Part shown: piece by piece, positions 1 through 55,548 of the stretch
Numbering within the stretch: the stretch's first letter is position 1
Layout: each line of letters opens with the position of its first letter
UHGV virus genome: UHGV-0016284
Length of the DNA stretch: 55,548 nt
Direction: 5' to 3' (one strand)
From: a virus
Notes under the pieces: generated by a model
The model's input: the letters and a program-made list of their open reading frames with translations, nothing else
What the model was told of the DNA's origin: nothing
Database searches by the model: none
Position numbers and translations under genes: made by a program

Positions 1-192
1 AAGGTAAAAACATCAGCAGAAAGCGCACAAGATAACACCATAACGAACAACACCTACACCAGCGTTGAAAACAAGGTGGGACAAGGCAGGCCAGTGCCAA
101 TCCTGTTGGGTGAGATGAAAATAGGTTCAAACGTCGGATCGTTAGGCATAGACACAAGCAATAACAAAGACGCCTTAGACGTTGTAAGTTAA
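1..192 (+). CDS. 3' end of upstream tail gene, probably tail assembly protein I-like (partial, start outside window)
   Basis: Open frame from base 1 to TAA at 190-192 (ends ...GEMKIGSNVGSLGIDTSNNKDALDVVS), immediately upstream of the J-like gene as in lambda I-J synteny. Confidence 0.35.
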   Translation, partial: KVKTSAESAQDNTITNNTYTSVENKVGQGRPVPILLGEMKIGSNVGSLGIDTSNNKDALDVVS

Positions 193-205
193 CAGGAGAA
201 AAGCC

Positions 206-3200
206 ATGAGTAGCGGCGGCGGCAAAGCCAAAACACCAACATTATTGAACGATAACCTGTATCATAAACAGTTTTATCGTGTCTTAGATATTCTCAGTGA
301 GGGGCCGATATATGGTCCGGTAAACCAGAAAGCACCACTGAATAACGTGATGCTTAATGACACGCCTGTTACTGACGCAAACGGGAATACATCAATACCG
401 GGGATTAGTATAGCCTGGCGAAACGGCACGGCTGACCAATCGCCGATTAATGGTTTTAATGCCATTGAGTCAACCGTTATTGTCAACGCAAAGGTAACTC
501 ACGACACGCCAATAATCAGGACTGTTTCAGATCCAAACGTTACCCGCGTCAGGTTGAATCTTGGTGTTGACGCTCTCGTTCAGTCAGACGACAAGGGCAA
601 TCAATACAATACATCCGTTATGTTGATGGTTGACGTTAAACCGTCATTATCTTCTACGTGGTCGCTGATTAAAGATATACACATTGGCCCCGGTAAACAA
701 AGCGGTGAATATCTGGAAGCTCACATTATCAAAGCGCCGGATGAAAAACCGTTTGATATTCGCATTCGTCGCATAACAGCAGACAGCAACAGCGATCTAT
801 TGCAGAATGATACGCGGTGGAGTAGTTACAGCGAAATCATAGACGATAATCTGTCTTATCCTCATACCGCTGTAGCTGGCGCTGTGATTGACCATGACCA
901 GTACACTGATACACCTACCCGCACCTATCATCTTCGCGGCCTGATTGTTGACGTGCCTGATAACTACAACACAGAAACGCGCACATATTCGGGCTTATGG
1001 CTTGGTGGATTCAAAAAAGCGTACACCAATAACCCTGCGTGGATTTTCCGGTATCTGGTTAAAAACGAGCGCTTCGGGCTTGCTCGACATGCTGGTTACA
1101 TTGATGTTGATGATGGCGCTTTGTACGTGCTCTCCCAATACTGCGATCAGTTGGTTGATGATGGCTATGGTGGCCTTGAACCTCGCATGACGCTTAACGC
1201 TTACATTACGGAGCAAATGAGCGCCCGCGACCTACTGGATAACATTGCAGGTATGTTCCGTGGTATCGCGTTATGGGACGGGCAACGCCTTACCGTGATG
1301 ATTGATGCGCCACAGGATCCAATTGCCACCATCACAAACGCAAGCGTCGTTGATGGCGCGTTTACTCGCTCAAGTCTTCCGCTTGCAGAGTGTTACAACG
1401 CCGTGATCGTATCATGGACTGACCCGGAAAACGGCTGGGAGCAATCAAAGGAATACGTGGCAGATGATGAACTAATCGCCCGCGATGGTTATAACGAAAC
1501 CACGTTGGAGGCGTTCGGGTGCACGTCACGCGGGCAAGCTCACCGCGCTGGGAAGTGGCTGATAGAAACAGCAAAACGCGAGCCGTCTAAATTCACGTTT
1601 AAAATGGCCCGTGACGCAATTCACTTCACCCCTGGTGATATTATCGAGATACTCGACAATAACCGTGCTGGCGCCCGTCTAGGCGGTCGTATCGTAGCAA
1701 ACAATGGCAGGGTTATCACTGTCGATAAGGTTGATTCTGAATATATCACCCCTGGCGACACCATTAGCCTGCTTGATAGTGACGGCAAATTTAAAAAACA
1801 CCAGATCACCGGAGTTAGCGGAAACAAAATTACCCTTGCATCCGCCCCGGCATGGATTCGTAACGGTACTGTATTTGCTGTATCAACTAACGCAGCAAAA
1901 CCCGTATTGTGTCGAATCACCAGCGTAGCAGAAACAGAAAATAACAGCGTGTACACCATAGAGGCTGCACAGCATGATCCGCACAAACAGGCTGTAGTAG
2001 ATAATGGCGCAATCTTTGAGGTCAACAACGATACGCTTAATCACTTCCGCGTGCCGAACATTGAAAACCTGAAGGTGTTAAACATTGGATCTGAAACAGT
2101 TCAATGCCGCGCAACATGGGAAACACTGACGACAACTCATCGCCTGACCTTTGAAATCCGCGTATACAATTCAGCGGGGGCCGTAGTTAAAAGCTACGAA
2201 ACTACTAATTACAGTTATGATTTTTATGGCATTGATGCGGGAACCTACTCATTAGGCATCCGTGGCAGAAATGACACGGGCATGAAGGGTGCTGAAAGCA
2301 TTGTGGATCTGGTTATTGGCGCACCGGCGGCCCCGGTAGGAGTTAACTGGGTTCCTGGTGTATTTCAGGCTACAGTTTACCCGATCAGCAGAACAACGCT
2401 TACCACTGACACTAGTTATGAGTTTTATTACTCAGGTGAAACACAAATCACCGATCCGGCATCAGTAACCACTAAGGCACAATATACCGGGCGTGGTCAT
2501 CAGTGGACGTTTGGCGGCATGAACACGGGCCACACCTATTACGTTTACGTGCGCACACGCAATGCTTTTGGCGTGTCTGACTTTGTAGAGGCGTCAGGTA
2601 AGCCGACAGAGAATTTTGATGAAATCAGTGACTACGTGATGAAGGATGTCATGGGGTCGGAACAGTTCAAGGAAATGATTGGTGACATCAAAGATCTAGG
2701 CGACCGCACCGATGTTATCGAAGGTGTTGCGGAAGAACTGAAAACAGCTACTGACAACCTCAAAACTACAACTGATAACCTTACGAACGTAACTGACGAT
2801 TTAAGGACTGAAACAGACAACCTTACCAGCATAACCGACGATTTGAGGACCGAAACAGACAACCTTACTAACATAACTGAAGATTTAAGGACTGACACTG
2901 ACAACCTGATCACAGAAACGGGAACAATAAAAGCTGACACCGATACACTTAAAAAAGAAACGGAAGATCTTTACAAAAAAGTTAAGGAAAACGCCGATGA
3001 TATTGGTCAGCATGAGTCCAGGATTGACCTATTAGAAGTGTCCAGCGAAAAAGTTGGCAGCGAACTGGCGCAAGCAAAAGCAAGCCTGCAAAACGCGTCA
3101 TTGGCGCTTATCAACAACTCGCTTGCACAGACAAACACGCGCGTTACCCTTACCGCCCAGTACAAAAAAGGCAGAACGGAAACGAAAGCGGAAATTGACC

Positions 3201-5950
3201 GTATTGACAACGTTATCGCTGAAGAGAAAAAAGCAACGGCTGAATCACTGAAAACCATCACGGCAGAAATGAACACGATGGATTCCAACCTTAAAGGTCA
3301 GATCTCCAGTGTGGAACGCGCAGTGGCTGACGAGGCTAGTGCCCGCGCTGAAGCTATTAACGGTGTGAACGCCTCAATAAGCAATCTCGACAAGAAAACG
3401 GATGCCAGCGTCAATAGGCTTGATCAGGCTATTGCAGATGAAACGAACGCCCGCACACAGGCGGTCAGTGACGTTAACGCAAGTATCTCGGTACTTGATA
3501 AGAAAACTGACGCCAGCGTTAAACGCCTGGATCAGGCAATCGCTGACGAAACCAGCGCAAGAACCGAAGCTATCAGTGGCGTGAACGCATCAATTTCAAC
3601 GCTTGATAGCAAAGTGGAAAGCAATATAACGCGCATAGATAAAGCTATTGCAGATGAAACGCAGGCGCGTACAGACGCAATAAGCGGCGTCAAAGCGAGC
3701 ATTAACACACTTGAAGGCAACACCAATTCAGAAGTTAAACGTCTGGATCAGGCAATCGCTGACGAGGCCAGTGCCCGCACACAGGCGGTCAGTGATGTAA
3801 AAGCATCAGTAAGCAACCTTGAAAGCAAAACTGACGCCAGCGTTAAACGCCTGGATAAAGCTATTGCAGACGAAACAAGCGCACGCAGCGAAGCTATTAG
3901 TGGGGTAAATGCCTCAGTATCAGCGCTCGACAAGAAAACCGATTCAAGCATAAGCCGCCTTGATAAAGCCATTGCGGATGAAACAAGCGCGAGAACCGAA
4001 GCCATCAACGGTGTGAATGCGTCAATTTCCACACTCGACGGCAAGGTTACAAGTAACGTTAGCCGCCTTGATAAAGCGATTGCAGACGAAACTAAGGCAC
4101 GCACTGACGCCATCAGCAGCGTTAATGCAAGTATCAGTACGCTTGAAAGCAACACTGAATCAGAAGTAAGTAGACTCGACCAGGCAATCGCTGACGAGGC
4201 CAGTGCCCGCGCACAGGCCGTTAGCGGCGTGAAGGCATCAATAGACAGCCTTGATAAGAAAACAGATGCCAGCGTTTCCCGCCTTGACAAAGCAATATCA
4301 GACGAAACGAAGGCAAGAAGCGACGCAATAACAGAGGTTAAAGCAGACTTAACAACGCTTGAGAACAGCACAAACGCCAGCGTTAAGCGTCTTGATCAGG
4401 CAATTGCCGATGAATCAAGCGCCCGCGCTCAGGCAATATCAGGCCTCAGCGCAAATCTTGGCACTGTTGAAAATAATGTTGGCAAAAACAGCGACGAAAT
4501 AAATCAGGCAAAAGCAAGCCTGCAAAACGCATCTATTGCACTTATCAATAACTCAATCGCTCAAACCAACACGCGTGTTACTCTTTCAGCCCAATACAAG
4601 AAAGGAATCAGAGAAACCAACGCGAAAATTGACCGTATTGACAACGTTATCGCTGAAGAGAAAAAAGCAACGGCTGAAGCCATTAGCGGTGTAAACGCAT
4701 CGATCACTAATCTTGATAAGAAGACTGAAGCAAGCGTAAACCGTCTTGATCAGGCAATTGCTGACGAAACAAGCGCCAGAGGACAAGCTATCAGCGAAGT
4801 TAGCGCAAGTGTCAGCACGCTTGATAATAAAGTGACAAGCAACGTCACCAGGATGGACAAAGCCATCGCCGACGAAAAAAAAGCACGCGCGGACGCAATA
4901 AGCGGCCTTAGCGCATCGCTTACCAGTACGATCAACTCAAAAGTATCTGAAGTGTCGACGGCGCTCTCTACGCATGAGGAATCAAGCGCGGAAAAATTTA
5001 GCCAGATCTCAGCGTCTTTCGAATCAGTAAACTCAAGTATTACAGAATGGTCGCAGACAATGGCTACGGCAGACGAGGCGTTGTCAACGAAAATTGATCA
5101 GCTAACAGTGACCGTTAACGGGAACAAGACGGCAATAGAGACGACATCTAAAGCGTTAACCGACTTTAGGGGTAATGTTGATGCGACATATTCAATCAAG
5201 CTCGCCACAGATAGCAATGGCGTAAAATACGCTACAGGTATGTCGCTTGGCCTTACTGGTGACGGCACTAACTTTCAGTCGCAGTGTATTTTCCTTGTTG
5301 ATCGCTTTATGTTAATGACGGCGGCAAACGGCGCATATACATCGCCCTTCTATGTCACTAACGGCGCAATGTATGTGAAAGAGGCATTTATTAAGGATGC
5401 ATCAATAGGGACAGCTAAAATTGCAGATGCCTCCATTACTATGGCTAAAATTGTCAATGAAATTAAATCAGCAAACTTCGTCCCCGGTTCCAATGGTTGG
5501 AGGATAACACAAAGCGGCGCATCAGAATTTAACAACGTTGTTGTAAGGGGTGAAATACATGCAGACAGCGGCAAGTTTACCGGTTCACTTGAGGCGAAAA
5601 CCTTTATCGGTGATGTTGCAAACATGTACACAGGTTCTGACGTTAGCACGTTAAGGGATGGTGAACTAGAAAAAGTAATAACATACAATGACACATCTGA
5701 CGCAGCGCATAGCCGACATATCTGCGTTATGGCTAACGTTAAGGGTTTTGGTGGTTGCACAATAACAATTGGCGGTTCATCAAAAGGTTTAGCACTGGAT
5801 GGCACGGAGCGCCTTGTTATGCATTCAGCAGCAGTAACCAGCAGGGGCGTTACAGTTAAAATTAAGGTATCTGCTCAAAATGACAAGGGGGCTTATATAA
5901 ATTCGCCGACAGTCATAGTGTCGCGCGGTTCTGGTTCATTCTCAGGATAA
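206..5950 (+). CDS. J: host-specificity / central tail fibre protein, lambda J-like, with inserted coiled-coil repeat stalk
   Basis: N-terminal ~800 aa align by eye with lambda J (TPTLLNDNLYHKQFYRVLDILSEGPIYGPV; FDIRIRRITADSNSDLLQNDTRWSSYSEIID; YCDQLVDDGYGGLEPRMTLNAY; FGCTSRGQAHRAGKWLIET). C-terminal ~350 aa also J-like. Between them lies a ~650-aa Ala/Asp/Glu-rich repeat region absent from lambda J. Confidence 0.9.
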   Translation: MSSGGGKAKTPTLLNDNLYHKQFYRVLDILSEGPIYGPVNQKAPLNNVMLNDTPVTDANGNTSIPGISIAWRNGTADQSPINGFNAIESTVIVNAKVTHDTPIIRTVSDPNVTRVRLNLGVDALVQSDDKGNQYNTSVMLMVDVKPSLSSTWSLIKDIHIGPGKQSGEYLEAHIIKAPDEKPFDIRIRRITADSNSDLLQNDTRWSSYSEIIDDNLSYPHTAVAGAVIDHDQYTDTPTRTYHLRGLIVDVPDNYNTETRTYSGLWLGGFKKAYTNNPAWIFRYLVKNERFGLARHAGYIDVDDGALYVLSQYCDQLVDDGYGGLEPRMTLNAYITEQMSARDLLDNIAGMFRGIALWDGQRLTVMIDAPQDPIATITNASVVDGAFTRSSLPLAECYNAVIVSWTDPENGWEQSKEYVADDELIARDGYNETTLEAFGCTSRGQAHRAGKWLIETAKREPSKFTFKMARDAIHFTPGDIIEILDNNRAGARLGGRIVANNGRVITVDKVDSEYITPGDTISLLDSDGKFKKHQITGVSGNKITLASAPAWIRNGTVFAVSTNAAKPVLCRITSVAETENNSVYTIEAAQHDPHKQAVVDNGAIFEVNNDTLNHFRVPNIENLKVLNIGSETVQCRATWETLTTTHRLTFEIRVYNSAGAVVKSYETTNYSYDFYGIDAGTYSLGIRGRNDTGMKGAESIVDLVIGAPAAPVGVNWVPGVFQATVYPISRTTLTTDTSYEFYYSGETQITDPASVTTKAQYTGRGHQWTFGGMNTGHTYYVYVRTRNAFGVSDFVEASGKPTENFDEISDYVMKDVMGSEQFKEMIGDIKDLGDRTDVIEGVAEELKTATDNLKTTTDNLTNVTDDLRTETDNLTSITDDLRTETDNLTNITEDLRTDTDNLITETGTIKADTDTLKKETEDLYKKVKENADDIGQHESRIDLLEVSSEKVGSELAQAKASLQNASLALINNSLAQTNTRVTLTAQYKKGRTETKAEIDRIDNVIAEEKKATAESLKTITAEMNTMDSNLKGQISSVERAVADEASARAEAINGVNASISNLDKKTDASVNRLDQAIADETNARTQAVSDVNASISVLDKKTDASVKRLDQAIADETSARTEAISGVNASISTLDSKVESNITRIDKAIADETQARTDAISGVKASINTLEGNTNSEVKRLDQAIADEASARTQAVSDVKASVSNLESKTDASVKRLDKAIADETSARSEAISGVNASVSALDKKTDSSISRLDKAIADETSARTEAINGVNASISTLDGKVTSNVSRLDKAIADETKARTDAISSVNASISTLESNTESEVSRLDQAIADEASARAQAVSGVKASIDSLDKKTDASVSRLDKAISDETKARSDAITEVKADLTTLENSTNASVKRLDQAIADESSARAQAISGLSANLGTVENNVGKNSDEINQAKASLQNASIALINNSIAQTNTRVTLSAQYKKGIRETNAKIDRIDNVIAEEKKATAEAISGVNASITNLDKKTEASVNRLDQAIADETSARGQAISEVSASVSTLDNKVTSNVTRMDKAIADEKKARADAISGLSASLTSTINSKVSEVSTALSTHEESSAEKFSQISASFESVNSSITEWSQTMATADEALSTKIDQLTVTVNGNKTAIETTSKALTDFRGNVDATYSIKLATDSNGVKYATGMSLGLTGDGTNFQSQCIFLVDRFMLMTAANGAYTSPFYVTNGAMYVKEAFIKDASIGTAKIADASITMAKIVNEIKSANFVPGSNGWRITQSGASEFNNVVVRGEIHADSGKFTGSLEAKTFIGDVANMYTGSDVSTLRDGELEKVITYNDTSDAAHSRHICVMANVKGFGGCTITIGGSSKGLALDGTERLVMHSAAVTSRGVTVKIKVSAQNDKGAYINSPTVIVSRGSGSFSG
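2745..2960 (+). repeat. short in-frame tandem repeats (about 30-40 bp units) encoding TDNLxxTTDDLRTETDNLT motifs inside J
   Basis: Repeated peptide TDDLRTETDNLT(S/N)IT and matching DNA units (actgacgatttaaggactgaaacagacaacctta...). The antisense ORF 2632..2940 is a by-product of this periodicity. Confidence 0.6.
3194..3244 (+). repeat. 51-bp perfect direct repeat, copy 1 (within J)
   Basis: attgaccgtattgacaacgttatcgctgaagagaaaaaagcaacggctgaa is identical at 3194-3244 and 4628-4678. An additional 23-bp identity (gcaaaagcaagcctgcaaaacgc) lies about 125 bp upstream of each copy. Confidence 0.85.
3310..4450 (+). repeat. about ten tandem 108-bp (36-aa) coding repeats, predicted coiled-coil stalk of J
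   Basis: Protein repeat KKTDASV(K/N)RLDQAIADETSARTEAISGVNASIS(T/N)LD recurs about 10 times with a 36-residue period. Boundaries approximate. Confidence 0.8.
4628..4678 (+). repeat. 51-bp perfect direct repeat, copy 2 (within J)
   Basis: Identical to 3194-3244. Spacing 1434 bp = 478 codons, so recombination between copies would be in frame. Confidence 0.85.
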
Positions 5951-5952
5951 AC

Positions 5953-5984
5953 AAAAACCCCGCTTCGCGCGGGGTTTTCTTTTA
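5953..5984. terminator. bidirectional rho-independent terminator between J and the antisense lipoprotein gene
   Basis: Hairpin ccccgc-ttcgc-gcgggg followed by ttttctttt on the plus strand and preceded by an A-run (T-run on the minus strand). Confidence 0.7.
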
Positions 5985-6230
5985 GTAGTTAGCTACACAG
6001 TTAGAAGGGCTACCGATGCGGCGCATGTTGTGATCGAGTTCATGACACCATTGACCAGTATAAGGCAGTTTTTCAGTGTCATAGACAAGATGACCTTCAC
6101 CATCATAGACAACATCTTGTGGAATTACTCCGCTATTCGGCAGGTTATGCAATGCGGCCTCTTTGTCAACAGCGCAACCAGTAAGAGCTACAGCCGCAGC
6201 GAACAAAACCACTTTGAACATGTTTTTCAT
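5982..6230 (-). CDS. small lipoprotein (signal peptide plus lipobox LTGC), antisense moron next to J
   Basis: MKNMFKVVLFAAAVALTGC...: hydrophobic signal peptide with L-T-G-C lipobox; 82 aa with two further Cys; AGGA ribosome-binding site 8 nt upstream. Confidence 0.65.
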   Translation of the reverse strand: MKNMFKVVLFAAAVALTGCAVDKEAALHNLPNSGVIPQDVVYDGEGHLVYDTEKLPYTGQWCHELDHNMRRIGSPSNCVANY

Positions 6231-6339
6231 TTTTAATCCTCATTCTCGTTCGTTCATCCGGTTCATCCGGTGGCTTAAATATCAGACAAAAGCACATTTC
6301 GTATATTGATATAAATCAACAAATACATTTTGTGTAAGC

Positions 6340-6373
6340 AGAAAATGCAACACAGATCACAAAATGGTAGAAT
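6340..6373 (+). promoter_or_regulatory. candidate extended -10 promoter for the side tail fibre gene
   Basis: TGgTAGAAT at 6365-6373 (TGn plus near-consensus -10); AT-rich upstream; GGAG ribosome-binding site before the ATG at 6407. Confidence 0.3.
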
Positions 6374-6406
6374 TATTCCGTTAATTAACAAAATGGAGTC
6401 ATCGAG

Positions 6407-9400
6407 ATGATTTACACAACTGGAACAATTGCCATCAATGGCAATACTGTTACAGGCACGGGCACAAACTTCTCCGCGCCGCTTTCTCTCATTCGTGTAG
6501 GCTGCACGCTCATTGCTGTTGGCAATCCGGTACAGATCTTTACCATCACAGAAATTAAAAGCGGCACTGAACTGTCAGTGACGCCAGCGGCTAACCCTGC
6601 AATCCCTGCCGGGACAAAATTCAGCATCCTGCTATCTGACTCGATCTCAGTTGATGGGCTTGCTCAGGACGTAGCTGAAACCCTGCGTTACTACCAGGGC
6701 AAGGAAACAGAGATCGCCGCCGCTGTCGAGTGGTGGGAAGATTTTGGCGGTGATGGTCAGGTGGATCAGCTTCTTGCCAACATTCGCGCAGAAACAGCGA
6801 AATCAACCGCTAACGCTCAAAAAACAGAATCTGACAAAAACGCAGCAGAAGCATCAAAAACAGCGGCTGCAAAATCTGCCACGGCAGCAAAAACATCAGA
6901 AACTAACGCAAAGAAAAGCGAGACAGCAGCAAAGACAAGCGAAACCAACGCCAAAACATCAGAGAACAGGGCGCAAGAATATCTGAATCAAATGGGAAGG
7001 CTTACCAGCCCAATGGTTCAATGCGATTGGCCCGTTACAACTGTTGCGACTGACGCTTACGTTAAGATAGCTAAAATTACCAACCCGGGTGGCACCCCCT
7101 GCCACATAACACTAATGATCACTAATGCCGGTAACTACGGGAAAAGTTACGGAAACATTGATTTTGTCGAGATCTCCGCTCGCAATTTTCCCAATGAACT
7201 GAACGCCGACAATGTATCTAGATACTTAAGTATCCGCCGCTTAGGTTCACCGAATCTGGCAACTGATAATCAGATGAGTTATGGGCTTGTTAAGGGCGAT
7301 AACTTTTTTGAGGTCTGGTGTTGTCAGCGAGCATTTACCACAAGCGCAAAGGTCGCTGTACTGGCACAGACTAATGAAAACGTGGAATTATACATTCCTG
7401 AAGGATTCGTTAGACAAGACAACGCACCATCAGGATTTATTGAAAGCCCAGCAGCAAGGATTTACGACCAGGTAAACAAGCCGACTAAAGCAGATTTAGG
7501 TCTTTCTAATGCTATGCTTACAGGCGCTTTCGGTCTTGGCGGTAGCGGTATACCATCAGACGGCAAGATGAGCGATGTAGAACTATTAAAAGCTCTTCGT
7601 GACAAAGGTGGTCATTTCTGGCGTGCTGATAAGCCAGCCGGAAGCACTGCGACCCATTATACCCACGGCGCTGGTATATTCTCTCGGTGTGGCGATACGT
7701 GGGCGGCGTTCAACGTCGAATACGGAACAGGTAGAGTCAAGGTTTACGCTGGTAACGATAATGGACTTAACCAGGGGAATTACTCCCTCAATGAACTATA
7801 CGGAACCCGAAATAAGCCGTCGAAATCGGATGTTGGACTCAGCAACGTAACTAACGATGCGCAGGTGAAAAAATCCGGCGATATTATGTTTGGCGACCTG
7901 GCGATCAAAAAAAGTATACCGTCAGTCTTTCTGCGGTCAGACGATGGAGCCGCCCATGTATGGTTCCAAAACGGGGATCAGTCCGAACGCGGCGTTATTT
8001 ATGCGCCTACAAATACTGATACGCTTGGCGAAGTTCACATCAGGGCTAAAACCGCAAAAGGTGAGACAAAAGGTGATTTTATTGTTCGCCACGACGGTAT
8101 GATTTCAGCCAAAGAGGCAAAAATAGCTTACAAAATCAGCGGAGCCACCGCAGAGCTTGCAAACGCATCAACTAACGTCGCTGATACTACGTTAAAAATC
8201 AGCGGCCCACAGCATACGCCTTTAGTTTTAACTCGCAGTGGAGCAATTAAAAACTTATCTATTGGGTTTAAGGTTGATGATGTTAACCAAAAATACTTGG
8301 GCGTAGCTGGTGACGGTGATTTGTATTTTGGTGATTCTTCTGACCACTCAAAAAACAGCAAAGTAATTACACAAGCAAAACTCGATAGCGGGGTAACGGT
8401 AGGCGGCAAAACAACCTTTTCCGACCTTGCCACATTTAACGCAGGTATGGCGGGATCTATCGAGCCGGAAGCCATTGACGGCCGGACTATTGATTTAAAC
8501 GACTTGATTATTGCTAATACAGAAGCTGGATCCGTTAAATACTATCAATGCAAAACTGTCGCAGGTGGTGCAAATATTACCAATAAGCCTGACGGCGTAA
8601 ACGGTAACTTTTTACTCCGTGTAGAGTCGACTCGTAAGACTACGGGTTCAGATTATGCAAACTTGCAAACGCTGATTGGCAGCGACACAAAACGCATATA
8701 CGTTCGCTTTGTTGTCAATGGAAGTTGGACAGTGTGGAGTCAGGTTGTTGTTTCAGGATGGAATCAGGATGTAACCGTCAGGTCGTTAGCCACACAAAAT
8801 GTTATTCTTGGTAATGTTACTCTTCGAGGGATAAACAAGGATGAAGGGGCGGGGATAGGTGTTGTTTTTGATGGTTCTAACTCTACCGAAAACACCTTCG
8901 GAATAGTTAATACTGGTGGTGGTTCGGCTGTTTTTCACAATTATGCTAAACCGGCTGATTCATCCGCTGTTAATACTGGCGTTCTGATAGGTGGTTATGG
9001 ATCAAGGCCGTGGACAGGCAGCACCTATACAGAGCACAGTAATGTATCTCAACACTTTCTCATGGATGGTGTAGCTTCTGCAACTAACCACGGTGGTTGG
9101 TTCCGTTTGTTAACCACACCATTAAATGCAACCATAGACAAACGTAGACAGACATTTGCTACGAGCAATAATGGCGACCTTTATATAGGTTACGATGTAC
9201 CTATGGGGCTGTACAAGCTAGATACTGCAAATTACAACGGTTTAGACATATTAAACGGTCGCGGCCTTAAGCAAGTAAATAACTCGGTTAATGAAATAGC
9301 CTTAATCACTCCACGAAATGGATCGGCAACCTCTTTAAATTTCAGAGGTGTTGCTTTTGATGGCACAATGACCGGGACTAAGGGTGCAACTCAGAAGGGC

Positions 9401-10066
9401 GATAACTTGTGGTTATCTTTTGCAGGCCACGATGGTGTAAAATTCACTGGGGCAGCAGCTGGTATCAGAATTCAGGCTTCAACTGGTTGGGGCACGACAT
9501 CAACTCAATGCGGGATAACATTTGCAACAACTGCTCAAGGGAGCACAACAAGAGTTGATAGATGGTCTATAACAAGTGATGGCACTCTATCACCTGCACA
9601 AGATAATACTTACGCAATTGGTAGCGCTGTTTCCCGTGCTACGTCAATCTTTGCTACTAATGGTGCAATACAGACGTCAGATGCAAGAATGAAAACAGAT
9701 GTCCGAAAAATGTCGGACGCGGAACTTTCAGCCGCTAAAGATATAGCCAGGGAGTTTGGCTTCTTCCAGTGGATTGAAAGAGTTAAAACGGAGGGTGAGT
9801 CAGCCAGGTGGCATACAGGTATAACGGCCCAGCGTGTTATTAGCATTATGGAATCACACGGATTAAACCCGATGGCGTATGGATTTGTTTGCTATGATTC
9901 CTGGGAAGAACAGGAGGTTGTATCTGTGGACCCAGATAATCAATCCAGGACTATCACAAAAATAGAAGCGGGGGATAGATATAGCTTAAGATATGAAGAA
10001 CTTAGCATTTTTATAGCCAGAGGGTTAGAACAGAGGATTTCGGAGCTGGAGGAAAAACTTTTGTAA
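6407..10066 (+). CDS. side tail fibre: Stf-like N-terminus, C-terminal S74-type intramolecular chaperone (autoproteolytic) domain
   Basis: N-terminal AAKTSETNAKKSETAAKTSETNAKTSE repeats as in lambda Stf-type fibres; Gly-rich beta region; C-terminus ...TSDARMKTDVRKMSDAELSAAKDIAREFGFFQW... resembles the Ser/Lys self-cleaving chaperone of endosialidase-type fibres. Confidence 0.8.
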   Translation: MIYTTGTIAINGNTVTGTGTNFSAPLSLIRVGCTLIAVGNPVQIFTITEIKSGTELSVTPAANPAIPAGTKFSILLSDSISVDGLAQDVAETLRYYQGKETEIAAAVEWWEDFGGDGQVDQLLANIRAETAKSTANAQKTESDKNAAEASKTAAAKSATAAKTSETNAKKSETAAKTSETNAKTSENRAQEYLNQMGRLTSPMVQCDWPVTTVATDAYVKIAKITNPGGTPCHITLMITNAGNYGKSYGNIDFVEISARNFPNELNADNVSRYLSIRRLGSPNLATDNQMSYGLVKGDNFFEVWCCQRAFTTSAKVAVLAQTNENVELYIPEGFVRQDNAPSGFIESPAARIYDQVNKPTKADLGLSNAMLTGAFGLGGSGIPSDGKMSDVELLKALRDKGGHFWRADKPAGSTATHYTHGAGIFSRCGDTWAAFNVEYGTGRVKVYAGNDNGLNQGNYSLNELYGTRNKPSKSDVGLSNVTNDAQVKKSGDIMFGDLAIKKSIPSVFLRSDDGAAHVWFQNGDQSERGVIYAPTNTDTLGEVHIRAKTAKGETKGDFIVRHDGMISAKEAKIAYKISGATAELANASTNVADTTLKISGPQHTPLVLTRSGAIKNLSIGFKVDDVNQKYLGVAGDGDLYFGDSSDHSKNSKVITQAKLDSGVTVGGKTTFSDLATFNAGMAGSIEPEAIDGRTIDLNDLIIANTEAGSVKYYQCKTVAGGANITNKPDGVNGNFLLRVESTRKTTGSDYANLQTLIGSDTKRIYVRFVVNGSWTVWSQVVVSGWNQDVTVRSLATQNVILGNVTLRGINKDEGAGIGVVFDGSNSTENTFGIVNTGGGSAVFHNYAKPADSSAVNTGVLIGGYGSRPWTGSTYTEHSNVSQHFLMDGVASATNHGGWFRLLTTPLNATIDKRRQTFATSNNGDLYIGYDVPMGLYKLDTANYNGLDILNGRGLKQVNNSVNEIALITPRNGSATSLNFRGVAFDGTMTGTKGATQKGDNLWLSFAGHDGVKFTGAAAGIRIQASTGWGTTSTQCGITFATTAQGSTTRVDRWSITSDGTLSPAQDNTYAIGSAVSRATSIFATNGAIQTSDARMKTDVRKMSDAELSAAKDIAREFGFFQWIERVKTEGESARWHTGITAQRVISIMESHGLNPMAYGFVCYDSWEEQEVVSVDPDNQSRTITKIEAGDRYSLRYEELSIFIARGLEQRISELEEKLL

Positions 10067-10169
10067 TATTGCCGCAATGGATGAGCGGATAGCAAAACTT
10101 GAAGCGCTTATCAGTCAGTTGACCGGAAGCGAAGAATAAGAGGTGATGTACGAAGAACATCGCCGCGCG

Positions 10170-10197
10170 AAACGAGGCTTACGCCTCGTTTCTTTTT
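10170..10197 (+). terminator. rho-independent terminator after the tail fibre gene
   Basis: Hairpin aacgaggc-ttac-gcctcgtt followed by tcttttt. Confidence 0.7.
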
Positions 10198-10451
10198 GTG
10201 TACCAAATCGTGACCAAATTGATAAATCAAAAACAAAAACAAATCATAAGATATTGAATGCAAACAGGTTTTTCGCTGAACTACCCATTCAAAAGATAAA
10301 CGGATAGTGCCATTTCTATAATTTCATATCGTGTCGCATCGTCACCGTTTCGCGTTGATTTAAAAAGAAATATTTATTCTATCGTGTCATATCGTTCCCT
10401 ATCGTGGTACTATCCATGCGTAAAATGTGTGTACCAAATAGTGACCAAATT
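10197..10451 (+). promoter_or_regulatory. putative attP / integrase regulatory region with 24-bp direct repeats and ATCGTG-type short repeats
   Basis: tgtgtaccaaatcgtgaccaaatt at 10197-10220 recurs (1 mismatch) at 10428-10451, directly abutting the int ATG; several tatcgtg/catcgtc repeats lie between; no tRNA-like sequence seen. Confidence 0.35.
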
Positions 10452-11651
10452 ATGCTTACAGATACCAAACTAAGAAACATCCACGGCAAGCCATACGACG
10501 GCCCGGAAGAAGTACCGGATGCGGGCGGATTGTCTGCCAGGATAAGCCCGCGCGGAGTTATATCTTTCCAGTATCGCTACCGATTCAACGGCAAGCCTCG
10601 ACGGATGAAGATCGGCACATACGGAGAAATAACACTTAAAGAAGCCCGCGCGGCGGTGGCTGAACATAAGGAAGTGTTAAACTCAGGACGAGATCCATCA
10701 ATCGTAAAAAGAATGCACTTTTCCCGCGTTACGACACGGGCAACGGTTGAGGATATTGTCAGGGAGTACATGGAATCACCACAGGCAAGAAACATGGTTA
10801 ACTATAAGCAGGTTGAAGCGATGTTGAATAAGCACGTCATCAGGCCATACGGTAGCTATATAGTCGATGATATGGACGCTATGATGTGGGAGGGTGTTTT
10901 TAGAAAGGTGGCTAATGGTGGTGCACCAGTTCAGGCGGGCATAGTTCTCAATAGAATGAAAGCGGTAATAAAATACGCCATGCGTCGCCGCCGCGTGGAT
11001 CGTGACGACATATCTTTACTACGCGTGAAAGACGTTGGTAAAAACCCGGCGCAAGGGAAGCGGGTTTTGTCAATACAGGAGATTCGCCATCTAATCAGCC
11101 TTATAGACAGTTCAAAAATGGCGCGTCTAAATCAGATATTGATGAAACTGATTATATTCACCGGATGCAGGACAAGCGAGCTAACAAACGCAAGGCGAGA
11201 ACATTTCGATCTTGATAACTGCGTGTGGACTGTGCCGGGTGCATTGAGTAAGAACAGAAACGAGTTTAAACGCGGTTTATCCGACGTTAGCGTCGATTTA
11301 TTGCGTGAGGCTATGGATCTGCATAGCTTTAATTTTGTCTTCGTTCCTGTGCTTTCTGGAAGGGATGAGGCGGTGGACAGAAGTGTACCGAAAACAGCGG
11401 CAAGGGATTTGATGTTAAGGATGGGCGGCGAGCCGTGGTCGTGTCACGATCTACGCCGCACTGTGAGAACGAACCTCTCTGCCATTGGCATTGCGCCTCA
11501 CGTTGCAGAAAAGGTTTTAGGTCATAAGCTGGCGGGGATGTTGGCTATATATGATCAGTATGACTACGTGAGGGAACAGACAGAGGCGATGAACATGCTT
11601 GCTGATTATTACATGAAGCCCATTGATTTACAAAATGAAATAACGTCCTGA
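10452..11651 (+). CDS. int: tyrosine integrase, P4-type
   Basis: N-terminus MLTDTKLRN...GLSARISPRGVISFQYRYRFNGKPRRMKIGTYGEITLKEARA is the characteristic P4-family start; C-terminal catalytic region with HDLRRT and LGH...Y-containing tail. The track start at 10404 is probably an upstream extension. Confidence 0.9.
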   Translation: MLTDTKLRNIHGKPYDGPEEVPDAGGLSARISPRGVISFQYRYRFNGKPRRMKIGTYGEITLKEARAAVAEHKEVLNSGRDPSIVKRMHFSRVTTRATVEDIVREYMESPQARNMVNYKQVEAMLNKHVIRPYGSYIVDDMDAMMWEGVFRKVANGGAPVQAGIVLNRMKAVIKYAMRRRRVDRDDISLLRVKDVGKNPAQGKRVLSIQEIRHLISLIDSSKMARLNQILMKLIIFTGCRTSELTNARREHFDLDNCVWTVPGALSKNRNEFKRGLSDVSVDLLREAMDLHSFNFVFVPVLSGRDEAVDRSVPKTAARDLMLRMGGEPWSCHDLRRTVRTNLSAIGIAPHVAEKVLGHKLAGMLAIYDQYDYVREQTEAMNMLADYYMKPIDLQNEITS

Positions 11652-11827
11652 TAACGGTAAAGAGATCCGCCGCGCTTTAACGCTGGCATTCCCTTAACGG
11701 GTTCAGGGAATGGAGTACCTGAATCCTTCCATTTTTTAACCAGCTTAAAAAATGCTGACTTACTTAGCCCGCCTAACATTTTTTGCACTTGCTCACGATT
11801 AATAAGAATTGCGCCGATCTTATCCAT
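11609..11827 (-). CDS. AlpA/Xis-like small DNA-binding protein (putative excisionase or regulator)
   Basis: 72 aa; pattern L.G.SKS.FFKLVKK...FP.PVK......W...DV resembles the AlpA/excisionase HTH family; convergent with and overlapping the int 3' end. Confidence 0.5.
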   Translation of the reverse strand: MDKIGAILINREQVQKMLGGLSKSAFFKLVKKWKDSGTPFPEPVKGMPALKRGGSLYRYQDVISFCKSMGFM

Positions 11828-12474
11828 TATCTTTTCCCCGTGTATTCAACGTGTCCGATACATCCATCAATAATAGCTTGCGCCATATTGCGATAATCGC
11901 ACGAAAAATCATTGTCGCGGTTAAAGTTAATCTCTTTTGCCGCGTCTTCACCAATCACCTTAGTAGCCAGCGCAAACGCAATTTGTGACAGTGCTTTTTC
12001 TTTTGGATCTATCCATCTGCGATATTTAAACGAATTCCATCTGGCTGTTTCTTCGTGTTTCCCATCCTTTCTAACAAAGATTCCTAACTCATCACCAGTA
12101 AAAATATATTTAGCTACGCAGTACATAGGGGCAAATTCCCCTGGGTAAAATTCGAGCCATACATCTAACGGCGGTCTTTCTCCTGGCTGCCATTCCTCGA
12201 CTTTCTGCTTATCGCAGTCACGGCGTTCGTCTTCGATTAATTCATCAATAACTTCACTTTCTTTATTCATGCCGTCATCATCCTTTTCAGGGAAGCGCAC
12301 AAAGCGCCACGTATTAGCCATCAACGTATAAGATTCGCCGCCAACCTTAGATCCTGCGTAATACTCCGTACCAAAATCGTAATAGCTAGAAAACGTTGTC
12401 ACTTCAAAAGGAGGAATATCAACGCGGAAGCGGTGAATCATTGTGCCTATTGCACGAGGTGTTTTATTTGCCAT
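11827..12474 (-). CDS. hypothetical protein (215 aa)
   Basis: Long ORF in operon context (start overlaps upstream stop); no motif recognised. Confidence 0.5.
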   Translation of the reverse strand: MANKTPRAIGTMIHRFRVDIPPFEVTTFSSYYDFGTEYYAGSKVGGESYTLMANTWRFVRFPEKDDDGMNKESEVIDELIEDERRDCDKQKVEEWQPGERPPLDVWLEFYPGEFAPMYCVAKYIFTGDELGIFVRKDGKHEETARWNSFKYRRWIDPKEKALSQIAFALATKVIGEDAAKEINFNRDNDFSCDYRNMAQAIIDGCIGHVEYTGKR

Positions 12475-12475
12475 A

Positions 12476-12637
12476 TTACGCCACCGTTACATTGTCAATT
12501 TTGATAAAATATTCAGGGTGATTTTCTATTTCGTGCTTAAAGTGCGCGTGACACAATCGCCAATCACGCGCCTGGTTGTGAAAGTAATAAACGTATTCGC
12601 CATCAATCTTATACAAAATGCCTGTAGGTTTAGCCAT
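12476..12637 (-). CDS. small hypothetical protein (53 aa, Cys/His-containing)
   Basis: ATG at 12637; MAKPTGILYKIDGEYVYYFHNQARDWRLCHAHFKHEIENHPEYFIKIDNVTVA; tightly packed between neighbours; below the ORF-track size cut-off. Confidence 0.3.
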   Translation of the reverse strand: MAKPTGILYKIDGEYVYYFHNQARDWRLCHAHFKHEIENHPEYFIKIDNVTVA

Positions 12638-13082
12638 GTAATAACGAACCATTATTGCCCCAGCGTTTTATAAATTCCTCGTTTAACTTCGTATCGCCAG
12701 ACCACTGAACACCATGTTCCGCACCGAACGAGTAGATCAGTTCGATTAATTCGCTAAACTCTGCTTTACTCATCCGGCTGGTTGACGTACCCAGCACAAC
12801 AAATCCTGATTTATCCAGGTTAGGGACAACGCCATATTTCTTAAGCCCGGCAGTAAATACCGCCTTCCAGTCTTCAGGTGACAACTTCTTGCCGTACCAA
12901 TTAACCTGATCGCTAACATCTGTCAGCAACGCCCAAAGCAACGCGTTTTGACTCAGTGAGCGTGTTTTTCCATGGATGGTAATTATCAGCGGGCTTTTGC
13001 TATCAGGCTGAATACCCCTTATCTGCCTGATAGCATTTTCTTTCACGGCGTCGTTTACTATTTCAAATCTAATTTGCCGCAT
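12630..13082 (-). CDS. ninB: NinB-type recombination protein
   Basis: Aligns by eye with lambda NinB: ...KSPLIITIHGKTRSLSQNALLWALLTDVSDQVNWYGKKLSPEDWKAVFTAGLKK..VVPNLDKSGFVVLGTSTSRMSKAEFSELIELIYSFGAEHGVQWS. Confidence 0.85.
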   Translation of the reverse strand: MRQIRFEIVNDAVKENAIRQIRGIQPDSKSPLIITIHGKTRSLSQNALLWALLTDVSDQVNWYGKKLSPEDWKAVFTAGLKKYGVVPNLDKSGFVVLGTSTSRMSKAEFSELIELIYSFGAEHGVQWSGDTKLNEEFIKRWGNNGSLLHG

Positions 13083-13296
13083 TATTTCTTTTTGCCTTAT
13101 TTTTCGCTTTATATTCCTGCCAACTTTCCCAGCGCGCTTTTATAATTGCATCAAGACTTACCAATCTTGAAGAAGTCATAAAAGCGCCTTTTAAATATTT
13201 CATATCAACCGTGACAGGCTTATCAGGATCGCCGCCGCGCATGTATTCCGCAATTGTGCTTAAGTCTTCCACGGTCAAATCTAATTCCCTATTCAT
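13069..13296 (-). CDS. hypothetical protein (75 aa)
   Basis: ORF in operon; no motif recognised. Confidence 0.45.
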   Translation of the reverse strand: MNRELDLTVEDLSTIAEYMRGGDPDKPVTVDMKYLKGAFMTSSRLVSLDAIIKARWESWQEYKAKNKAKRNNAAN

Positions 13297-13305
13297 GGTT
13301 GCCCC

Positions 13306-13512
13306 TTACACAATCCGCATTGTGTTTCGTAGTTCACCGCGCAACGCCAGCAACGCGTAACGAATTGGCACAAAAGCCCGATTAAATTTTACGTGCTTAT
13401 ACTTGCGCATTAGTGGCGGCGTATAAATCATCGTGCCGCAAGGATCGCATGTGAATTTAAAGTGAGATTCGTCAATAAACGTTTCAACTGAATAAAAAAT
13501 TACCCGTCTCAT
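13306..13512 (-). CDS. hypothetical protein (68 aa)
   Basis: ORF in operon; overlaps the upstream gene by 4 nt. Confidence 0.4.
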   Translation of the reverse strand: MRRVIFYSVETFIDESHFKFTCDPCGTMIYTPPLMRKYKHVKFNRAFVPIRYALLALRGELRNTMRIV

Positions 13513-14066
13513 AATTCCAACCCCGTTTCACCGTTAAGTTTTTCTATTTCAAATACTGGTTTATCCGGCAACAAGCCATTATTTTTCCGGTATTCGTTCA
13601 GGCGGCTATCAAAGTCAAACGCCAGATCATTGGCGTGACCGAATCGCCCAGGTTTAAACAGTGAGTAAAAGTTAACGCCGTGTCTATTTGGATCAACGCA
13701 AAGCGTTTCATCAATCACCATTAAACGCATAGTACGAGAAAGATAATTCCACGGTATTCCCGTTTCAGCGCTAATGTCGCGCATACGTTTTTTAACGCTG
13801 TAGTCACCAAATAACGACGCAACACGCTTACGACGTTCAGCATATAACTGTTTAATGCGATAACCCAGCAGGCGGCGGCGGCGTCCAAAACATGTATACA
13901 CGCGCTCGACGATGCCGTTTTTTATTAAGTGTTTAATTGTCTCAGGCATGATTCCATCCTTATCATACCAAGCCAATAACCCTGTTTTCTGGCGTAACTG
14001 GTGCATTGTTGCGATGCCATCAAGTTCAAGGATATTGATAATTTTTGTTTCAATTTCAGCGCTCAT
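13509..14066 (-). CDS. hypothetical protein (185 aa), downstream of the helicase gene
   Basis: ORF in operon; basic, possibly winged-helix-like; no firm motif. Confidence 0.5.
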   Translation of the reverse strand: MSAEIETKIINILELDGIATMHQLRQKTGLLAWYDKDGIMPETIKHLIKNGIVERVYTCFGRRRRLLGYRIKQLYAERRKRVASLFGDYSVKKRMRDISAETGIPWNYLSRTMRLMVIDETLCVDPNRHGVNFYSLFKPGRFGHANDLAFDFDSRLNEYRKNNGLLPDKPVFEIEKLNGETGLEL

Positions 14067-14142
14067 TTTTAGCCTCGTTTAAAACGCGATAACAGCCACC
14101 AGAAAGCGGTAAACTTTCCGGTAAGCCGTTTGCTCAGATTAA

Positions 14143-15558
14143 TTAAAAAGATGTGTTATTCTGATTGTTTCGTTGGTTAAAACGGCTTGTGCGATGATTC
14201 ATTGACTGAATACACGCGGCGGCTGCGCGAGCCTGGTCGCATGGCAAGATATTACCGTTGTCATCAAACCGCTGGTAAACAGTTCCAGACTTACCATGAC
14301 GGTTTTTGGACACAATGATTTCCATATATTCGCGGGCAACAGACTGTTCGTCGTAATACCCATCGCGGTAAACCATGATGATCCTGTCGGCATCTTGCTC
14401 AAGGTTGCCAGAATCACGAAGATCAGAATTGTTAGGGCGCTTGTTCGGTCGTTCCTCAACGCGGCGTGACAGTTGCGCCAGCGCCAACACTGGTACACGC
14501 AATTCTTTCGCCATCATCTTTAACGACCACGACAATTGCCCAACGGCGAGATCGTGACGTTCGGCCTTAGCCAGCTGCATTAAGCCGATATAGTCAATCA
14601 TTACCATACCCAAATTTGGGTGATCCTGTTTCATGCGTTCCGTTGTTGCGCGTATTTCCTCAACCGTTAACTGCGACGCGTCAACGATCCACACATCAAG
14701 GTTAGCAAGTGCGCTCATACCCTGGCCGACATGCGCCCACCCTTCATCATCAAGTTTTACCGGATTGCGCAGGCAGTCAGTTGATAAATTACCAGCGCCA
14801 GCGATAGCTCGCTCAGTCATCTGATCGAGTGACATTTCAAGAGTGAAGAACAAAACGCCAACCCGCTGATCTTTACTGCCAGGGTAAGGGCGTTCAGCGG
14901 CAGCGCGGGCAATTGTCAGCGCCAACGCAGATTTACCAGACCCAGGGCGTCCGGCGAGAAGTACCAAATCAGTAGCGTTAATGCCGCCTAACATTTCATC
15001 GAGCGGGTCAATACCTGTTTTGATGTTGTCAGAATTAACACCGCATTCCATGCGCTTGCTTAAAACATCCGTATATTCCTGTACCGCATCGCGCAACAAC
15101 ACCGGAATGATCTTGTCTTTCGTTACCTTTAATTTTGAATATCGGGAATCAAAATCCTTCATCGTCTCTTTGACGACCTCAAGCGTACCTGTTTCCAGCT
15201 TGTAACGCATATCGTCGATGAGTTCCAACATCTGCCGCCGCTGGTGCTCTTCACGTAGTAGCTGTGCGTATCCCTTCAGGTTGGCAGCAGACGGGCACGA
15301 TCGCGCCGTTTGCATTAGCGGTACAAAGTTTTCATTGCCAATCTCATCGCCAACCAATAACGCGTCGATAAGATTTCTGTTTCTGGCTTGCGCCCGGATA
15401 ACTTCAAACGCACGTTTATACAGCGGAATCGTGAACACTTCAGGATCAAGCGTGGCGAGAACATCTTGCGCGTTAGGAGTAAGGCCACCCAACAACAGCC
15501 CGCCGATAACTGACGCCTCACGTTCCTGCCGTAGTGAGTTTATTTGCTCAGTTACCAT
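14143..15558 (-). CDS. replicative DNA helicase, DnaB family
   Basis: Walker A GRPGSGKSALALTIA, DnaB-like N-terminal domain, RecA-fold C-terminal half (VMIDYIGLMQ; LAQLSRRVEERPNKRP). Confidence 0.85.
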   Translation of the reverse strand: MVTEQINSLRQEREASVIGGLLLGGLTPNAQDVLATLDPEVFTIPLYKRAFEVIRAQARNRNLIDALLVGDEIGNENFVPLMQTARSCPSAANLKGYAQLLREEHQRRQMLELIDDMRYKLETGTLEVVKETMKDFDSRYSKLKVTKDKIIPVLLRDAVQEYTDVLSKRMECGVNSDNIKTGIDPLDEMLGGINATDLVLLAGRPGSGKSALALTIARAAAERPYPGSKDQRVGVLFFTLEMSLDQMTERAIAGAGNLSTDCLRNPVKLDDEGWAHVGQGMSALANLDVWIVDASQLTVEEIRATTERMKQDHPNLGMVMIDYIGLMQLAKAERHDLAVGQLSWSLKMMAKELRVPVLALAQLSRRVEERPNKRPNNSDLRDSGNLEQDADRIIMVYRDGYYDEQSVAREYMEIIVSKNRHGKSGTVYQRFDDNGNILPCDQARAAAACIQSMNHRTSRFNQRNNQNNTSF

Positions 15559-15576
15559 TATGTTATTGCCTCCGGT

Positions 15577-16695
15577 TTACAAAATGGAATATTCAGGGTA
15601 ATAAACAAAGCGCCCTATCTCACCATGATCCGGGCTGTAAATAATCACCGCTGCCAGCCGACGCGACCGCCAGCCGCCATTAGTTGAATATGCGTCTTTG
15701 CCCGCTAACGTTCCGTGGTGTTCGACGATCCCCAATGATGTTTCAACGACAGATTGGTGGTGTAGGTGTCCAGTGTGAGCGTAAACAGCAACCGACTTGC
15801 CGAAATCCTCCCGCCAGTCAGATACGCAAGCCGACAATAAATTTTCTGGCTTTTTGATAGTGTGCCCGTGGTGGTAAGCAAGGAATGTTTTACCGTACTG
15901 CGTGTGGTGGACGATAGCAGGGGACACATCAACAGTTACGCGCGGTTCGTCTTCGTAAAAAGCTGCCAGCGCCGCACGTAGCCAAATCATGCCTGACTGA
16001 TCGTGATTGCCTGATAACACCTGGATTTCAACATCCTTATGATTTAACAACATTTTACCTACCGCCCGCCGGACCGACCGGATCGCCACATAAACAAGTT
16101 TTGCGTAGCGCGAATCACAATCTAGGACGTGATTGCTTGATGGTGTGACTGGTAATAGCCCGTCAGTGTGAAGTAGATCGCCACCGAGAAGCAATACAGC
16201 TTTTTCAGACATCGGCGCAGCGCCTACAGCGTAGTCGAAGAAGTCATTCAACACGCGCTCAGCGATCCCGGTGTCGTAGCTCTCTCCACATTCTGCTCTG
16301 TGAGCAAGCGCCCCGATATGCAGATCAAATACCGGATAAAGGGCCAGGCTTTTTTGGAAATCAATTTCAGGCACTGGCACAGCCTCCGCGCGTGGTATCT
16401 CATCCGTGAAAGCGTCGCGGGCCGCTTCCATTAGCTGTTCCATTTCGTCGCGGTCACGGGCTGTTTTAATCCAGCGCATGATCACATTGCCGTTCTTATC
16501 GACCAGTAACGACTCGCCATTGACGCCAAAACCAGGGGCGCGGCGCGTTGATAATAAACCGCGTTTCGCCAGCTTTGCGCCCAGCCGCTCGACGTTGCGT
16601 TTTGACATACCATATTTTTCAGCGATCTGCTTGTACGTTAAACCGTTGTTATATTCAGCGATCAATTGCTCATCGCTTATCTTTCTTTGTGACAT
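15577..16695 (-). CDS. fusion protein: N-terminal helix-turn-helix plus C-terminal calcineurin-like metallophosphoesterase
   Basis: N-terminus LTYKQIAEKYGMSKRNVERL (HTH). C-terminal half carries the ordered metallophosphoesterase motifs DLHIG, GGDLLHTDG, GNHD, HHGH, GHLHH. Confidence 0.6.
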   Translation of the reverse strand: MSQRKISDEQLIAEYNNGLTYKQIAEKYGMSKRNVERLGAKLAKRGLLSTRRAPGFGVNGESLLVDKNGNVIMRWIKTARDRDEMEQLMEAARDAFTDEIPRAEAVPVPEIDFQKSLALYPVFDLHIGALAHRAECGESYDTGIAERVLNDFFDYAVGAAPMSEKAVLLLGGDLLHTDGLLPVTPSSNHVLDCDSRYAKLVYVAIRSVRRAVGKMLLNHKDVEIQVLSGNHDQSGMIWLRAALAAFYEDEPRVTVDVSPAIVHHTQYGKTFLAYHHGHTIKKPENLLSACVSDWREDFGKSVAVYAHTGHLHHQSVVETSLGIVEHHGTLAGKDAYSTNGGWRSRRLAAVIIYSPDHGEIGRFVYYPEYSIL

Positions 16696-16729
16696 AGTGT
16701 CATTTCCTCACGAATAACAAATTGTATAC

Positions 16730-17398
16730 TTAGTTACAAGTTAAAAGCTCAGTGATCCATACTTGTCCTTTAGCAGTGAATACAGCCTGCTCATATCCAT
16801 CGTGAGTTACCCTCATTTCACCGTAGCCCTCATCAATAAACCACTGACTAAATACACGGCGGCGACAGCGAAGATCGTAAACACCAACAGCCGAAAGTTT
16901 TCTGTTTAATTTTACGGCTGACATTCCCAGCGGTTTAGCAACCTCTGAAGCCGTTCGGTGCATATCGTTTTTGACTATCGCGTCACATACAGCCGCTTTT
17001 GGCGCAAGTTCCTTATTAACCAGTGCAAGCCGTTCTTTTTCCTCAGCAAGATCGGCAGCAAGGCGCAACGCTTCGCTTAATGTTTGAGGAATTGCAGGGG
17101 CGTTTTGCTGTACCCGTTTTTCAAGTTCCTGCCAGCGGTCGATGATGCGAGCACGTAACTCAACGCTATAGCCAGATACAACCAGCAAAGAGTCACGCTT
17201 AGTTAAAAGCCATTCCCTCTGTGTTTGATTGTTGTATCCTTTGTAAGTTACTGATTTGCTTGATTCCCCCAAATTTGGGGCAATGACGTCAATGTCTCTC
17301 AATATGTGATCGTGCCGTTTACCAGTTAGCTTGGCGATCTCACGAGAAGACATTGTTAATACTTCGTTCGCCCCATTAAGCGCCATTAATTCAGACAT
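16730..17398 (-). CDS. Rha-family phage regulatory protein / antirepressor-like
   Basis: N-terminus ...TMSSREIAKLTGKRHDHILRDI is the Rha-family signature; C-terminal coiled-coil/KilA-C-like region. Confidence 0.6.
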   Translation of the reverse strand: MSELMALNGANEVLTMSSREIAKLTGKRHDHILRDIDVIAPNLGESSKSVTYKGYNNQTQREWLLTKRDSLLVVSGYSVELRARIIDRWQELEKRVQQNAPAIPQTLSEALRLAADLAEEKERLALVNKELAPKAAVCDAIVKNDMHRTASEVAKPLGMSAVKLNRKLSAVGVYDLRCRRRVFSQWFIDEGYGEMRVTHDGYEQAVFTAKGQVWITELLTCN

Positions 17399-17479
17399 TT
17401 TATTTTCTCCGGTTTACTGAATATATATTCACAAAGAAAATTGACATCACCCGCCATAAATGACGTGGTTCTAATGCTT

Positions 17480-19297
17480 TCAATGGTGAAATAAACCTTT
17501 AACCTTGCTAAAGAATCCGTCTTCTGGCTTTTTATCGAGCCGGTACAGTAATTCTTTTACTTTGTCTTGCAATGCCATTATCAGCTTACGATAACGTTCA
17601 TGATTGCGCTGTTGACGCTGTTTCAGGTCGCCCATGTACCGTTTTTGTGCTGCCCGGCGTTGCATGTTGCGAGCAATCAGTTTGTTATATCTGTCTGATA
17701 GTTGGTTATAGCCAGATTGTAAGATGTTCACATTATTTTGCAGTTCCAGTTTATCATCCTCAAGTTCTGCCACTTTAAGCTGATAGCCCTTGATAACTAG
17801 AGCCTTGTTGCCTGCCTCCTGTTGTTGCACTTTGATTATTTCCTTCGCTTCTGTCAGATCTGCACGAAGGTCGTTGATTGTTTGTTTGTCTGCCGCAGCT
17901 TTCGCTTTTGCGTCTTCGTCATTTGCAGCGTTGAGTTTTTGGCGTAGTTCGCAATTAGTTTTTACCAGGTTGTCGCGCTCACTTTCCAGCTTCTGGCGTT
18001 TACCCTGTTCGTCACCAAATGCCTTATTCGCCTCGCTGTATTGGTGTTTCCAGTAGTCAACGCGTTGCTGATAGTTGTCGCGATCTTCTCTCGCTATGTT
18101 GAGCACTCCATGTAATTCCTTGATTTGTCCTTCCAGCGTTTTTACCTGGCATTTAAGATCTCCCACCTGTTTGCTATCTGTTTGCTGCGCAATAGCCGCG
18201 CTGATATGGTTGTCTTTAAATTTGCGAAAGGCCACCGATAAATCAACCCGATCCTTTTCCGCCCCTATACGTGCAACTATCATCCCTGCTATCTCAAACG
18301 GCGCATAGCCTTTTTTGATCTGCATGTCACAGTGTTCAGTGCAATAGATGTAACCAGGAAGTTTATTCAGGCTTTCGATGCGGTGGCGCAATTCGTCATC
18401 GTCAACACCATAAGCCGAAGCAATGTCCATCAGATTGATTTCATCTGTGTCATTAACGCGAACATCGTAACCGTGGAATTTAAACGCTCTAGGTAACTTC
18501 TGTTCCGGCGGTTCAGTGTTAATTTCTATTTGCTTCATTTCTTCACCTTCATAATAACGCTGTTTAATGTGTTCCGCTTCCTCTGGTGAGATATAATCAG
18601 GGAAGTTATTTATTTGTTTGCCGAAATACTTGATCTCACCCTGGATGCGCGCCTTTATTGCGTCGTTGATGTTGTTGAAACAACCAAGATTGTGAGTCAT
18701 TCCATCAGCTGAAATATACGCCCTCCATTTATTAGTCACTTTGTCCAAATAAATACCTTTGATTCCGCTATCTCCAAAAGGCTGACGTTTTACGTTAATC
18801 TCACTGAGTGTGATTAATTTCAGGTTTTCAATTTTCACGCATGAGTCATCAGCGTTTTCTATTACATAACCATCAGGAATAGGGCCGTTAAACATTTCCC
18901 ACACAATGCGATGCAAGTAATATTGGGCGTGATTTATTTTCAACCTAAATTTTTTAGCTACTTTTGCTCTGTCTTCACTCCCGCGAATAATATCGCCAGG
19001 TTTGATACGATTTTTCCCCACTCCCCGCGCCACCTTACTGACCAGATAACCATCAGGATGATAATCAAATAATTCAGGCCAGTTTTCCGCACACTGGCTG
19101 CAATCAGCGTACTGAATATCGCCAGCTTCCACCGCTGTTATTTCCTTCCAATAGCCACCGGCCACCATGCGTACAAACTCGCTTTCTTTACCCCAATGAT
19201 TCCACGTTTGATATTTACGCTTCCGCATAAACACCATTCCTTCATCAATTTTTGCAAACAATTTACTTCCTCTTATCGATATAAAATATCTAGACAT
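17480..19297 (-). CDS. multidomain HNH endonuclease (HNH + AP2-like + Bro-N/KilA-N-like) with long C-terminal coiled coil
   Basis: YLHRIVWEMFNGPIPDGYVIEN.DD..VKIENLKLIT (HNH_3-like); IKGIYLDKVTNKWRAYISADGMTHNLGCFNNINDAIKAR (AP2-like); FKFHGYDVRV..EINLMDIASAYGV (Bro-N-like); about 230 aa heptad-rich tail. Start set to ATG at 19297 (GAGG ribosome-binding site); track start 19345 is TTG. Confidence 0.6.
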   Translation of the reverse strand: MSRYFISIRGSKLFAKIDEGMVFMRKRKYQTWNHWGKESEFVRMVAGGYWKEITAVEAGDIQYADCSQCAENWPELFDYHPDGYLVSKVARGVGKNRIKPGDIIRGSEDRAKVAKKFRLKINHAQYYLHRIVWEMFNGPIPDGYVIENADDSCVKIENLKLITLSEINVKRQPFGDSGIKGIYLDKVTNKWRAYISADGMTHNLGCFNNINDAIKARIQGEIKYFGKQINNFPDYISPEEAEHIKQRYYEGEEMKQIEINTEPPEQKLPRAFKFHGYDVRVNDTDEINLMDIASAYGVDDDELRHRIESLNKLPGYIYCTEHCDMQIKKGYAPFEIAGMIVARIGAEKDRVDLSVAFRKFKDNHISAAIAQQTDSKQVGDLKCQVKTLEGQIKELHGVLNIAREDRDNYQQRVDYWKHQYSEANKAFGDEQGKRQKLESERDNLVKTNCELRQKLNAANDEDAKAKAAADKQTINDLRADLTEAKEIIKVQQQEAGNKALVIKGYQLKVAELEDDKLELQNNVNILQSGYNQLSDRYNKLIARNMQRRAAQKRYMGDLKQRQQRNHERYRKLIMALQDKVKELLYRLDKKPEDGFFSKVKGLFHH

Positions 19298-19464
19298 TAT
19301 TAATACCTCGCATTTAGTAATTTGCTTTTGCATGGATACAATCAATAAAACGCGCTACAACGCAAAAATCCCACCGCGTAACCCATTTGCACAGGTTGCA
19401 GTGTCTTATTGCGTCAGAGGCGCTTTCAGGTGGCTAATTTTTGATTTACAGACTGGTATGAAGG

Positions 19465-19566
19465 TTATGGATTGACCAGAAGGAACAAACCGCCGAACAA
19501 AGCGACGTTAACAGCGATTGCCGCAGCGATGGCAAAAGCCAGGGCGAAAACGTGTTTACCGTCCAT
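19465..19566 (-). CDS. hydrophobic minipeptide (33 aa, one predicted TM helix)
   Basis: MDGKHVFALAFAIAAAIAVNVALFGGLFLLVNP; GAGAGG ribosome-binding site upstream; intergenic location between the HNH and initiator genes. Confidence 0.3.
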   Translation of the reverse strand: MDGKHVFALAFAIAAAIAVNVALFGGLFLLVNP

Positions 19567-19703
19567 TTTAAAATCCTCTCTGTAACGCTCTATAACGAGC
19601 TAATCGCAAAAAGGTAAGCAAGTGTAGCACCATATGCGATTTAGCTCGCTGGTGAGCTTGTTTTGTGGGTGATTTTGGATTTTTGGTAATGCCGAATGGT
19701 TGT

Positions 19704-20750
19704 TTATGGGAAATTCCGTGTCTTGCGGAGCGTTTCGGGCTTCAGCAGAAAATCTATATCAGCCCGCCAGCCAGTGTTGTTGTTGCCAAAGTAGAAGTCG
19801 GGGGCATGCTTGTTGAAGTACTCGAAGTAGTTGATGAATGCTGTGATGTTTTTCTCCTTCATGCTGTCAGCCAGTCTATGTATCTTTCTCTCCAGATCGC
19901 GATCAAGCTCTGCATACGGCAGTGAGTCGCCGAATGTGTTGTTGTAGGCTTCTACTACCTCAGCAGCATCAATAACCGCGCCTTTTTGTTTCCATTGATT
20001 TGCCTTATCAAGTTTCTCAGCAAACAGCGTCTTCCTGCATATATTGAGTGGCGACAACTCGCCAGGTTCTTTCCTCCACACGCTCGCCACCCAATCAATG
20101 ACCAGTTTGATATCGTCAGGTGTAAAGCCGTTTGCTAGCAGCGTAACGAAAGGGCGGCTATCCCTGCTTTTCCCGCCGAGTCTGTCGCGGAAGTAGCTAA
20201 GCATATCCATTGCCTTAATCTGGTTTTGCGAAAGACCATTATCAACCACACTTTCCCCCTGTAGGGGGATTATAGGGGGTATATCTTTTTCTTTTTTTAC
20301 CTTGTTATTATTTATATCTACCTTGTTAGAGTCCCCCTCTAGGGACTTTGACTTGGCAAATGAAAGTCCCCCTCTAGGGACTTTGACTTCTTCTGCGGGG
20401 ATGGGTAAAAGTCCCCCTCTAGGGACTTTGACTTCTTCTGCGAGAATGAAGTCTTCAATGCTCATATCTTCGTTTTTTTGTACGACCTCCTTAAACTTTT
20501 CACTGAACCTGTAGATGTTCGAGGTGTTATATCTTCTTTTTCTGGATAGTACCCCGTATCTTTCCAGGACTTTTATTGCTGCAATGACGGAATCCCTTTT
20601 TATGTGACACCTTCTGGCTAGCGTGTCTATGCTCGGGTAGCATTGGTTTTTATCGTGGTCAGCATACCAGGCCAAAGTAATGAGGACGTAACTTACATTG
20701 CGATCATCAATAAGAAGCCTGAACGCGCGATCCTGTAGTTCGTATGCCAT
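19704..20750 (-). CDS. replication initiator (lambda O-like organisation, origin iterons inside the gene)
   Basis: N-terminal HTH-like domain (PSIDTLARRCHIKRDSVIAAIKVLERYGVL); central linker EEVKVPRGGLLPIPAEEVKVPRGGL encoded by DNA iterons; first long gene of the leftward early operon. Confidence 0.6.
   Translation of the reverse strand: MAYELQDRAFRLLIDDRNVSYVLITLAWYADHDKNQCYPSIDTLARRCHIKRDSVIAAIKVLERYGVLSRKRRYNTSNIYRFSEKFKEVVQKNEDMSIEDFILAEEVKVPRGGLLPIPAEEVKVPRGGLSFAKSKSLEGDSNKVDINNNKVKKEKDIPPIIPLQGESVVDNGLSQNQIKAMDMLSYFRDRLGGKSRDSRPFVTLLANGFTPDDIKLVIDWVASVWRKEPGELSPLNICRKTLFAEKLDKANQWKQKGAVIDAAEVVEAYNNTFGDSLPYAELDRDLERKIHRLADSMKEKNITAFINYFEYFNKHAPDFYFGNNNTGWRADIDFLLKPETLRKTRNFP
20285..20440. 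repeat. origin-like iterons (3 copies of a 25-bp unit) with adjacent AT-rich tract
   Basis: agtccccctctagggactttgactt at 20330-20354, 20365-20389 and 20410-20434, each with an internal inverted repeat (agtccc/gggact); AT-rich ctttttctttttttaccttgttattatttatatc upstream. Confidence 0.55.
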
Positions 20751-20758
20751 ACATCACC

Positions 20759-21163
20759 TCAAAACGGCGCTGTTCTCTGTTGGAATTTATCCAGAAAATC
20801 ATCGCTACCATCAAGTTCTAATGCGTAAAACATATCGCAATCACCCTTGCCTGGCTTATCATGCTTGATGGCTATGATGTCCTTAATTTCTTTGTCTTTT
20901 ATGTCCTTATATGGCCCGCAAAATACAGGGTGATACGGGAAAACACCTTCGCGTAGTTTTTGGTATAAGTCAGATCTCGTTATTCCGGCCCACCAGGCTA
21001 ATCTAAACAGATTGTCTTCGCGGAACACCACATAGTAAGTGTTGTGGTATTGGCAATCGGCAAGATACATGGCGATCAGCCTGTCTTCCGCTTTCCAGTA
21101 ATAAGTCTTATCGATGATATCCCTTGCTGTAGCAGCAAGATTGATTGAGTCATCGTTAATCAT
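20759..21163 (-). CDS. hypothetical protein (134 aa), first gene of the leftward operon
   Basis: ATG at 21163 preceded by AGGAGA; track version starts at TTG 21241. Not Cro-like in size or sequence. Confidence 0.5.
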   Translation of the reverse strand: MINDDSINLAATARDIIDKTYYWKAEDRLIAMYLADCQYHNTYYVVFREDNLFRLAWWAGITRSDLYQKLREGVFPYHPVFCGPYKDIKDKEIKDIIAIKHDKPGKGDCDMFYALELDGSDDFLDKFQQRTAPF

Positions 21164-21380
21164 TCTTGTGTCTCCTATGGTTAGAGTGAACGCGCGGGCG
21201 GGCATCCCATTAGCATTAGATAGCAGTGACTGACCGCTCAACAGATCCCGCCGTTGCGTGATATTTGTTTTTCGCTTCGCAGCGACACCGGATTTTTAAA
21301 GAGCTTAAGTGGTTGGCCTTTTGTGCTTTCCGTTATCTTTTTTCTTGCATCATTGCAACTATGGCCTTACCTTGTTTGCA

Positions 21381-21425
21381 AGTTTACAGAATGGCGTTGA
21401 CAGGTCAAGGCTTTAAAAATACGTT
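21381..21425. promoter_or_regulatory. divergent overlapping promoters with palindromic -35 region (immunity-region control)
   Basis: Plus strand: TTGACA (21397-21402), 17-bp spacer, TACGTT. Minus strand: TTGACC (complement of 21403-21408), 16-bp spacer, TAAACT (complement of 21381-21386). The two -35 elements form the palindrome TTGACAGGTCAA. Confidence 0.4.
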
Positions 21426-21467
21426 TTGTGACTTGTATCAAACTTTTTTAGGTTATAGGGTAGCGAC

Positions 21468-22115
21468 ATGAAAACAAAATGGTATGACTTAGCAAAACAA
21501 CTCATGCGGGCGCAGGGCATGAGCCAGGATTCATTGGCTGATCTCATGGGGATAACCAAAGGTGGCCTTTCGCACTGGCTGAACGGTCGCCGTGAGCCAA
21601 ATCTTGAAGATATTGCGCGGATTATGCGGGCGCTTGGGCGTCGGCAGTTTACTGTCACACATGACGGGATGGTTATCGATGATTCTGTTTCTAACACTTT
21701 ACCGGGAGCGCCACCGCGTGATTTAGGCAGTTACCCGGTTGTTGACTGGAAGGATGTAGCAAACAATATGGAAGGCATACGCCGATCAACATTGCCACAT
21801 GTTACTACTAACGTTATTTGTTCGGATGATAGTTATTGGCTGGTAGCTAAAGGTGAATCAATGAACGCACCGCAGGGGTTAAGCATCCCTGCCGGTACTA
21901 TGATACTTATTGACCCGCACGCGCCAGCTATTGATGGTAAACTGGTTATAGCTCAACTCGAAGAAGGGCAAATACCGACGTTTAAACAATTGATTATTGA
22001 TGGAGGCCGAAAACTTTTGCGTTCACTGAATCCGTTGTATCCGCCGATCCCTATGAATCCAGAATCAAAAATCATTGGCGTGGTTGTTGATGCGAAGATC
22101 GTAAACCTGCCATAA
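21468..22115 (+). CDS. cI-like repressor (HTH_XRE N-terminus, LexA/S24 autopeptidase C-terminus)
   Basis: N-terminal HTH (MSQDSLADLMGITKGGLSHWLNGRREP); C-terminal S24 fold with GESM (Ser nucleophile) and downstream Lys (TFKQL). Confidence 0.8.
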   Translation: MKTKWYDLAKQLMRAQGMSQDSLADLMGITKGGLSHWLNGRREPNLEDIARIMRALGRRQFTVTHDGMVIDDSVSNTLPGAPPRDLGSYPVVDWKDVANNMEGIRRSTLPHVTTNVICSDDSYWLVAKGESMNAPQGLSIPAGTMILIDPHAPAIDGKLVIAQLEEGQIPTFKQLIIDGGRKLLRSLNPLYPPIPMNPESKIIGVVVDAKIVNLP

Positions 22116-22120
22116 ACATT

Positions 22121-22148
22121 AGCCGCCTGGTGGCGGCTTTTCTTTGTT
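22121..22148 (+). terminator. rho-independent terminator after the repressor gene
   Basis: Hairpin agccgcc-tggt-ggcggct followed by tttctttgtt. Confidence 0.65.
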
Positions 22149-22239
22149 CGAAAAAACACCAAAACGTAAACAGAAAACGCTATTTATTGTTTAAATATCA
22201 ATAGTATATAAAATATTTTAAAAAAGTATACAAAATGGA

Positions 22240-22268
22240 TTGACTCGGTGTTTTACGGGGCGTATATT
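22240..22268 (+). promoter_or_regulatory. strong sigma70-type promoter for the rightward operon
   Basis: TTGACT (22240-22245), 17-bp spacer, TATATT (22263-22268). Confidence 0.55.
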
Positions 22269-22312
22269 GCGAGTCAAAGGAGGTAGCAAGGCAGGGAAAG
22301 GGAAGGTTATTT

Positions 22313-22349
22313 GCTCTTTAACAATCTGGTCAGCCGCTGGAAGTGCGGC
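22313..22349 (+). promoter_or_regulatory. nut-like site: boxA-like sequence plus boxB-like hairpin
   Basis: GCTCTTTAA (22313-22321) resembles boxA (CGCTCTTA); hairpin GCCGC-tggaagt-GCGGC at 22333-22349 resembles boxB. Confidence 0.35.
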
Positions 22350-22406
22350 AATTAACGAAGATGATTTTTTTATTAAGTATCATCAAGGATATACGGAGAT
22401 CAGATT

Positions 22407-22697
22407 ATGAGCGTTACAATCATGTATGGCAAATGTGACAGTAAACTGAATGCCAGGGAACGCAGAAAAATAAAAAGAGAAAACGAAAGAAAATCATCAC
22501 CTGCAATTAATAAAACAGACAATGTGGATAAAGCTATTCGATTTGCAAACGAGGAAAGGTGCAAACCAAATAGCATTAAAGAACGTCGCAAAGGATCAGT
22601 AAAATGGTATATGGAAAATGAAAGCGGCAGCTACTACCACGCAACGCAACCACGCCATTTAGGGGAAAAACCCCTGGATAAAGTCCGCTATCATTAA
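22407..22697 (+). CDS. basic protein with arginine-rich motif, candidate N-like antiterminator
   Basis: First gene after the promoter and nut-like site; KLNARERRKIKRENERK near the N-terminus resembles an arginine-rich RNA-binding motif. Weak assignment. Confidence 0.35.
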   Translation: MSVTIMYGKCDSKLNARERRKIKRENERKSSPAINKTDNVDKAIRFANEERCKPNSIKERRKGSVKWYMENESGSYYHATQPRHLGEKPLDKVRYH

Positions 22698-22727
22698 TAC
22701 AAAATGTAAACATTCGGAGGTGACATT

Positions 22728-22850
22728 ATGGTTATTCAGGCGCTTCAATTCAAACTGGCAGTAGCGGAAATGCTTCATGATGCCGAAATGTGGAGCGCCG
22801 CGAATAAAGCCTTATACGTAGTGTTAACAGCGAAGGAGATTAAAGAGTGA
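22728..22850 (+). CDS. small hypothetical protein (40 aa)
   Basis: ATG at 22728; stop overlaps the erf start (GTGA); below the track cut-off. Confidence 0.25.
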   Translation: MVIQALQFKLAVAEMLHDAEMWSAANKALYVVLTAKEIKE

Positions 22851-23500
22851 AAACAGAGTTACACAAAAAACTGTGGACGATTCAGCAAACGCTGAACGCG
22901 CCGAAAAATCAGCGTAATAATTTTGGTGGATATAATTACAGGTCGGCGGAGGATATTTTAGAGGCGGTTAAACCACTGCTTCAAAATATCACGCTGACTG
23001 TTAGTGATGAAATTGTCCTGATCGGCAATCGCTATTATGTGAAAGCAACGGCTACACTAAGCGACGGCGAGGATGAAATTGCGGTAACTGCTTACGCCAG
23101 GGAAGAAGAAAGCAAGAAGGGCATGGATTGTTCACAGCTAACTGGCGCGACATCAAGTTATGCGCGTAAATACGCGTTGAACGGATTGTTCTGTATTGAT
23201 GATGCGCGAGATCCTGATACTGACGCATACGCTAAGCAGACAGGCCAGCAGCCTCGCCAACAGAAAAACCCACCAAAACAACAAACTAATCAGAAACCAC
23301 AGCAGCAGAAAGCGCCGCCAAATCCTGATGAAGTGTTAGCGCGTTTCTGTGATGCGGCAGCGAAAGCGCCGGACGCTAATAAGTTGCGCGAGATATTCGG
23401 GAAGTGCTGGAAGCTACTTCCTAAAGATTCAGAGCAGCAACAGAAAGCAAAAGACTGTTATGACATTCGCTTAAAAGAGCTTAAAGGGGAGATCAGTTAA
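22847..23500 (+). CDS. erf: Erf-family single-strand annealing recombinase
   Basis: Aligns by eye with P22 Erf: LNAPKNQ.N.FG.Y.YRS.EDILE.VKPLL......SDEIVLIG.RYYVKATAT..DGE......A.AREEE.KKGMD..Q.TGATSSYARKY.LNGLF.IDDA.D.DT. Confidence 0.8.
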   Translation: MKTELHKKLWTIQQTLNAPKNQRNNFGGYNYRSAEDILEAVKPLLQNITLTVSDEIVLIGNRYYVKATATLSDGEDEIAVTAYAREEESKKGMDCSQLTGATSSYARKYALNGLFCIDDARDPDTDAYAKQTGQQPRQQKNPPKQQTNQKPQQQKAPPNPDEVLARFCDAAAKAPDANKLREIFGKCWKLLPKDSEQQQKAKDCYDIRLKELKGEIS

Positions 23501-23919
23501 TGAGCTTAAATTCAATCACGCTGGGCGGTAATATCGGGAATGATATGGAGGTTCGCTACACGCAAAACGGTAAAGCTATTGGTAGCTTTCCGTTGGCTGT
23601 AACGAATGGCTACGGTGATAATAAACGGACTATGTGGATCACTTGCCTGGTATTTGGCGAGCGTGCGGAAAAATTAGCGCCACATATTCGTAAGGGTGGA
23701 AAAATAGTGGTAAGCGGTCGCCTGGATGTTCGGCAATATGACCGGAACGACGGCACGAAGGGAACTGCGGTAGAAGTGGCGGTTAATGAGTTCGAATTCA
23801 TGAACATTAACCAGCAAGGCCAGCAGCAAGGCCAGCAGCATAAAGCGCCTCCGCAGCAGCAGAATAATAACGGGAATAATCCGCCTCCGATGGACTTCGA
23901 TGACGATATTCCTTTTTAG
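23500..23919 (+). CDS. ssb: single-stranded DNA-binding protein (SSB)
   Basis: OB-fold N-terminus (MSLNSITLGGNIGNDMEVRYTQNGKAIGSFPLAV...), Gln/Gly/Pro-rich linker, acidic C-terminal tail DFDDDIPF. Confidence 0.85.
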   Translation: MSLNSITLGGNIGNDMEVRYTQNGKAIGSFPLAVTNGYGDNKRTMWITCLVFGERAEKLAPHIRKGGKIVVSGRLDVRQYDRNDGTKGTAVEVAVNEFEFMNINQQGQQQGQQHKAPPQQQNNNGNNPPPMDFDDDIPF

Positions 23920-23935
23920 AATCAATGTGTTAGCG

Positions 23936-24214
23936 ATGAGTGATTATCTAAAAACGCCACCGCCACCGCGAACAAAAGAGCAAGTTTTAAAAGAAGCCCG
24001 TGATCATATCGATCATGGGCTTTTTTTATGCGGCACGGCAGCGGAACGGATGGCAAAAAGATTTAGTGACCTGTACGCAAAACAAATATGGTTCGACAAC
24101 TGGCAGGCAAGTTTTTATCCGCTGCAAAGAAAACCGGATATGCATTGGCCTGAATATGTCGATCCACGTATGCGCAAATATCGCGGGCGTATGGGCCAGG
24201 TTATTAACGATTAA
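23936..24214 (+). CDS. hypothetical protein (92 aa)
   Basis: ORF in operon; start set to the internal ATG after the SSB stop. Confidence 0.4.
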   Translation: MSDYLKTPPPPRTKEQVLKEARDHIDHGLFLCGTAAERMAKRFSDLYAKQIWFDNWQASFYPLQRKPDMHWPEYVDPRMRKYRGRMGQVIND

Positions 24215-24228
24215 TGAGGTATCAAATC

Positions 24229-24453
24229 ATGATCGAAGAAAAGGAAATTGATAAAGAAATGCCTGATGGTCGTGATGAGCTTATTTGTTTTGATGGCGGC
24301 CTGTATGAGTTCGATACGTCGGCTGGGTGGACGGATAAGTGGCCGCAATTAACAAAACAGGAGCTTTTAAGCAGAAACAGTTTTGGTAATGACAAAGAAC
24401 GGCTGGCTAATAACAAATGGCTTGATAAGTTAATTGCGGAGGGTGGCAAATGA
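24229..24453 (+). CDS. hypothetical protein (74 aa)
   Basis: GAGG ribosome-binding site before ATG 24229. Confidence 0.4.
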   Translation: MIEEKEIDKEMPDGRDELICFDGGLYEFDTSAGWTDKWPQLTKQELLSRNSFGNDKERLANNKWLDKLIAEGGK

Positions 24454-24563
24454 GCTTTGCAAAAATTGCCGCATTGCTTGCGGCTTTATCTATCGCTGTG
24501 CTGTATCTCAGCGTATCTCTTTATATCACGGTAGCGATTATTAAACTCATTACTAACATGTGA
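24450..24563 (+). CDS. hydrophobic minipeptide (37 aa)
   Basis: MSFAKIAALLAALSIAVLYLSVSLYITVAIIKLITNM; ATGA overlap with the upstream stop. Confidence 0.35.
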   Translation: MSFAKIAALLAALSIAVLYLSVSLYITVAIIKLITNM

Positions 24564-24571
24564 GGCCAATC

Positions 24572-24691
24572 ATGAAAGTCGGTAAGGACATTGTGACTGT
24601 CGCGTTTTGCATTATTTGCTTCCTGTTTGTGGTTGTTTTTTGTGGCGCATTTGCCGCGCTGGTTAGCCTTATTTTCAGGGGGTTACTGTGA
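24572..24691 (+). CDS. hydrophobic minipeptide (39 aa)
   Basis: MKVGKDIVTVAFCIICFLFVVVFCGAFAALVSLIFRGLL; GAGG ribosome-binding site upstream; stop overlaps the next start. Confidence 0.35.
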   Translation: MKVGKDIVTVAFCIICFLFVVVFCGAFAALVSLIFRGLL

Positions 24692-24963
24692 TGAAAACAT
24701 GGGATGCAAAGGCTGGTGATCTTGTCGTGTTGCCTGAATATCGTGATGACCCTGGCCTGGTTGTACTGAATAAGATGTGTAACGATCTCGAACGTCCATT
24801 ACTGGTTAAATACCTGGACGGAACAATCATAGAGCCGCGTTTCTTTGATGATATTGAACTGAAGGCCCGCAATGTTCGCGTTAAGCCGTTCCGGGCTTAT
24901 GTTGAAAACCACTGGCGGAAATTGTTTGCCGGACTGAATGGGATGTTTGGCGTATGGCTATAA
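24691..24963 (+). CDS. hypothetical protein (90 aa)
   Basis: ORF in operon (alternative GTG start at 24688). Confidence 0.4.
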   Translation: MKTWDAKAGDLVVLPEYRDDPGLVVLNKMCNDLERPLLVKYLDGTIIEPRFFDDIELKARNVRVKPFRAYVENHWRKLFAGLNGMFGVWL

Positions 24964-25145
24964 AATTAGTGAAAGTTAAAGACCTGAAAGGCGGCGAAAA
25001 GATCCGCACATGGTATGGCTATAAATTTATTGTCGCTGCCTTTTCTTTCGGGCCAGGGGGTCAAGTAACATTATTTGATGAAGAAGACGACGAGGTGGGT
25101 AAATGGCATCTTGAACAATATGTTGAGGTGTTAAATGAAAATTAA
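24954..25145 (+). CDS. hypothetical protein (63 aa)
   Basis: ORF in operon, overlapping neighbours. Confidence 0.35.
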   Translation: MAIKLVKVKDLKGGEKIRTWYGYKFIVAAFSFGPGGQVTLFDEEDDEVGKWHLEQYVEVLNEN

Positions 25146-25467
25146 ATTACATAAGGCCTATGATAGCGAAACAAATAAGCTATCACTATTTATTGTGTTC
25201 GAACGCCGGATCGTGTGTGTACCGTGGGCGCGTCGCTTTAATGATGCAGCAGGGCGGCGGCAGTTCGCGTTAGACATGTTGTTACGCGGTTGCGGCCTTA
25301 TGCGCCCACTATCTGATTTAAAACGGATGATGCCTGGATCGTTCGGTCAGATTGATGAAATCGAAGTAAGCCAGGACGAGCTAAAACGGGCGCGTGATTT
25401 GTTCCTTTCAAGCGAAGGAAACCCGTTTAATTCAGAAACTGAAATGAAATGGCATCACCCACTATAA
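25135..25467 (+). CDS. hypothetical protein (110 aa)
   Basis: ORF in operon. Confidence 0.4.
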   Translation: MKIKLHKAYDSETNKLSLFIVFERRIVCVPWARRFNDAAGRRQFALDMLLRGCGLMRPLSDLKRMMPGSFGQIDEIEVSQDELKRARDLFLSSEGNPFNSETEMKWHHPL

Positions 25468-25480
25468 AAGGATAAATATC

Positions 25481-26101
25481 ATGAACGACATCAAAACAGC
25501 TTATTCACTTGGCAGCAATGGCATGTTAATCACTCGCTACACTGAAGATGCAAGTTTTCATGAAGTGGAAACGAAGGATTATCACGAAGTATTAAAAGAT
25601 ATGGAAGCTGGCGCGTATGACGCTGATTTAAACCTGGCTATGCAGATTGTTGATATTATGATGGACGCGTCGATCCGCGATTATGTGTCTTTAAACGCTG
25701 AAGAAAAAACTGCCGTAGCTCGTTATGTCTTCTGCCTTGCTTTCGTAAAACGCATGGAAGAAGAATTTGGACGAGTACCAGTGCCGGAAGAAATTGACCC
25801 ACTGGCGTTCGGAAGTGCTGTTATTTTCCCGTTAGATGAAAATCATACGGGTAGCGTTGCGCTGTATTCTGTGCGCGGCGTAATGAAAAAAGTATTCGAG
25901 GCTAAAGCGTTACAGAAGTGTATTGATGAAGGGCACAAAGAGGAAGAAGTAAAGGCGATCATGCCATTATTTTACGGCGAAATGGTTGGCAATAATATGC
26001 GCGCAAATGATTTAGGTGTACAGGCAGCTATAGCTGTGCTTAATGACGCGCGGAAAGACGCACAGCTAGTGCCTGAACCTGAAAAACGCGTACTTCATTA
26101 A
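25481..26101 (+). CDS. hypothetical protein (206 aa)
   Basis: ORF in operon; no motif recognised. Confidence 0.5.
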   Translation: MNDIKTAYSLGSNGMLITRYTEDASFHEVETKDYHEVLKDMEAGAYDADLNLAMQIVDIMMDASIRDYVSLNAEEKTAVARYVFCLAFVKRMEEEFGRVPVPEEIDPLAFGSAVIFPLDENHTGSVALYSVRGVMKKVFEAKALQKCIDEGHKEEEVKAIMPLFYGEMVGNNMRANDLGVQAAIAVLNDARKDAQLVPEPEKRVLH

Positions 26102-26104
26102 CAT

Positions 26105-26120
26105 TGTGATTGCGATCACA
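26105..26120. promoter_or_regulatory. perfect CRP-consensus-type palindrome TGTGA-N6-TCACA
   Basis: tgtgattgcgatcaca at 26105-26120 in a 100-bp intergenic gap; further TGTGA half-sites just downstream (tgtgatcgca, ttttgtgaact). Confidence 0.4.
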
Positions 26121-26200
26121 TAAATATACATTTTGTTTTGTGATCGCATGTCCGTTTTGTGAACTGAAATCAAAAGGTTTACGGCGCGGAGGAAAACAAG

Positions 26201-26419
26201 ATGGCCCGCGAATTAATGCTTTATTGCGTTGAGGGTGGCGTAGGCCATGATGCCTATGTCGCAGGGAAAAGCTATCCAGCCGATGAAGTACTTTCTAACA
26301 TGCACTTCCGGGAAAATGAAAGCCGGGTGTCTGTGTGGAAACGGTGCATTGATGGTATTGAAGTTGTAAGTATCGAACGGTATTTAGGCACATTTGATTA
26401 CGGTGTTATTGAGGCTTAA
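26201..26419 (+). CDS. hypothetical protein (72 aa)
   Basis: Strong GGAGGA ribosome-binding site before the ATG. Confidence 0.45.
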   Translation: MARELMLYCVEGGVGHDAYVAGKSYPADEVLSNMHFRENESRVSVWKRCIDGIEVVSIERYLGTFDYGVIEA

Positions 26420-26421
26420 TT

Positions 26422-26514
26422 ATGGACGACACATTGTTTTATATGTGCTGTTGCTGGGGTTTTATTGCCTTATGCCTGTTTATCAGGTGGTTTATTGAAT
26501 ACCATATGAGGTGA
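26422..26514 (+). CDS. hydrophobic Cys-rich minipeptide (30 aa)
   Basis: MDDTLFYMCCCWGFIALCLFIRWFIEYHMR; GAGG ribosome-binding site; packed between two ORFs. Confidence 0.3.
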   Translation: MDDTLFYMCCCWGFIALCLFIRWFIEYHMR

Positions 26515-26517
26515 TAT

Positions 26518-26712
26518 ATGGAACAAAAAACTGATTATAGAATACCTGATAACCTAATATTAGTTGGCATTGGTTTTGGGTGTAGATTTGTATCTGACAC
26601 AAAAGGGGAAATTTATTTAGTGCGCATCATTGATGGCGTTCAGCATATAAGAAGGCTAGGACTTTACATCAAAGCATTCAGAAGAGGTTATTTAAAAGCT
26701 CATGAAATTTAA
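26518..26712 (+). CDS. hypothetical protein (64 aa)
   Basis: ORF with GAGGTGA ribosome-binding site. Confidence 0.4.
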   Translation: MEQKTDYRIPDNLILVGIGFGCRFVSDTKGEIYLVRIIDGVQHIRRLGLYIKAFRRGYLKAHEI

Positions 26713-26905
26713 ACACTATAGGGAATGGAAAATTCCAGAATCAGCAACAAAGGCAGCGCCAGGTAATGTTTCTGGCGTTTATTTTTATATGGATGGCAAA
26801 TGGTATTTCGGCAGCAGGCCGGATCATTTCTATCTCGAGTTATGCAAGCCGCACACATGGGATATTAAAGAGCGCGTGAAAGATGGGGTAATTGATGAGG
26901 TTTAA
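26702..26905 (+). CDS. hypothetical protein (67 aa)
   Basis: ORF in operon. Confidence 0.4.
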   Translation: MKFKHYREWKIPESATKAAPGNVSGVYFYMDGKWYFGSRPDHFYLELCKPHTWDIKERVKDGVIDEV

Positions 26906-26910
26906 ATCCT

Positions 26911-27144
26911 ATGGCTTTATTCAATATGTCAGAGCCGCAATTTAACGCCGTAAAAATTGCCGCCCGCGCCGCGCTTTCGGCCTGCAAAGCGGAGGTAGAA
27001 AAGAACGGCTACAGCGATAAAGCCACGCGGCTGATACTCGACAAGCATTATCGCAAGGTCGCCCCGCTAATCAGTATTGAGCGTTTTGTGTGGTTGGTGG
27101 GGTATCTGAATAACCGCTGGGGAACAGATCAGGATTATTTCTAA
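26911..27144 (+). CDS. hypothetical protein (77 aa)
   Basis: ORF in operon. Confidence 0.4.
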   Translation: MALFNMSEPQFNAVKIAARAALSACKAEVEKNGYSDKATRLILDKHYRKVAPLISIERFVWLVGYLNNRWGTDQDYF

Positions 27145-27153
27145 GGGGGCGTA

Positions 27154-27693
27154 ATGAAAAATGATTACGGCGGCAGCCATACGCCGAAAGAAATAAAAGA
27201 CTTATGGCAAACGCCAAAACCCGTTTTTAGAGGAATGGATCGCGAGTTCGAGTTTGTCGCAGATGTGGCAGCAAACGAAGCAAACGCATTAATACCGCGA
27301 TATATAACCGAAGAAATGGACACGCTCCATTATCCGTGGGGAGCGGTGGCAATGCCTGGTGAGTATGTCTGGATGAATCCGCCATATTCTAATCCGGGGC
27401 CATTCGTTGATAAGGCGGCGATAGAACATCAACGAAATCACATTGGCTGTGTAATGTTATTGCCCGCTGACATTTCTGTTAGCTGGTTTATGAACGGCGT
27501 GGAGACGGCAAACGAATGCCGATTAATCACGCGCGGGCGGCTGGCGTTTATCAATGCTGCAACAGGTAAACCAGCAAGTGGAAACAATAAAGGGAGCTTG
27601 TTCTTGATCTGGCATCCACGATGCAGACATGAATGTATTTTCACGCAGATAACACGTAAAGAGCTATATGCAAGAGGTGCAGAAAATGAATAA
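27154..27693 (+). CDS. DNA N6-adenine methyltransferase (phage Dam-like, orphan)
   Basis: Catalytic NPPY motif (VWMNPPYSNPGPF); size and context typical of lambdoid nin-region Dam methyltransferases. Confidence 0.75.
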   Translation: MKNDYGGSHTPKEIKDLWQTPKPVFRGMDREFEFVADVAANEANALIPRYITEEMDTLHYPWGAVAMPGEYVWMNPPYSNPGPFVDKAAIEHQRNHIGCVMLLPADISVSWFMNGVETANECRLITRGRLAFINAATGKPASGNNKGSLFLIWHPRCRHECIFTQITRKELYARGAENE

Positions 27694-28177
27694 AGCGGCT
27701 GAATTGCTGAGACTTGCGGCTGAAACTATCGAGGCAAGAGGAGAACAAAACGGATACGATCGAAAAGAAGAAAAATCAGCGCCAAAAATAGCCACTATTT
27801 ACAACGCTAAGAAGGGGACAAGTTTAACCCCGCTTGATGTATGGGATCTAATGATTTGCCTCAAGGAGGCGCGATTAGAGGCCATTTTAAGCAATGGAAG
27901 CGATCCGCTCGACACTCTCATAGACCTTATTGCTTACAACGCGCTAAAAGCGGAGCAAATATTAGCGGAGCGGGAGGAAGAGCAAAAGAAAAAACAGGGT
28001 GATTTTGATATGTCGTTAAATTGCCGCTGTAAGAAAACCTCAATACCAGGCGACCTAATCGCTAGTGGTGAAGTAATAATGAATGGTAGCTTCCAGCTTG
28101 GTAACGGCTGGCGGTTTAATAAAGAGGCTTTATTGTATACACCGAAGGATCATAAAAATGGAAAGGGTGACGATTGA
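27686..28177 (+). CDS. hypothetical protein (163 aa)
   Basis: GAGGTG ribosome-binding site before ATG 27686 (track start 27668). Confidence 0.45.
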   Translation: MNKAAELLRLAAETIEARGEQNGYDRKEEKSAPKIATIYNAKKGTSLTPLDVWDLMICLKEARLEAILSNGSDPLDTLIDLIAYNALKAEQILAEREEEQKKKQGDFDMSLNCRCKKTSIPGDLIASGEVIMNGSFQLGNGWRFNKEALLYTPKDHKNGKGDD

Positions 28178-28661
28178 CAGGTTATTAGCCTGCGTTTATG
28201 TCGCCGTTTTTGTGATCATCAACCTTATTGTTAACCACTGCGGCCCGTGGGTAATTCCGATCACCACGGTAGCCGCCGTGTGTGTCAATATGATGATCCG
28301 CGACTTTCTGTTATATGACGGCGGCCTGAAATGGTCGGCTACAACATGCGCCGTCGCTGGCGCAATCACGGTGCTAATAAATTACGATGCAGGAATGGTG
28401 GCAATAGCGTCATTCGTCGCGGTTGTTTCAGGTGCGCTTATATCTGGCGGTGTTTACCGGGTTTTGCCTGGTGATTTCGATTCGAAGCGCTGGCCTGCAA
28501 ATATAGCTTCAGCCATCGGGGATGCGTTAATTTTCCCGACGCTATCGTTTATGGCGTTTATGCCGGAAATATCAGCAATGCAGTTTATCTCAAAAATGGC
28601 AGCGGTAACGGTGATCACTATCATCATGCGCCGCTATTTCACGTTTGAGGGTAGGAAATGA
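28158..28661 (+). CDS. integral membrane protein (4-5 predicted TM helices); possible DUF165/VUT-type transporter
   Basis: Hydrophobic throughout; loose similarity by eye to YhhQ-family transporters (ASAIGDALIFPTLSFMAF versus YhhQ ASTLFGNVSDTLAFFFIAF). Family assignment is tentative. Confidence 0.5.
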   Translation: MERVTIDRLLACVYVAVFVIINLIVNHCGPWVIPITTVAAVCVNMMIRDFLLYDGGLKWSATTCAVAGAITVLINYDAGMVAIASFVAVVSGALISGGVYRVLPGDFDSKRWPANIASAIGDALIFPTLSFMAFMPEISAMQFISKMAAVTVITIIMRRYFTFEGRK

Positions 28662-29185
28662 ATTGGGATGATTATTTTATATACAATCCAGATACAGGTA
28701 AGTTGTACTGGAAATATAGAAATGACATAGAAGAATCAAGGCGTAAACAATGGAATGCGTGTAATGCTGGTCATGAAGTTGGACATATTGGCGGTAGCGG
28801 TGGGTATCTTAATACAGCGCTTACCGTTGGTGGAAAGCGTTATAATTTAAAAGTTCACAGAATATGTTATGAGATGTACTATGGCCCAATACCTGAAGGA
28901 AAGGAGGTTGATCATATAAATCACATTAAAACAGATAACAGAGCAGTAAATCTTGGATTAAAGGACCATAAAGATAATATGCGCAACATGTCTTTGATGG
29001 TAAACAATACCAGTGGATGTACTGGCGTACATAAAAACAAACATGGGAAATGGGTTGTTAGAATAGGAGGAGGCAAAAGAGGCAATAGGATTTATATAGG
29101 TTGTTTTTCTGATATTAATGACGCAATAAAAGCGCGGCGCGACGCTGAAAAAGAGTATGGATATCACGAAAACCACGGCAAATAG
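28658..29185 (+). CDS. HNH endonuclease with AP2-like DNA-binding domain (homing-endonuclease-like)
   Basis: YNLKVHRICYEMYYGPIPEGKEVDHINHIKTDNRAVNL (HNH_3-like); CTGVHKNKHGKWVVRIG....IYIGCFSDINDAIKARR (AP2-like). Confidence 0.65.
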   Translation: MNWDDYFIYNPDTGKLYWKYRNDIEESRRKQWNACNAGHEVGHIGGSGGYLNTALTVGGKRYNLKVHRICYEMYYGPIPEGKEVDHINHIKTDNRAVNLGLKDHKDNMRNMSLMVNNTSGCTGVHKNKHGKWVVRIGGGKRGNRIYIGCFSDINDAIKARRDAEKEYGYHENHGK

Positions 29186-29286
29186 AACAAGCCACCGCCG
29201 CGCGGCTTCGCCCGTGCTGTATTCCTGGCTAACGACCGGGCCATCACGCGGACTACGCTTAACCGCGTTTTACCGGACTAAAGTTT

Positions 29287-29359
29287 ACAAAATGGCGTCA
29301 TTGCGTGATATGGATCACATAATGGCGCTTTTCGCCTTGTTCTGGTGTATCCATTTTGT
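29287..29359. promoter_or_regulatory. nested inverted repeats (TTTACAAAATGG ... GTGATatggATCAC ... CCATTTTGTA)
   Basis: ACAAAATGG at 29287-29295 and its reverse complement at 29351-29359 flank the palindrome gtgatatggatcac; intergenic between the HNH gene and the next ORFs. Confidence 0.3.
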
Positions 29360-29440
29360 ATACTTCAAGCAAACAAAATGCTCTTTAAAAATCCGGCAGC
29401 GCTGAAATGCGTAGAAATCACCTGAAAATGAGAGGGCATT

Positions 29441-29617
29441 ATGTCTTTTGATAATTACCAATGGCATGACGACTATGAACGAGAGAGCGTCATGCGTGCA
29501 ATGTGCAATGTATGCAGCACGAAGAAAGGAGGCTGTAACGAGTGCAACGAATGCTTAGAACATTGGCTAAGGGCCGGACACGCCGAAAGGCTGAACGAAA
29601 CAGAGAATCAAAAATAA
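29441..29617 (+). CDS. small Cys-rich protein (58 aa, CxxC...CxxC, zinc-ribbon-like)
   Basis: MSFDNYQWHDDYERESVMRAMCNVCSTKKGGCNECNECLEHW...; GAGGG ribosome-binding site; below the track cut-off. Confidence 0.35.
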   Translation: MSFDNYQWHDDYERESVMRAMCNVCSTKKGGCNECNECLEHWLRAGHAERLNETENQK

Positions 29618-29631
29618 TCGGGGTGGTTTTT

Positions 29632-30237
29632 ATGCAAAACCCTAAAAAACCCATAAGACGCCGTTGCAAATGCTGCGGCGTTTTTTTTGAGCCTAAATAC
29701 CATAATCAAACGTGGTGCAGCGATGAATGTCTGGAAGAACTGAAATTTGATCAGCTATGCCGCGACCGTGAGAAGGCTATGAAGGCTATGGAACGGAAGA
29801 AACGCCGTGATAGCCAGCGTGATGAACGCAACCGAAAGCGGAAGCAGTTAAATCCGCGTAGCTATTGGTTAAAGCAGGCGCAAGCGGTATTTAATGCCTA
29901 TATCCGCGAGCGTGACGCGAGTTTGCCGTGTATATCCTGCGGGACTTATTACGGTGAGCAATGCGGATACGATGCGGGCCATTATAGGACTGTAGCCGCC
30001 GCCGGACACCTTCGCTTCAATGAAGATAACGTCCACAAGCAATGTAGGCACTGCAACCAGACACTAGACGGCAACATCGGAGGGTATCGCCCGGCGCTGA
30101 TTCGAAAAATTGGCCTCGCCAGGGTGGTGGCGCTGGAGAACAACAACGAAACTCACAAATGGACGATAGAAGAATGTAAGGAGATCATAAAAGTCTATCA
30201 GGCTAAGTTAAACGCCTTAAGGAGGAAGGCGGCATGA
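29632..30237 (+). CDS. ninG: NinG/Rap-type recombination protein
   Basis: N-terminal CKCCGVFFEPKYHNQTWCSDECLEE zinc motif and C-terminal Cys/His cluster typical of lambda NinG. Start set to ATG 29632 (track start 29542). Confidence 0.7.
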   Translation: MQNPKKPIRRRCKCCGVFFEPKYHNQTWCSDECLEELKFDQLCRDREKAMKAMERKKRRDSQRDERNRKRKQLNPRSYWLKQAQAVFNAYIRERDASLPCISCGTYYGEQCGYDAGHYRTVAAAGHLRFNEDNVHKQCRHCNQTLDGNIGGYRPALIRKIGLARVVALENNNETHKWTIEECKEIIKVYQAKLNALRRKAA

Positions 30238-30635
30238 ACGAGTATACATTTAGCCTACCATACCCGCCATCGAACAACCGCTATTACCGGCATTCACGCG
30301 GTTTTCACTATATCAGCAAGGTTGGGAAAGAATACCGGGAGCAAGTAAAAGACATCATCGAACTATTAAATTTAAACATCAACCTATCTTGCCGACTGGC
30401 AATAGCCATTTATGCCGCGCCGCCGGATAACCGAACCAGGGATCTTGATAATATCCCTAAATGCCTTTTTGACAGCCTTACTTATGCCGGATTCTGGAAG
30501 GATGACGGGCAAATTGACTCAATAAAAATTGTTCGCTGCCGGAAGGTAAAAGGCGGGCGATTGTTTATTAAGGTACGCGAACGCGGCGACCTGTTACCGG
30601 ATATTGGTGAATACGAAACTAATATGTGGGGGTGA
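30234..30635 (+). CDS. rusA: RusA Holliday-junction resolvase
   Basis: N-terminus FSLPYPPSNNRYY and catalytic acidic cluster DLDNIPKCLFDSL. Confidence 0.8.
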   Translation: MNEYTFSLPYPPSNNRYYRHSRGFHYISKVGKEYREQVKDIIELLNLNINLSCRLAIAIYAAPPDNRTRDLDNIPKCLFDSLTYAGFWKDDGQIDSIKIVRCRKVKGGRLFIKVRERGDLLPDIGEYETNMWG

Positions 30636-30638
30636 CAA

Positions 30639-30821
30639 ATGAAAAACGAAATTAAAGATCTGCAAATAGATATTCAGCGCGATGAGCATGATTTAGAGAC
30701 TGTGCGACAAATACAGGCTTTCCACATGCGAGAATTGCTTGCGCTTAAAGAGCTTGAAAGAAAGTTGGTGCAGGCAATATCTGATCGCAAGAAACTTGTT
30801 GCGCGTTACGGGGGCAAATAA
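30639..30821 (+). CDS. hypothetical coiled-coil protein (60 aa)
   Basis: ORF in operon. Confidence 0.4.
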   Translation: MKNEIKDLQIDIQRDEHDLETVRQIQAFHMRELLALKELERKLVQAISDRKKLVARYGGK

Positions 30822-31543
30822 TGAATTTGGAATCAATTCTCAAATTCCACTTCCCAAAATCACCGCGTTTATCAGATGAAAGTCGGGGCACGTCCCCGGA
30901 TGCGTTTAATACTACGGATGCACTAACTGCCGCAGGTATGGCGCAATCGCGCGTAGAGCTTGGTTATAGCGCTTTTTTAGGGAAGATGGAACTATCACAA
31001 GCCGAAAAACATAAGGCCGTAGTTTTGCTTACAGAGCGTTTAAGGGCTATGGCAAAAGATTATGAATACGTTATGGAACTGGACGAGGCCAAACGCAATG
31101 ATCTCATTATTCTTGTTGCCGTTTTCGCGTTTCGGGATTATTGCCAAAGCGCCGCGACGGAAAAAACTTGTATGGAGTGCGGCGGATATAAATTTACGTT
31201 TGACGAATACGGAGAAAAACACCTTTGCAAAAAATGCAAGGGGCATGGGACAGTTCGCAATCATTGTAAACAATGCAAGGGTCGTGGCGAGATACCGGAT
31301 AAAACAGCCAGCGAAGCGGCGGAAATGCCAGTATTCAAAACGTGCCAGCACTGCGGCGGGCGCGGGTACTCGCGTTTCCCTGTAGATCTTGTCCGGCAGG
31401 CGGTTAATCAGCTTGTTTTTCCGGTAAGCCGATCAACATGGTGGAAGAAGTACCGCGCTTTCTATGAAGACGCCATTGCCGAATTGTTCAAAGAAGAGGC
31501 GCGGGCTGACAACGAAATCAAACGAGTGACACGGGGTGAATGA
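30821..31543 (+). CDS. Q: late-gene antiterminator Q (lambda Q-like)
   Basis: Aligns by eye with lambda Q from the N-terminus (MNLESILKFHFPKSPRLSDESRGTSPDAF...TAAGMAQSRVELGYSAFLGKMELSQAEKHKAV) through the Cys-rich zinc region. Confidence 0.85.
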   Translation: MNLESILKFHFPKSPRLSDESRGTSPDAFNTTDALTAAGMAQSRVELGYSAFLGKMELSQAEKHKAVVLLTERLRAMAKDYEYVMELDEAKRNDLIILVAVFAFRDYCQSAATEKTCMECGGYKFTFDEYGEKHLCKKCKGHGTVRNHCKQCKGRGEIPDKTASEAAEMPVFKTCQHCGGRGYSRFPVDLVRQAVNQLVFPVSRSTWWKKYRAFYEDAIAELFKEEARADNEIKRVTRGE

Positions 31544-31743
31544 TGGATAAGCTGGAAATAAACGATCAGTTTGCTGTTATCTTGTTCGAAGATAAAACGG
31601 GCGGTGCATGGTGCAAGAAAGTTACCGGTGCTGAAGCGCGTTTAATATTGGGCATGGCAAGCGCATTAAACGAAGGTGAATTACCAGCCGTGCCAATTGA
31701 GCCTGTTCATATTTACGGACGGAGAAACGACAATGAAGCCTAA
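31540..31743 (+). CDS. hypothetical protein (67 aa)
   Basis: ATGA overlap with the Q stop. Confidence 0.4.
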   Translation: MMDKLEINDQFAVILFEDKTGGAWCKKVTGAEARLILGMASALNEGELPAVPIEPVHIYGRRNDNEA

Positions 31744-32002
31744 ATTAAAGGATCATGAATTTAGGGAGCTTATAAACGGAATAACTGACAAAGCAAGGAC
31801 GTACTCAAATGCACAACAATTAAGGGCGGTAATAGTTACTGAATTGCGGAAATATATAGACTTAACAGATCCGGTTGATGCTATGACTATGGACAAGGCC
31901 ATCAAGCGCCGTTCGGCTGATTGGTCAGTTAGCAACACTGGATTAACCGGATACATCGAAGGCTATAACGACTGTTTACAGGATCATAGCAATGAAAAGT
32001 AA
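31733..32002 (+). CDS. hypothetical protein (89 aa)
   Basis: GGAGA ribosome-binding site before ATG 31733. Confidence 0.4.
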   Translation: MKPKLKDHEFRELINGITDKARTYSNAQQLRAVIVTELRKYIDLTDPVDAMTMDKAIKRRSADWSVSNTGLTGYIEGYNDCLQDHSNEK

Positions 32003-32204
32003 CCGTAAGCGCCTTGTAAGGGCATATGACAAAGCATTAAAGGCTTTTGATGATTTGCGTCGCAATAAGCGCCAGCGCCGTAAATGGGCGCGAATGCTTG
32101 TAAGAGAATGGCATAGCGAGGACTATTTCCTTGATGCCAAGCACATGACGCAGGATGTAGCCGACATGTTAGCTGATGAGAACGTTTATTATATGATGTG
32201 GTGA
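31992..32204 (+). CDS. hypothetical basic protein (70 aa)
   Basis: ORF in operon. Confidence 0.35.
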   Translation: MKSNRKRLVRAYDKALKAFDDLRRNKRQRRKWARMLVREWHSEDYFLDAKHMTQDVADMLADENVYYMMW

Positions 32205-32208
32205 TAAT

Positions 32209-32574
32209 ATGCAAATAATTATTGATTATCTTTGTCATGCTGTGAATACGCTTTTTGGTTTTTATCAACAACCATTCCTAAAAGAATGGGATGAAATGCT
32301 TAATGACATCATTGATAAAGGGTTAATAGTTGAAGTAGGCGAGCTAACGATAAAATTCAATTACGAAGGAAAAGAATATGATATATGGGTAGGTAACAGA
32401 TGGTACGCATACGGGCATATTTATTCAATTGGCGGCAAATACATTAAACGCAGCCAGGAGTTCAGGCCACGATTCCGCACAATGCGCCGCCTGCGTGACC
32501 TGCATATGAATATATTGGAAAATCAGGAAGCGTGTGAACTATTCAAGATCTACGGAGATAAATCATGGAGCTAA
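32209..32574 (+). CDS. hypothetical protein (121 aa)
   Basis: GGTGA ribosome-binding site before the ATG. Confidence 0.45.
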   Translation: MQIIIDYLCHAVNTLFGFYQQPFLKEWDEMLNDIIDKGLIVEVGELTIKFNYEGKEYDIWVGNRWYAYGHIYSIGGKYIKRSQEFRPRFRTMRRLRDLHMNILENQEACELFKIYGDKSWS

Positions 32575-32795
32575 AAATCTGGCAGGCTATCGACGTAGTT
32601 GATAATGAATTATCTATGTTTGCCACTGACGGAAAGCGCGTGGTGATCGCTACATGGACGCGCAACCATGATGATATTTCTTTTCGTCGCAGAACGGCGG
32701 AGTGGTTTTTCTCTGAAGGCGGCTACACGATGAACATCGCACAGCTTGCCAGAATGAAAGATGAAAAGCTGGTGGACAGCTACACAACTGCTTAA
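32565..32795 (+). CDS. hypothetical protein (76 aa)
   Basis: ORF overlapping upstream gene. Confidence 0.4.
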   Translation: MELKIWQAIDVVDNELSMFATDGKRVVIATWTRNHDDISFRRRTAEWFFSEGGYTMNIAQLARMKDEKLVDSYTTA

Positions 32796-32805
32796 CGGGG
32801 TGAAT

Positions 32806-33039
32806 ATGCGTATCTATGAACACAAGCGGGATAAAACCCGCTTTTTTGTCCGTGCTGGCGTGGCGTACTGGTATCACGAATGCGGATACATTGAAGCTGT
32901 TGCTTACGATTTGGATTTTGAACAGGAAAAAGAATGGTTCGACTTCAAGATCTACCGGAAGCGCAAACCAACGCGCGACGAACGCCACGCCATCCGGGAC
33001 TTTTTAATCAGCATTGAGCGTTGGGGGACAGAAGAGTGA
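32806..33039 (+). CDS. hypothetical protein (77 aa)
   Basis: GGGGTGA ribosome-binding site before ATG 32806. Confidence 0.4.
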   Translation: MRIYEHKRDKTRFFVRAGVAYWYHECGYIEAVAYDLDFEQEKEWFDFKIYRKRKPTRDERHAIRDFLISIERWGTEE

Positions 33040-33263
33040 AAGTTAAATTCTTGCACGATCACGGTTATCCGTCATTGAAACAGGTTGTTGGTAAGGTCGT
33101 TAATGTCGTTCATAGCGATGATGTCACTTGCATGATTAACGGTGCTGATTTAATCGCCGCTGGCGCTGATGACCATTACATAAATCCGGCATGGTCGTAT
33201 ACGTTCAGCCTGGGCGACTTCGTTGGCGATAAGGGGCGCGGGCTGGAAGTAGTCGAGGGTTAA
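33036..33263 (+). CDS. hypothetical protein (75 aa, GTG start)
   Basis: GTG at 33036 preceded by GGGGGA. Confidence 0.35.
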   Translation: MKVKFLHDHGYPSLKQVVGKVVNVVHSDDVTCMINGADLIAAGADDHYINPAWSYTFSLGDFVGDKGRGLEVVEG

Positions 33264-33267
33264 CATC

Positions 33268-33516
33268 ATGGACGTTTACGAAGATGTTTACCTGGCCCCT
33301 TCATTCTGTAGCTTTTACTTTCTGATCAACGATAAGACTTACAGGTGCGATTCTGATGGGGTTAGGGAAGAAAAGCTGTTTTGCACCAGGGGGCACCTGG
33401 ACGATTTGGTTTTTGCTGGCATATTCCGTAAACGTCCTGCCAACCTGGAAGAAGAAATGTTGATTGAGGTTATTAAAAATGAAAATCAGGGTAAGTTATT
33501 TCCGGGCAAAAGATAA
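33268..33516 (+). CDS. hypothetical protein (82 aa)
   Basis: GAGGG ribosome-binding site. Confidence 0.4.
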   Translation: MDVYEDVYLAPSFCSFYFLINDKTYRCDSDGVREEKLFCTRGHLDDLVFAGIFRKRPANLEEEMLIEVIKNENQGKLFPGKR

Positions 33517-33532
33517 GGCAACAGGAAAGCAG

Positions 33533-33730
33533 ATGGCGATCCTGGTTAACGAGGCTGGATACATGTTTGTGCTTCAGTCGTGGTGTGTTGTAGATCTTAA
33601 CGACAACTGTCGCCGCCACGCTGCGCGAAGTGCTGTTGGTATGAAAGGCTGGCAACCGCGCGACATGGAAAACTACTGTGACTGGAAATTAGTAGCAAAA
33701 TACACGGTAGATTATAAAGGGGTTTTCTGA
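33533..33730 (+). CDS. hypothetical Cys-containing protein (65 aa)
   Basis: AGGAAA ribosome-binding site before ATG 33533 (track start 33464). Confidence 0.35.
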   Translation: MAILVNEAGYMFVLQSWCVVDLNDNCRRHAARSAVGMKGWQPRDMENYCDWKLVAKYTVDYKGVF

Positions 33731-33748
33731 TAGTGGTGAGGTGGTGTT

Positions 33749-33955
33749 ATGCAGGTTAAATGTGTCGAATCAAATAGCAACATTTTTGTAGTCGATAAGA
33801 TTTATCACGTCTATCAGGTTTTGGGCGTTGACTGCGATGAAAGAGATCAAGTGCTAATTGATGAAGATGGCGACCCGTGGAAATTCCTATATCGCTACGC
33901 CAGCGGCGGCGATGTTATTGGTATTCACATTCGTGCAAAATTTGAACTATGTTAA
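33749..33955 (+). CDS. hypothetical protein (68 aa)
   Basis: GGTGAGG ribosome-binding site. Confidence 0.4.
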   Translation: MQVKCVESNSNIFVVDKIYHVYQVLGVDCDERDQVLIDEDGDPWKFLYRYASGGDVIGIHIRAKFELC

Positions 33956-33964
33956 GGTTTAATC

Positions 33965-34264
33965 ATGAAAAGCGACAAATTCATTGCGTGCTGTTTTGTT
34001 GAAGTTCCTAAAGGTGATGTTTTCTGCAATTATGAATTTAAAGACAGCTTAGGCAGATCTCATGTTGTTGTTGGTAAGCGCGGCGACTGGTTATATATCA
34101 CTGATGGAGACAGGATCTTCACTAAAAACCAGTTGTTAAGAATAAAGGCAGAAAATAATGAAATACCGGTTGGTAATATGGGGATTATGAATTATCACGC
34201 TGGTTTATCGTTAAAACACGATGCGGTAAATAAAGCGCGTAGCTTACCTGGTGCAGAATTTTAA
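33965..34264 (+). CDS. hypothetical protein (99 aa)
   Basis: ORF in operon. Confidence 0.4.
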   Translation: MKSDKFIACCFVEVPKGDVFCNYEFKDSLGRSHVVVGKRGDWLYITDGDRIFTKNQLLRIKAENNEIPVGNMGIMNYHAGLSLKHDAVNKARSLPGAEF

Positions 34265-34287
34265 TTTATTACGAAGGAGAATAACAA

Positions 34288-34611
34288 ATGTCTAAATTTG
34301 TCAGTGTTAAAGTTTTTCGTGGTACTTTTCCGAACGAAGAAAGATTGGGACAATTCGCCGGACAATCTGGCGCATGTTTCCGCGTGGCAACTGACGACGA
34401 AGCTAACGTCAAGTGCTTCCATGTAGCTGAACCGCCTTTTAATGCAGACCATCTTGAAGACCTGAATAGAATTAAAAGCCTTATTTTTGCTTATCTGGCG
34501 TTCCCTGGTATTGGTGATGCTGATGTCGAATTACTTGGCGCTGAACTGTTTGCGGAATACAAAATGACTGAAGGGGTAGAAGGGGGAATTGAAATTGAGC
34601 GCATCAAGTAA
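34288..34611 (+). CDS. hypothetical protein (107 aa)
   Basis: GAAGGAGA ribosome-binding site. Confidence 0.45.
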   Translation: MSKFVSVKVFRGTFPNEERLGQFAGQSGACFRVATDDEANVKCFHVAEPPFNADHLEDLNRIKSLIFAYLAFPGIGDADVELLGAELFAEYKMTEGVEGGIEIERIK

Positions 34612-34849
34612 GCTATACAAGATCAGGTGCAAAGGCGAATACCCTGGCTTTACTACTGGATGCGAATACCTGGGCCATATTGGGTATGGCCCTTTCGGTG
34701 AGTTAGGGATGAATACGATGGACGACGACGGCGACAGCAGGACGCTTGATCTTGATTCTGATGATTTCGAATACATCCCGCCGATAACTTACCGCGACGT
34801 TGATGATTTCATGGCCGAACATGACGACGAGGACGATGATGATGATTGA
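34589..34849 (+). CDS. small highly acidic protein (Asp-rich, C-terminal poly-D/E tail)
   Basis: Track ORF starts at a non-ATG codon; a likelier start is ATG 34709 (46 aa, MNTMDDDGDSRTLDLDSDDFEYIPPITYRDVDDFMAEHDDEDDDDD). Confidence 0.35.
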   Translation: MKLSASSKLYKIRCKGEYPGFTTGCEYLGHIGYGPFGELGMNTMDDDGDSRTLDLDSDDFEYIPPITYRDVDDFMAEHDDEDDDDD

Positions 34850-35036
34850 GTGCCTTATTGCTGTTATTGTTTTGCTTTATATCGCTGGCGCTATCCTGAT
34901 GTCATGTTTTATTAAGGTTAGCGAGGCTGACCGTTGCGGATTTGAGATCCCTTTCTGGCCTGTATTGGTTTTTCTCGCTTTCTTTGATGCTACGGTAGTG
35001 CAGATCAAGCGAGCTATTAAGGAGCGCGAGAAATGA
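34842..35036 (+). CDS. small membrane protein (64 aa, two hydrophobic segments)
   Basis: MIECLIAVIVLLYIAGAILMSCFIKV...FWPVLVFLAFFDATVV; ATG overlaps the upstream stop. Confidence 0.4.
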   Translation: MIECLIAVIVLLYIAGAILMSCFIKVSEADRCGFEIPFWPVLVFLAFFDATVVQIKRAIKEREK

Positions 35037-35203
35037 TTGAAGACGGTATCTATTTGCACAAGTTATTTACCTTCGCTTACTTGGTTAAAGGTGATAGGGT
35101 GTTGATACAAAGCGCGGGCAATAAATATTGGGAATCAAGCGGTATGGATCGCGAACACATGCAAACATTGCTTGATAACGGCCTGATATACAGAACTGCA
35201 TAA
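35033..35203 (+). CDS. small hypothetical protein (56 aa)
   Basis: ATGA overlap with the upstream stop; followed by a terminator. Confidence 0.35.
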   Translation: MIEDGIYLHKLFTFAYLVKGDRVLIQSAGNKYWESSGMDREHMQTLLDNGLIYRTA

Positions 35204-35228
35204 AGCCGTATTTGTAGAGCGCAAACAG

Positions 35229-35252
35229 GACCCGCTTCGGCGGGTTTTATTT
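35229..35252 (+). terminator. rho-independent terminator upstream of the cargo gene
   Basis: Hairpin cccgc-ttcg-gcggg followed by ttttattt. Confidence 0.65.
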
Positions 35253-35264
35253 ATTGGGGGCAAT

Positions 35265-35963
35265 ATGGAAGAAATGGTTTTATTGTCATCAATATGGCAT
35301 AAATTCGGAAGCGAGAAAGGTTATTCCCCAGCTTGCTGGTTGAATAGCAAAAGCGGTGAGGAATATCAAGATAAGTGTGAGTTGCGACGGATAGGGAAAA
35401 AAGGGAGCGCTGCTCGCGGGTATTTTGCTCCGCAATATGTGGCAAATGAGTATGGCGGCTGGTTGGCCAGGTCATTGACTAAAGTATCGTCACTTGTCTG
35501 CCTTACAGATATATGGAGGAATCACGATGCGCCCGAGTCGCGTCGTCCTTATCTTTGGTTGCAACGTCGTGGGTGGATATACAAAGACAGCACAAAAGTT
35601 ATAGGCAGTAAGACTTACGCAACAAAAGATGTGGCCGCTGCTTATGATGCGTGGTTGTGTGGTATTGAGAATAATAGACCTTACGGCAATGAGGCGTTTG
35701 CCAGAATTGAGCACGGCGCTTTATGCATGTATGAACAATTGGTTGGTGTTAAGCTAATTAGACAATATAAGGTATTGGAATACCGGATAGATGGTTATGA
35801 TCCGGTAAATAATATCGCCGTAGAAATTGACGAAGGGCATCATAAAAGCCAGGAGGCATCTGACGCTATACGTCAGCGCCGTATTGAAGAGGAGTTGGGA
35901 TGTTCATTTTTTCGGTGTCGCATATTTGACACGGAAACTGCGCAATATTGCAATGAAAAATAA
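35265..35963 (+). CDS. cargo protein with C-terminal Vsr/DUF559-like (PD-(D/E)xK-type) nuclease domain
   Basis: C-terminus YRIDGYDPVNNIAVEIDEGHH.......DAIRQRRIEEELGCSFFR matches the DUF559/Vsr-like pattern (..VDF..P...L.IE.DG..H......D..R...L...G..V.RF) by eye. N-terminal ~140 aa unassigned. Confidence 0.5.
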   Translation: MEEMVLLSSIWHKFGSEKGYSPACWLNSKSGEEYQDKCELRRIGKKGSAARGYFAPQYVANEYGGWLARSLTKVSSLVCLTDIWRNHDAPESRRPYLWLQRRGWIYKDSTKVIGSKTYATKDVAAAYDAWLCGIENNRPYGNEAFARIEHGALCMYEQLVGVKLIRQYKVLEYRIDGYDPVNNIAVEIDEGHHKSQEASDAIRQRRIEEELGCSFFRCRIFDTETAQYCNEK

Positions 35964-36003
35964 AAAAGATTAGCATATTTACAACAATGCGAAACTGTAA
36001 CTA

Positions 36004-36030
36004 CCCGGCCCCGCGCCGGGTTTTTGCTTT
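36004..36030 (+). terminator. rho-independent terminator immediately upstream of the holin gene (tR'-like position)
   Basis: Hairpin cccggc-cccgc-gccggg followed by ttttt; GGAGGA ribosome-binding site and holin ATG follow. Confidence 0.65.
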
Positions 36031-36045
36031 GTTGGAGGAAAATCT

Positions 36046-36246
36046 ATGTTCGACAGAATACGGGAGGCGTGTGCGTATGTGACTGGGGCCGTAACTGCTT
36101 TTTTCGGCGCGATAACCATCAATGACGTCGCTGTTTTCGTTGGTATCTTATCAACCGTAGGCACATTTGCCGTTAATTATTACTTCAAATCACAGGAGAA
36201 CAAGCGGGCGCAAGAGGAACACGACGCGCGAATGGGGAATAAGTAA
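36046..36246 (+). CDS. holin (small two-TM type, pinholin-like)
   Basis: 66 aa, two hydrophobic segments, charged C-terminus (KSQENKRAQEEHDARMGNK); directly precedes the endolysin. Confidence 0.6.
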   Translation: MFDRIREACAYVTGAVTAFFGAITINDVAVFVGILSTVGTFAVNYYFKSQENKRAQEEHDARMGNK

Positions 36247-36738
36247 ATGATTAGCCAATCGCTGAAAAACAAGATTGTTGCGGCGGCGGCTGGTGGGGCG
36301 ATCGCTATTGCGGGGGCGATGATAAAAGATCTTGAAGGCGTTGAGTATAAGCCATACAGAGATGTCATCGGTGTTTACACGATATGTTATGGACACGTCG
36401 GAAAAGACATCATGCTTGGTAAGACTTACACGCAATCAGAATGCGATGCTTTGTTAAATAAAGATCTACACAAGACCGCAAAAGCGATTGACCCATATAT
36501 CAAAGTCGAAGTATCAGATTTTACCCGCGCTGCACTTTATTCCTTCGCCTATAACGTAGGCGCAACCAACTTCAAAACATCAACCTTATTAAAGCTACTC
36601 AATGACGGCAAGAAATCGGAAGCGTGCGCACAGCTTAAGCGCTGGGTATACGCTGGCGGTAAGAAGTGGCAAGGCCTGGTTAACCGCCGCGATGTTGAAT
36701 ATGCCGTTTGCGAATGGGGTGAGAAATGGACAAGGTGA
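36247..36738 (+). CDS. SAR endolysin (lysozyme, GH24 / T4-lysozyme-like)
   Basis: Catalytic E-x8-D-x5-T triad in [22 protein letters not shown]; N-terminal weakly hydrophobic Gly/Ala-rich signal-anchor-release segment ([17 protein letters not shown]). Confidence 0.8.
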
Positions 36739-37196
36739 AGACGTTAATCATCGCCGTTGTTGTTTGCATTATTGCCAGCCTTACCGCCGTAACGTGTTAT
36801 TACCAGGGTGAGGCAGCAAGGTTACAGGAAGAAGTCACGGTAACGAAAGGCGCACTGAAAACGGCAAGTAACACTATTCAGCAGATGAAGGAGCGAAACG
36901 CCGAACTGTCAAAACTTGATAAGAGGTATCACGATGAGATTAAAGCTATCAGATCTGACATTGCTGATCTGCGCACTGGTATTGACAATGGCACTATCAA
37001 GCTGCGCGTCAACGCCGTGCCAATGCGAACGGACAGTAATACCGGAGCCGCCAGCCGCATTGATGGAGCCTCCTGTAGACTCACTCCCGACGCTGAATCG
37101 GCTTATCTATCCCTCAGAGAACAACTAAAAACGAAAGACGCTCAGATCACTGGGTTACAGGACTACATAAAAACGCAGTGCTTACGCAAAGAATAA
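36726..37196 (+). CDS. Rz-like inner-membrane spanin
   Basis: N-terminal TM helix ([16 protein letters not shown]), coiled-coil periplasmic domain; overlaps the endolysin stop. Confidence 0.7.
36934..37128 (+). CDS. Rz1-like outer-membrane lipoprotein spanin, embedded in the +1 frame of Rz
   Basis: [26 protein letters not shown]: lipobox LSSC; Pro-rich mature peptide; fully nested inside the Rz gene. Confidence 0.6.
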   Translation: MRLKLSDLTLLICALVLTMALSSCASTPCQCERTVIPEPPAALMEPPVDSLPTLNRLIYPSENN

Positions 37197-37533
37197 CAGC
37201 GCGTGGACGTGTCGCCGTTTCCGCCAGCCAGCCATAACCGGGCCAATCCTTCCCGCGAGCGACGGCGGAAATTCAAAAACACGTAATACCGGATCAACAG
37301 TCCCATTAACAGGTCCGGCGCTACCTGGGTAGAAGAAAGCGCCATTTACTCACCTGCCATGCGTAGGACGAGCGCCCGGATCTGTTTATCAGAGATGTTA
37401 AGCAGGTCCAGTTTTATAAAATTCTGCAAACGGTACTCATGCAGTGCCGTTTTTAGTGTTTTATAGCTGTTTTCACTCCCTGCGGTGTCCAGTTTTGCGG
37501 GGGTTATACTTTTCAGGATAGAGGAATATTCTG

Positions 37534-38118
37534 ATGGCTAAGGCTAAAGGCATCAAGTTGCCTCAATTCAAAGTTCCGCTCTTTGAGCATACAATAGTTT
37601 TCTTCTGCCCGACCCGCGACATGTTTTATGAATTTTGCGAAAGGGCTGGAATACCAATTGAACCTGATTTCGAACTGGCAGGAGGGTTGACGCTTACTTG
37701 CACTGGTGAGAAAGGCGGTAACTTCTACGTGATCGCAGTATTCGATAATGAGCTTGGTACGCTGGTCCATGAAGCGGCGCATACGACATTCCACGTTCTA
37801 AGCGATGTAGGTGTCGTGGCAACCACTGATCCAACTCATCCGGCGAACGAGACTTATGCTTACATGGTAGGCCGCATCTTTGACGCATTCTTCCCAATCC
37901 TGGCTGAGTCAAACGAAGCACAGATTGCAGCTATGCAGGCCGCTGAAGTCGTAGAGAAGGCATTAGATCAGGCGGAAAAGGCGACCGATGCAGCAGAACA
38001 GGCAGTGGAACAGGTAGAGGAGCCGAAAGAAGAGAAAAAGCCAGTTAAGAAAGGCAAACGTAAGCCTAAAGCAAAAGAAGCGCTTGTACCGCGTGTTATG
38101 AGCTTTAAACGGGGGTGA
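37534..38118 (+). CDS. hypothetical protein with HExxH motif and Lys/Glu/Ala-rich C-terminal tail
   Basis: LVHEAAHTTFHVL (HEAAH...H) in a ~110-aa N-terminal domain; C-terminal low-complexity basic tail (EEPKEEKKPVKKGKRKPKAKE). Confidence 0.5.
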   Translation: MAKAKGIKLPQFKVPLFEHTIVFFCPTRDMFYEFCERAGIPIEPDFELAGGLTLTCTGEKGGNFYVIAVFDNELGTLVHEAAHTTFHVLSDVGVVATTDPTHPANETYAYMVGRIFDAFFPILAESNEAQIAAMQAAEVVEKALDQAEKATDAAEQAVEQVEEPKEEKKPVKKGKRKPKAKEALVPRVMSFKRG

Positions 38119-38120
38119 TT

Positions 38121-38189
38121 ATGGTTACTTTCCTGTTAGGTTTATTTATCGGAATGGCTGCGGCTGTAATATTGCTGGTTGGTGAATAA
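38121..38189 (+). CDS. minipeptide 1 of tandem array (22 aa, single TM helix)
   Basis: MVTFLLGLFIGMAAAVILLVGE; GGGGGTGA ribosome-binding site; starts 2 nt after the upstream stop. Confidence 0.4.
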   Translation: MVTFLLGLFIGMAAAVILLVGE

Positions 38190-38193
38190 TGTT

Positions 38194-38310
38194 ATGGATG
38201 ATTATATCATTGCCGGATTGATCGGCATTTCTGTATATCTGGTGGGTTTTATTGCAGTTGCACTAATAAACGCAAAGATCAAGCACTGGGGGGGGGGAGG
38301 GGCAAGATGA
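38194..38310 (+). CDS. minipeptide 2 of tandem array (38 aa); contains a G10 homopolymer
   Basis: MDDYIIAGLIGISVYLVGFIAVALINAKIKHWGGGGAR; GGTGA ribosome-binding site; the G10 tract at 38288-38297 encodes WGGGG. Confidence 0.4.
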   Translation: MDDYIIAGLIGISVYLVGFIAVALINAKIKHWGGGGAR

Positions 38311-38381
38311 TTGACCCGCTCATTATCCTTTCTGCCTGCGTCGCTGTATGGCTGGCTATCATGATATTCATTGAAAGCTAA
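38307..38381 (+). CDS. minipeptide 3 of tandem array (24 aa)
   Basis: MIDPLIILSACVAVWLAIMIFIES; ATGA overlap with peptide 2; GGAGGGG ribosome-binding site. Confidence 0.4.
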   Translation: MIDPLIILSACVAVWLAIMIFIES

Positions 38382-38392
38382 AGGTTCTCATC

Positions 38393-38467
38393 ATGAATAT
38401 TTACGATCTAATCTGGTGGTCGTTGGTCGCCGTCATTATCTATTTCTGGTGGAAGAATGTTGTATAG
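38393..38467 (+). CDS. minipeptide 4 of tandem array (24 aa)
   Basis: MNIYDLIWWSLVAVIIYFWWKNVV. Confidence 0.35.
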   Translation: MNIYDLIWWSLVAVIIYFWWKNVV

Positions 38468-38475
38468 GTGAAAGC

Positions 38476-38556
38476 ATGAACGCATACGAAATGCTATTGC
38501 TGGTGGCTGTTATTACAGTTATTGCCGTTGATTTCTATAGAGGGTTAAAAAGATGA
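38476..38556 (+). CDS. minipeptide 5 of tandem array (26 aa)
   Basis: MNAYEMLLLVAVITVIAVDFYRGLKR; AGGTGA ribosome-binding site. The track ORF 38371..38556 is a probable over-extension from a non-ATG start. Confidence 0.4.
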   Translation: MNAYEMLLLVAVITVIAVDFYRGLKR

Positions 38557-38639
38557 GAGAAGCAGACTTCTTTTGCATAATTATAGTGATCGTCATCGTT
38601 GCGGTGCTTTTAAGCGTTAACGGAATCGCAGGGGGTTGA
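38553..38639 (+). CDS. minipeptide 6 of tandem array (28 aa)
   Basis: MREADFFCIIIVIVIVAVLLSVNGIAGG; ATGA overlap with peptide 5. Confidence 0.4.
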   Translation: MREADFFCIIIVIVIVAVLLSVNGIAGG

Positions 38640-38641
38640 AA

Positions 38642-38710
38642 ATGAAATGGCTTGATTTCTTTTTCCTGATTGTCGCGATTGTTCTAACCATGACCGCGCT
38701 GACTCAATAG
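38642..38710 (+). CDS. minipeptide 7 of tandem array (22 aa)
   Basis: MKWLDFFFLIVAIVLTMTALTQ; GGGGG ribosome-binding site; starts 2 nt after the peptide 6 stop. Confidence 0.4.
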   Translation: MKWLDFFFLIVAIVLTMTALTQ

Positions 38711-38778
38711 GTTGTGGCTTGGACGCGCATTTTATGCGCTTCCTAAATTCAGCAAGTCAAATAAAGTGGACGGCAACA

Positions 38779-38862
38779 ATGAAAGAGCTATTCGACTGGT
38801 TGGAAGTATTAACATACTGCGCAAGTTTTGTGGCTTGCGTATATATCATCAACAAATATTAA
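38779..38862 (+). CDS. minipeptide 8 (27 aa)
   Basis: MKELFDWLEVLTYCASFVACVYIINKY; same architecture as peptides 4-7 (M-x-x-acidic, then hydrophobic helix); weak ribosome-binding site. Confidence 0.3.
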   Translation: MKELFDWLEVLTYCASFVACVYIINKY

Positions 38863-39017
38863 TGGGTGACGCGATGAATAATGAAGAACTAAAAATTGCT
38901 GATGAAGTCAGAAAGGCACTTGACGCGGCAGAAAACAATAAAACTATCTATCTTTCCGAGCGGGAAGTAGAAAAGATGATGGATGAATTTAAATTAAAAT
39001 TTGAAAAAGATAATTGA
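38862..39017 (+). CDS. small acidic helical protein (51 aa)
   Basis: MGDAMNNEELKIADEVRKALDAAENNKTIYLSEREVEKMMDEFKLKFEKDN; start overlaps the peptide 8 stop; lies just before terminase. Confidence 0.35.
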   Translation: MGDAMNNEELKIADEVRKALDAAENNKTIYLSEREVEKMMDEFKLKFEKDN

Positions 39018-39027
39018 GAGGTGAATT

Positions 39028-39513
39028 ATGGCCCGCACTAAAAAGGCAAAGGCTGACGATAAAAAGCCAGCGGCTAAAAAGGTGGGCCGTCCGCATGGTT
39101 ATACCGAAGAAAAGGCATTAGAGATCTGTGAGCTGGTGGCGGACGGTCAGAGTATTAACAAGATTTCGAAGATGCCTGATATGCCTGCGCGTTCAACAAT
39201 CCTTAAATGGTTCAGAGACGTGCCGGAATTCTCGGACATGTACATGCGCGCGAAGGAAATCGGCTTCGAGGTATTAGCTGATGAGATCATCGATATAGCC
39301 GATGCGGCGGAGAATATCGATAAAGACGAATGCCGCCGCCATCAACTGATGATTGAAACCCGTAAATGGCTATTGGCAAAACTGCAACCGCGTAAGTATG
39401 GTGAACGCGTTACACAGGAGATCGTCGGCAACAGGGAAGAAGCGCCCGTACAGGTAGAAGTCACAAAAGAAGAGATCGCCCGCATCGTTCAGGAAGTAGA
39501 AGATGAGGTGTGA
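39028..39513 (+). CDS. terminase small subunit
   Basis: GRPHGYTEEKALEICELVADGQSINKISKMPDMPARSTILKWFRDVPEFSDMYMRAKEIGFEVLADEIIDIADAA matches the common phage small-terminase HTH family; directly precedes the large subunit. Confidence 0.8.
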   Translation: MARTKKAKADDKKPAAKKVGRPHGYTEEKALEICELVADGQSINKISKMPDMPARSTILKWFRDVPEFSDMYMRAKEIGFEVLADEIIDIADAAENIDKDECRRHQLMIETRKWLLAKLQPRKYGERVTQEIVGNREEAPVQVEVTKEEIARIVQEVEDEV

Positions 39514-39515
39514 TT

Positions 39516-40994
39516 ATGTTGACAATCAAAGAACGAGTTATTCAGTCCAAATGTGAAAACGATGGCCTGTTTTTCAATCGCTACTTTTACAAGCAAGCGA
39601 ACGGAACGAAGATGTTAATCTCAGGCCATCATTTAGCTATCCGCGACGCACTGCAACACGTTGTCAATGGTGAGATAACCCGACTCATCATTAACATTCC
39701 CCCAGGGTACGGCAAAACCATGATCGCTACTATCAACATGATGGCGCGGTCCCTCGCAATAAATCCCCGCACAAGATTCCTTCACGTTTCCTATTCCAAC
39801 AACCTGGCGCTACTCAACTCCTCGACCGTAAGAAACATGATTTGTACGCCTGAATATCAGGCAATGTGGCCCATGAGGATCCGCAACGATGCAAACTCAA
39901 AATCGATGTGGTGGACTGAATACGGTGGCGGCGTGTATGCAACGTCATCGCTGGGCCAGGTAACTGGGTTCCGTGCTGGGTATATGGAACCGGGATTCAA
40001 CGGTGCGTTAATCATCGACGACCCATTAAAACCCGCTGACGCTTACTCAGACGTGGTGAGAAAGCAGGTTAACACTAACTATAACGACACGCTTGCTTCA
40101 CGTCTGGCAGTGCAAACGACGCCTGTTATCGTCATTATGCAGCGCATCCACTACGATGATTTGTCCGGCTACCTGCTACGCGGTGGGAGCGGTGAAAAAT
40201 GGTATCACCTTAACCTGCCAGTGAAGATCGACAACAGCGTTGACTATCGGGATTTGTACCCTGAAAACGAGTTCGCCATCCCTATTGCTCACAACCTGCC
40301 AGATGGCTGGCTGTGGCCTAAAAAGCACAATGACGCCCATGAAGCTGGATTGAAGGCACACAGACGGTCATTTGAGGCCCAGTACATGCAGCGCCCGCGT
40401 AAATTCGACGAAGAGGGTGCATTGTGGACTGAAGCGATGATAACCGCAGCGCACCGGATGCAGATAACGCAGGACAAGATCCGCACGGTGATAGCCATTG
40501 ACCCAGCGACAACGTCATCTGATGAGTCTGACGAAACGGGGATCGTGGCGTGTTCCGCATATGGTGGCGGCAAGAATGCTCAGTATTCTGTTGATGGTGA
40601 CTATTCAGGCCGCATGTCGCCTAACGACTGGGCGCAAGCATCAATGAACGCCTACAACATCCATGAAGCTGACGCGATGGTTATCGAAACCAACCAGGGT
40701 GGGGAAATGGCAGAGGCCACACTACGCAATGCAGGATTTAAGGGCCGCATTGTTAAGGTGCACGCAAGTAAAGGTAAATTCGCCCGCGCCGAACCAATAT
40801 CAGCACTATATGCCCAGGGCAGAGTAGCCCACACTGGCAGCCTGTACACGCTGGAAAATCAAATGATGGAATACGTGCCAGCTACCGCTAAAAAATCCCC
40901 TGACCGTATGGATGCGATGGTATGGGGCATCACTGAATTAAGCCAACCACAGGCAATGGGCCTCATGTTACCCAAGCGCCTACGCGGATTTTAA
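39516..40994 (+). CDS. terminase large subunit
   Basis: Walker A-like PPGYGKT; ATPase plus nuclease-size architecture (493 aa); GAGGTG ribosome-binding site before ATG 39516. Confidence 0.85.
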   Translation: MLTIKERVIQSKCENDGLFFNRYFYKQANGTKMLISGHHLAIRDALQHVVNGEITRLIINIPPGYGKTMIATINMMARSLAINPRTRFLHVSYSNNLALLNSSTVRNMICTPEYQAMWPMRIRNDANSKSMWWTEYGGGVYATSSLGQVTGFRAGYMEPGFNGALIIDDPLKPADAYSDVVRKQVNTNYNDTLASRLAVQTTPVIVIMQRIHYDDLSGYLLRGGSGEKWYHLNLPVKIDNSVDYRDLYPENEFAIPIAHNLPDGWLWPKKHNDAHEAGLKAHRRSFEAQYMQRPRKFDEEGALWTEAMITAAHRMQITQDKIRTVIAIDPATTSSDESDETGIVACSAYGGGKNAQYSVDGDYSGRMSPNDWAQASMNAYNIHEADAMVIETNQGGEMAEATLRNAGFKGRIVKVHASKGKFARAEPISALYAQGRVAHTGSLYTLENQMMEYVPATAKKSPDRMDAMVWGITELSQPQAMGLMLPKRLRGF

Positions 40995-41072
40995 AATCTG
41001 CCTCACAATCCCCCACAAGTTTTTCTATTTTTCGCGTAGCAACGCGTAAACATGTATTCAGGAGTAAACATT

Positions 41073-42443
41073 ATGCCATCAAATTTAGATTTGGCGGTTA
41101 ATGCTGCCTTGTCACAACGTCAGGCGGCCTATGCCCGCTATGCAGCCGCCAACCCATTCACTATGGGGATAGATGCCAAACGTGATTCTGCATGGAGTGA
41201 ATACGGATTCAAAGAAGAGATCACATATAGCGACCTATACAAATTGTATCGACGTGGCGGTATCGCTCATGGTGCTGTAGAAAAGATTATTACAACTTGC
41301 TGGCGCACAATGCCAATGATGATCGAGGGAACAGAAGACGAGAAAGCGGAAACGGAAACACCCTGGGAAAGAGAAATCAAGAAACGGTTTGATAACAGGT
41401 TCTGGCGCATCATTGCCGAATGTGACCGCCGCCGCCTCATTGGTCGTTATGCTGGCCTGTTGATTCATGTCAGAGATAACCAGCCGTGGGATCAGCCAGT
41501 GACAAAAGGCGTAGGCATTGCCAAATTTACCCCGGTATGGGCTGGCGCTCTTACACCGAAGGACTTCGAAGAAAACCCTGATAATGAAAACTATGGCCTA
41601 CCTACATGGTGGGAATACAAGGAACGCATTAACAATAAGACCATTGCAAGAAAGATCCACCCTGACCGCATATTTATCTTTGGTGACTATTCTGATGATG
41701 CTATCGCCTTCCTTGAACCGTCATATAACGCCTTTGTGTCACTGGAGAAAGTGGAGGGGGGTAGCGGTGAATCATTCCTGAAAAACGCCGCCCGTCAGCT
41801 TGCTATCTCATTCGATAAGGAAATCGACTTCCGTTCCCTGGCTGCAACATACGATTGCGACGTTACAGAGCTACGCGAAAGATTCAATGAGGCTGCGGCT
41901 GAAATGAACAAGGGTAACGATGTGATGATGGCATTACAAGGGGCGACAGTAAGCCCGCTGGTGACTGCCGTATCTGACCCGTCAGCAACCTATGACGTCA
42001 ACCTGCAAACCGCCGCCGCTGGTATTGATATTCCAACCCGCATCCTGATTGGGAACCAGCAGGGGGAACGCGCATCAACTGAAGACCTCCGCTATTTCAA
42101 CAGTCGCTGCATGACACGCAGGGAGGAAATCGGGGGTGAGCTTGAAGATCTGTTTCGCAAGATGGCAGATCTCCGCCTTATCAGTATGCCAGTCGATGTA
42201 TCAGTCTTATGGGACGACCTAAACGCCATGACCAAAGCCGAACTACTGGAAGCGGCATACAAAATGGCACAAATCAATCAGGCTTGTTTGGCTACTGGTG
42301 AAGAAATATTTAGCGGTGATGAGATCCGCGAGGCTGCCGGATACGAAGGCCCAGCCAGTGAGGTAGAAACGGAAGAGGAGGACGATGATGAAGGTGAAAA
42401 AGATAATCAGGCGAATACCTCCAGCCGCGATAATGCCATCTAA
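41073..42443 (+). CDS. portal protein (by position and size; family not resolved)
   Basis: 456-aa protein directly after terminase; acidic C-terminal tail (ETEEEDDDEGEKD); AGGAG ribosome-binding site before ATG 41073. Confidence 0.6.
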   Translation: MPSNLDLAVNAALSQRQAAYARYAAANPFTMGIDAKRDSAWSEYGFKEEITYSDLYKLYRRGGIAHGAVEKIITTCWRTMPMMIEGTEDEKAETETPWEREIKKRFDNRFWRIIAECDRRRLIGRYAGLLIHVRDNQPWDQPVTKGVGIAKFTPVWAGALTPKDFEENPDNENYGLPTWWEYKERINNKTIARKIHPDRIFIFGDYSDDAIAFLEPSYNAFVSLEKVEGGSGESFLKNAARQLAISFDKEIDFRSLAATYDCDVTELRERFNEAAAEMNKGNDVMMALQGATVSPLVTAVSDPSATYDVNLQTAAAGIDIPTRILIGNQQGERASTEDLRYFNSRCMTRREEIGGELEDLFRKMADLRLISMPVDVSVLWDDLNAMTKAELLEAAYKMAQINQACLATGEEIFSGDEIREAAGYEGPASEVETEEEDDDEGEKDNQANTSSRDNAI

Positions 42444-43329
42444 CACCGAAGACCCGACCATGACAGGGAAGTTAAGGTCTGGTGCTATCAAGCGTTTTAA
42501 AGCCTGCCTGAAGAAAGTAGCCGATCCGTATATTGCCATACTGGACAGAATACAATATACCCTGGCTGTTAATAAAAAATACACCTTCCAGATCTACATC
42601 GACGAATTACATGATTTGCTGGAAGACGCCAGCGACATGATTGATGAAATATTCGAGTTAACCGACCCGGAAGACTTCTGGTTCTGGCAGGAATACGTGA
42701 AGGTGGCGTATCAGCGTGGCACTTCCCAAGAGTACGCTAACCTCGCCAATCAGTCAGTTACATATTCCAGGGCTTACCCCGAAGTGTCAGCGGTATTAAC
42801 CAGCCAGACCTATCGCACGCGCCTTGCCCTGGTTCGTACCCGTGTATTTGAAGAGATGCGCGGGCTGACCGCGCAGATCAAGAAGGATATGGCCCGCCGA
42901 TTAACTGAAGGTATGGCCCGTGGCTTAAACCCACTTGAAATAGCGCGCACATTGCAGCAGGAAACGCAATTGCCGCTATACAGGTGCAAGCGTATTGCCC
43001 GTACTGAAATATGTACAGCGTTGCGCACAGCGCGTATGGATGAGGCAGAAGCAGCTTCAGAAGAGCTTAACTTGCGCACTATGCAAATGCACATTTCGGC
43101 ATTGTCACCGACTACCAGGCTATCACACGCACAGCGACACGGGAAAACATACACCATAGAAGAGCAGCGCGAATGGTGGAGCAGATCACCAAACTCGATA
43201 AATTGCAAATGTGTATGTATTACCGTATTAGTTGACGAAGACGGTAATATATTAAACAAACGAATATTAGATCGGGCGCAAGAAAACTATAAGGTTGCGC
43301 ACGCTAAATATGGCGAAGATTGGGAGTAA
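42385..43329 (+). CDS. head morphogenesis protein (Mu F / SPP1 gp7-like minor capsid protein)
   Basis: Position after portal; conserved-looking central region (RIARTEICTALRTARMD...SHAQRHGKTYT); GGAGGA ribosome-binding site before ATG 42385; overlaps the portal 3' end in another frame. Confidence 0.55.
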   Translation: MMKVKKIIRRIPPAAIMPSNTEDPTMTGKLRSGAIKRFKACLKKVADPYIAILDRIQYTLAVNKKYTFQIYIDELHDLLEDASDMIDEIFELTDPEDFWFWQEYVKVAYQRGTSQEYANLANQSVTYSRAYPEVSAVLTSQTYRTRLALVRTRVFEEMRGLTAQIKKDMARRLTEGMARGLNPLEIARTLQQETQLPLYRCKRIARTEICTALRTARMDEAEAASEELNLRTMQMHISALSPTTRLSHAQRHGKTYTIEEQREWWSRSPNSINCKCVCITVLVDEDGNILNKRILDRAQENYKVAHAKYGEDWE

Positions 43330-43334
43330 AAATC

Positions 43335-44603
43335 GTGAGTAAAGAACTGATTCAGGTTAATACCAAATTAACCGCTAATACCATCCGCCGGGAAACATAT
43401 AACGGGCGTGAACACATTGTAGTCCCGTCGTATACGTTGCCCTTCAATATCGTTATGAATCGTGAATATTACCCGGAAGCCGAAATCATTGCTAATTATC
43501 AGTCACTGGAAGGCACACTCGCACCGCTGGGCCATCCTACGGTTGACGGTGAATTTGTTTCCGCATTTAGCCCGGAAGGTCTGAATATTGGCTTTTGTGG
43601 AGCGTGGAACAGAAATGTTGAATTACGCGGCAACCGTGTTTATGTGGAAAAATGGGTGGATGTTGAAACCGCCAGCCATTCAGAACAAGGCCGCGAATTA
43701 TTAAGCCGACTGGAAGCACTGGAAAAAGGCGAAAGCAAAGATCCGATCTGGTCATCTGTTGCCGTATATCGTCAGCGTATGCCAGCTACTGAAGAAATGA
43801 AAGCCCAGGGCGCTGACAGCGTTGTCAAAATCATGTCGATTGACCATGACGCCATCTTACTGCATGAACCGCCAGCCGCATCGCCTGAACAGGGCGTTGG
43901 CCTGATGGTTAACACTGACCAGGCGAAGCCGTTAATGGCGGTGGCAATGAAAGAAAACAGCTATCGCACGCTTGAAAGACAACTTGAGGAAGCGGCGCGT
44001 AAACTGTTCCCCGATGCAGATTATGTCTATGTCGTGGACTTCACTGATAAAGAAGTGACGATTGCTACTAACGCTGAAAATGCTCAAGTTTGCACGTATG
44101 AAAAACAGGCTGATAAAATAATTCTCAATAATGGCGAGCTTGCAACCAATGAGGAAAGTAAATCATGGTTCGCTCAGTTCGCTGAACACCTATCCAATCT
44201 TTTCTCACTGAATGAAAAAATTAAGGCCAATAAATCGGAGGACGATCCCATGCCTTTGACCAAAGAAGAACGCGCCGAACTGGTAAAAGAAATTAACGAA
44301 GGCTTAGCCGCTAATATCGCCAATGCAGTAGCAGAGGCATTAAAACCAGTGCAGGCAAGCGTTGAAGAATTACAGACCAATCAGAAAGCGATTAAAGAAG
44401 AGATCGCAGCAAACGCAAATAAAGAAGTAGCAGAAAAACGCGCCGCAGTTGCGAAAGTACACGGCGAAATTGTTGCTAACGCATTAAGCGGTGAAGCGTT
44501 AGAAGCAATGTTTAAATCCCTGGGCAAAGCCGCGCCGATGGCAACCAACGCAGCAAGCGAAGGTAAAAAAGGCGAAGTACCAGACTTTAACACTTATTTC
44601 TAA
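43335..44603 (+). CDS. putative prohead scaffolding / protease-like protein
   Basis: Precedes the capsid gene; C-terminal half is Ala/Glu/Lys-rich coiled coil typical of scaffolds. GTG start with GGAG ribosome-binding site (track start 43320 is TTG). Confidence 0.45.
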   Translation: MSKELIQVNTKLTANTIRRETYNGREHIVVPSYTLPFNIVMNREYYPEAEIIANYQSLEGTLAPLGHPTVDGEFVSAFSPEGLNIGFCGAWNRNVELRGNRVYVEKWVDVETASHSEQGRELLSRLEALEKGESKDPIWSSVAVYRQRMPATEEMKAQGADSVVKIMSIDHDAILLHEPPAASPEQGVGLMVNTDQAKPLMAVAMKENSYRTLERQLEEAARKLFPDADYVYVVDFTDKEVTIATNAENAQVCTYEKQADKIILNNGELATNEESKSWFAQFAEHLSNLFSLNEKIKANKSEDDPMPLTKEERAELVKEINEGLAANIANAVAEALKPVQASVEELQTNQKAIKEEIAANANKEVAEKRAAVAKVHGEIVANALSGEALEAMFKSLGKAAPMATNAASEGKKGEVPDFNTYF

Positions 44604-44619
44604 TTAAAAGGGGATCACA

Positions 44620-45045
44620 ATGTTTCGTTTTCGTCGTGTAAATATTGATGGTAAGTCAATTACCGAAACCTATGCAGCCAATGAGGCGGTGAAGCCTGGT
44701 GAACTGGTTAAACTGGCTGAAGGTAAATTCGCTAAAGCAGCCCTTGCAGATGTTGGCAAGGCCCAACTTTTCATCGTTAACCCGGCATTCCATGAAGGCA
44801 AAACCATTGCTGATGAAATTGCTAAAGACGCAACCGTTGTTGCTGATTATGTGGAACAGGGTCGTGAGTTTGCTCTCCGTGTTCCTGCTGGAGAATACAA
44901 AAAAGGGGCAGCTATCGCTCTTTCGGCTACTGGCGTGAAACTGTTTGCCGCACCGGAAAGTGGTGCCGCAGACCCAATCATTGCGTACTGCCAGGAAGAC
45001 GTAACCCTGGAAGGCGTTGACTTCATCCGCGTTCGCGTCGCTTAA
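44620..45045 (+). CDS. putative head decoration / minor capsid protein
   Basis: 141-aa protein between scaffold-like and major capsid genes. Confidence 0.4.
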   Translation: MFRFRRVNIDGKSITETYAANEAVKPGELVKLAEGKFAKAALADVGKAQLFIVNPAFHEGKTIADEIAKDATVVADYVEQGREFALRVPAGEYKKGAAIALSATGVKLFAAPESGAADPIIAYCQEDVTLEGVDFIRVRVA

Positions 45046-45062
45046 TTTAAAAGGGGAAAAAC

Positions 45063-46127
45063 ATGTACTTTACAAAAGAAAACCTTGCCACCAACGCCCG
45101 TATGCAGGGCCATTGGAAAGAACTGTGGGCGCAACGCAATATCTTCAACGAGCAGCACAACGCCATGATTGCAGCAAATCAGGCAAATATGACCGCTGAA
45201 ATGTTGACCTGTAACGCCGTCGGCGGCTTCGCAAAAGAATTCTGGAAAGAAATCGATAACCAGATTATCGAACTGAACACCGAAGAAATCGGTATTGAGA
45301 TCGTAAACGACCTGATGGGTGTGCAAACCGTACTGCCAATCGGTAAAACGTTGAAAATGTACAACGTATCCGGTGACATCAACGACGAAGTCGTAATGTC
45401 TATGGATGGTCAAGCGCCACACGGCTTTGATCACACCGAATACGGCAGCGATGGCGACCCGATCCCGATGTTCGCAGCGGGTTACGGTGTTAACTGGCGT
45501 TTAGCTCAGGGCTTAAATACCGTGGGTATCGATCTTGCACTGGATAGCCAACGCCTGAAACTGAAAAAATTCAATAAAGCCCGCGTTCAGTTCTATCTGA
45601 ATGGTAACGACCGTATCGTGGTTGATGGTCATAAAGCAATGGGTATTAAAAACCACAAAAACACCCAGCAACTTAAACTGAAAACTGTCGCTAAAATCGA
45701 CCTTACCACTGCGGCTTTCGATAAGATTATTGAATTCTTTACCACTGGTGAGTTCGGGAAACTGGCCCGCGCCAACTTCGTAGCTAAATACGATGTAATG
45801 TGGGTATCGCCAGAAATTATGGCTAACCTGGCACGTCCGCACATCGTTAACGGCGCTATTGTTGGTAGTGTGCTGGATGTTGTTAAACCGTTCATCCCGG
45901 TTGGCGATGTTCGCCAGACCTATGCGCTGTCCGGCAACGAATTTATCGCTTATCAGCGTAGTCGCAGCGTCATCACCCCGCTGATTGGTATGACCACTGG
46001 CGTAGTTCCGTTACCGCGCATGATGCCGACTGATAACTACAACTTCCGCATTATGTCCGCCGAGGGTCTACAGATCACCTGTGACATGAAAGGTCGTTCT
46101 GGTGTTGTTTACGGCAGCAACACCTGA
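45063..46127 (+). CDS. major capsid protein
   Basis: 354-aa protein in the canonical position, followed by a strong terminator as is typical for major capsid genes. Confidence 0.7.
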   Translation: MYFTKENLATNARMQGHWKELWAQRNIFNEQHNAMIAANQANMTAEMLTCNAVGGFAKEFWKEIDNQIIELNTEEIGIEIVNDLMGVQTVLPIGKTLKMYNVSGDINDEVVMSMDGQAPHGFDHTEYGSDGDPIPMFAAGYGVNWRLAQGLNTVGIDLALDSQRLKLKKFNKARVQFYLNGNDRIVVDGHKAMGIKNHKNTQQLKLKTVAKIDLTTAAFDKIIEFFTTGEFGKLARANFVAKYDVMWVSPEIMANLARPHIVNGAIVGSVLDVVKPFIPVGDVRQTYALSGNEFIAYQRSRSVITPLIGMTTGVVPLPRMMPTDNYNFRIMSAEGLQITCDMKGRSGVVYGSNT

Positions 46128-46147
46128 TTGATATATTCTCTGTAACT

Positions 46148-46176
46148 CCCCGGCGCGATGCCGGGGATTTTTTTTG
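46148..46176 (+). terminator. rho-independent terminator after the major capsid gene
   Basis: Hairpin ccccggc-gcgat-gccgggg followed by attttttttt. Confidence 0.75.
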
Positions 46177-46193
46177 TATGTGGAGCAAACAAA

Positions 46194-46580
46194 ATGGTCA
46201 CTACAGAACAGGCGCGGGAATATCTTGAAAGCCAGGGTATTGACCTGCCAGACATTATCTTATCCTTGCTGGTGGAGCAGGCAAACAGCGTTAATGAATG
46301 CCTTGATGCCAACTATCCGGCCTCCACTGCAACATTGATTCAACTTTATCTGATTGGCCTGTTAGGACTCACTCAGGCCAACAAGTACGTTTCCTCGCAA
46401 ACTGGTCCGAACGGTGCAAGCCAGTCATACCGCTATGTCGATTTTAATAAAAAATGGAAGGCGGCCTATTCGTTGCTTTATTCCCTGGACAAACATAACT
46501 GTACAGCAGAACTAATTCCACCAGATCCAGAAAACACAGCACACGCCGGGCTGTGGATAGGTAAAAGCGGGAGGATGTGA
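46194..46580 (+). CDS. putative head-tail connector / head completion protein
   Basis: Position between capsid and tail genes; start set to ATG 46194. Confidence 0.4.
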   Translation: MVTTEQAREYLESQGIDLPDIILSLLVEQANSVNECLDANYPASTATLIQLYLIGLLGLTQANKYVSSQTGPNGASQSYRYVDFNKKWKAAYSLLYSLDKHNCTAELIPPDPENTAHAGLWIGKSGRM

Positions 46581-46768
46581 CGATGTGGAACGACCTTACA
46601 TTACCGGACCCGTTATTACCGAAACTGTTTACCCGCGTGTGGGTGAAAACTGACGCCGGGCGACAGGTGGCGGCCTATCTTAATGACGCTGGCGAATGGG
46701 TAATTCTTTGCCCGCGCGTGGCGAAAACCCATCCGAAAATTGTTAAATGGAGCTATGGCTATGAGTAA
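46577..46768 (+). CDS. hypothetical structural protein (63 aa)
   Basis: ATGA overlap with the upstream stop. Confidence 0.4.
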   Translation: MTMWNDLTLPDPLLPKLFTRVWVKTDAGRQVAAYLNDAGEWVILCPRVAKTHPKIVKWSYGYE

Positions 46769-47129
46769 GATTGCCAGATTCAGCTATAAGGCATTAGCCA
46801 CCATTTACCCCGTAACGCGTGACGACTGGACAAACTCCGACGTATACGGTGCGCCATACCTGGTAGATTGTGCATGGGAGCGTACTGACGGAACCGCAAC
46901 AGACGCAAACGGGAATGAGGTTAGCAACACGATAACCGTATATACCGAACTGCTTCACAAGATGCAGCCAGTGCAGCGCCCGGAAAAAGGGTGGATGATT
47001 GCCACTGGCGACACTGCCGCTATTGCCGACCCGCTGGCGGCAGGTGCGAACGTTATAACCGGAATCGTTGAATGGGATATGAGCATGTTTAACGACACGC
47101 CGGATTATAAGATCGTGACAGGGGGTTAA
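46761..47129 (+). CDS. putative head-tail joining protein (122 aa)
   Basis: Position; overlapping start. Confidence 0.4.
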   Translation: MSKIARFSYKALATIYPVTRDDWTNSDVYGAPYLVDCAWERTDGTATDANGNEVSNTITVYTELLHKMQPVQRPEKGWMIATGDTAAIADPLAAGANVITGIVEWDMSMFNDTPDYKIVTGG

Positions 47130-47131
47130 TC

Positions 47132-47572
47132 ATGCCTATCAAGGGTGTTAAACGTGTCAGGGAGCGATTAAAGCAGGAGCTAAAGGAAATCACAGATAAG
47201 AAAACTCATGAGGTGTTATGGCGAGTAGGGATGCTGGCTGGTGGCTTCGCGGCGAACATGACCCCCGTTGATACGGGTTTTTTAATTAACAGCCAATTTC
47301 AGTATATAGGTAGCACGGCGGAGGGCATGCAGTTACGGCTGGGATATACGGCCCGGTATGCTGAATGGGTGCACAATATGCCAGGTAAATTAAAAGGACA
47401 GCCGCGCGAACATTTCGGCAAGACTAGCGAAGGGGTTGAATTCGGCGGCGGTACTGGAAAAGGTAAATATTGGGACCCAAACGCGGAGCCGGAATTTTTG
47501 CGCAAGGCATTCGAAGATCCAAACAACGCTGACGATATTTATAAAGAGATTGTAGAAGGTTACAAAACATGA
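47132..47572 (+). CDS. putative tail completion protein (HK97 gp10-like)
   Basis: Size and position; loose resemblance to the HK97 gp10 family. Confidence 0.4.
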   Translation: MPIKGVKRVRERLKQELKEITDKKTHEVLWRVGMLAGGFAANMTPVDTGFLINSQFQYIGSTAEGMQLRLGYTARYAEWVHNMPGKLKGQPREHFGKTSEGVEFGGGTGKGKYWDPNAEPEFLRKAFEDPNNADDIYKEIVEGYKT

Positions 47573-47955
47573 AACGCAGCGAAGTATACGACGAAATAAG
47601 GGATTGGATTAAATCCCACGGGTACGATGAAGGCTATATTTTGCAGGCCCGTTTCTGGAATGAGCGATCCAATTCTAATAAAGACAGATACATTGTCATA
47701 CAGCAAAACGGCGGAGCGGCGGGAGAAGAGGCGATAACCCGCGACTATTTCCGCATCCTGGTTATTTCGGCGCGTAATGACGCAAATATCAGTGAAGTGG
47801 AAGATCTCGCCGACGCTATACGGCAAAGTATGATAACAGAGTATAAAACTGATAAAATTACACACATGAAGCCAGTAGGCGCTATTCCTGCAATGCAGAC
47901 AAAAGAAGGGCGCTTTATTTTTACCGTAGCTTTTCAAACTATCATATCTAGATAA
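47569..47955 (+). CDS. putative tail terminator / tail completion protein
   Basis: Position immediately upstream of the major tail gene; ATGA overlap. Confidence 0.4.
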   Translation: MKRSEVYDEIRDWIKSHGYDEGYILQARFWNERSNSNKDRYIVIQQNGGAAGEEAITRDYFRILVISARNDANISEVEDLADAIRQSMITEYKTDKITHMKPVGAIPAMQTKEGRFIFTVAFQTIISR

Positions 47956-47968
47956 GAGGTAACAAACC

Positions 47969-48445
47969 ATGTCTCAGACTTGCGAAAATGGCTCATTTAC
48001 AGGCCGTGACGTTGCTGTATTCTTTGCTATCGCTTGCCCTAATGCGAAACCTAGTAAAGAAGCATATAAAGCGTTAGGCATGATGCGCGGCAAAACGCTT
48101 TCCGTAGAATGGGAAACCGCAGACGCCACCGCTGATAAATCCGCCGACTATACCAAAGAATCCCTGGTCACTTACAAATCTGTTTCTTTCTCCGGCGACG
48201 GCGTATCACGTAGTGATGCTCTACACAACCAGAAAGAACTAAAGCGTCATGTAATGTCACCGGGCACTGCTACCGGAAATCAGCCATACGTGTGGCTAAA
48301 AATCGTCACCCCCACCGATGTGACTGAGGGTCCATTCCTTTGCACGTCTTTCGAAGAAGAAGCGCCGCACGATGATGTGACAACCTGGTCCATTGAGTGC
48401 GAAAGCGCGGGCCAGGTAACTGTAACCGATCCGGTTGCTGCATAA
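47969..48445 (+). CDS. major tail (tube) protein
   Basis: 158-aa protein directly upstream of the tail chaperone and tape measure; followed by a hairpin. Confidence 0.6.
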   Translation: MSQTCENGSFTGRDVAVFFAIACPNAKPSKEAYKALGMMRGKTLSVEWETADATADKSADYTKESLVTYKSVSFSGDGVSRSDALHNQKELKRHVMSPGTATGNQPYVWLKIVTPTDVTEGPFLCTSFEEEAPHDDVTTWSIECESAGQVTVTDPVAA

Positions 48446-48452
48446 ACAATAA

Positions 48453-48476
48453 AGGGGCTGTCTAGCCCCTTCCTTT
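48453..48476 (+). terminator. hairpin (attenuator/terminator) after the major tail gene
   Basis: ggggct-gtct-agcccc followed by ttccttttagg; the T-run is weak. Confidence 0.45.
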
Positions 48477-48489
48477 TAGGGTGAATACT

Positions 48490-49170
48490 ATGATCCATGT
48501 TCGTACAGGACAATTTGCGGCTGTGGTGAACGGTAAGCGCTATGAATTTAATCCTTGCTTTGCTGCGATGGCTAAAATCGGCAACGATAGTGAGCTTGTC
48601 GAATATTTCGCACTTATCCACGGCAGCAAATACCCTTCACGATTACCTACAGATCCAGACCTCCGCAATCGCATTATGGCGCGGTGTTATGGTGAGATAG
48701 TGCAAACGTCTATACACATCCTGAAATGTTGCTCAGACGACGAAACAGGCCCGTTATTGGGCGAATGCTGGTTTACTCCTTCAGGTAAATTAAGGTTAAG
48801 GCCCGGAATAATGCCAGTTGATGATGTTATTACGCTGGCGCAACACTGCATGTACCACGGTTTAATTGGTGACGGCCCTGAAGAGGTCGCAAGCGAGAGG
48901 CGGGAAGGTGAATACAAACCAACGTTCGACATACTGGAGTTTGTTTATTCTGCCGTTGCTCACCTGGGGTTATCAGAATCAGAAGCGTGGAATATGACAA
49001 TGACCGGATATAGGGCCGCTGTGCGTGCTAAAACGCCGCCAGAAGCAAGAAACAAACAAAAACGACCAGATGTATTACTGGATAAAAAGGCTTATGACGA
49101 TGGAATGAGGGAGGCTATGGAGATACTAAAAAGAATGGAAAATAGCGAGCAAGAAAAAGCCCGGGATTAG
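48490..49170 (+). CDS. tail assembly chaperone
   Basis: Position between major tail and tape measure; AGGGTGA ribosome-binding site before ATG 48490. No frameshift site could be assessed. Confidence 0.55.
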   Translation: MIHVRTGQFAAVVNGKRYEFNPCFAAMAKIGNDSELVEYFALIHGSKYPSRLPTDPDLRNRIMARCYGEIVQTSIHILKCCSDDETGPLLGECWFTPSGKLRLRPGIMPVDDVITLAQHCMYHGLIGDGPEEVASERREGEYKPTFDILEFVYSAVAHLGLSESEAWNMTMTGYRAAVRAKTPPEARNKQKRPDVLLDKKAYDDGMREAMEILKRMENSEQEKARD

Positions 49171-49191
49171 CCGGGCCTCTAAAATTCTGTG

Positions 49192-49551
49192 TTAGTTGAA
49201 ATACGCATCAACTCTGTGGGCCACGTTTACACCATAAGACTCGCCATCATTAAACGCATTTAGTGACGCTTTATTGTTTTTTGCCGCCTCTTTTAATCCA
49301 TTGTACTTGCTATTAAGATCTTTCCATTCAGCGGTTTTTTCTAATACTGGCTTCATTGCGTAATGAATACAGCCAACGTTAAATGGCATTTCCAGATCAC
49401 CATTACCGTCACCATGCTTTATATCGTACAACTGAGCATTATGCGCACATTCACGAAGTATGTATTTTGCGGACGGAGAGTGCTCAGCATTAGCATTAAG
49501 CGCAACTCCTGCAAGTACCGCCACGATTAAGATTTTTGCCAGACTTTTCAT
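49192..49551 (-). CDS. secreted/periplasmic protein (Sec signal peptide), antisense moron
   Basis: MKSLAKILIVAVLAGVALNANA then EHSP...: classic signal peptide with AxA cleavage site; mature ~97 aa with 2 Cys; GGGGTGA ribosome-binding site. Confidence 0.6.
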   Translation of the reverse strand: MKSLAKILIVAVLAGVALNANAEHSPSAKYILRECAHNAQLYDIKHGDGNGDLEMPFNVGCIHYAMKPVLEKTAEWKDLNSKYNGLKEAAKNNKASLNAFNDGESYGVNVAHRVDAYFN

Positions 49552-49563
49552 ATTTCACCCCGC

Positions 49564-49653
49564 TTAGTTTTTGTTTTTCAGCGCTTTTAACATTTGCTCG
49601 ATAAAGTCAGCATAGCGCTCATGTTCGTTGGGGTGGTAGTTTACGTTTTTCAT
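49564..49653 (-). CDS. small protein (29 aa) upstream of the secreted protein in the same antisense moron
   Basis: MKNVNYHPNEHERYADFIEQMLKALKNKN; AAGAGGA ribosome-binding site; 12 nt before the next start. Confidence 0.35.
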   Translation of the reverse strand: MKNVNYHPNEHERYADFIEQMLKALKNKN

Positions 49654-49729
49654 TTTCTTATCCTCTTTTGCTTCCTCCGGTCAATCCGGCCTTTTAAGTC
49701 CCTTCGCTCTATCCCTTTCCTTTGGCTTC

Positions 49730-49800
49730 TTTATACAAAATGTGTTCACTGAAGTAAATCCATTTTGTATAAAATAGAGGCATAGATCACATTTTGTATG
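49730..49800. promoter_or_regulatory. inverted/direct repeat cluster and candidate minus-strand promoter upstream of the moron (and of the tape measure gene)
   Basis: ATACAAAATGT (49733-49743), CCATTTTGTAT (49760-49770), ACATTTTGTAT (49788-49798). Minus-strand TTTACT-17-TATAAA promoter (complement of 49753-49758 and 49730-49735). Confidence 0.4.
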
Positions 49801-49810
49801 AGGTTAAATC

Positions 49811-52800
49811 ATGTCAACAAATTTAGGCACAATTTATTACGAGGTTGATGCAAAAACGGGTCAGCTTCTGACTGTTCAGCGCGAGGTAGATCGCGCAACT
49901 GGCAAAATGGAAAAGGATTTGGAGCGCGTGGATAGTGCCGCCACTCAGGCAAGTAAGTCACTGTCAAAGCTATCCTCGATTGCCAGTGCCCTGGGTGCTG
50001 CAATGGCAGCAAAAAAAATCATTGAGTATGCAAACGCCTGGCAGGAGGTGAATAACAGGCTAATCAATAGCGTTCGTGCTGGTGAATCACTGGCAGACGT
50101 TAATCAGCGTGTATTTCAGATCGCGCAAAATTCACGAAGCGATCTTGATGCTACAGCAGATCTTTACGGTAAATTAGAGCGCTCGACGCGCGACGCTGGT
50201 TTATCGACGAAAGCACTTGGTGATATGGTTGAAACCATTAACAAAACATTCCGCATTTCTGGCGCTTCTGCCGCTGAAGCAGAAGGCGGGATCCGTCAGT
50301 TGGGTCAATCCCTCGCCAAAGGTGTTTTGAATGGCGATGAATTTAACTCCGTTACAGAAAACGCCACCAGGCTGTCAGAGGGTTTGGCTAAATCACTGGG
50401 CGTATCGTCAGCGGAAATGCGCAAGATGGCAGCAGAAGGGAAAATCACCCGTGAAGCTATCATTAAAGCCCTTAAGGAAATGAAAGCGGAGGTTGATGCT
50501 GAGTTTTCTAAACTCACCCCAACTATGCAGGAGGCTTTCACTGTTGCAGGCAACAACGCAGCTAAATTTTTCGGCAGCAATTCGTCAATTATGGGCGGGA
50601 TTGGTGCTTTTAATTCGGCAGTTGTAACCCTGTCAGAAAACCTTAACGAAATAGCTACTGCATTTATTGGCATTGCCACTGTGATGGGTGGCAGAGTGGT
50701 AAATAAATTCGTAGCTGCAACAGCAGAGGTATTAACTAACGCTCAGGCGACCAGGGCACAAACGGCAGCGGCACGGCAGGCCGCTCAGAGTGAATTGGCG
50801 CTAGCTAACGCTCAGGTGGTATCAGCACGGCAATCAGTAGCGGCGGCGGCGGCAAGGTTGAGAGAGGCGCAGGCTTATGCTGCGGCAAATGCCGGAACAA
50901 AATTCGAAGTTCAGACACTGAAAGAATTGGCTGTAGCCAAAGCACAGAACACAGCGGCATCAAACGCCCTTACTGCGGCAGAGCAGCGCCTTGCTGCGGC
51001 CCACACTGCGGCGGCGGCTAATGCAGGGCTACTAAAAACAGCGTTTAGCGCTACTCTGGGTGCGATTGGTGGTATCCCTGGCGCGTTAATGCTTGCTGTT
51101 TACGGGTTGACAGCATATGTAGATCACGTAGATCAAACGGCAGAGGCAAACCGCAACCTTGCCGATTCAGTGGACGTTAGTACCGAATCACTGGAACGAA
51201 TGAGTAAGGCGGCTAAGCTGGCTGGTGCAGATAAACTACAAATATCAATGGGTCAGTTAGAGGAAGACGTTGCCAGTCTCAACAAACAGATTGACCAGGA
51301 CACGCAGGCGCTGGAACTGAATAAACAGGCACTGGAGAAAGCAGAGGAGGGGTCACGCGCTTACGCCAACCTATCGAAAGCTAATCAGGAAATCACAGCC
51401 CGCCTGACCAGGGAAGAGGCGCAGCGTGAGGATATTCTCGACCGCCTTAATCAAATGCAGCGCAAATATATTCTGCTTATGCAGGATACAGATCCGCTAA
51501 TGAAGACCGTTGCCACTTCATTGGGGTTGGTAGCGGATGCATACGGAAGAATCACCACAGAAGCAGAACGCGCAGCAGCAGCAACGCAACACGCTTCAGC
51601 AGCACTTAACGCAGATCAGCAAGAATTAATGAATCTGGCAAACCGCCGCCTGGAGCTGGCAAAACTCGACTCCAAAACAGCCAGCAGGGAAAAGGCGATT
51701 GATGGGTTTAAGCGTGAGGCTGAGAAAGCAAACCTGACCGGGGAAGCGTATGAAAAATACATGGCTACAATGACCAAAGCATACGACACCGAGCAGAAAC
51801 GCGCCGAAGCTGAAAGAAAGGCCAGTCATGGGAAAAAAACTGGCGAAAGCGAGGAGAAAAAACATCTAAAAGAGGCTGAACGCCTGCGCAAAGAGCTTGA
51901 GAAACGGGGCCAGAATGTTGCAGATAAATACAATGTAGAAGCCGCCGCGCAACGGAAATTAAAAGAGGATCAGGATGCGCTAAATGCAGCATTAAAAAGC
52001 GGCAAAATAAGCGCGGAACAATATAATAAGGCATGGAAAGAATTAATTGGAACCGAGGAACAACGCAAACGTCAGGCTAGCTGGGATAATCTGGTAAACA
52101 AAGAGCTACAACTACGCGGGCAACTAGACCCAATTCAGCAGGCGATGAATGAATGGGCGGTTCGCAAGCAGATGCTCACAGATTTAGGCGCTACAGAGCA
52201 ATATATGAGGGAGCAAGAAAAAGCGCATGAGAGGGAAATGCTATCACTTCAGTGGGAGAGGTATAAGGCGCAGTCATTGACCAACCAACTGTTAGGCGAT
52301 GCTGTTGATGCAATGAGCGGATCCGCAACTAACGCGCTTGTCGGCCTGATTAACGGTACTCAAAATTGGCAACAGGCGATCGCTAACATTGGCAATACAA
52401 TCCTTTCCTCCGTGATTGGTACGATTGTTCAAATGGGTACTGAGTGGGTCAAGCAGCAATTGATTGGTGATACAGCAAGAACTATGGCAACAGCTAAAGC
52501 AATGGGCGAGGCGGTGGCGTTAAGTTCTGCATGGTCAACCCCAGCCTACCTGGCAAGCGTGGCAACAATGGGCGGCGCAGCGACGGCGGGGTCAGCGGCG
52601 ATAGCAACCGGATTGGCTGGAGCAAAAGCGCTTGGCCTGGCTGGCGCTCGTTATAACGGCGGTGCGGTTAATGGTGGTAGCCTGTATCGCGTAGGGGAAC
52701 ACGGTAAGCCAGAGATCTTCCAATCTCGAAACGGTGAACAGTATATGATTCCTGGTGACAACGGCAGGGTAATACCAAATCGCGACATTGGTGGTGCGGG

Positions 52801-52966
52801 TGGTGGTAACGTTAGTATAAACGCACCGATTAGCGTTTACCCACAAAATGGATGGAGTGATGAGGACGCCAAAAAACTACAGCAGGATATGGAAAAGATC
52901 TGCATGGGCCTGATACACCGCGAATCATCCAGACCGGGCGGAATGCTGCAACCGCGCCGCAAATAA
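49811..52966 (+). CDS. tail tape measure protein
   Basis: 1051 aa, long Ala/Gln/Glu-rich coiled coil, Gly-rich C-terminal region; canonical position. Confidence 0.85.
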   Translation: MSTNLGTIYYEVDAKTGQLLTVQREVDRATGKMEKDLERVDSAATQASKSLSKLSSIASALGAAMAAKKIIEYANAWQEVNNRLINSVRAGESLADVNQRVFQIAQNSRSDLDATADLYGKLERSTRDAGLSTKALGDMVETINKTFRISGASAAEAEGGIRQLGQSLAKGVLNGDEFNSVTENATRLSEGLAKSLGVSSAEMRKMAAEGKITREAIIKALKEMKAEVDAEFSKLTPTMQEAFTVAGNNAAKFFGSNSSIMGGIGAFNSAVVTLSENLNEIATAFIGIATVMGGRVVNKFVAATAEVLTNAQATRAQTAAARQAAQSELALANAQVVSARQSVAAAAARLREAQAYAAANAGTKFEVQTLKELAVAKAQNTAASNALTAAEQRLAAAHTAAAANAGLLKTAFSATLGAIGGIPGALMLAVYGLTAYVDHVDQTAEANRNLADSVDVSTESLERMSKAAKLAGADKLQISMGQLEEDVASLNKQIDQDTQALELNKQALEKAEEGSRAYANLSKANQEITARLTREEAQREDILDRLNQMQRKYILLMQDTDPLMKTVATSLGLVADAYGRITTEAERAAAATQHASAALNADQQELMNLANRRLELAKLDSKTASREKAIDGFKREAEKANLTGEAYEKYMATMTKAYDTEQKRAEAERKASHGKKTGESEEKKHLKEAERLRKELEKRGQNVADKYNVEAAAQRKLKEDQDALNAALKSGKISAEQYNKAWKELIGTEEQRKRQASWDNLVNKELQLRGQLDPIQQAMNEWAVRKQMLTDLGATEQYMREQEKAHEREMLSLQWERYKAQSLTNQLLGDAVDAMSGSATNALVGLINGTQNWQQAIANIGNTILSSVIGTIVQMGTEWVKQQLIGDTARTMATAKAMGEAVALSSAWSTPAYLASVATMGGAATAGSAAIATGLAGAKALGLAGARYNGGAVNGGSLYRVGEHGKPEIFQSRNGEQYMIPGDNGRVIPNRDIGGAGGGNVSINAPISVYPQNGWSDEDAKKLQQDMEKICMGLIHRESSRPGGMLQPRRK

Positions 52967-52972
52967 TCAAAA

Positions 52973-53000
52973 CCCCGGCGCAATGCCGGGGTTATTTTTA
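52973..53000. terminator. rho-independent terminator after tape measure (probably bidirectional)
   Basis: Hairpin ccccggc-gcaat-gccgggg followed by ttattttta; same stem as the terminator at 46148. Confidence 0.7.
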
Positions 53001-53177
53001 TTCAATTTCATCATTTTTAAATTCGCCGTTTGCATAAAGCTGTAATGCGCTTATCAGTTCGTCAGCTTGCTTTTTGTCTATTACAATCATCTCGCAGTCG
53101 CTAACGATCCATAATCTTCCATCATCTTCAACACTAAGATCAATCCTTCTACATTCTTCAGTCTCGTGAATAATCAT
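52998..53177 (-). CDS. small protein (59 aa), antisense cassette gene 4
   Basis: MIIHETEECRRIDLSVEDDGRLWIVSDCEMIVIDKKQADELISALQLYANGEFKNDEIE; GAAGG ribosome-binding site. Confidence 0.4.
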   Translation of the reverse strand: MIIHETEECRRIDLSVEDDGRLWIVSDCEMIVIDKKQADELISALQLYANGEFKNDEIE

Positions 53178-53215
53178 TATAAACCTTCATCATGTTATTG
53201 ATTTCGTGAATAAAT

Positions 53216-53386
53216 TTACTCAAATCTTGTATATCCTCTTTCAATTTTCCCTCCGTGTACACTTCTGGCAAATACCGCGTCAGTATACCTGAAAAATGGG
53301 CATGTATATGTATCCCCTTTGCTATCCATATATTTTAGCACCCACGCTATGCGTTTTACGTTGCTTTTATTTGCCGGGTTTTTCAT
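53216..53386 (-). CDS. small protein (56 aa), antisense cassette gene 3
   Basis: MKNPANKSNVKRIAWVLKYMDSKGDTYTCPFFRYTDAVFARSVHGGKIERGYTRFE; GGAGGA ribosome-binding site before ATG 53386. Confidence 0.4.
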   Translation of the reverse strand: MKNPANKSNVKRIAWVLKYMDSKGDTYTCPFFRYTDAVFARSVHGGKIERGYTRFE

Positions 53387-53417
53387 TTTGTTTTCCTCCG
53401 CAACATTCAAATCCGTG

Positions 53418-53672
53418 TCACTTGTGAGCGCCTTTCACCCCACAGTGCCTGTTATATTCCAGGTGGTCAATAATTAACCACATCTTTAAATCTTCGCTGA
53501 ATAACCGCCAATCGGGGTTAATATCAAATTTATAACCGTAGCCATCGCGTAATTTTTTGGGGGTGGCCTCTTTTCTCAGGAAAGCATTTAATAAAGCCTT
53601 GCCCTTTTTGATGATCCGGTCCTGTGCGTTTTTCTGTGCTTTCAGATTTTTACCAATCGCTACCAATTTCAT
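53418..53672 (-). CDS. small protein (84 aa) with weak RelE/YafQ-like toxin resemblance, antisense cassette gene 2
   Basis: ...KKLRDGYGYKFDINPDWRLFSEDLKMWLIIDHLEYNRH: PDW-containing segment resembles YafQ (KGYRDAHVEPDWILIYKL). Unverified. Confidence 0.4.
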   Translation of the reverse strand: MKLVAIGKNLKAQKNAQDRIIKKGKALLNAFLRKEATPKKLRDGYGYKFDINPDWRLFSEDLKMWLIIDHLEYNRHCGVKGAHK

Positions 53673-53690
53673 AACACACCCCACAATCCA

Positions 53691-53846
53691 TTAGTTGACC
53701 ACTTTCAGGAAGAAATCACGGTATTCATCTTCTTTTGCATTCATCATGAATTGACCGTATTTGAATGCGTCATCAAAGCCTTTAACTATCGCCACTTCCA
53801 CCTGTTCGAATGCGTTGTTCAGCATCACAACCACATAGCGTTCCAT
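53691..53846 (-). CDS. small protein (51 aa), antisense cassette gene 1
   Basis: MERYVVVMLNNAFEQVEVAIVKGFDDAFKYGQFMMNAKEDEYRDFFLKVVN; GGGGGGAGGGG ribosome-binding site before ATG 53846. Confidence 0.4.
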   Translation of the reverse strand: MERYVVVMLNNAFEQVEVAIVKGFDDAFKYGQFMMNAKEDEYRDFFLKVVN

Positions 53847-54019
53847 ATTGCCCCTCCCCCCTTGTCGGTACTGCTTTTTCTTCTTGCTTACTATATACAT
53901 CTTGTCACGCCTTATGTGAAGCCATTTTGTAAACTGGTTATAATTCTTGTGATGAATTTCTCATTTTTCGCGTAGAAGCGCGTAAAGATGTATGCAATAT
54001 GTAACTTATAGGGGGAATC

Positions 54020-54373
54020 ATGCCAGAAGTTTTCAGATGGACGCCGCAAAGAAGCTACAGCGTGACCAGGGAACCAAATGTGTCTGTCGTTAAACTTGGT
54101 GATGGTTATGAACAGCGCCAGGCGAAAGGGATTAACACGTTGCTTGATAGTTATACCCTGGTTTTCAAAGGCAGTAGCGCGGGATGTGGTGATGGTGGAA
54201 ACGTGGCGATCCAGGCTGAAGCATTTTTGAGGGCGCGCGGCGCTGTCGATGCTTTCTACTGGACGCCTTCGATGGATGGGGTGCAAAGGCTTTTCGTTTG
54301 CCGTAGCTGGAGCATGACCAAAGACGGGCCTGTGTACACGCTAAACGCAACGTTTGAACAAGTTGTTGGCTAA
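54020..54373 (+). CDS. M: minor tail protein M (lambda M-like)
   Basis: Aligns by eye with lambda M along its length (FRWTPQ.....V.....V.KL.GDGYEQRQAKGIN..L.SYTLVF........EAFL...G....FYWTP.......F.C..WS.........ATFEQVV). Confidence 0.8.
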   Translation: MPEVFRWTPQRSYSVTREPNVSVVKLGDGYEQRQAKGINTLLDSYTLVFKGSSAGCGDGGNVAIQAEAFLRARGAVDAFYWTPSMDGVQRLFVCRSWSMTKDGPVYTLNATFEQVVG

Positions 54374-54570
54374 TGGGGGTTGTTATGTACGGGACTTGTG
54401 TAGTTGACAAAACTTACGCTTTTACATTGTTTGACGACTATGAGATCAACGACCTTACTGTAAAAGCTGACAACGGCGATATATGGTATCTTCACGACGT
54501 TGGTGATGGGTACGTGGGGTGTAGATCCCGGGAAGGGAAGGAGGTTTTATTTTTGGTTGATGGCGTATAA
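54373..54570 (+). CDS. small hypothetical protein (61-65 aa) after M
   Basis: ORF overlapping the M stop; likelier start is ATG 54385 (GGGGG ribosome-binding site). Not L-like. Confidence 0.4.
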   Translation: MGVVMYGTCVVDKTYAFTLFDDYEINDLTVKADNGDIWYLHDVGDGYVGCRSREGKEVLFLVDGV

Positions 54571-54575
54571 ACACG

Positions 54576-54604
54576 ACCCCGCGCGAAGCGGGGTTATTAT
54601 TATT
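54576..54604. terminator. bidirectional hairpin terminator
   Basis: ccccgc-gcgaa-gcgggg followed by ttattattatt; the stem is the reverse complement of the one at 5958. Confidence 0.6.
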
Positions 54605-54716
54605 CCATTTCCATTAATGCTATATTTTCTGCTATCGTTTTCCAGTCCAGATCTACAGCATGAACGCCAAATACTATCAATCCCATTATTATTAGCGCCA
54701 AAACTTCTATTTTCAT
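54600..54716 (-). CDS. hydrophobic minipeptide (38 aa)
   Basis: MKIEVLALIIMGLIVFGVHAVDLDWKTIAENIALMEME; GGTGA ribosome-binding site. Confidence 0.35.
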   Translation of the reverse strand: MKIEVLALIIMGLIVFGVHAVDLDWKTIAENIALMEME

Positions 54717-54726
54717 AATCTGTCAC

Positions 54727-54975
54727 CTATAAGTTATCACGCAGATAATTAACGCCCTTATCAGTGACGAATGAATGGTTAACCTGGTTTTCATCCGTCA
54801 TGATGATGAATAACTTTTCCTGTAGGTATTTCGCTTTCGGGTACAGCGTTAAACAGACCTGGTACAGTATCCCGCGCTCAATCAGCAAATCAATAAATTC
54901 GTGCTCATGATAACCGACGAGGCGGGCGGCCTGTTTCAACGTGTACACATAGTCACCGTGATTGCTCCGCCCCAT
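54727..54975 (-). CDS. hypothetical protein (82 aa), possible DNA-binding
   Basis: YTLKQAARLVGYHEHEFIDLLIERGIL looks HTH-like. Tentative. Confidence 0.4.
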   Translation of the reverse strand: MGRSNHGDYVYTLKQAARLVGYHEHEFIDLLIERGILYQVCLTLYPKAKYLQEKLFIIMTDENQVNHSFVTDKGVNYLRDNL

Positions 54976-54984
54976 ATTACCGCC

Positions 54985-55335
54985 TTATTTATCGAAGGCT
55001 GAAAGATTATCAATACAGAAGTCTTTAGCCGCTTTTTCGTATTCGCGTTTTGCTTCTGGATCGTCAGCCGGGAAACCTTTTGCGTGTATTTCACCAGGGC
55101 AAGACTGATCCATAGAGTCTGCAAATTCAACATTGACGTTAAAGTTAATATCTTTCGGGTTCATCTCTTCCACCTTATCCGGTACTTGGACCGGAGTAAT
55201 GTCAAATTCACGAGCGCTAGACCAACAGCGCAGTAATTCACGACCTTCATCACGCGCGGCGTTGTATGTATCGAATAACCCCATGCGCTCCCATTCGCAT
55301 TTATCAGTGAACACTTCTAAGCTGTATTTTTGCAT
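54985..55335 (-). CDS. hypothetical protein (116 aa)
   Basis: Antisense ORF overlapping the upstream gene end. Confidence 0.45.
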   Translation of the reverse strand: MQKYSLEVFTDKCEWERMGLFDTYNAARDEGRELLRCWSSAREFDITPVQVPDKVEEMNPKDINFNVNVEFADSMDQSCPGEIHAKGFPADDPEAKREYEKAAKDFCIDNLSAFDK

Positions 55336-55507
55336 TTTTTGTTATAACCTCCCATTTGGCAGGTTCGATCCTGTATCCCAAAACGCGGTCATCTTCAGCA
55401 AGTAAAAGCGCGTCAGTTAGTGCCTCGCCTTCGTCTTTATACAGAGCTACAGTCATTTCCCTGCCGCCTGACAGGAATACCGTCAACCTCCACACCTTAT
55501 CAGCCAT
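55304..55507 (-). CDS. hypothetical protein (67 aa)
   Basis: GGAGGTG ribosome-binding site before ATG 55507 (track start 55525); the cassette may continue beyond the window end. Confidence 0.4.
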   Translation of the reverse strand: MADKVWRLTVFLSGGREMTVALYKDEGEALTDALLLAEDDRVLGYRIEPAKWEVITKNAKIQLRSVH

Positions 55508-55548
55508 CTCACACCTCCGCGCCATTTTGTTAACCCTGCTTCCTTTTG

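Follow-up and report, generated by a model that had tools for sequence, protein, structure and literature searches.

What, if anything, is encoded in the approximately 740 bp (38121–38862) that lie 5′ of the terminase genes in an mEp021-type Escherichia coli phage? The question is raised by UHGV-0016284, the whole 55,548-nucleotide stretch of which was analysed here (the window), and by its relatives, in which RefSeq/PGAP annotation places almost nothing in the same slot. The original prediction was that the interval is filled by a tandem array of translationally coupled mini-genes, each specifying a single membrane helix. Eight plus-strand ORFs of 22–38 codons do tile the interval, all eight at the predicted positions (Table 1), and each corresponds to one hydrophobic helix, with Kyte–Doolittle maxima over 15 residues of 1.9–3.8, in keeping with the single-pass membrane-peptide shape that had been proposed. 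Scoring of non-overlapping ATG-initiated ORFs of at least 20 amino acids with a hydrophobic window returned eight on the plus strand and none on the minus strand, against a mean of 0.73 ± 0.72 and a maximum of 3 in 1,000 dinucleotide shuffles; elsewhere in the window, no one place held more than four such ORFs. The tiling of eight hydrophobic ORFs is far beyond chance. The region is T-rich, with a GC content of 0.41–0.43 compared with about 0.50, and its ORFs carry 51% T at codon position 2 and are flat in composition at position 3.

Genomic setting of the array

The array had been placed between the lysis cassette and the terminase genes. It does occupy a slot between the two, but it has no direct contact with the lysis cassette: a terminator-like hairpin and a 194-aa gene intervene, the latter ending 2 nt before the ATG of pep1. 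The annotation of mEp021 has a terminator (TERM_6) at the site corresponding to this hairpin. The lysis cassette of the phage is complete, comprising a class II holin, an endolysin and Rz/Rz1. No sigma-70-like promoter was predicted between the terminator and the 194-aa gene, and promoter consensus matches within the array were few and weak. Residues H79, E80, H83 and E106 of the 194-aa protein are invariant in its homologues, including P22-like Orf129 and hkcC, and one homologue is labelled a PolyVal metallopeptidase by its source; structure prediction for the protein was of low confidence. Judged from its sequence, the gene product is a probable small zincin-like metallopeptidase. At the other end of the array, a 47-aa soluble ORF separates pep8 from terS in the window and repeats the TGAGAGGTGAA-ATG junction. 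This cassette was inferred in 9 of 65 genomes from a gap of 165–166 nt, and its sequence pattern was matched in 6.

Table 1 Features of the array and its surroundings (positions in the window; f numbers denote peptide families; counts are genomes carrying the family)
Feature	Position	Strand	Description
Holin	36046–36246		class II, canonical
Terminator-like hairpin	37428–37452	+	T-rich tail; 3′ of Rz/Rz1 (spanins), 5′ of the 194-aa gene
194-aa gene	37534–38118	+	mEp021 gp49 homologue, phrog_1365; HExxH...E motif invariant
pep1 (f10)	38121–38189	+	22 aa, MVTFLLGLFIGMAAAVILLVGE; accessory, 27/65
pep2 (f05)	38194–38310	+	38 aa; 56/65
G10 homopolymer	38288–38297	+	within the 3′ end of pep2, shortly before the Shine–Dalgarno sequence of pep3
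pep3 (f02)	38307–38381	+	24 aa; near-core, 62/65; strong Shine–Dalgarno sequence (GGAGGGG); ATGA overlap with pep2
pep4 (f06)	38393–38467	+	24 aa; Trp-rich; accessory, 44/65
pep5 (f01)	38476–38556	+	26 aa; near-core, 63/65; basic C-tail, YRGLKR
pep6 (f12)	38553–38639	+	28 aa; accessory, 26/65; ATGA overlap with pep5
pep7 (f03)	38642–38710	+	22 aa; near-core, 61/65; start 2 nt past the pep6 stop
Spacer	38711–38778	+	68 nt, non-coding; contains hairpin GCGCATTTTATGCGC
pep8 (f04)	38779–38862	+	27 aa; f04 or allele f19 in 65/65
47-aa ORF	38874–39017	+	acidic, soluble; accessory cassette inserted between pep8 and terS
terS	39028–39513	+	terminase small subunit; Sf6_terminase, PF20901
terL	39510–40994	+	follows terS

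Frame-specific selection and variable gene content in related phages

Comparison of the window with 64 phages and prophages of the mEp021 group (mEpimmI; L001–L064), 65 genomes in all, revealed mini-ORFs in the interval between the 194-aa gene and terS in 64 of 64 relatives, at 3–13 per genome (median 9) and from about 23 families. Across this set, which is one shallow E. coli phage lineage in which conservation spans only ~10–40% synonymous divergence, pooled pN/pS was 0.25 in the proposed frame compared with 1.13 and 1.13 in the other two; the synonymous bias that the original prediction expected of conserved genes is confined to the proposed frame. Taken family by family, pN/pS was 0.08–0.38 in 18 of 18 families, with values of 0.17 for terS and 0.15 for the 194-aa gene. 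Nearly all mini-ORF copies are intact (588 intact and about 8 disrupted, or ~99% of ~600, some being pseudogenes), and indels in the array add or remove whole ORFs. Frame-specific purifying selection, the intactness of the copies and the gain and loss of whole ORFs together support the proposed tandem, coupled single-helix mini-genes, and the array ORFs are very probably real protein-coding genes.

Forty-four architectures were found among the 65 genomes, with gene order collinear throughout; phage mEp044 shares the architecture of the window. Pep8 is the sole universal member, always last in the array and the most constrained (pN/pS 0.08). Families f15, f17, f20, f24 and f25 are alternatives to f10 in the first slot, and the site of the pep7–pep8 spacer is taken by f07, f08, f13 and f14 in other genomes; the spacer hairpin is kept in those genomes that share the spacer. 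The smallest array has only three genes (L037), suggesting that most members are individually dispensable. Even where the homologue of the 194-aa gene is most divergent, at 60% and 71% identity (L065 and L066), the same peptide families are present. No array was found in distant terS relatives (L110 and L111) or in P22-like phages, and a scan of IMG/VR with a terS profile returned mostly contigs already in the comparison set. Natural in-frame chimeras or fusions were also seen, f05::f01 in L066 and f05–f02 in L022.

Peptides 4–8 had been thought to be paralogous. This was borne out for pep4/pep5 (z 3.8) and pep6/pep7 (z 6.4) but not for pep8, whose sole relative is the allelic family f19. The paralogy network of the peptide families has z values of 5–11, and in-register DNA repeats link pep6 with pep7 and pep2 with pep5. 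The pep6 family f12 and its paralogue f13 never occur in the same genome.

Translation starts and gene junctions

Pairing energies with the anti-Shine–Dalgarno sequence were −9.9, −4.7, −11.8, −3.4, −3.7, −6.3, −10.1 and −5.5 kcal/mol for pep1 to pep8, by which five starts have a clear Shine–Dalgarno sequence and three a weak one, where seven recognisable ones had been claimed. Two of three claimed ATGA overlaps are present, at pep2/pep3 and pep5/pep6; the third coupled junction is instead a TAATG at the end of pep8. Over the mini-ORFs as a whole, pairing averaged −5.25 kcal/mol, compared with −2.1 kcal/mol at other ATGs, a difference that is slightly biased because the start-calling rule favoured starts with a Shine–Dalgarno sequence. 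Junctions across genomes include 4-nt overlaps (n = 109) and 8-nt overlaps (n = 47), the remainder being mostly gaps of 2–17 nt. In 56 of 65 genomes, pep8 ends 10–11 nt (normally 10) before the ATG of terS, whose Shine–Dalgarno sequence comes right after the stop. The start context GGGGGGAGGGGCAA-N-ATG recurs, as originally noted, on the minus strand at 53848–53861, before an ATG at 53846; this 14-mer consists of a common G-rich Shine–Dalgarno core (GGAGGGGCAA, found in relatives) and a private G run.

Searches for homologues

No peptide scored above cut-off against Pfam, PHROGs or NCBIfam, PHROG matches being sub-threshold only, and an Rfam scan of the region at E ≤ 1 returned nothing. Matches of 47-aa and 38-aa family members in a tblastn search of 50,697 phage records were restricted to the mEp021 group, and a HMMER search of 1.84 billion representative proteins with pep2 recovered its own family only. 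None of the tested peptides shorter than 30 residues is present in RefSeq annotation or in a collection of 15 billion proteins. By these searches, the peptides have no homologue outside the mEp021 group, and none whose function is known. The mEpimmI genome paper makes no mention of transmembrane or small ORFs, and general literature searches found no description of such a mini-gene array. Where PHANOTATE-style annotation is applied, array ORFs are often put in the wrong frame.

The G10 tract of pep2

The G10 tract had been put forward as a slipped-strand phase switch. The tract is present and one additional G does fuse pep2 to pep3, as predicted. Products computed for G7–G13 end in EGQDD with G9 or G12 and in GGGGAR with G10, and G8 or G11 gives a pep2–pep3 fusion. 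The C-terminal tail of pep2 in the window is frameshifted by G10 relative to its relatives, and G9 gives back the EGQDD C terminus of the family. A G run of at least 7 was found in the array slot of 0 of 64 relatives, none of the IMG/VR matches had at least 5 G at the site, and relatives have CTGGGTGGAGGGG there. Because the tract is unique to the window and G9 restores the family C terminus, G10 is probably either a slippage mutation (+1) private to this genome or a sequencing error in the homopolymer. A programmed switch, by contrast, would give pep2, by turns, a short tail, its ancestral tail or a two-helix fusion with pep3. Runs of 10 G are intrinsically prone to slippage, a coding-region homopolymer whose length changes shift the frame is a feature of contingency loci, and every frame here yields a viable product (62 aa for the G11 fusion); moreover, one relative (L022) has a natural pep2–pep3 fusion created by a 1-nt deletion in an adjacent GGGG run. 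A contingency tract should, however, be conserved with variable length, and the relatives are without it: the only change observed is the 1-nt indel in the neighbouring G4 run of L022, and a tract one base off the ancestral frame resembles a homopolymer sequencing error. The switch proposal thus did not hold up against the relatives, and we consider it improbable.

Predicted topology and proposed function

The uncharged cores of the peptide families are 15–30 residues long (KD15 1.9–3.8) and all peptides are shorter than 50 residues; the pep8 helix is borderline, with a core of 15 residues and a KD of 2.18. N-tails are net negative in 17 of 23 families and positive in none, and C-tails have a charge at or above zero in 21 of 23. 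These properties suggest that the peptides probably insert into the membrane. With N-tails acidic and C-tails neutral or basic, the predicted topology is N-out/C-in, and the peptides would enter the inner membrane in the manner of the Pf3 coat protein and other small phage proteins that depend on YidC/pmf. Peptides of 20–24 residues may be unstable.

Because the array lies 3′ of the terminator and directly 5′ of terS and has no internal promoter or terminator, it would form the 5′ portion of the late mRNA for packaging and morphogenesis, and we regard late co-expression as likely. Translation would proceed by coupling, given that each start lies at most 8 nt inside the preceding ORF or 17 nt past its stop and has its own Shine–Dalgarno sequence. 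Within the mEp021/mEpimmI group the locus behaves as a cassette array of fixed order, with pep8 universal and pep3, pep5 and pep7 near-core, while its accessory paralogues come and go, recombine and now and then fuse. Strong family-specific conservation suggests specific helix–helix contacts, not mere membrane anchoring. The peptides would most probably act by binding larger proteins of the inner membrane, be they the holin/spanin machinery of the phage itself or proteins of the host, and such binding would tune membrane events late in infection, for example by setting lysis timing or blocking secondary DNA entry. The best explanation overall, which we hold with moderate confidence, is a polycistronic, coupled array of membrane micropeptides that tunes inner-membrane events; our best guess is that the peptides are late-expressed, helix-binding modulators of these events. 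A role specifically in lysis or exclusion is a tentative suggestion. More speculative still, and rather unlikely, is that the locus is a combinatorial toolkit in which each transmembrane-helix micropeptide fits one inner-membrane target, lineages reshuffle the genes as intact cassettes and so reset lysis timing or escape or impose exclusion, and pep8 (f04) is functionally tied to terminase expression or localisation. Targets of such a toolkit could include the holin of the phage, a channel for DNA entry or a host defence effector anchored in the membrane.

Alternative explanations

One objection, that the ORFs are spurious and the T-rich spacer is non-coding, perhaps with DNA signals for packaging or regulation, fits the low GC content and the almost empty RefSeq/PGAP annotation. 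It does not fit a synonymous excess in the proposed frame only, T enrichment confined to codon position 2, the conservation of starts, stops and Shine–Dalgarno sequences in 65 genomes, or indels that take whole ORFs; the frame specificity of the pN/pS result effectively refutes it. A pac or cos signal is likewise unlikely, as the signal here is frame-specific and terS is of the Sf6 type, for which the packaging site is normally inside terS. Translation could also matter without its products: the ORFs might only keep ribosomes over the spacer between the 194-aa gene and terS, either keeping Rho or RNases off the late mRNA or setting ribosome flux to terS by serial re-initiation, with peptide sequences being incidental. 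The tight coupling geometry throughout the array, the end of the last ORF 10–11 nt before the terS ATG and the free variation in ORF number (3–13) are what such an arrangement would produce. However, it predicts no amino-acid constraint, whereas pN/pS is low in every family, it leaves a hydrophobic helix with an acidic N-tail in every ORF unexplained, and P22-like phages fill the same slot with one ordinary gene, dec. We therefore give this explanation little credence.

The original prediction also raised type-I-toxin-like membrane effectors, that is, peptides in the style of Ldr, Ibs, Hok or TisB that are controlled by antisense RNA and kill or arrest the cell. Their size and hydrophobicity are similar to those of the array peptides, and ldr and ibs occur as tandem copies in E. 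coli (PMC12648545). The defining features of these systems failed to appear here: a consensus scan of 35500–39700, which weak promoters could escape, detected no minus-strand promoter-like site, there was no Rfam match and no Pfam or NCBIfam toxin family above cut-off, and the genes overlap or lie 2–17 nt apart in a polycistronic operon, each with an exposed Shine–Dalgarno sequence. With the genes so closely packed, separate promoters and folded 5′ UTRs could not be accommodated, and independent units with structured leaders are not what is seen; a toxin array of this type is very improbable. Two further candidates were set aside. The peptides are unlikely to be bacteriocins or other secreted peptides, as they have no leader or processing site and are nearly all transmembrane helix; and as holins or antiholins they would be at odds with the lack of a holin family match and with the terminator and 194-aa gene that separate the array from the lysis cassette.

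Relation to known systems

Small phage membrane proteins are encoded near the lysis cassette in several systems: lambda S105/S107, T4 RI and P1 Lyd are small late membrane proteins whose transmembrane-helix interactions set lysis timing. The array peptides resemble holins and antiholins in being small membrane proteins encoded near the lysis cassette but are much shorter, and the phage already has a complete lysis cassette. The coat proteins of Pf3 and M13, which serve as models for membrane insertion, differ in being virion structural proteins of filamentous phages, whereas the phage here is tailed. In the P22-like phages L and ST64T (orf118–orf129–dec–gene 3), the equivalent accessory (moron) slot likewise lies directly 3′ of a homologue of the 194-aa HExxH protein (42–44% identity) and 5′ of terS, but it holds one ordinary soluble gene, encoding the Dec decoration protein, rather than a mini-gene array.

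Among bacterial proteins, AcrZ, KdpF, MgrB, MgtS and CydX are small membrane proteins that regulate larger ones (PMC12648545). Like the array peptides, they are shorter than 50 residues, have a single transmembrane helix and were missed by annotation, and helix–helix binding is the mode of action that we propose here as well. Unlike them, the array comprises 3–13 coupled paralogues rather than single genes, shows no sequence relationship to them, is carried by a phage within a probable late operon and has a hypervariable set of genes. Ldr, Ibs, Hok, TisB and ShoB share with the array hydrophobic peptides of 18–50 residues, tandem paralogues and, for some, a prophage location. These toxins are each made from a dedicated promoter with a structured 5′ UTR and are paired with an sRNA that is antisense or divergent, whereas the array is polycistronic with its own Shine–Dalgarno sequences and spacings of −8 to +17 nt, and scans detected neither an antisense promoter nor an antisense RNA family.

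Small membrane proteins are a recognised class that is badly under-annotated, and here as many as 13 adjoin one another in a single phage operon, with a level of selection similar to that seen for the terminase. Standard size cut-offs hide what is a conserved and evolving part of a common group of human-gut coliphages. With 44 variants in gene content among 65 phages that are otherwise similar and infect E. coli K-12, the locus is a natural experiment that makes micropeptide function directly testable by deletion, swapping and expression. If the locus does act as a combinatorial toolkit, it would represent a new kind of phage hypervariable region.

Selected mini-genes fill the interval upstream of terS

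The original prediction of eight consecutive plus-strand ORFs held: a listing of ORFs of at least 20 codons, read over 37500–39500, contained all eight (pep1–pep8) exactly where they had been placed (see table). Their Kyte–Doolittle maximum (15 residues) is 1.9–3.8 in 8/8 peptides. By the same counting rule, the array holds eight ORFs on the plus strand versus none on the minus strand, compared with a mean of 0.73 and a maximum of 3 in 1,000 dinucleotide shuffles and never more than 4 in the rest of the window; the ORF tiling is beyond chance. Codon position 2 is 51% T and position 3 is flat, a coding signature that excludes general T-richness as an account.

We compared the stretch from the 194-aa gene to terS in 65 genomes, comprising the window, 17 annotated relatives (L001–L017) and 47 IMG/VR contigs (L018–L064). 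The interval spans 318–1,154 bp and is tiled by like mini-ORFs in all 65 genomes, with 3–13 per genome (median 9) from about 23 peptide families. Nei–Gojobori pN/pS across 18 genomes was 0.25 in the proposed frame versus 1.13 and 1.13 in the others; per family across the 65 genomes it was 0.08–0.38 in 18/18 families and about 1 off-frame, with terS (0.17) and the 194-aa gene (0.15) for comparison. Intact copies numbered 588 of roughly 600. Genuine disruptions were few: one lineage has lost the f08 start, L037 keeps a remnant, f06 of L060 has ATA in place of its ATG, and in the more divergent locus L066 a frameshifted f03 runs into f07. Junctions included 109 overlaps of 4 nt and 47 of 8 nt, the remainder being mostly 2–17-nt gaps. 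Shine–Dalgarno (SD) pairing averaged −5.25 kcal/mol at called starts versus −2.1 at other ATGs of the same intervals, under a start rule that slightly favours SDs. Together, pN/pS, intact copies and stereotyped junctions show that the frames are clearly maintained in relatives, and that the mini-ORFs are real, selected, tightly packed genes for hydrophobic single-helix peptides.

Translation of the array is probably coupled. Of three ATGA overlaps originally proposed, two were found (pep2/3 and pep5/6); the third coupled junction is TAATG, at the pep8 end. The SDs assigned to seven starts proved uneven in strength, with anti-SD pairing from pep1 to pep8 of −9.9, −4.7, −11.8, −3.4, −3.7, −6.3, −10.1 and −5.5 kcal/mol. 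The non-coding spacer between pep7 and pep8 holds a perfect hairpin that is kept in the genome subset with the window-type direct f03–f04 junction; elsewhere among relatives these families lie just 9–10 nt apart or have f07/f08/f13/f14 between them. The early region, immediately 3′ of an SSB-like gene, contains two further single-helix mini-ORFs with SDs, a smaller second set whose 37-aa member opens by an ATGA overlap with a preceding 79-aa ORF.

Features of the window and of related genomes
Genome	Feature	Coordinates	Strand	Length	Sequence or remark
window	Second set, ORF 1	24450–24563	+	37 aa	
window	Second set, ORF 2	24572–24691	+	39 aa	
window	Class II holin	36046–36246			upstream of array
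window	Endolysin	36247–36738			upstream of array
window	Rz with embedded Rz1	36726–37196			upstream of array
window	Terminator-like hairpin	37428–37452			terminator annotated in mEp021
window	194-aa gene	37534–38118	+	194 aa	upstream of array
window	pep1 (f10)	38121–38189	+	22 aa	MVTFLLGLFIGMAAAVILLVGE
window	pep2 (f05)	38194–38310	+	38 aa	MDDYIIAGLIGISVYLVGFIAVALINAKIKHWGGGGAR
window	pep3 (f02)	38307–38381	+	24 aa	MIDPLIILSACVAVWLAIMIFIES
window	pep4 (f06)	38393–38467	+	24 aa	MNIYDLIWWSLVAVIIYFWWKNVV
window	pep5 (f01)	38476–38556	+	26 aa	MNAYEMLLLVAVITVIAVDFYRGLKR
window	pep6 (f12)	38553–38639	+	28 aa	MREADFFCIIIVIVIVAVLLSVNGIAGG
window	pep7 (f03)	38642–38710	+	22 aa	MKWLDFFFLIVAIVLTMTALTQ
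window	Spacer	38711–38778		68 nt	hairpin GCGCATTTTATGCGC
window	pep8 (f04)	38779–38862	+	27 aa	MKELFDWLEVLTYCASFVACVYIINKY
window	Acidic soluble ORF	38874–39017	+	47 aa	between pep8 and terS
window	terS	39028–39513	+		Sf6_terminase, E=2e-37
window	terL	39510–40994	+		downstream of array
window	Soluble ORF	53691–53846	−	51 aa	MERYVVVMLNNAFEQ...
L001 (mEp044)	Discordant public CDS calls	2368–2475, 2518–2616, 2697–2852			
L007	Discordant public CDS call	1868–2071			
L006	HNH endonuclease gene	1603–2040			
L065	HNH endonuclease gene	2752–3273			
L066	HNH endonuclease genes	2194–2718, 3413–3985			
L022	f05–f02 fusion	3661–3843		60 aa	
L066	f05::f01 chimera	4558–4802			MDDYIIAGLIGISVFLVSFVIAVDVYREIKK

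Array composition is hypervariable around a fixed order

Families follow one collinear order: a first slot (f10/f15/f17/f20/f24/f25), then f05, f18/f22, f02, f06, f21, f09, f01, f12, f03, f07, f08, f13 and f14, with f04 or f19 last. Whole-ORF presence or absence gives 44 architectures in the 65 genomes (56 distinct sequences), that of the window (f10-f05-f02-f06-f01-f12-f03-f04) being common to mEp044 and L027. Smith–Waterman scores against composition-preserving shuffles revealed paralogy for f04–f19 (z 10.9), f12–f13 (10.3), f10–f20 (9.9), f01–f18 (9.4), f06–f26 (8.9), f03–f12 (6.4) and f03–f13 (6.0). The proposed kinship of pep4–pep8 thus stood for pep6/pep7 and, more weakly, pep4/pep5 (z 3.8), whereas pep8 is unrelated to the others. 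Repeats at the DNA level, in matching codon register, join pep6 with pep7 and pep2 with pep5, and L066 carries an in-frame f05::f01 chimera formed at exactly the segment common to both paralogues, indicating that recombination between paralogues happens. With phylogeny ignored, raw counts place f07 and f08 together in 31 genomes, f07 alone in 3 and f08 alone in 0; no genome combines the paralogues f12 and f13 (0/24/15/17), although their positions differ, and f04 and f19 are mutually exclusive alleles of one slot. In some relatives, free-standing HNH genes are inserted at varied points between the lysis cassette and terS, and in mEp013 one takes the first array slots.

The pep8 family (f04/f19) is the sole universal member (65/65 genomes), and pep8 is the most constrained (pN/pS 0.08). 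Its end lies 10–11 nt from the terS ATG in 56 genomes (TGA-GAGGTGAAAT-ATG) and 165–166 nt away in 9, the window among them, as expected if the 47-aa soluble ORF had been inserted there; a strict sequence pattern for this ORF was matched in 6 of these 9. The 3′ end of this ORF repeats the pep8–terS junction (TGAGAGGTGAA..ATG), suggesting that this accessory cassette was inserted by recombination at the junction sequence.

The G10 tract is better explained by slippage or sequencing error

A G10 tract (38288–38297), the sole run of at least seven G or C in the window, had been proposed as a phase switch. In relatives that carry this pep2 subtype the sequence is ...CACTGGGTGGAGGGGCA[AG]..., and pep2 ends in ...HWVEGQ[DH]D and overlaps pep3 by 8 nt; four extra bases in the window give the end ...HWGGGGAR and an ATGA overlap. 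Simulating tract length bore out the codon arithmetic by which one added G fuses pep2 to pep3: G8 and G11 produced a two-helix fusion of 61–62 aa, G9 and G12 restored ...EGQDD, and G10 gave the observed tail. The remaining 64 genomes lack such a tract, and 0 IMG/VR sequences carry at least five G at this pep2 site. The tract occurs in the window alone and sits one base away from the ancestral frame, so recent mutation by slippage or a homopolymer sequencing error accounts for it better than an evolved switch would. In the metagenomic relative L022, loss of 1 nt from the GGGG of the GGAGGGG SD has produced a natural in-frame, two-helix fusion of the pep2 and pep3 types; we read this junction as prone to mutation, with each of the three frames tolerated. 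The 14-mer GGGGGGAGGGGCAA of the pep3 start does recur, as had been noticed, before the minus-strand ATG at 53846, which opens a 51-aa soluble ORF. Of its 14 bases, ten (GGAGGGGCAA) belong to the ancestral SD region, which relatives also have, and four to the G run that is private to the window; from these sequences we see no functional link between the sites.

The array occupies an accessory position, probably within a late transcript

The window belongs to the mEp021/mEpimmI group of temperate, Nus-dependent, non-lambdoid E. coli phages, with 86–94% DNA identity to mEp044, mEp010, mEp554, mEp021, mEp515, mEp013, MagusPhagus and ~40 E. coli prophages. Just 2 nt separate the 194-aa gene stop from the pep1 ATG. 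In consensus scans, the stretch from the terminator to the 194-aa gene lacked a sigma-70-like promoter and the minus strand lacked any promoter-like site; within the array the scans found one weak promoter-like match (38553), alongside two weak terminator-like hairpins (38211 and 38414), totals unremarkable against shuffled sequence. An Rfam scan gave no match. On these results, the array is probably transcribed late, on the packaging transcript together with terminase, by polymerases that read through the upstream terminator.

The 194-aa protein, a phrog_1365 member, has invariant H79, E80, H83 and E106 (HExxH...E), shared with P22-like phage homologues (L Orf129, ST64T gp49 and HK620 hkcC). 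One homologue is named PolyVal metallopeptidase by its source, and a fold search with a low-confidence model (pLDDT 63) was weakly suggestive of zincins; the product is probably a small zincin-like metallopeptidase. Its mEpimmI versions carry an additional acidic helix and basic tail (KKGKRKPKAKEALVPRVMSFKRG). Unlike the window, the P22-like phages L and ST64T have a single decoration gene, dec, between the HExxH gene and terS, so the slot is an accessory-gene position and the array has no obligatory link to the HExxH gene.

Peptide character suggests small membrane regulators

No peptide matched Pfam, PHROG or NCBIfam above cut-off, tblastn matches among 50,697 phage records were confined to the mEp021 group, and a full HMMER scan of pep2 against 1.84 billion representative proteins returned its own family alone; the cassette array is restricted to a single coliphage group. 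A collection of 15 billion proteins lacks all eight window peptides, of which seven have fewer than 30 residues, and includes the 32-aa and 47-aa families without a name. Among GenBank records, PHANOTATE/Pharokka calls some mini-ORFs and PGAP almost none; frame or extent often differs from the selected mini-ORFs, so public annotation of the slot is unreliable. The mini-ORFs go unmentioned in the mEpimmI genome paper.

The net charge of the N-terminal tail is negative in 17/23 families and positive in none, the usual pattern being M-x-x-x-[D/E] followed by the helix, and C-tails are neutral or basic. Under the positive-inside rule, such tails predict that these peptides insert N-out/C-in, as do small YidC/pmf-dependent phage proteins. 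We speculate that they would bind larger inner-membrane proteins through specific helix–helix contacts and so adjust what happens at the membrane late in infection, for instance when lysis occurs or whether incoming DNA is excluded. The tightness with which each family is conserved (pN/pS 0.08 for f04, 0.12 for f03 and f09) argues for specific partners over generic anchoring. Chief among the rival readings is a translation relay into terS, which has some support but leaves the amino-acid constraint and the uniform hydrophobic design unexplained. The suggested type I toxin-like role lacks its defining features, the consensus and Rfam scans showing no antisense promoter or RNA and the array having no independent transcription unit or family match. 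Nor do holins fit: the window already has a canonical holin, the peptides match no holin family, and a terminator and another gene separate array from lysis cassette. Closest in predicted function to such specific-partner peptides are bacterial small membrane regulators of the AcrZ, KdpF and MgrB type. The peptides would count among the small membrane proteins, a known kind; their tandem arrangement with hypervariable gene content is unusual, and K-12 phages make it readily testable.

What the first reader, a model, noticed from the sequence alone, without database searches (positions are those of the whole stretch)
49192..49810. Antisense secreted-protein moron with repeat-rich promoter region between tail chaperone and tape measure
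A minus-strand two-gene unit (29-aa peptide, then a 119-aa protein with a textbook Sec signal peptide ending ANA) is wedged between the tail assembly chaperone and the tape measure gene. Its upstream region holds three copies of an 11-nt element in inverted and direct orientation (49733-49743, 49760-49770, 49788-49798) overlapping a good minus-strand TTTACT-17-TATAAA promoter, which looks like an operator-controlled promoter. A periplasmic protein expressed from a prophage could be a lysogenic-conversion factor, a lysozyme or toxin inhibitor, or an exclusion factor.
Basis: partly seen in the sequence, partly recalled or inferred. Interest (0 to 1): 0.6.

Follow-up and report, generated by a model that had tools for sequence, protein, structure and literature searches.

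The report
Antisense accessory operon in phage tail genes
A small, self-contained gene unit is inserted backwards between two tail genes of an E. coli phage; it sits where the first "moron" was described, encodes a tiny conserved peptide and a protein probably exported to the periplasm, and occupies a cargo-swapping slot, but its function is untested.

Summary
Between the DUF6246 putative tail chaperone (48481-49170) and the tape measure gene (49811-52966) lies a minus-strand unit: promoter-like site, 29-aa sORF, 119-aa protein (SP119), intrinsic terminator.

- **Both genes are real.** sORF pN/pS is 0.12; SP119 dN/dS is about 0.15.
- **SP119** has a Sec-type signal peptide. Its mature part models confidently (pLDDT 95) as a four-helix bundle with two invariant cysteines. 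No known fold or family matches, including the lysozyme-inhibitor families in Pfam.
- **The family is rare.** It comprises 17 protein clusters; every source-named one is from E. coli, and all 14 members whose locus was examined sit in this slot.
- **The window is an mEp021-group (mEpimmI) phage.** Distant relatives have chaperone and tape measure genes adjacent. About 55 close relatives carry mix-and-match envelope-protein cassettes here. In one pair, DNA identity breaks exactly at the signal-peptide cleavage site.
- **Two of the three repeats are conserved.** They form the -10 and upstream element of a promoter type also found at the phage's early promoter PR and at a ParE-like antisense unit. 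Nothing shows they are operators.

This is the same slot as the HK97 gp15 moron. Superinfection exclusion is my best guess, and it is inferred only.

The parts
48481..49170 (+). DUF6246 / phrog_791 protein, putative tail assembly chaperone; left boundary of the slot
   Evidence: Pfam PF19759 E=9e-54 and phrog_791. It sits between the tail tube and tape measure genes. In distant relatives it directly abuts the tape measure gene.
49147..49180 (-). Intrinsic terminator of the antisense unit: a 10-bp GC-rich stem followed by UUUUUCUU
   Evidence: RNA fold -18 kcal/mol, z=-2.8. The homologous site in mEp515 is annotated as an ARNold terminator on the same strand. On the plus strand no U-tract follows the stem.
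49192..49551 (-). SP119: 119-aa precursor. Signal peptide is codons 1-22 (49486-49551), predicted cleavage ANA|EH. The mature 97-aa part models as a four-helix bundle with invariant C35 and C61.
   Evidence: ORF. dN/dS 0.14-0.23. AlphaFold pLDDT 95.1 for the modelled region, residues 24-119. Invariant residues from the family alignment.
49564..49653 (-). sORF: conserved 29-aa hydrophilic peptide MKNVNYHPNEHERYADFIEQMLKALKNKN. It is the first gene of the operon. Its stop lies 12 nt before the SP119 start, with the Shine-Dalgarno GGGGTG in between.
   Evidence: 21 of 34 variable sites fall at codon position 3; pN/pS 0.12. The opposite-strand ORF frame has pN/pS 3.4. Present in 51 related loci. 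Found only in mEp021-like phages.
49654..49723 (-). Predicted 5' leader of the antisense transcript, with CCGG-N5-CCGG (49677-49689) and the Shine-Dalgarno GAGGA
   Evidence: Inferred from the promoter position. The leader is homologous to the leader of the Lpp unit at 6231-6290.
49730..49773 (-). Conserved palindromic promoter block. Repeat 1 is TTTATACAAAATG (49730-49742) and holds the minus-strand -10, TATAAA. The minus-strand -35, TTTACT, is at 49753-49758. Repeat 2 is CCATTTTGTATAAA (49760-49773) and is the element just upstream of that -35.
   Evidence: At least 95% conserved across 45 distinct sequences. The moron-directed composite pattern is exact in 35 of the related slot loci. The same geometry occurs at PR and at 53892-53930.
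49745..49773 (+). Mirror-image plus-strand promoter-like site, TTCACT-17-TATAAA, pointing at the tape measure gene
   Evidence: The -35 fits the pattern only in the window's own lineage (exact in L008 and L092; others have TTCGTT or GTCGTT), so its function is doubtful.
49785..49800 (+). Repeat 3, GATCACATTTTGTATG, immediately before the tape measure Shine-Dalgarno (GAGG, 49800-49803)
   Evidence: Only GATCACA (49785-49791) is conserved in relatives.
49811..52966 (+). Tape measure protein; right boundary of the slot
   Evidence: PF20155 E=2e-55 and phrog_1107.

Best explanation
The region is a moron: a horizontally exchangeable, self-contained accessory operon, inserted antisense into the late tail operon of an mEp021-group (mEpimmI) coliphage between the putative tail chaperone gene and the tape measure gene.

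**How it is built and expressed (inferred from sequence).**
- Transcription starts near 49723 from a sigma-70-type promoter, TTTACT-17-TATAAA.
- That promoter carries the upstream element TATACAAAATGG, which the phage also uses at its early promoter PR.
- Transcription runs leftwards and stops at the hairpin at 49147-49180.
- The mRNA encodes a 29-aa cytoplasmic peptide.
- Twelve nucleotides after that peptide's stop codon it encodes a 119-aa precursor.

**The protein (inferred).** The precursor is exported by Sec and cleaved after ANA. It folds in the periplasm into a roughly 11-kDa four-helix bundle, probably pinned by a C35-C61 disulfide.

**The slot.** It is a cargo-exchange platform. The promoter, sORF, ribosome-binding site and sometimes the signal peptide stay constant while the downstream cargo is swapped by recombination.

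**Most likely function (about 40%, inferred by analogy only).** The periplasmic protein protects the carrier cell at the envelope, most probably by superinfection exclusion. It would interfere with an incoming phage's tail or tape measure apparatus during genome injection across the periplasm.
For: **Shown**
- Layout and flanking gene identities.
- The unit is extra DNA. Relatives with 27-41% chaperone identity have the chaperone and tape measure genes 38-121 bp apart, whereas 54 close relatives have 643-1279 bp of minus-strand cargo.
- GC is 0.40 against 0.46 and 0.50 in the flanks.
- A terminator is predicted and is annotated in mEp515.
- Both ORFs are under purifying selection.
- SP119 synonymous divergence (0.6-1.1) far exceeds that of the adjacent chaperone gene (0.1-0.33) in the same genome pairs. 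This indicates cassette exchange rather than local drift.
- All 14 SP119-family members whose locus was examined, down to 28% identity, lie in this same slot.
- Alternative cargos include signal-peptide proteins, lipoproteins (one with a VasI domain) and small membrane proteins, alongside a few products with no export signal, such as cyt106.
- L037 (SP119 family) and L042 (unrelated 138-aa protein) share 87% DNA identity upstream and 92% across the signal-peptide codons. Identity drops to 44% right after the cleavage site. The mature domains are unrelated by HHalign.
- The promoter block is at least 95% conserved.
- The composite promoter pattern occurs 4 times in the window against 0 expected.

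**Basis for the functional guess**
- The HK97 gp15 moron lies in the same slot and is a prophage-expressed injection blocker whose effect depends on the phage tail region (PMC3594210).
- The upstream region of this operon is homologous to that of the Lpp lipoprotein unit at 5982-6230 (score 113.5 against 69.8 +/- 7.2 for shuffles).
- Two Lpp types of this phage group (type A of mEp021/mEp515 and type C of mEp010) were shown experimentally to exclude phages (PMC11893012); which type the window's 82-aa Lpp belongs to was not checked.
Against: - No transcription, export or phenotype data exist for this gene.
- SP119 has no homologue or structural relative of known function.
- SP119 is not related to HK97 gp15.
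- Cargo type does not track receptor type. mEp021 (OmpA) and mEp010 (LamB) carry the same 138-aa cargo, so receptor masking is unlikely.
- The promoter resembles PR, an early promoter presumably silent in lysogens. Expression in lysogeny is therefore not assured.
- dN/dS of about 0.15 shows no pervasive positive selection. Only one close pair has a ratio near 1 (4 synonymous and 15 nonsynonymous changes).
- The disulfide is inferred from invariance, not measured in the model.
Confidence: 0.6

Rival explanations
1. The exported protein is a host-fitness factor unrelated to phage. It might be a periplasmic protectant against colicins, type VI effectors, lysozyme or other envelope stress, or a colonisation or virulence factor (lysogenic conversion in the broad sense).
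For: - Many alternative cargos in the slot are envelope proteins.
- One cargo type is a lipoprotein with a type VI secretion VasI domain (PF11319, E=2e-14).
- Morons are known to encode such factors, for example Lom and Bor (PMC3594210).
Against: - No similarity to any lysozyme-inhibitor or immunity family in Pfam, NCBIfam or PADLOC.
- No similarity by fold.
- The family was found only in this one phage slot and is very rare: the window's allele is in 5 of 5426 complete E. coli genomes. That argues against a broadly useful host function.
Confidence: 0.2
2. The unit serves the phage's own lytic cycle and is expressed early after infection or induction rather than in lysogeny. For example, it might prevent progeny from being wasted on debris or on already infected cells, or modulate the envelope before lysis.
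For: - The promoter shares an 18-nt block (17 of 18 identical) and the full -35 / 17 nt / -10 geometry with the early promoter PR.
- Copies of the same element lie beside the nutR2 site.
- Its position inside the tail operon means late antisense transcription would shut it off later in the cycle.
Against: - A ParE-like unit, probably a toxin-antitoxin pair (usually a lysogen-expressed type of gene), carries the same promoter type.
- The Lpp exclusion unit has a homologous upstream region.
- The PR block conserved between the window and mEp021 downstream of the -35 (ACGGGGCGTATATTGCGA) is absent from the moron promoter. It may therefore lack repressor control.
Confidence: 0.15
3. The repeats act at the RNA level in the late plus-strand transcript. 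Repeat 1 would pair alternatively with repeat 2 or repeat 3 to control tape measure translation or mRNA processing.
For: - The plus-strand RNA 49725-49815 folds into a long repeat 1-repeat 2 hairpin (-21.9 kcal/mol).
- Repeat 3 abuts the tape measure Shine-Dalgarno sequence.
Against: - Repeat 3 is not conserved.
- In my hand count from the sequence variants listed, the inner 8 pairs of the hairpin are kept in only about 4-6 of 8 positions, with no compensatory changes; the script's own tally in that call used an off-by-one register.
- The outer arms are invariant, so they give no covariation evidence.
- The same element occurs singly at PR and at 53892-53930, where no hairpin can form.
Confidence: 0.04

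Closest known systems
HK97 gp15 moron (Juhala et al. 2000; Cumby et al. 2012), the first element called a moron
   Same: - Exactly the same genomic slot, between the tail assembly chaperone gene(s) and the tape measure gene (PMC3594210; HK97 record).
- A small envelope-targeted product.
- Its own terminator.
- Extra DNA compared with relatives.
   Different: - gp15 is co-directional with the tail genes. It is a single 62-aa inner-membrane protein of the YebO family.
- Here the unit is antisense and has two genes: a cytoplasmic peptide and a soluble Sec-exported four-helix protein.
- There is no sequence similarity.
- gp15's exclusion function was shown experimentally. This unit's function has not been tested.
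Lpp exclusion lipoproteins of mEpimmI phages (gp81 of mEp021, gp116 of mEp010; PMC11893012); window copy at 5982-6230(-)
   Same: - Same phage group.
- Antisense unit inside the tail gene cluster with its own terminator.
- Homologous upstream region: GATCACA, TTAyACAAAATGkATTT, CCGGATnnACCGG, GAGGAT...ATGAAAAAC.
- Envelope-targeted product.
   Different: - Lpp is a lipoprotein (lipobox LTGC) in a different slot, between J and the side tail fibre.
- Plasmid-expressed Lpp from mEp021 and from mEp010 was shown to exclude phages; the window's own Lpp copy was not tested.
- SP119 is a soluble periplasmic protein, preceded by an sORF, and untested.
- The paper does not mention the chaperone-tape measure slot or gp63.
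Variable accessory or defence hotspots of temperate phages (for example the P2/P4 hotspots; Rousset et al. 2022, cited in PMC10884400)
   Same: A fixed position in an otherwise conserved genome that carries different, unrelated cargo genes in different isolates, exchanged by recombination in conserved flanks.
   Different: - Many cargos here are small envelope proteins rather than cytoplasmic defence systems, and no PADLOC model matched.
- The conserved flank includes a promoter, an sORF, a ribosome-binding site and, in some cases, the signal peptide itself.

Membership tests
Moron (Hendrix/Juhala sense) | Extra DNA absent from related phages at the same position | tested here: met
   Distant relatives have the chaperone and tape measure genes 38-121 bp apart. 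Close relatives have 643-1279 bp of cargo.
Moron (Hendrix/Juhala sense) | Base composition different from the neighbouring genes | tested here: met
   GC is 0.40 for 49171-49810, against 0.46 (chaperone) and 0.50 (tape measure).
Moron (Hendrix/Juhala sense) | Own terminator | tested here: met
   Minus-strand hairpin plus U-tract at 49147-49180, -18 kcal/mol, z=-2.8. Annotated by ARNold in mEp515. This is a prediction only.
Moron (Hendrix/Juhala sense) | Own promoter, active in the repressed prophage | not testable with these tools
   A conserved promoter-like site is present: TTTACT-17-TATAAA with an upstream element, exact in 35 of the related slot loci. Its activity and timing are unknown.
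Sec/SPase I-exported periplasmic protein | Basic n-region, hydrophobic core of 10-15 residues, A-x-A cleavage motif, no lipobox | tested here: met
   K2 and K6; ILIVAVLAGVAL; ANA|E; no cysteine at +1. The pattern is conserved in the family. Residues 1-23 are unstructured in the model. SignalP was not run and export was not tested.
HK97 gp15 / YebO superinfection exclusion family | Sequence homology to gp15/YebO and an inner-membrane helix in the mature protein | tested here: not met
   BLASTP of gp15 against all slot ORFs gives no hit at E<=10. Mature SP119 is hydrophilic.
Periplasmic lysozyme inhibitors (Ivy, MliC/PliC, PliG) | Membership of those Pfam families or a matching fold | tested here: not met
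   [not shown]
Type VI amidase immunity proteins (Tai4/Rap-like, all-helical periplasmic) | Profile or fold match | tested here: inconclusive
   [not shown]
[not shown]
   5-11% identity only. The family-invariant residues are C35, A39, Y42, G51, C61, A65, P68, Y83, G103, E104 and G107. H112 and R113 vary.
Operator-controlled promoter | Repeated sites overlapping the core promoter, conserved, and bound by a cognate repressor | tested here: inconclusive
   Sites overlap the -10 and lie upstream of the -35, and repeats 1 and 2 are conserved. The element recurs at PR, beside nutR2 and near PL. No binding protein was identified, and repeat 3 is not conserved.

The most novel reading that the evidence does not exclude
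The element TATACAAAATGG / CCATTTTGTATA is the binding site of a phage (or host) regulator. It would tie the early promoter PR, the nutR2 region and several antisense accessory operons of the tail region into one regulon. In this slot two copies are arranged back to back, so the site that overlaps the -10 of one promoter sits at about -43 of the other. That would form a small bidirectional switch between accessory-gene and tail-gene transcription. In addition, the slot would be an export-ready expression platform (promoter, sORF, ribosome-binding site, signal peptide) behind which unrelated mature domains are swapped exactly at the signal-peptidase site.
Probability: 0.15. Interest if true: 0.65.

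Novelty: new variant of a known kind. Interest (0 to 1): 0.42.

Why it matters
If SP119 and its sister cargos are exclusion or envelope-protection factors, this slot is a compact natural library of small periplasmic, lipoprotein and membrane effectors. [quoted passage not shown] That would make it a ready source of new anti-phage or envelope-active proteins.

The recombination break at the signal-peptide cleavage site shows how phages can re-use an export signal for new cargo. The conserved 29-aa peptide is unannotated in RefSeq prophages and in the mEp021 record, though some GenBank phage records annotate it (mEp515_84). It adds to the list of overlooked small phage proteins.

The shared promoter element offers a direct handle on how accessory genes inside late operons are regulated.

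Tried and rejected
- **Family searches on SP119 and the sORF.** Pfam, NCBIfam and PADLOC gave nothing meaningful. PHROGs gave one weak match over the SP119 signal peptide only.
- **PDB sequence profile search.** Only chance hits.
- **Exhaustive HMMER search.** Two WD40 proteins (P0008, P0010) matched through 'FSPDGKYI' repeats. I rejected them as compositional false positives.
- **Common origin of the periplasmic cargos.** The 138-aa and 165-aa signal-peptide cargos are not remote homologues of SP119. HHalign probability is below 1% once signal peptides are removed. The earlier BLASTP E=1e-4 spans residues 1-76 at 26% identity, and its strongest stretch is the shared signal peptide.
- **Rfam.** Nothing except a sub-threshold terminator-like hit.
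- **Known host-factor sites (from memory).** I compared the repeats with consensus sites for CRP, OmpR, CpxR, IHF, DnaA and CytR. Only partial half-site matches appeared, for example TGTGATC in repeat 3. None was convincing and none was tested.
- **Ipe, the haemolysis-inducing protein of mEp021.** I considered it as the slot product and rejected it. Ipe is 72-83 aa with four in-frame starts (PMC6379469), which does not match any product of this slot.
- **Plus-strand ORF 49594-49752.** It is annotated in several GenBank relatives. I rejected it as coding because pN/pS is 3.4 in its frame.
- **CI operators.** I tried to identify them from the PL and PR regions of the window and mEp021 and could not settle them.

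Full report
**What is there**

The window is an mEp021-group (mEpimmI) coliphage. The region 48400-50400 is 96.8% identical to phage mEp515. The layout, left to right, is as follows.

- Tail tube gene at 47969-48445 (PF06199).
- A DUF6246/phrog_791 protein at 48481-49170. The label rests on position only, because Phage_TAC_6 scores just E=0.25.
- Two minus-strand ORFs: 119 aa at 49192-49551 and 29 aa at 49564-49653.
- 157 bp of non-coding DNA.
- The tape measure gene at 49811-52966 (PF20155).

A minus-strand hairpin followed by UUUUUCUU lies at about 49147-49180, just beyond the stop codon of the 119-aa gene (-18 kcal/mol, z=-2.8). The homologous site in mEp515 is annotated as a terminator. 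GC content is 0.40 for the unit, against 0.46 and 0.50 for the flanking genes.

**Both ORFs are real genes**

For the 29-aa sORF I compared 24 distinct DNA versions from related loci.

- 21 of 34 variable sites fall at codon position 3, and pN/pS is 0.12.
- The opposite-strand ORF 49594-49752 is annotated as a gene in several GenBank relatives (mEp515_85 and others). Its frame has pN/pS of 3.4, so it is not coding.

For the 119-aa gene (SP119), the results are as follows.

- dN/dS is 0.14-0.23 in comparisons with alleles that are 76-80% identical.
- One close pair has a ratio near 1, from 4 synonymous and 15 nonsynonymous changes.
- In the same genome pairs, SP119 synonymous divergence (0.6-1.1) is several times that of the adjacent chaperone gene (0.1-0.33). 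The cassette alleles are therefore older than their flanks. They have been moved in by recombination.

**The protein**

- The N-terminus is MKSLAK / ILIVAVLAGVAL / NANA|EH. That is a Sec/SPase I signal by inspection. AlphaFold leaves it unstructured.
- With 18 family sequences, the region modelled (residues 24-119) reaches pLDDT 95.1 as a four-helix bundle.
- C35 and C61 are invariant and lie on helices 1 and 2. A disulfide is likely but was not measured.
- Pfam, NCBIfam, PADLOC and PDB sequence searches gave nothing. PHROGs gave one weak match over the signal peptide only (E=0.05).
- No lysozyme-inhibitor or known immunity fold is supported.

**The family**

- A word-indexed search of 5.8 billion proteins found 4 clusters.
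- An exhaustive profile search plus a second profile search raised this to 17 clusters. Every cluster that a source names is from E. coli.
- All 14 members whose locus was examined, down to 28% identity, sit in this same slot.
- The window's allele occurs in 5 of 5426 complete E. coli genomes, always on the chromosome.

**The slot**

I fetched 77 IMG/VR loci with the chaperone protein and 7 GenBank phages.

- Relatives with 27-41% chaperone identity have the chaperone and tape measure genes 38-121 bp apart.
- 54 close relatives carry 643-1279 bp of minus-strand cargo.
- In 51 loci the cargo begins with the sORF.

| Cargo combination (read in the direction of transcription) | Loci |
|---|---|
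| 138-aa signal-peptide protein (mEp021 gp63 type) | 17 |
| 35-aa plus 100-aa membrane proteins | 9 |
| 219-aa VasI-domain lipoprotein plus 124-aa lipoprotein | 9 |
| 219-aa lipoprotein plus 106-aa protein | 7 |
| SP119-family protein alone | 4 |
| SP119-family protein plus the two membrane proteins | 2 |
| Singletons (six other combinations) | 6 |

Gene junctions throughout the operons are TAA, then a G-rich Shine-Dalgarno sequence, then ATG within about 10-13 nt.

One comparison is especially informative. L037 carries an SP119-family protein and L042 carries the unrelated 138-aa protein.

- They share 87% DNA identity upstream of the gene.
- They share 92% identity across the 22 signal-peptide codons.
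- Identity falls to 44% immediately after the cleavage site.
- The mature domains are unrelated by HHalign (probability below 1%).

So the conserved module can include the export signal, and the mature domain is the swappable part.

**The repeats and the promoter**

All three repeats exist. Across 45 distinct sequences from 58 loci, their conservation is as follows.

- TTATACAAAATG (49731-49742), CATTTTGTATAAAATAGAG (49761-49779) and GATCACA (49785-49791) are at least 95% conserved.
- The rest of repeat 3 varies.

Reading the sequence gives two promoter-like sites.

- The minus strand has TTTACT (49758-49753), 17 nt, TATAAA (49735-49730). Repeat 2 lies immediately upstream of its -35, and repeat 1 contains its -10.
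- Because the block is palindromic, the plus strand has the mirror image, TTCACT-17-TATAAA, pointing at the tape measure gene.

The composite pattern ACAAAATGK-N-TTBACW-N17-TATAWW occurs four times in the window against zero expected.

- At both sites in this slot.
- At 22230-22268, which is the early promoter upstream of nutR1 and the N-like gene. This is PR in the nomenclature of PMC11893012. It is conserved in mEp021.
- At 53892-53930, upstream of a ParE-like antisense unit.

In relatives it is the moron-directed version that is conserved. It is exact in 35 of the related slot loci, whereas the tape-measure-directed version fits only the window's lineage.

The core motif CCATTTTGTATA is enriched, with 23 sites against 7.2 +/- 2.7 expected. 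It lies mostly in non-coding DNA: 14 of 23 sites. Copies flank nutR2 and sit at the probable PL -10.

Conservation well beyond the promoter hexamers suggests that something binds there. I could not identify what. Calling the repeats operators goes beyond the evidence.

An RNA-level role in the late transcript is unlikely.

- Repeat 3 is not conserved.
- The inner hairpin pairs show no compensatory changes.
- The element works singly at the other sites.

**Comparison with what is known**

[quoted passage not shown] It is a prophage-expressed injection blocker whose effect depends on the phage tail region (PMC3594210). I confirmed its position in the HK97 record. It is co-directional with the tail genes, 62 aa long, and followed by a terminator. 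It has no similarity to any cargo in this slot.
- Within the same window, a lipoprotein gene at 5982-6230(-) lies between J and the side tail fibre, with a terminator at 5957-5980. By position and lipobox it corresponds to the Lpp exclusion lipoproteins studied in PMC11893012. Its upstream region is homologous to the one studied here.
- That paper does not mention the chaperone-tape measure slot or gp63.

**Function**

By analogy with these two cases, and because many of the cargos are envelope proteins, superinfection exclusion at the periplasmic or injection step is my best guess, at about 40%. It is entirely inferred.

Two points argue against the simplest versions of this idea.

- Cargo type does not follow receptor type, so simple receptor masking is unlikely.
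- The PR-like promoter leaves open early-lytic rather than lysogenic expression.

**Verdict**

This is a real, well-formed accessory operon of a known kind, in a classic position. It has three features not previously described.

- Antisense orientation with a conserved sORF at its head.
- A hypervariable cassette array that re-uses a promoter, ribosome-binding site and signal-peptide module.
- A promoter element shared with PR and with another antisense unit.

Interest is moderate.

Noticed in passing
window 5951-6406: A second antisense moron lies between J (206-5950) and the side tail fibre (6407-10066). It encodes an 82-aa lipoprotein (5982-6230, lipobox LTGC, phrog_12984) and has a terminator at 5957-5980. 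Its upstream region is homologous to that of the finding. By position it corresponds to the Lpp exclusion lipoproteins of PMC11893012.
   Followed up: partly
window 52998-53930: A third antisense unit lies directly after the tape measure gene, with four small minus-strand ORFs. One is a ParE-like toxin (53418-53684, PF24732). A probable antitoxin starts at M19 of ORF 53691-53900. The unit is driven by the same promoter type (ACAAAATGGCTTCACA-17-TATATA, 53892-53930).
   Followed up: partly
window 54727-55525: A fourth block of minus-strand ORFs (82, 116 and 73 aa) lies between minor tail genes and J. The 82-aa product has a KilAC/ANT antirepressor domain (PF03374, E=1e-6). The tail module of this phage is therefore interrupted by at least four antisense accessory units.
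   Followed up: no
window 22200-22350, 21287-21410, 29280-29400: Early control regions. PR-like promoter TTGACT-17-TATATT at 22240-22268 with the TATACAAAATGG element upstream. BoxA-like GCTCTTTAA at 22313 (nutR1), 21304-21287 on the minus strand (nutL) and 29381 (nutR2). An inverted pair of the motif at 29284 and 29351. A CRP-like palindrome CGTGATATGGATCACA at about 29304-29319. The CI repressor is at 21468-22115.
   Followed up: partly
L037:3626-4036 vs L042:3694-4170: Two unrelated periplasmic cargo proteins share an almost identical signal peptide (MKRLIKAAMMAVMV(C/G)LAFNANA; 92% DNA identity). Identity collapses to 44% right after the cleavage site, so the recombination junction lies at the signal-peptidase site.
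   Followed up: yes
window 49594-49752 (+) and homologues mEp515_85, mEp044_93, mEp010_98, mEp554_93, MagusPhagus CDS0038: Plus-strand ORFs annotated in GenBank relatives overlap the real minus-strand sORF and its leader. The substitution pattern (pN/pS 3.4) says they are not coding. The true sORF is unannotated in mEp021, and PGAP lists no gene at the corresponding position in the RefSeq E. coli prophages matched.
   Followed up: yes
window 48481-49170: The putative tail assembly chaperone is a 229-aa DUF6246 protein followed at once by the antisense unit. I saw no obvious overlapping -1 frame extension like lambda G/GT, but did not look for a slippery site.
   Followed up: no
window ends (55548 / 1): Tail genes run off the right end (minor tail protein at 54020-54373) and continue at the left end (J at 206-5950). 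The window is 55.5 kb, against 53-55 kb for the mEp phages. It looks like a rotated complete phage genome with no host flanks.
   Followed up: no
L012-L015, L021-L027 and others (slot cargo): A common alternative cargo is a 219-aa lipoprotein with a type VI secretion VasI domain (PF11319, E=2e-14; phrog_1848). It is paired with either a 124-aa lipoprotein that has only sub-threshold BamE similarity (phrog_18614) or a 106-aa cytoplasmic protein.
   Followed up: no
window 49677-49689 and 6258-6270: CCGG-N5-CCGG lies in the predicted 5' leaders of both the SP119 and Lpp units. The stem is invariant and the loop is variable in relatives. Its role is unknown (weak RNA hairpin or a protein site).
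   Followed up: no

Follow-up and report, generated by a model that had tools for sequence, protein, structure and literature searches.

This study focused on a 55,548-nucleotide stretch of viral DNA (UHGV virus genome UHGV-0016284, hereafter the window), and identified a self-contained antisense operon within the tail-gene block of a temperate coliphage. The four small genes of the operon, here termed gA to gD in order of transcription, form a mosaic unit in which a conserved two-gene core (gA-gB) is accompanied by small, swappable cargo (gC and gD). By its predicted structure, gB belongs to the RelE/ParE toxin superfamily as a divergent member, a fold assignment that is sound, while gA is a lineage-restricted orphan and a candidate partner or inhibitor of gB.

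The window represents an mEp021-like (mEpimmI) coliphage. The region matched temperate coliphages of the mEp021 group (mEp010, mEp044, mEp515, mEp013, mEp554, mEp021, and MagusPhagus) at 86-96% identity, and the CI-type repressor of the window, with HTH_3 and Peptidase_S24 domains, was 96% identical to Rep021. Matching prophages were present in 35 of 5,426 complete E. coli genomes. The group was given the name 'mEpimmI' in 2025, in a paper that describes these phages as common in the human gut and has no discussion of the gA-gD genes (PMC11893012). They propagate on E. coli K-12, so experiments would be easy.

Table. Features of the antisense operon, its boundaries, and the other antisense slots of the tail module
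Feature	Coordinates	Strand	Remarks
Second antisense slot	49192..49551	antisense	119-aa protein, signal-peptide-like N-terminus
Tape measure gene (left boundary)	49811..52966	+	1,051-aa ORF; annotated as tape measure in relatives
Bidirectional intrinsic terminator	52971..52993	both	common to tape measure gene (+) and antisense operon (-)
gD	52998..53177	-	59 aa, very acidic, pI 4.25
gC	53216..53386	-	56 aa, basic, pI 9.8
gB	53418..53672	-	84 aa, basic, pI 9.95, PF24732 'ParE_like'
gA	53691..53846	-	51 aa, acidic, pI 4.6
Promoter-like site of antisense operon	53892..53930	-	ACAAAATGG-C-TTCACA-N17-TATATA
Imperfect 16-bp palindrome CCATTTTGTAAACTGG	53922..53937		contains motif CCATTTTGT
TATAAT toward gene M	53939..53944	+	invariant in 11/11 sequences
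M-type minor tail gene (right boundary)	54020..54373	+	PF05939 Phage_min_tail, E = 1.9e-29
Third antisense slot	about 54600..55525	antisense	includes KilAC antirepressor-domain protein

The initial annotation, made from the sequence alone, had described four minus-strand genes (51, 84, 56, and 59 aa), each with a ribosome-binding site, in a gap of about 1 kb between the tape measure gene and gene M, bounded by a terminator on one side and a promoter-like motif region on the other. This layout proved correct. The gap measures 1,053 bases and is filled by the four ORFs, the gene to its right is a Phage_min_tail gene, and each ORF is preceded by a purine-rich Shine-Dalgarno sequence (GGGGGGAGGGG for gA, GGGG for gB, GGAGG for gC, and AGGT for gD). 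The hairpin next to the tape measure gene is G+C-rich, with a stem of 9-10 bp that includes seven G-C pairs and a T-run on either strand; it received a terminator score in both directions, and a terminator is annotated at the equivalent place in mEp515 and mEp010. An Rfam scan returned sub-threshold matches only, all on this hairpin. With a promoter-like site at the other end, the locus looks like an autonomous antisense transcription unit; two further antisense slots are present in the tail module.

The genes were compared with those of nine relatives by computing pN/pS for each. Values were 0.02-0.24 for gA and 0.06-0.32 for gB, indicating purifying selection, while those of gC (0-0.16) and gD (0.25-0.87) were based on few differences and have low power; for gC, five comparisons gave 22 synonymous and 6 non-synonymous differences. 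Judged by these ratios, all four are real genes under purifying selection, and a reading of gA-gD as spurious ORFs is ruled out.

Comparison with related phages and prophages separated the operon into a constant and a variable part. The promoter region, gA, gB, and M aligned in 31 of the 35 E. coli prophages with a coverage of at least 94%; in three others the only difference lay at the gB 3' end, and UMNK88 alone was without gA. Both gA and gB were annotated or aligned at every phage locus examined (mEp010, mEp515, mEp021, and MagusPhagus). In the prophage of E. coli 2-331, the gap between the tape measure gene and M carries gA and gB alone, which shows that the pair suffices as a unit. The distal part was far less stable. 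It holds two unrelated genes in mEp021, an HNH endonuclease gene is inserted in the unit of mEp515, gD is missing from mEp021 and E. coli 2-331, and gC and gD are present or absent independently of each other. The description of the locus as an inserted four-gene cassette is thus apt for gC and gD, which vary, but not for gA, gB, and their promoter, which are conserved in the relatives with the exception of UMNK88, where gA is missing. gC was restricted to mEp-group phages, is frequently left uncalled by PGAP, and matched no family at a meaningful E-value in Pfam, PHROG, NCBIfam, or PADLOC. gD matched phrog_13627 (E = 4.9e-9), a family of unknown function, and tblastn found only weak matches to it in unrelated phages. 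Two other pairings within the operon were considered and rejected: a reversed, HigBA-like pair with gB as toxin and gC as antitoxin, as gC is basic and is missing from many relatives that keep gB, and a second pair formed by gC and gD, as these genes assort independently.

The 173-bp intergenic region between gA and M was as well conserved as the flanking genes. The region is 74-100% identical across ten relatives, in which the blocks ACAAAATGG, TTCACA, and GATGTATA are near-invariant. It contains, at 53922..53930, one of 13 copies of the motif CCATTTTGT found in the window, where 0.8 would be expected; this motif is the reverse complement of ACAAAATGG, and the palindrome of which it forms part is symmetric at 6 of 8 half-site positions. 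No recognisable -35 hexamer was found for the TATAAT that faces gene M. The promoter-like site of the operon is of the sigma-70 type and agrees with the consensus at 9 of 12 positions, the background chance of nine or more being 0.005. A consensus promoter scan missed this site, the -10 hexamer of which ends in A, and it was found by comparison with the early promoter PR. The latter corresponds to a site at 22230 (ACAAAATGG-A-TTGACT-N17-TATATT, 10/12), which is positioned immediately downstream of the gene for the Rep021-type repressor and precedes the boxA consensus GCTCTTTAACAA and a boxB-like hairpin; the adjoining repressor gene and the boxA/boxB sequences are the reasons for regarding it as PR with nutR. 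A third promoter of similar architecture, at 49768 (9/12), is directed toward the antisense gene for the 119-aa protein, and toward the tape measure gene there is a mirror copy at 49735, the two copies together forming a 44-bp palindrome. Altogether, a promoter matching at 9 or more of 12 positions follows 3 of the 13 exact copies of the motif, at equal offset.

A 16-bp upstream/-35 element is common to the operon promoter and PR. Another copy of this 16-mer, lacking a -10 hexamer, is situated just before the start codon of the Rep021-type repressor gene, where its position suggests a protein-binding site rather than a promoter. If the 16-mer is an operator for Rep, the operon would be off in lysogens and would fire early, and if it is an UP-like element, the operon may be constitutive. 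As the element is common to an early promoter, expression of the operon could be early-lytic rather than lysogenic.

The resemblance of gB to RelE/YafQ-type toxins, first noted from its sequence, held up in family and structure comparisons. gB matched Pfam family PF24732 with 43.6 bits (E = 3e-11), above the gathering threshold of 24.4, and its residues 23-79 covered positions 2-67 of the 67-position profile. It also matched phrog_1525, every gB homologue found carries PF24732, and the RefSeq name of gB is already 'ParE family toxin-like protein', so both the family and the name pre-exist in Pfam and RefSeq. Searches of PDB sequences with the gB sequence and with two gB-family profiles found no toxin; the relationship to toxins was visible by fold comparison only. 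An initial model of gB, built from a shallow alignment of 22 sequences with at least 64% identity, had a pLDDT of 51 and was unusable. Distant relatives were then collected from tblastn matches in Sortsnevirus and jumbo phages, which provided a seed alignment for a profile search and, from this, an alignment of 42 sequences. The rebuilt model (pLDDT 88.5, pTM 0.76) has the topology b-b-a-b-b-b-a, and shows the small alpha/beta fold of RelE and ParE, with an antiparallel sheet of three to four strands packed on N-terminal helix or helices. In a library of predicted viral structures (BFVD), it matched with TM values of 0.74-0.85, the best matches being 'ParE-like toxin domain' proteins of phages fHe-Yen9-04 and RaK2. 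According to the model, the fold of gB is nearest to those of the ribosome-dependent mRNA endonucleases YafQ, HigB, RelE, and YoeB, the RNase branch of the superfamily being the nearer one.

Across the 42 family members, down to about 20% identity, residues K40, R56, H70, and N74 of gB are invariant, and G44 and Y73 are near-invariant. Alignment of the gB profile with hhalign placed R56 opposite R65 of YoeB, and the PDW segment, which the initial annotation had likened to RelE/YafQ-type toxins, opposite P66-D67-W68 of YafQ; both local alignments are non-significant and were used solely as a hint of which residues correspond. From such sequence comparisons, we infer a catalytic role for residues of gB.

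The small protein encoded just upstream is of a different kind. gA carries a charge of -3.5, against +9.8 for gB, and 18 nt separate its stop at 53691 from the gB start at 53672. The two small genes lie side by side in one orientation, closely spaced and within a single transcription unit, with a common promoter and terminator, which is the layout of type II toxin-antitoxin systems. gA matched phrog_29810 alone; it had no match in Pfam, NCBIfam, PADLOC, or the PDB, and neither an antitoxin domain nor a DNA-binding domain could be recognised in it. Its relatives formed five clusters, all at least 71% identical, in a set of 1.84 billion representative proteins, and no homologue was found outside the phage lineage. 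It showed no similarity to the 51-aa product of the first gene in the next antisense slot, or to the products encoded upstream of PF24732 genes elsewhere, and a match to CagT (E = 0.02, 17 residues) was weak and judged to be due to chance.

Intact gB was also found without an intact gA. In the UMNK88 prophage, gA is gone entirely and gB, which retains every invariant residue, lies directly behind the conserved leader and ribosome-binding site; no second copy of gA was detected in that genome. The prophage of MFDS1019527 has a frameshift at codon 5 of gA, and that of PRO_A has ACG in place of the gA start codon ATG, gB being intact in both. The reverse also occurs, as some prophages with an intact gA carry a frameshifted or truncated gB. 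Divergence of the two genes was uncorrelated across relatives: compared with the window, gA and gB were 94% and 64% identical in mEp515, but 76% and 95% identical in N1286.

Elsewhere, members of PF24732 were found in jumbo phages, Sortsnevirus, and integrative and conjugative elements (ICEs), with 20-36% identity to the mEp subgroup. In Sortsnevirus, the gene overlaps by 4 nt with an upstream gene for a 115-125-aa protein and is located just before the lysis genes; in jumbo phages, the upstream gene specifies a protein of 118-131 aa, and in ICEs it specifies a DUF2857 protein. DUF2857 corresponds to BisC, a subunit of the activator of transfer competence of ICEclc (PMC7423338). All of these upstream genes are unrelated to gA, and a known antitoxin was not found beside PF24732 genes in any context examined. 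No relative of gB was found on 72,556 plasmids, and a literature search found no paper naming PF24732 and no experimental study of the family.

The explanation we prefer, tentatively and at somewhat less than an even chance, is that gA and gB form a toxin-inhibitor pair in which the toxin is a RelE-like nuclease of family PF24732, with the timing of its action uncertain. gB would bind the ribosome or mRNA and cut translating mRNA using the family-invariant K40, R56, H70, and Y73/N74, and the small acidic gA, translated just upstream on the same transcript, would bind gB and restrain it, so that the two would constitute a type II toxin-antitoxin-like pair with gA as a new kind of antitoxin. Because the operon promoter has the 16-bp element of PR, the pair may act at infection or induction, in host shut-off or exclusion, and not as an addiction or defence module expressed in lysogens. 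The invariance of the four polar residues across 42 members favors a toxin-inhibitor pair, as do the opposite charges and 18-nt spacing of two genes that are both under purifying selection, their near-universal co-occurrence and presence as the only genes in one prophage gap, and the decay of gB in some prophages where gA is intact. The initial suggestion of a toxin-antitoxin locus survives in so far as gB belongs to a toxin superfamily, but its other half is less secure: gA has no antitoxin or DNA-binding domain and no homologue beyond the lineage, gB is intact where gA is lost (UMNK88) or damaged (two prophages), and the two genes do not co-vary. Also contrary to a toxin-inhibitor pair are the unrelated upstream genes of PF24732 relatives, one of them specifying the activator subunit BisC, and the lack of relatives on plasmids and of matches in PADLOC. 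The accompanying suggestion of a defence locus was not borne out, as none of the four proteins matched a PADLOC-DB 2.0 family at E-values up to 1. A somewhat unlikely alternative is that gB has no true antitoxin and is an effector of the early lytic phase, an RNase or inhibitor of translation produced by the phage upon infection or induction for host shut-off, exclusion, or counter-defence, and later silenced by the opposing, Q-antiterminated late transcription, with gA having a separate role or affecting timing only. The arrangement ACAAAATGG-N-TTxACx-N17-TATAxx, common to the operon promoter and PR, is in keeping with this, as are the operator-like 16-mer at the repressor start, the occurrence of PF24732 in phages that have no need to spare their host (Sortsnevirus and jumbo phages) and in an ICE operon whose activity is limited to transfer-competent cells, the status of gA-gB as core to the lineage rather than sporadic, and the viability of a prophage without gA. 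Yet this timing is deduced from sequence alone, and the 16-mer could be an UP-like element instead of an operator; the RNase activity of gB is likewise something we infer, and the tight layout, opposite charges, and co-occurrence of gA and gB have the look of a toxin-inhibitor pair. A further reading, which we regard as rather unlikely, is that PF24732 proteins are a functionally separate RelE-fold branch of 'active-phase' RNases, which temperate and virulent phages and ICEs would make as they switch to propagation and which would act with no classical antitoxin. Control of the gene in mEp021-like phages would then lie with a repressor-bound 16-bp operator of the kind found at PR, head-on late transcription would turn it off, and gA would be a new modulator fold specific to the lineage.

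Expression in the lysogen would give the operon another purpose, as a moron carrying a constitutive type II toxin-antitoxin or abortive infection module that stabilizes the prophage or protects the lysogen against other phages. This reading, which follows the initial annotation, is unlikely. The antisense position in a late operon together with an independent promoter and terminator, the toxin fold of gB, preceded by a small acidic partner as is usual in type II modules, and the moron-like genes in neighboring antisense slots (those for the signal-peptide and KilAC antirepressor-domain proteins) would all be expected of such a module, but gA-gB is a constant and not a variable feature of the lineage, no PADLOC family was matched, the promoter is similar to PR, which has to be silent in lysogens, and the intact gB of UMNK88, without gA, does not fit easily with a toxin made by the lysogen. 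That same tolerance of gB without gA would be explained if gB were a non-toxic RelE-fold protein, such as an RNA- or ribosome-binding regulator or adaptor, with gA-gB serving a developmental role. Structural similarity to the toxins is indeed modest, the N-terminus is atypical (a beta-hairpin and one helix instead of two helices), and PF24732 lacks known antitoxins in every context examined; against this, the invariant K, R, H, and N/Y in very divergent members suggest a conserved active or binding site, and gB decays in several prophages. We regard a non-toxic gB as very improbable.

Two aspects could repay experiment: gA as an orphan partner, and the restriction of PF24732 to phages and ICEs, in which it occurs without an antitoxin. 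Should gA and gB prove to work as a toxin and its inhibitor, gA would represent a new family of antitoxins without detectable relatives, and PF24732, for now only a name in Pfam and RefSeq, would gain an experimental footing within the RelE/ParE superfamily. If gB instead acts lytically without an antitoxin, this would show phages and ICEs using RelE-fold nucleases as offensive agents, and the interpretation of 'orphan toxins' in phage genomes would change. The common 16-bp promoter/operator-like element offers a handle on how accessory genes are wired in a little-studied phage group.

The relationship of the locus to known systems is one of partial correspondence. gB is a full-length member of the group defined by PF24732, phrog_1525, and the RefSeq name, and shares its predicted fold with the phage members, while the mEp subgroup differs from other members in having its own upstream partner, gA. 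To the interferases YafQ, RelE, YoeB, and HigB, gB has no significant sequence similarity, and it departs from them in its N-terminal beta-hairpin and single helix; gA, for its part, is not DinJ-, RelB-, YefM-, or HigA-like. The ParE gyrase poisons (ParDE and PaaA2-ParE2) have the superfamily fold in common with gB, and PaaA2 provides an earlier example of a short antitoxin that lacks a DNA-binding domain. Like the morons of late operons, such as lambda bor and lom or those of HK97-type tail regions, the locus has an independent promoter and terminator within a late structural operon and a distal gene content that varies between relatives, but unlike them, it has a core, gA-gB with its promoter, that is conserved in nearly all members of the lineage.

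The 16-mer shared by the promoter-like site of the antisense operon (minus-strand genes gA to gD, between the tape measure gene and gene M) and the early control region, here ACAAAATGGATTGACT, forms the upstream/-35 portion of a near-consensus promoter, TTGACT-N17-TATATT, at 22230. Because this promoter is followed by boxA GCTCTTTAACAA (at 22313) and by a boxB-like hairpin (GCCGC-TGGAAGT-GCGGC), it is identified as PR, with nutR after it, and a boxA-like sequence on the other strand resembles nutL. At the second copy of the 16-mer, before the gene for the CI-type repressor (Rep021-type), no -10 element was present.

Coordinates of control elements, antisense slots and motif copies in the window
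Feature	Position	Strand	Description
PR and nutR region	22230-22346		16-mer promoter, then boxA and boxB-like hairpin
boxA-like copy resembling nutL	21287-21304	opposite to boxA of nutR
Second 16-mer copy	21474-21489		ACAAAATGGTATGACT; immediately ahead of the Rep021-type start codon
Near-palindrome	49730-49773		TTTATACAAAATGTGTTCACTGAAGTAAATCCATTTTGTATAAA, 44 bp; two overlapping divergent promoter-like sites
Antisense slot	49192-49551	-	119-aa protein, signal-peptide-like N-terminus (MKSLAKILIVAVLAGVALNANA)
Antisense slot	54600-55525	-	run of small genes, including a KilAC antirepressor-domain protein
ORF, 65 aa	54373-54570	+	directly 3' of gene M
Further exact CCATTTTGT/ACAAAATGG copies	6359, 6388, 15579, 29287, 29351, 42259, 46189, 52843, 55522

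Of the two sites in the near-palindrome, one points to the tape measure gene and the other to the antisense 119-aa gene, and the -10 of each adjoins the ACAAAATG element of the other. Both antisense slots listed are kept in relatives, and the KilAC-domain protein (82 aa) matched PF03374 with E = 1.3e-6. No family match was found for the 65-aa ORF; its counterparts in relatives (e.g., mEp021_70) bear a hypothetical-protein annotation and have a bidirectional terminator downstream.

Exact copies of CCATTTTGT/ACAAAATGG numbered 13 in the window against 0.8 expected. None of the nine tabulated copies is followed by a promoter-like site; those at 6388, 46189, and 55522 overlap start codons or Shine-Dalgarno sequences, and that at 52843 lies within the tape measure gene. 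No one explanation is common to all nine. Many gene callers lengthen gA, the orphan gene upstream of gB, to 68-69 aa by starting it at the upstream ATG at 53900 (window 53847-53900), or even at the one within the ACAAAATGG motif. The start kept in all relatives is that of the 51-aa form, 3' of a G-rich RBS.

The window ends (55548) within the third antisense slot, short of tail genes L, K, and I, which come next in relatives, and its start (1-5950) is near a 1,914-aa ORF. Because of these two boundaries, the ends are not simply joinable into one mEp021-type circular genome.

In mEp515 (L001 4751-5257), an HNH endonuclease gene was observed within the antisense operon, immediately 3' of a much diverged gB (64% identical), which suggests homing-endonuclease traffic at this locus. 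In its early region (L023 15105-15377), mEp021 carries a further gene of this kind, mEp021_23, annotated as a 'putative toxin-antitoxin system subunit'. Genes of the gB family, PF24732, overlap the end of a DUF2857 (BisC-like) gene in E. coli and Providencia ICEs (L016 3001-3285; L020 3001-3294), within a DnaB / ParB-like / BisC ... AcaB / TopA backbone, and the index of the sequence collection lists this E. coli protein in 324 blocks.

Follow-up and report, generated by a model that had tools for sequence, protein, structure and literature searches.

The locus lies at the end of a 55,548-nt virus genome sequence (UHGV-0016284; the whole of this stretch is referred to as the window), a circularly permuted coliphage genome that has been cut. 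The phage is temperate and belongs to the mEp021 group ('mEpimmI'), and the window contains genes for a Q antiterminator (PF03589, E=1e-29) and for a CI-like repressor. The last tail gene before the antisense cassette is M (54020–54373, + strand; Pfam PF05939, Phage_min_tail, E=1.9e-29). It is followed on the same strand by orf61 (54385–54570; phrog_3249, E=1.5e-22), an acidic (pI 4.2) and conserved (dN/dS 0.10) ORF that is co-transcribed with M and was found 3′ of M in 47 of 47 related loci; its product has 65 aa when read from the first ATG (54373) and 61 aa according to the gene caller on an identical contig. Directly after it we found a G+C-rich hairpin (54575–54595) that is terminator-like in either direction; its plus-strand form folds at −16.1 kcal/mol (z −3.9), its minus-strand form at −16.3 kcal/mol (z −2.5). 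This bidirectional intrinsic terminator is common to the M–orf61 unit and the antisense cassette, and the mEp021 record also annotates a two-way terminator. An Rfam search of the region returned no RNA family.

On the far side of the hairpin, four minus-strand genes, p67, p116, p82 and p38, run towards the terminator and end there. Their coding region is wholly inside the window, and each ORF is preceded by a Shine–Dalgarno-like sequence. These coordinates confirmed the arrangement that had been predicted from the letters of the sequence, namely a second antisense cassette 3′ of M, in which M, a 61-aa ORF and a bidirectional terminator are followed by four genes on the opposite strand. When dN/dS was taken across 25–40 unique homologous alleles per cassette ORF, values of 0.14 (p38, 25 alleles), 0.11 (p82), 0.21 (p116) and 0.26 (p67) were obtained, so these are real genes rather than chance ORFs. 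The original prediction had made its case depend on the conservation of the ORFs, and by this measure purifying selection acts on each of them. In the tail module, M, L and K gave values of 0.04–0.09 (M, 0.065). PADLOC defence models and NCBIfam gave no match for the cassette proteins.

The first gene of the cassette, p67 (55304–55507, − strand; phrog_29559, E=6.3e-28), has GGAGGTG 5 nt upstream of its ATG, and its product would have 73 aa if started at the upstream ATG at 55525. The protein (charge −1.4) consists of a core of about 51 aa and a 16-aa tail that overlaps the start of p116. Its alleles are 41–95% identical, and one locus (L044) has an unrelated gene instead. p116 (54985–55335, − strand; phrog_38567, E=2.7e-44) encodes a very acidic 116-aa orphan (pI 4.47, charge −11) with a variable beta-beta-alpha-beta N-domain (residues 1–50) and a highly conserved C-terminal half that is predicted to be disordered; in the AF2 model the pLDDT was about 95 for residues 1–50 and below 50 for residues 62–89. 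A profile comparison (hhalign) of p67 with the p116 family aligned 48 columns (E=2e-5, probability 77%), indicating that p67 is a stand-alone version of the p116 N-domain fold and that the two are, by sequence, paralogous orphan domains; the N-domain of p116 also occurs in tandem in P0050. No relatives of p116 or p67 were found outside the mEp021/mEpimmI phage group, and neither had a significant structural match. A search of 1.84 billion representatives with p116 gave only 14 matches, and its 57 clusters, where the source was named, came from E. coli except for one metagenome-assembled 'Bacteriophage sp.' record. The fold search with p116 gave no match, and its N-domain is no known DNA-binding fold; the Pfam search with p67 was likewise negative. 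p67 and the p116 N-domain thus form a new small family whose named organisms are only E. coli and its phages. A resemblance of the p116 C-terminal motif to OmpA-like repeats in two long proteins was set aside as a short-motif coincidence, and the RefSeq name 'transporter' carried by some p67 orthologues was disregarded because no family backs it.

The start of p82 lies 9 nt after the stop of p116, in the same frame. p82 (54727–54975, − strand; phrog_5689, E=3.5e-21) encodes a stand-alone, near-neutral KilAC/ANT domain of 82 aa, which matched PF03374 with 29.2 bits (cut-off 25.3) over profile positions 23–105 of 108; RefSeq names its orthologues KilAC domain-containing protein. The protein was 88–100% identical in all relatives, and the 93% nucleotide conservation of its gene was the highest between M and L. 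Its nearest matches outside the group were the C-termini of larger Ant/Rha proteins (30–38% identical). Having no N-terminal AntA/B, Bro-N, KilA-N or Rha domain, p82 is not a full-length antirepressor. It had been called HTH-like from the sequence, a description that is weakly supported: when the model (AF2 pLDDT 75.6) was compared with PDB folds, the top matches were of the MerR/Xis winged-HTH type, none of them significant (E at least 2), and a sequence search for solved structures found no relative. The last gene, p38 (54600–54716, − strand), is preceded by AGGTG and encodes a hydrophobic 38-aa peptide with a single transmembrane segment (GRAVY 1.12). It is variable: in some relatives it is missing or 49-aa transmembrane peptides take its place.

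Position of the cassette among the tail genes

The window opens inside I, of which it holds the last 192 nt, and J follows directly after this remnant (206–5950), as had been predicted. L and K are not inside it, and the prediction had allowed that they either lie beyond the window or were replaced. We found that a metagenomic scaffold (L050) was 100% identical to window positions 49001–55548 over 6,548 nt and to positions 1–3980 over 3,980 nt, and that the two matches are joined in it by 1,807 bp which the window lacks. An exact 50-nt match had been found only in a 7.2-kb metagenome contig, which stops short of the window edge, and in none of the viral or genome contigs. The 1,807-bp gap contains the cassette promoter region, L (234 aa; PF05100), K (243 aa; NlpC/P60) and most of I (176 aa). 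L and K are therefore present beyond the window and were not replaced, and their apparent absence is an artefact of the cut site. In this scaffold, a genome identical to the window ends, L, K and I adjoin the cassette directly and the tail genes run TMP, M, L, K, I, J, with all six genes of the lambda-type series H-M-L-K-I-J present in order. The absence of L and K from the window itself could be taken to mean that a recent foreign insertion had displaced or replaced them. With L, K and I between the two window ends in the scaffold, a cassette GC content (0.442) equal to that of the genome (0.460; cassette 1, 0.391) and the cassette present in all relatives, this explanation was ruled out and its probability is close to nil.

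The interruption itself is genuine. Genes on the opposite strand, spanning about 1.06 kb, stand between M and L-K-I-J, so the lambda-type tail-tip genes are not contiguous on one strand here. This had been proposed to be unusual, and it does not occur in lambda, where M and L share a base, or in Yersinia phage P400, where they are contiguous, the cassette being absent from both. The description of the block as foreign did not hold, given its base composition and its presence in the same M–L slot in 47 of 47 related loci, with L next in all 46 whose contig reaches the junction. The same layout was found throughout the mEp021/mEpimmI family, in mEp021, mEp010 and an E. coli prophage as well as in 44 viral contigs and 34 of 5,426 complete E. 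coli genomes. The genes gp71–74 of mEp021 and gp107–111 of mEp010 are orthologous (82–99% protein identity) and alike in order and position; their records call them hypothetical or putative antirepressor. In mEp021 an additional gene (gp72) separates p82 from p116, and p67 of both phages differs from that of the window in not having the 16-aa C-terminal extension that overlaps p116. The mEpimmI pangenome paper, which is silent on the antisense cassettes as well as on their promoters and function, counted a KilAC-like gene among the core genes in a manual analysis of 48 genomes. Since the cassette is in the same place in all relatives and its KilAC-like gene is core, the interruption is, on comparison of these genomes, an ancestral, fixed feature of the mEpimmI family.

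Within the slot, only some genes are sporadic. Several relatives have a gene of 77–81 aa between p116 and p82, and in some the slot has received further, variable small genes as well as an HNH endonuclease. In the nearest outgroup, Salmonella phage SPN3UB, whose M is 65% identical, we found opposite-strand small genes in the same two slots, gp33 between M and L and gp29 before the tape measure gene, as well as an extra + strand ORF after M. Its M–L slot contains a single 71-aa gene with no similarity to any cassette protein, and its intergenic region differs from that of the cassette.

A position inside the tail-tip module, universal in the family, would also be expected if the four proteins were family-specific factors of tail assembly or structure. 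We regard this as very improbable. The genes are on the opposite strand with a promoter-like site of their own and terminator insulation, the gene content of the slot varies, and p82 belongs to a family of regulator and Kil-type proteins. The virion proteins of mEp021 are reported, in the paper on that phage group, to have been mapped by mass spectrometry, and the mEp021 annotation marks M, L and J as virion structural but not the cassette genes.

Promoter region and predicted regulation

Only 41 nt of the 5′ leader of the cassette mRNA (55508–55548, − strand) lie in the window, and the predicted promoter begins a few bases beyond its end. The leader carries one copy of an over-represented 9-mer, CCATTTTGT (+ strand, 55522–55530), and in scaffold L050 the bases directly beyond the window end read AGTACAATATACATATTGTAAAAATCGCAATCAACCGTTTTGGTATGATTTAGCGTGACAGCGATCACAAAATGACAAGGTGAAAAAATG(L). 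A promoter scan of the spacer between p67 and L predicted a sigma-70 promoter on the cassette strand (TTGATT-17-TATATT) and another towards L (TTGTTA-18-TACAAT), whose −10 hexamers overlap on opposite strands. The promoter-like site TTGATn-17-TATATT was kept in 47 of 48 loci, and the intergenic region was 89% conserved, above p67 or p116. The arms of a CRP-like site, TGTGA-N6-TCAC, were likewise present in 47 of 48 loci around a variable 6-nt spacer. This site, TGTGA-N6-TCACg, agrees with the CRP core TGTGA-N6-TCACA at 9 of 10 bases, and its predicted centre is at −62.5 or −63.5 from the assumed start, the class I position being about −61.5.

The cassette promoters also resembled the PR-like promoter of the phage. 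Anchored on the hexamers, 36–46 of 81 nt were identical, compared with 20.6 ± 4.0 for random 81-mers (maximum 40 in 20,000). For the cassette studied here the promoter and initial transcribed region matched at 41 of 81 nt, and a ACAAAATGG-type element stands next to the −35 hexamer, as it does in the PR-like promoter. This likeness points to an early lytic accessory operon, which would be repressed by the CI-like protein in lysogens and fire together with PR, its acidic proteins serving as host-takeover or anti-defence factors until late transcription overruns it. We consider this a serious possibility, though one with odds well short of even. It would fit the very acidic p116 and mildly acidic p67, the arms-race-like diversity of p67 and the p116 N-domain (41–95% identity, dN/dS 0.21–0.26) and the description of KilA-type proteins of P1 and Phi11 as lytic-cycle proteins (bioRxiv 10.1101/2024.01.05.574328). 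However, no match to a defence or anti-defence model was obtained, and the toxin-antitoxin-like pair and the secreted protein of the sister cassettes make sense only if expressed from the prophage.

No repressor operator was identified for the early lytic reading. The candidate was an 18-bp palindrome, TACAATAT-NN-ATATTGTA, which lies over the −10 element and has no second copy in the genome; the single genome match with three mismatches, against 0.5 expected by chance, is at the head of cassette 1. Only 14 of 48 loci have it in perfect form, and the variant arm TAAAAT is still a good −10 on the L strand, so that, judged by sequence, a pair of overlapping −10 elements is the better reading of the palindrome. 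Operator patterns of the 434 type were not enriched in the genome (ACAA-N6-TTGW, 10 matches against 5.6 expected; ACAA-N8-TTGT, none), and the operator-like repeats found in the immunity region were limited to the nutL/nutR boxA pair and a second copy of the PR −35 region.

The overlap of the two predicted promoters raises the question of whether transcription of the cassette matters in cis, by competing with or opposing that of L-K-I-J and M, so that the tail-tip genes would stay off until Q-modified polymerase arrives and the proteins would be secondary. Besides the overlapping −10 hexamers, this is suggested by the spacer being more conserved than the flanking cassette genes, and by a CCATTTTG plus TAnAnT element that precedes every + strand tail segment after an antisense cassette (TMP, M and L). 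Nevertheless, all four proteins are under purifying selection, p82 being nearly invariant, which argues that the proteins themselves matter; late operons of the lambda type do not require a device of this kind, and the promoters towards L are predictions. A primarily cis-acting role is thus rather unlikely in our estimation.

Possible functions of the cassette

Antisense cassettes are found at four places in the tail module, between a chaperone-like gene and TMP, between TMP and M, between M–orf61 and L, and 3′ of J. Among the products of the sister units are a ParE-like toxin and its acidic partner (cassette 1), a signal-peptide protein and, 3′ of J, the exclusion lipoprotein Lpp, whose exclusion activity has been shown experimentally. 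The ipe gene, responsible for the haemolytic phenotype of mEp021 lysogens, was considered as a cassette gene and rejected; it is gp29, in the early-right operon.

This setting recalls the morons of lambdoid phages (HK97 gene 15, lambda bor and lom), which are independent transcription units, with promoter and terminator, among late or tail genes and are dispensable for building the virion, as the cassette is predicted to be; HK97 gp15 shares the tail-operon location (PMC3594210). The cassette has a terminator of its own in the hairpin at 54575–54595, which insulates it in both directions, and the neighbouring antisense units carry classic moron cargo, namely genes for an exclusion lipoprotein, a toxin-like product and a secreted protein. 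It differs from morons in having four to six genes rather than one and in being antisense to its host operon. In contrast to a classic moron, with its sporadic distribution and deviant base composition, the cassette is found in every family member, where it is counted as core, and its GC content is like that of the genome. We think it somewhat more probable than not that cassette 2 is a self-contained accessory operon of the moron type, fixed in the mEp021/mEpimmI family and not concerned with tail assembly.

A second precedent is immI of P22 (ant, arc, mnt), a regulatory, antirepressor-type cluster with its own promoter that is embedded in a late structural region. Like immI, the cassette contains an Ant-family domain. 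Unlike immI, it is located between M and L, p82 consists of the C-terminal KilAC domain only, and there is no Arc/Mnt ribbon-helix-helix protein, p67 being beta-beta-alpha-beta by homology to the p116 N-domain.

There are also proteins in which the KilAC domain acts alone. CreP of Acinetobacter is a stand-alone KilAC protein of 103 aa that causes filamentation and is the bacteriostatic toxin of a toxin-antitoxin-like module (bioRxiv 10.1101/2024.01.05.574328), and the KilAC domain of Listeria AriS inhibits SOS by itself (PMC9043618). Inhibition of growth or division, or of SOS, on expression is known for CreP, Phi11 Gp07 and AriS, and in CreP and AriS it is the isolated domain that acts on host physiology (filamentation, bacteriostasis, SOS inhibition). 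Like CreP and the C-terminal domain of AriS, p82 consists of one KilAC domain and is comparable in size (82 versus 103 aa), a sequence relationship drawn solely through the Pfam model. The 'TxKG' motif of CreP is present in p82 as TDKG (residues 71–74) and kept in most homologues, with K73 changed to N in P0060 and P0062, while the AKxLxL motif of CreP and P1 KilA is only approximate (AARLVG).

The example of CreP suggests that p82 could be a bacteriostatic toxin and p116 its antitoxin, acting through its disordered C-terminal half, and that the pair would stabilize the prophage or abort infection by other phages. p116 is directly upstream of p82 in the same frame at a 9-nt distance, its pI of 4.5 contrasts with the near-neutral p82, and p82 and the C-terminal half of p116 are the best-conserved pieces of the cassette, whereas the N-terminal half of p116 varies. 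The C-terminal half is also predicted to be unstructured alone, which is usual for the tails through which antitoxins bind their toxins. Even so, we judged such a pair to be unlikely. Neither p82 nor p116 matched a toxin or antitoxin family in Pfam, PADLOC or NCBIfam; the p116 N-domain, which is no known DNA-binding fold, varies while the promoter region is constant; and several relatives have the 77–81-aa gene between p116 and p82.

Returning to the accessory-operon reading, our best guess at the function is a moron-type, host-directed operon that is overridden by late, Q-antiterminated transcription. According to this model, host sigma-70 RNA polymerase would start, some 35 nt past the end of the window, from TTGATn-17-TATATT, a promoter that appears to be built like the early PR-like promoter and those of the other antisense cassettes of the tail module, with the predicted CRP-type site TGTGA-N6-TCAC near −62, an activating position of class I. 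Transcription would stop at the terminator (54575–54595), and hence no antisense transcription would enter M. During late growth, Q-modified RNA polymerase would read through terminators, cross the cassette in the opposite sense and reach L-K-I-J, probably silencing the cassette by occlusion; L-K-I-J may also have a back-to-back promoter of its own. The weakest step, which draws on knowledge of the protein family, concerns the proteins. p82 is the likely host-directed effector because isolated KilAC domains elsewhere inhibit SOS or block cell division, and p116, whose C-terminal half appears to fold only on binding, and its paralogue p67 probably modulate or target p82.

Expression from the prophage, and perhaps early in infection too, is the reading we prefer, since the promoter build is shared with sister cassettes whose functions are of the prophage type (the ParE-like pair and the secreted protein). 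With a promoter resembling PR, the cassette might just as well be under repressor control and silent in lysogens. A bolder version, which we put forward as a speculation of low probability, is that the M–L junction holds a nutritionally tuned switch, in which a CRP-activated KilAC operon is placed back to back, or overlapping, with the L-K-I-J promoter, and that this divergent design, marked by CCATTTTGT, is reused at every junction between tail genes and an antisense cassette. If this were true, the metabolic state of the host would set the balance between a growth- or SOS-modulating module of the prophage and poised synthesis of the tail tip, p116 and p67 would represent a new family of partner domains, and the lambda-type late operon would be split into separately controlled segments.

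Collectively, the locus provides an example of a temperate phage family that carries accessory operons in an intact tail module, each on the opposite strand, bounded by a terminator at one end and by a divergent promoter region at the other, and overridden late, as we propose, by Q antitermination. If the inferred roles hold, p82 would be a minimal KilAC protein with which this widespread and poorly understood domain could be dissected in E. coli, p67 and the p116 N-domain would define a family of partner domains, and the cassette would supply a candidate CRP-responsive prophage promoter. Since mEpimmI phages were reported to equal lambdoid phages in prevalence in a collection from human faeces, a host-modulating operon common to all of them could matter for the physiology of E. 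coli in the gut.

The antisense cassette between M and L

Downstream of the tail gene M (54020-54373, plus strand; PF05939, E=1.9e-29), an acidic ORF, orf61, ends at 54570 (65 aa from the first ATG; 61 aa as called on an identical contig). It is followed by a G+C-rich hairpin at 54575-54595 that was scored as an intrinsic terminator each way, with a fold of about -16 kcal/mol on either strand (z -3.9 and -2.5). Four minus-strand ORFs, named by aa length, come next: p38 (54600-54716; a hydrophobic peptide), p82 (54727-54975), p116 (54985-55335) and p67 (55304-55507). The antisense cassette that the original prediction had described after M was thus recovered in all its elements. Each of the four ORFs has a Shine-Dalgarno-like sequence, and dN/dS was low across 25-40 distinct alleles from relatives (p38 0.14, p82 0.11, p116 0.21, p67 0.26), indicating that they are protein-coding genes.

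The cassette region was 88-92% identical to phages mEp010, mEp044, mEp515, mEp013, mEp554 and mEp021, temperate coliphages that have been published as the 'mEpimmI' group (PMC11893012). In mEp021, mEp010 and one E. coli prophage, L, K, I and J lie directly after the cassette. An exact-protein look-up retrieved the ENA scaffold L050, which matches both ends of the window (49001-55548 and 1-3980) at 100% identity. Between these ends it has 1,807 bp that comprise an intergenic region of 129 bp, L (234 aa), K (243 aa, NlpC/P60) and the greater part of I (176 aa), indicating that the window is a genome of ~57.4 kb in circularly permuted form, from which this piece has been cut. L and K had been predicted to lie beyond the window or to have been replaced; as in this identical scaffold, they lie ~130 bp past the edge. 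Replacement was rejected, as both genes, neither lost nor replaced, are carried by L050 between the window ends together with most of I.

The idea that the block is foreign was not supported. Its GC content is near that of the genome (0.442 vs 0.460), and the order M, orf61, (p38), p82, p116, p67, L, K was kept in all 47 related loci as far as the contigs extend. The KilAC-like protein is among the core genes in the manual analysis of the mEpimmI pangenome paper (PMC11893012). The block is not a recent insertion. Of 5,426 complete E. coli genomes, 34 have the same M-to-K order. The interruption is unusual, as had been claimed, when compared with lambda, where M and L share a base, but within the family it is the norm. 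M and L are also contiguous in Yersinia phage P400, which like lambda has a lambda-type tail tip, whereas in Salmonella phage SPN3UB, the closest outgroup, the M-L slot is occupied by a single unrelated antisense gene, and another precedes the tape measure gene. Since the slot is filled in all relatives and in SPN3UB and empty in lambda and P400, it is an old accessory-gene site of this phage lineage.

Some relatives have additional genes in the slot, either small ones or one for an HNH endonuclease. In the related locus L025, an HNH homing-endonuclease gene (PF13392, E=1.6e-15) lies between p82 and p116 at ~3507-3992 (M/L as plus), and mEp021 has a further HNH gene between I and J, indicating mobile-element traffic in the tail-tip module.

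Proteins of the cassette

Nucleotide conservation of p82 (93%) was the highest of everything between M and L, compared with 85-94% for the C-terminal half of p116, 61-69% for its N-terminal half, 64% for p38 and 79% for p67. The dS of p82 was 0.31 vs 0.57-0.92 for flanking genes, which may reflect a recent sweep, recombination of the segment or extra DNA/RNA constraint. The protein matched the Pfam KilAC/ANT domain (29.2 bits; threshold 25.3) and aligned only with the C-termini of larger Ant/Rha proteins (30-38% identity), indicating that p82 is no full antirepressor but a KilAC domain standing alone. The structural model of p82 (pLDDT 75.6) opens with beta-helix-helix, and a PDB fold search gave MerR/Xis-type HTH domains as best neighbours, none significant. 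The KilAC domain of Listeria AriS inhibits the SOS response by itself (PMC9043618), and CreP, a stand-alone KilAC protein of 103 aa, has a bacteriostatic effect and makes cells filament (bioRxiv 10.1101/2024.01.05.574328); CreP has a TxKG motif, which takes the form TDKG in p82.

p116 is very acidic (pI 4.5, charge -11) and had no match in Pfam, NCBIfam or PADLOC. Its 57 homologous clusters are all from E. coli where a source is named, except for one MAG 'Bacteriophage sp.' record, and only 14 matches were found among 1.84 billion representative proteins. AlphaFold predicted a confident beta-beta-alpha-beta N-domain (pLDDT ~95) and low confidence for the C-terminal half, yet this is the conserved part; a fold search of p116 gave no significant match. 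In a profile comparison, p67 aligned over the full length of the N-domain of p116 (48 columns, E=2e-5, probability 77%), and the homologue P0050 carries the p67/p116 N-domain in tandem. The conserved p116 motif GHAKGxPADDxEAK weakly resembled a 4-5-fold repeated OmpA-like motif of two long proteins, P0068 and P0070 (E 1e-7 and 1e-6), probably a short-motif coincidence. A structural role for the cassette proteins was not supported.

Promoters and repeated regulatory motifs

A predicted promoter, TTGATT-17-TATATT, lies on the cassette strand ~35 nt past 55548 (L050 sequence, outside the window) and was intact in 47 of 48 loci; on the opposite strand, TTGTTA-18-TACAAT overlaps it at the -10. Upstream of the cassette promoter is TGTGA-N6-TCAC, whose arms were kept in 47 of 48 loci with a variable spacer. 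The class I CRP position is -61.5, and the centre of this site falls at -62.5 or -63.5 counted from an assumed start, so that the fit to CRP is suggestive only.

When aligned by hexamers, the cassette promoter and the inferred promoters of two other antisense tail-module units (head at 53930 and 49768) matched the PR-like early promoter at 36-46 of 81 positions, against 20.6 ± 4.0 for random 81-mers (maximum 40 in 20,000). The PR-like promoter lies at ~22230, followed by a boxA/boxB nut site, and ACAAAATGG adjoins the -35 in all these promoters. A rival reading, to be weighed beside this likeness, is that the cassette is an early operon under repressor control; a CI-like repressor is encoded in the window.

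The 9-mer CCATTTTGT, the complement of ACAAAATGG, has 13 copies in the window vs 0.8 expected (6359, 6388, 15579, 21474, 22230, 29287, 29351, 42259, 46189, 49760, 52843, 53922 and 55522), a number reached in 0 of 100 shuffles, and eight copies are in regulatory spacers. Read one way, it lies directly against the -35 of PR-like promoters; read the other way, it provides TG and a -10 region with a TAnAnT hexamer ahead of the early-region nut sites nutL and nutR2, the tape measure gene, M and L, which suggests a back-to-back promoter pair at each junction. Cis-regulation of L-K-I-J is a further rival reading of the cassette. The window also codes for a Q-type antiterminator (PF03589, E=1e-29), making it plausible that late transcription reads through; RNA polymerase would cross the two-way terminators and cassettes to reach L-K-I-J.

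Other motifs were seen in the early region. CRP-type palindromes, TGTGATTGCGATCACA (perfect) and cGTGATATGGATCACA, lie in spacers at 26104-26120 and 29304-29319; GTGA-N6-TCACA had three exact matches vs 0.39 expected, and the TGTGA-N6-TCAC site in the p67-L spacer, outside the window, is of the same CRP type. Either host CRP or a phage protein may bind them. BoxA-type nut sequences (GCTCTTTAA) at 21287-21304, 22313-22330 and ~29385 are found downstream of three inferred early promoters (the leftward, the PR-like and the second rightward one), in agreement with the report of three nut sites in mEp021. A short leftward transcript could run from CCATTTTG-TATACT (22238-22225) to the terminator that follows the repressor gene.

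Sister antisense units and a proposed accessory operon

Three further antisense units were found in and around the tail module. Cassette 1, between the tape measure gene and M (52971-53930, minus strand), begins after a two-way terminator (52971-52993) and has four genes (59, 56, 84 and 51 aa) with a GC content of only 0.39. Its basic 84-aa protein (pI 9.95) is ParE-like (PF24732, E=3e-11), and the gene lies directly behind that of the acidic 51-aa protein (pI 4.6), the two making up a toxin-antitoxin-like pair. Such a pair is also a rival reading for the cassette after M. Cassette 1 varies in content between relatives, with a zinc-ribbon gene in mEp021, and its inferred promoter is ACAAAATGG-c-TTCACA-17-TATATA (53930-53892). 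A single antisense gene (49192-49551, minus strand; inferred promoter ACAAAATGG-a-TTTACT-17-TATAAA, 49730-49768) separates the DUF6246 chaperone-like gene from the tape measure gene. It codes for a protein of 119 aa that has a Sec signal peptide (MKSLAKILIVAVLAGVALNANA|EH) and matched no family; in HK97 this slot holds the gene 15 moron. Between J and the tail-fibre gene, a lipoprotein gene (5990-6230, minus strand; MKNMFKVVLFAAAVALTGC..., lipobox), separated from the fibre gene by two of the 9-mer copies, corresponds to the Lpp superinfection-exclusion genes of mEpimmI phages, whose exclusion activity was shown by experiment (PMC11893012).

At 1,051 aa, the tape measure protein itself (49811-52966) is longer than its counterparts in mEp021 and mEp010 (~780 aa). 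In the C-terminal part, identity was only 44-48% with about half of the relatives and 57-94% with the rest, indicating that the tail-length gene is mosaic within the mEpimmI group.

The ParE-like pair, the signal-peptide protein and the exclusion lipoprotein provide supporting context for the best-supported reading, namely that the cassette is an autonomous, moron-type accessory operon, fixed in the family and without a role in tail assembly, in which p82 would be a host-directed effector and p116 and p67 its partners. The early-operon, toxin-antitoxin-like and cis-regulatory readings differ from this accessory operon mainly by timing or emphasis. The interest of the cassette lies in its universality in the family, its near-invariant KilAC gene, its orphan paralogous domain pair and the conserved promoter design common to the cassette and the early promoter.
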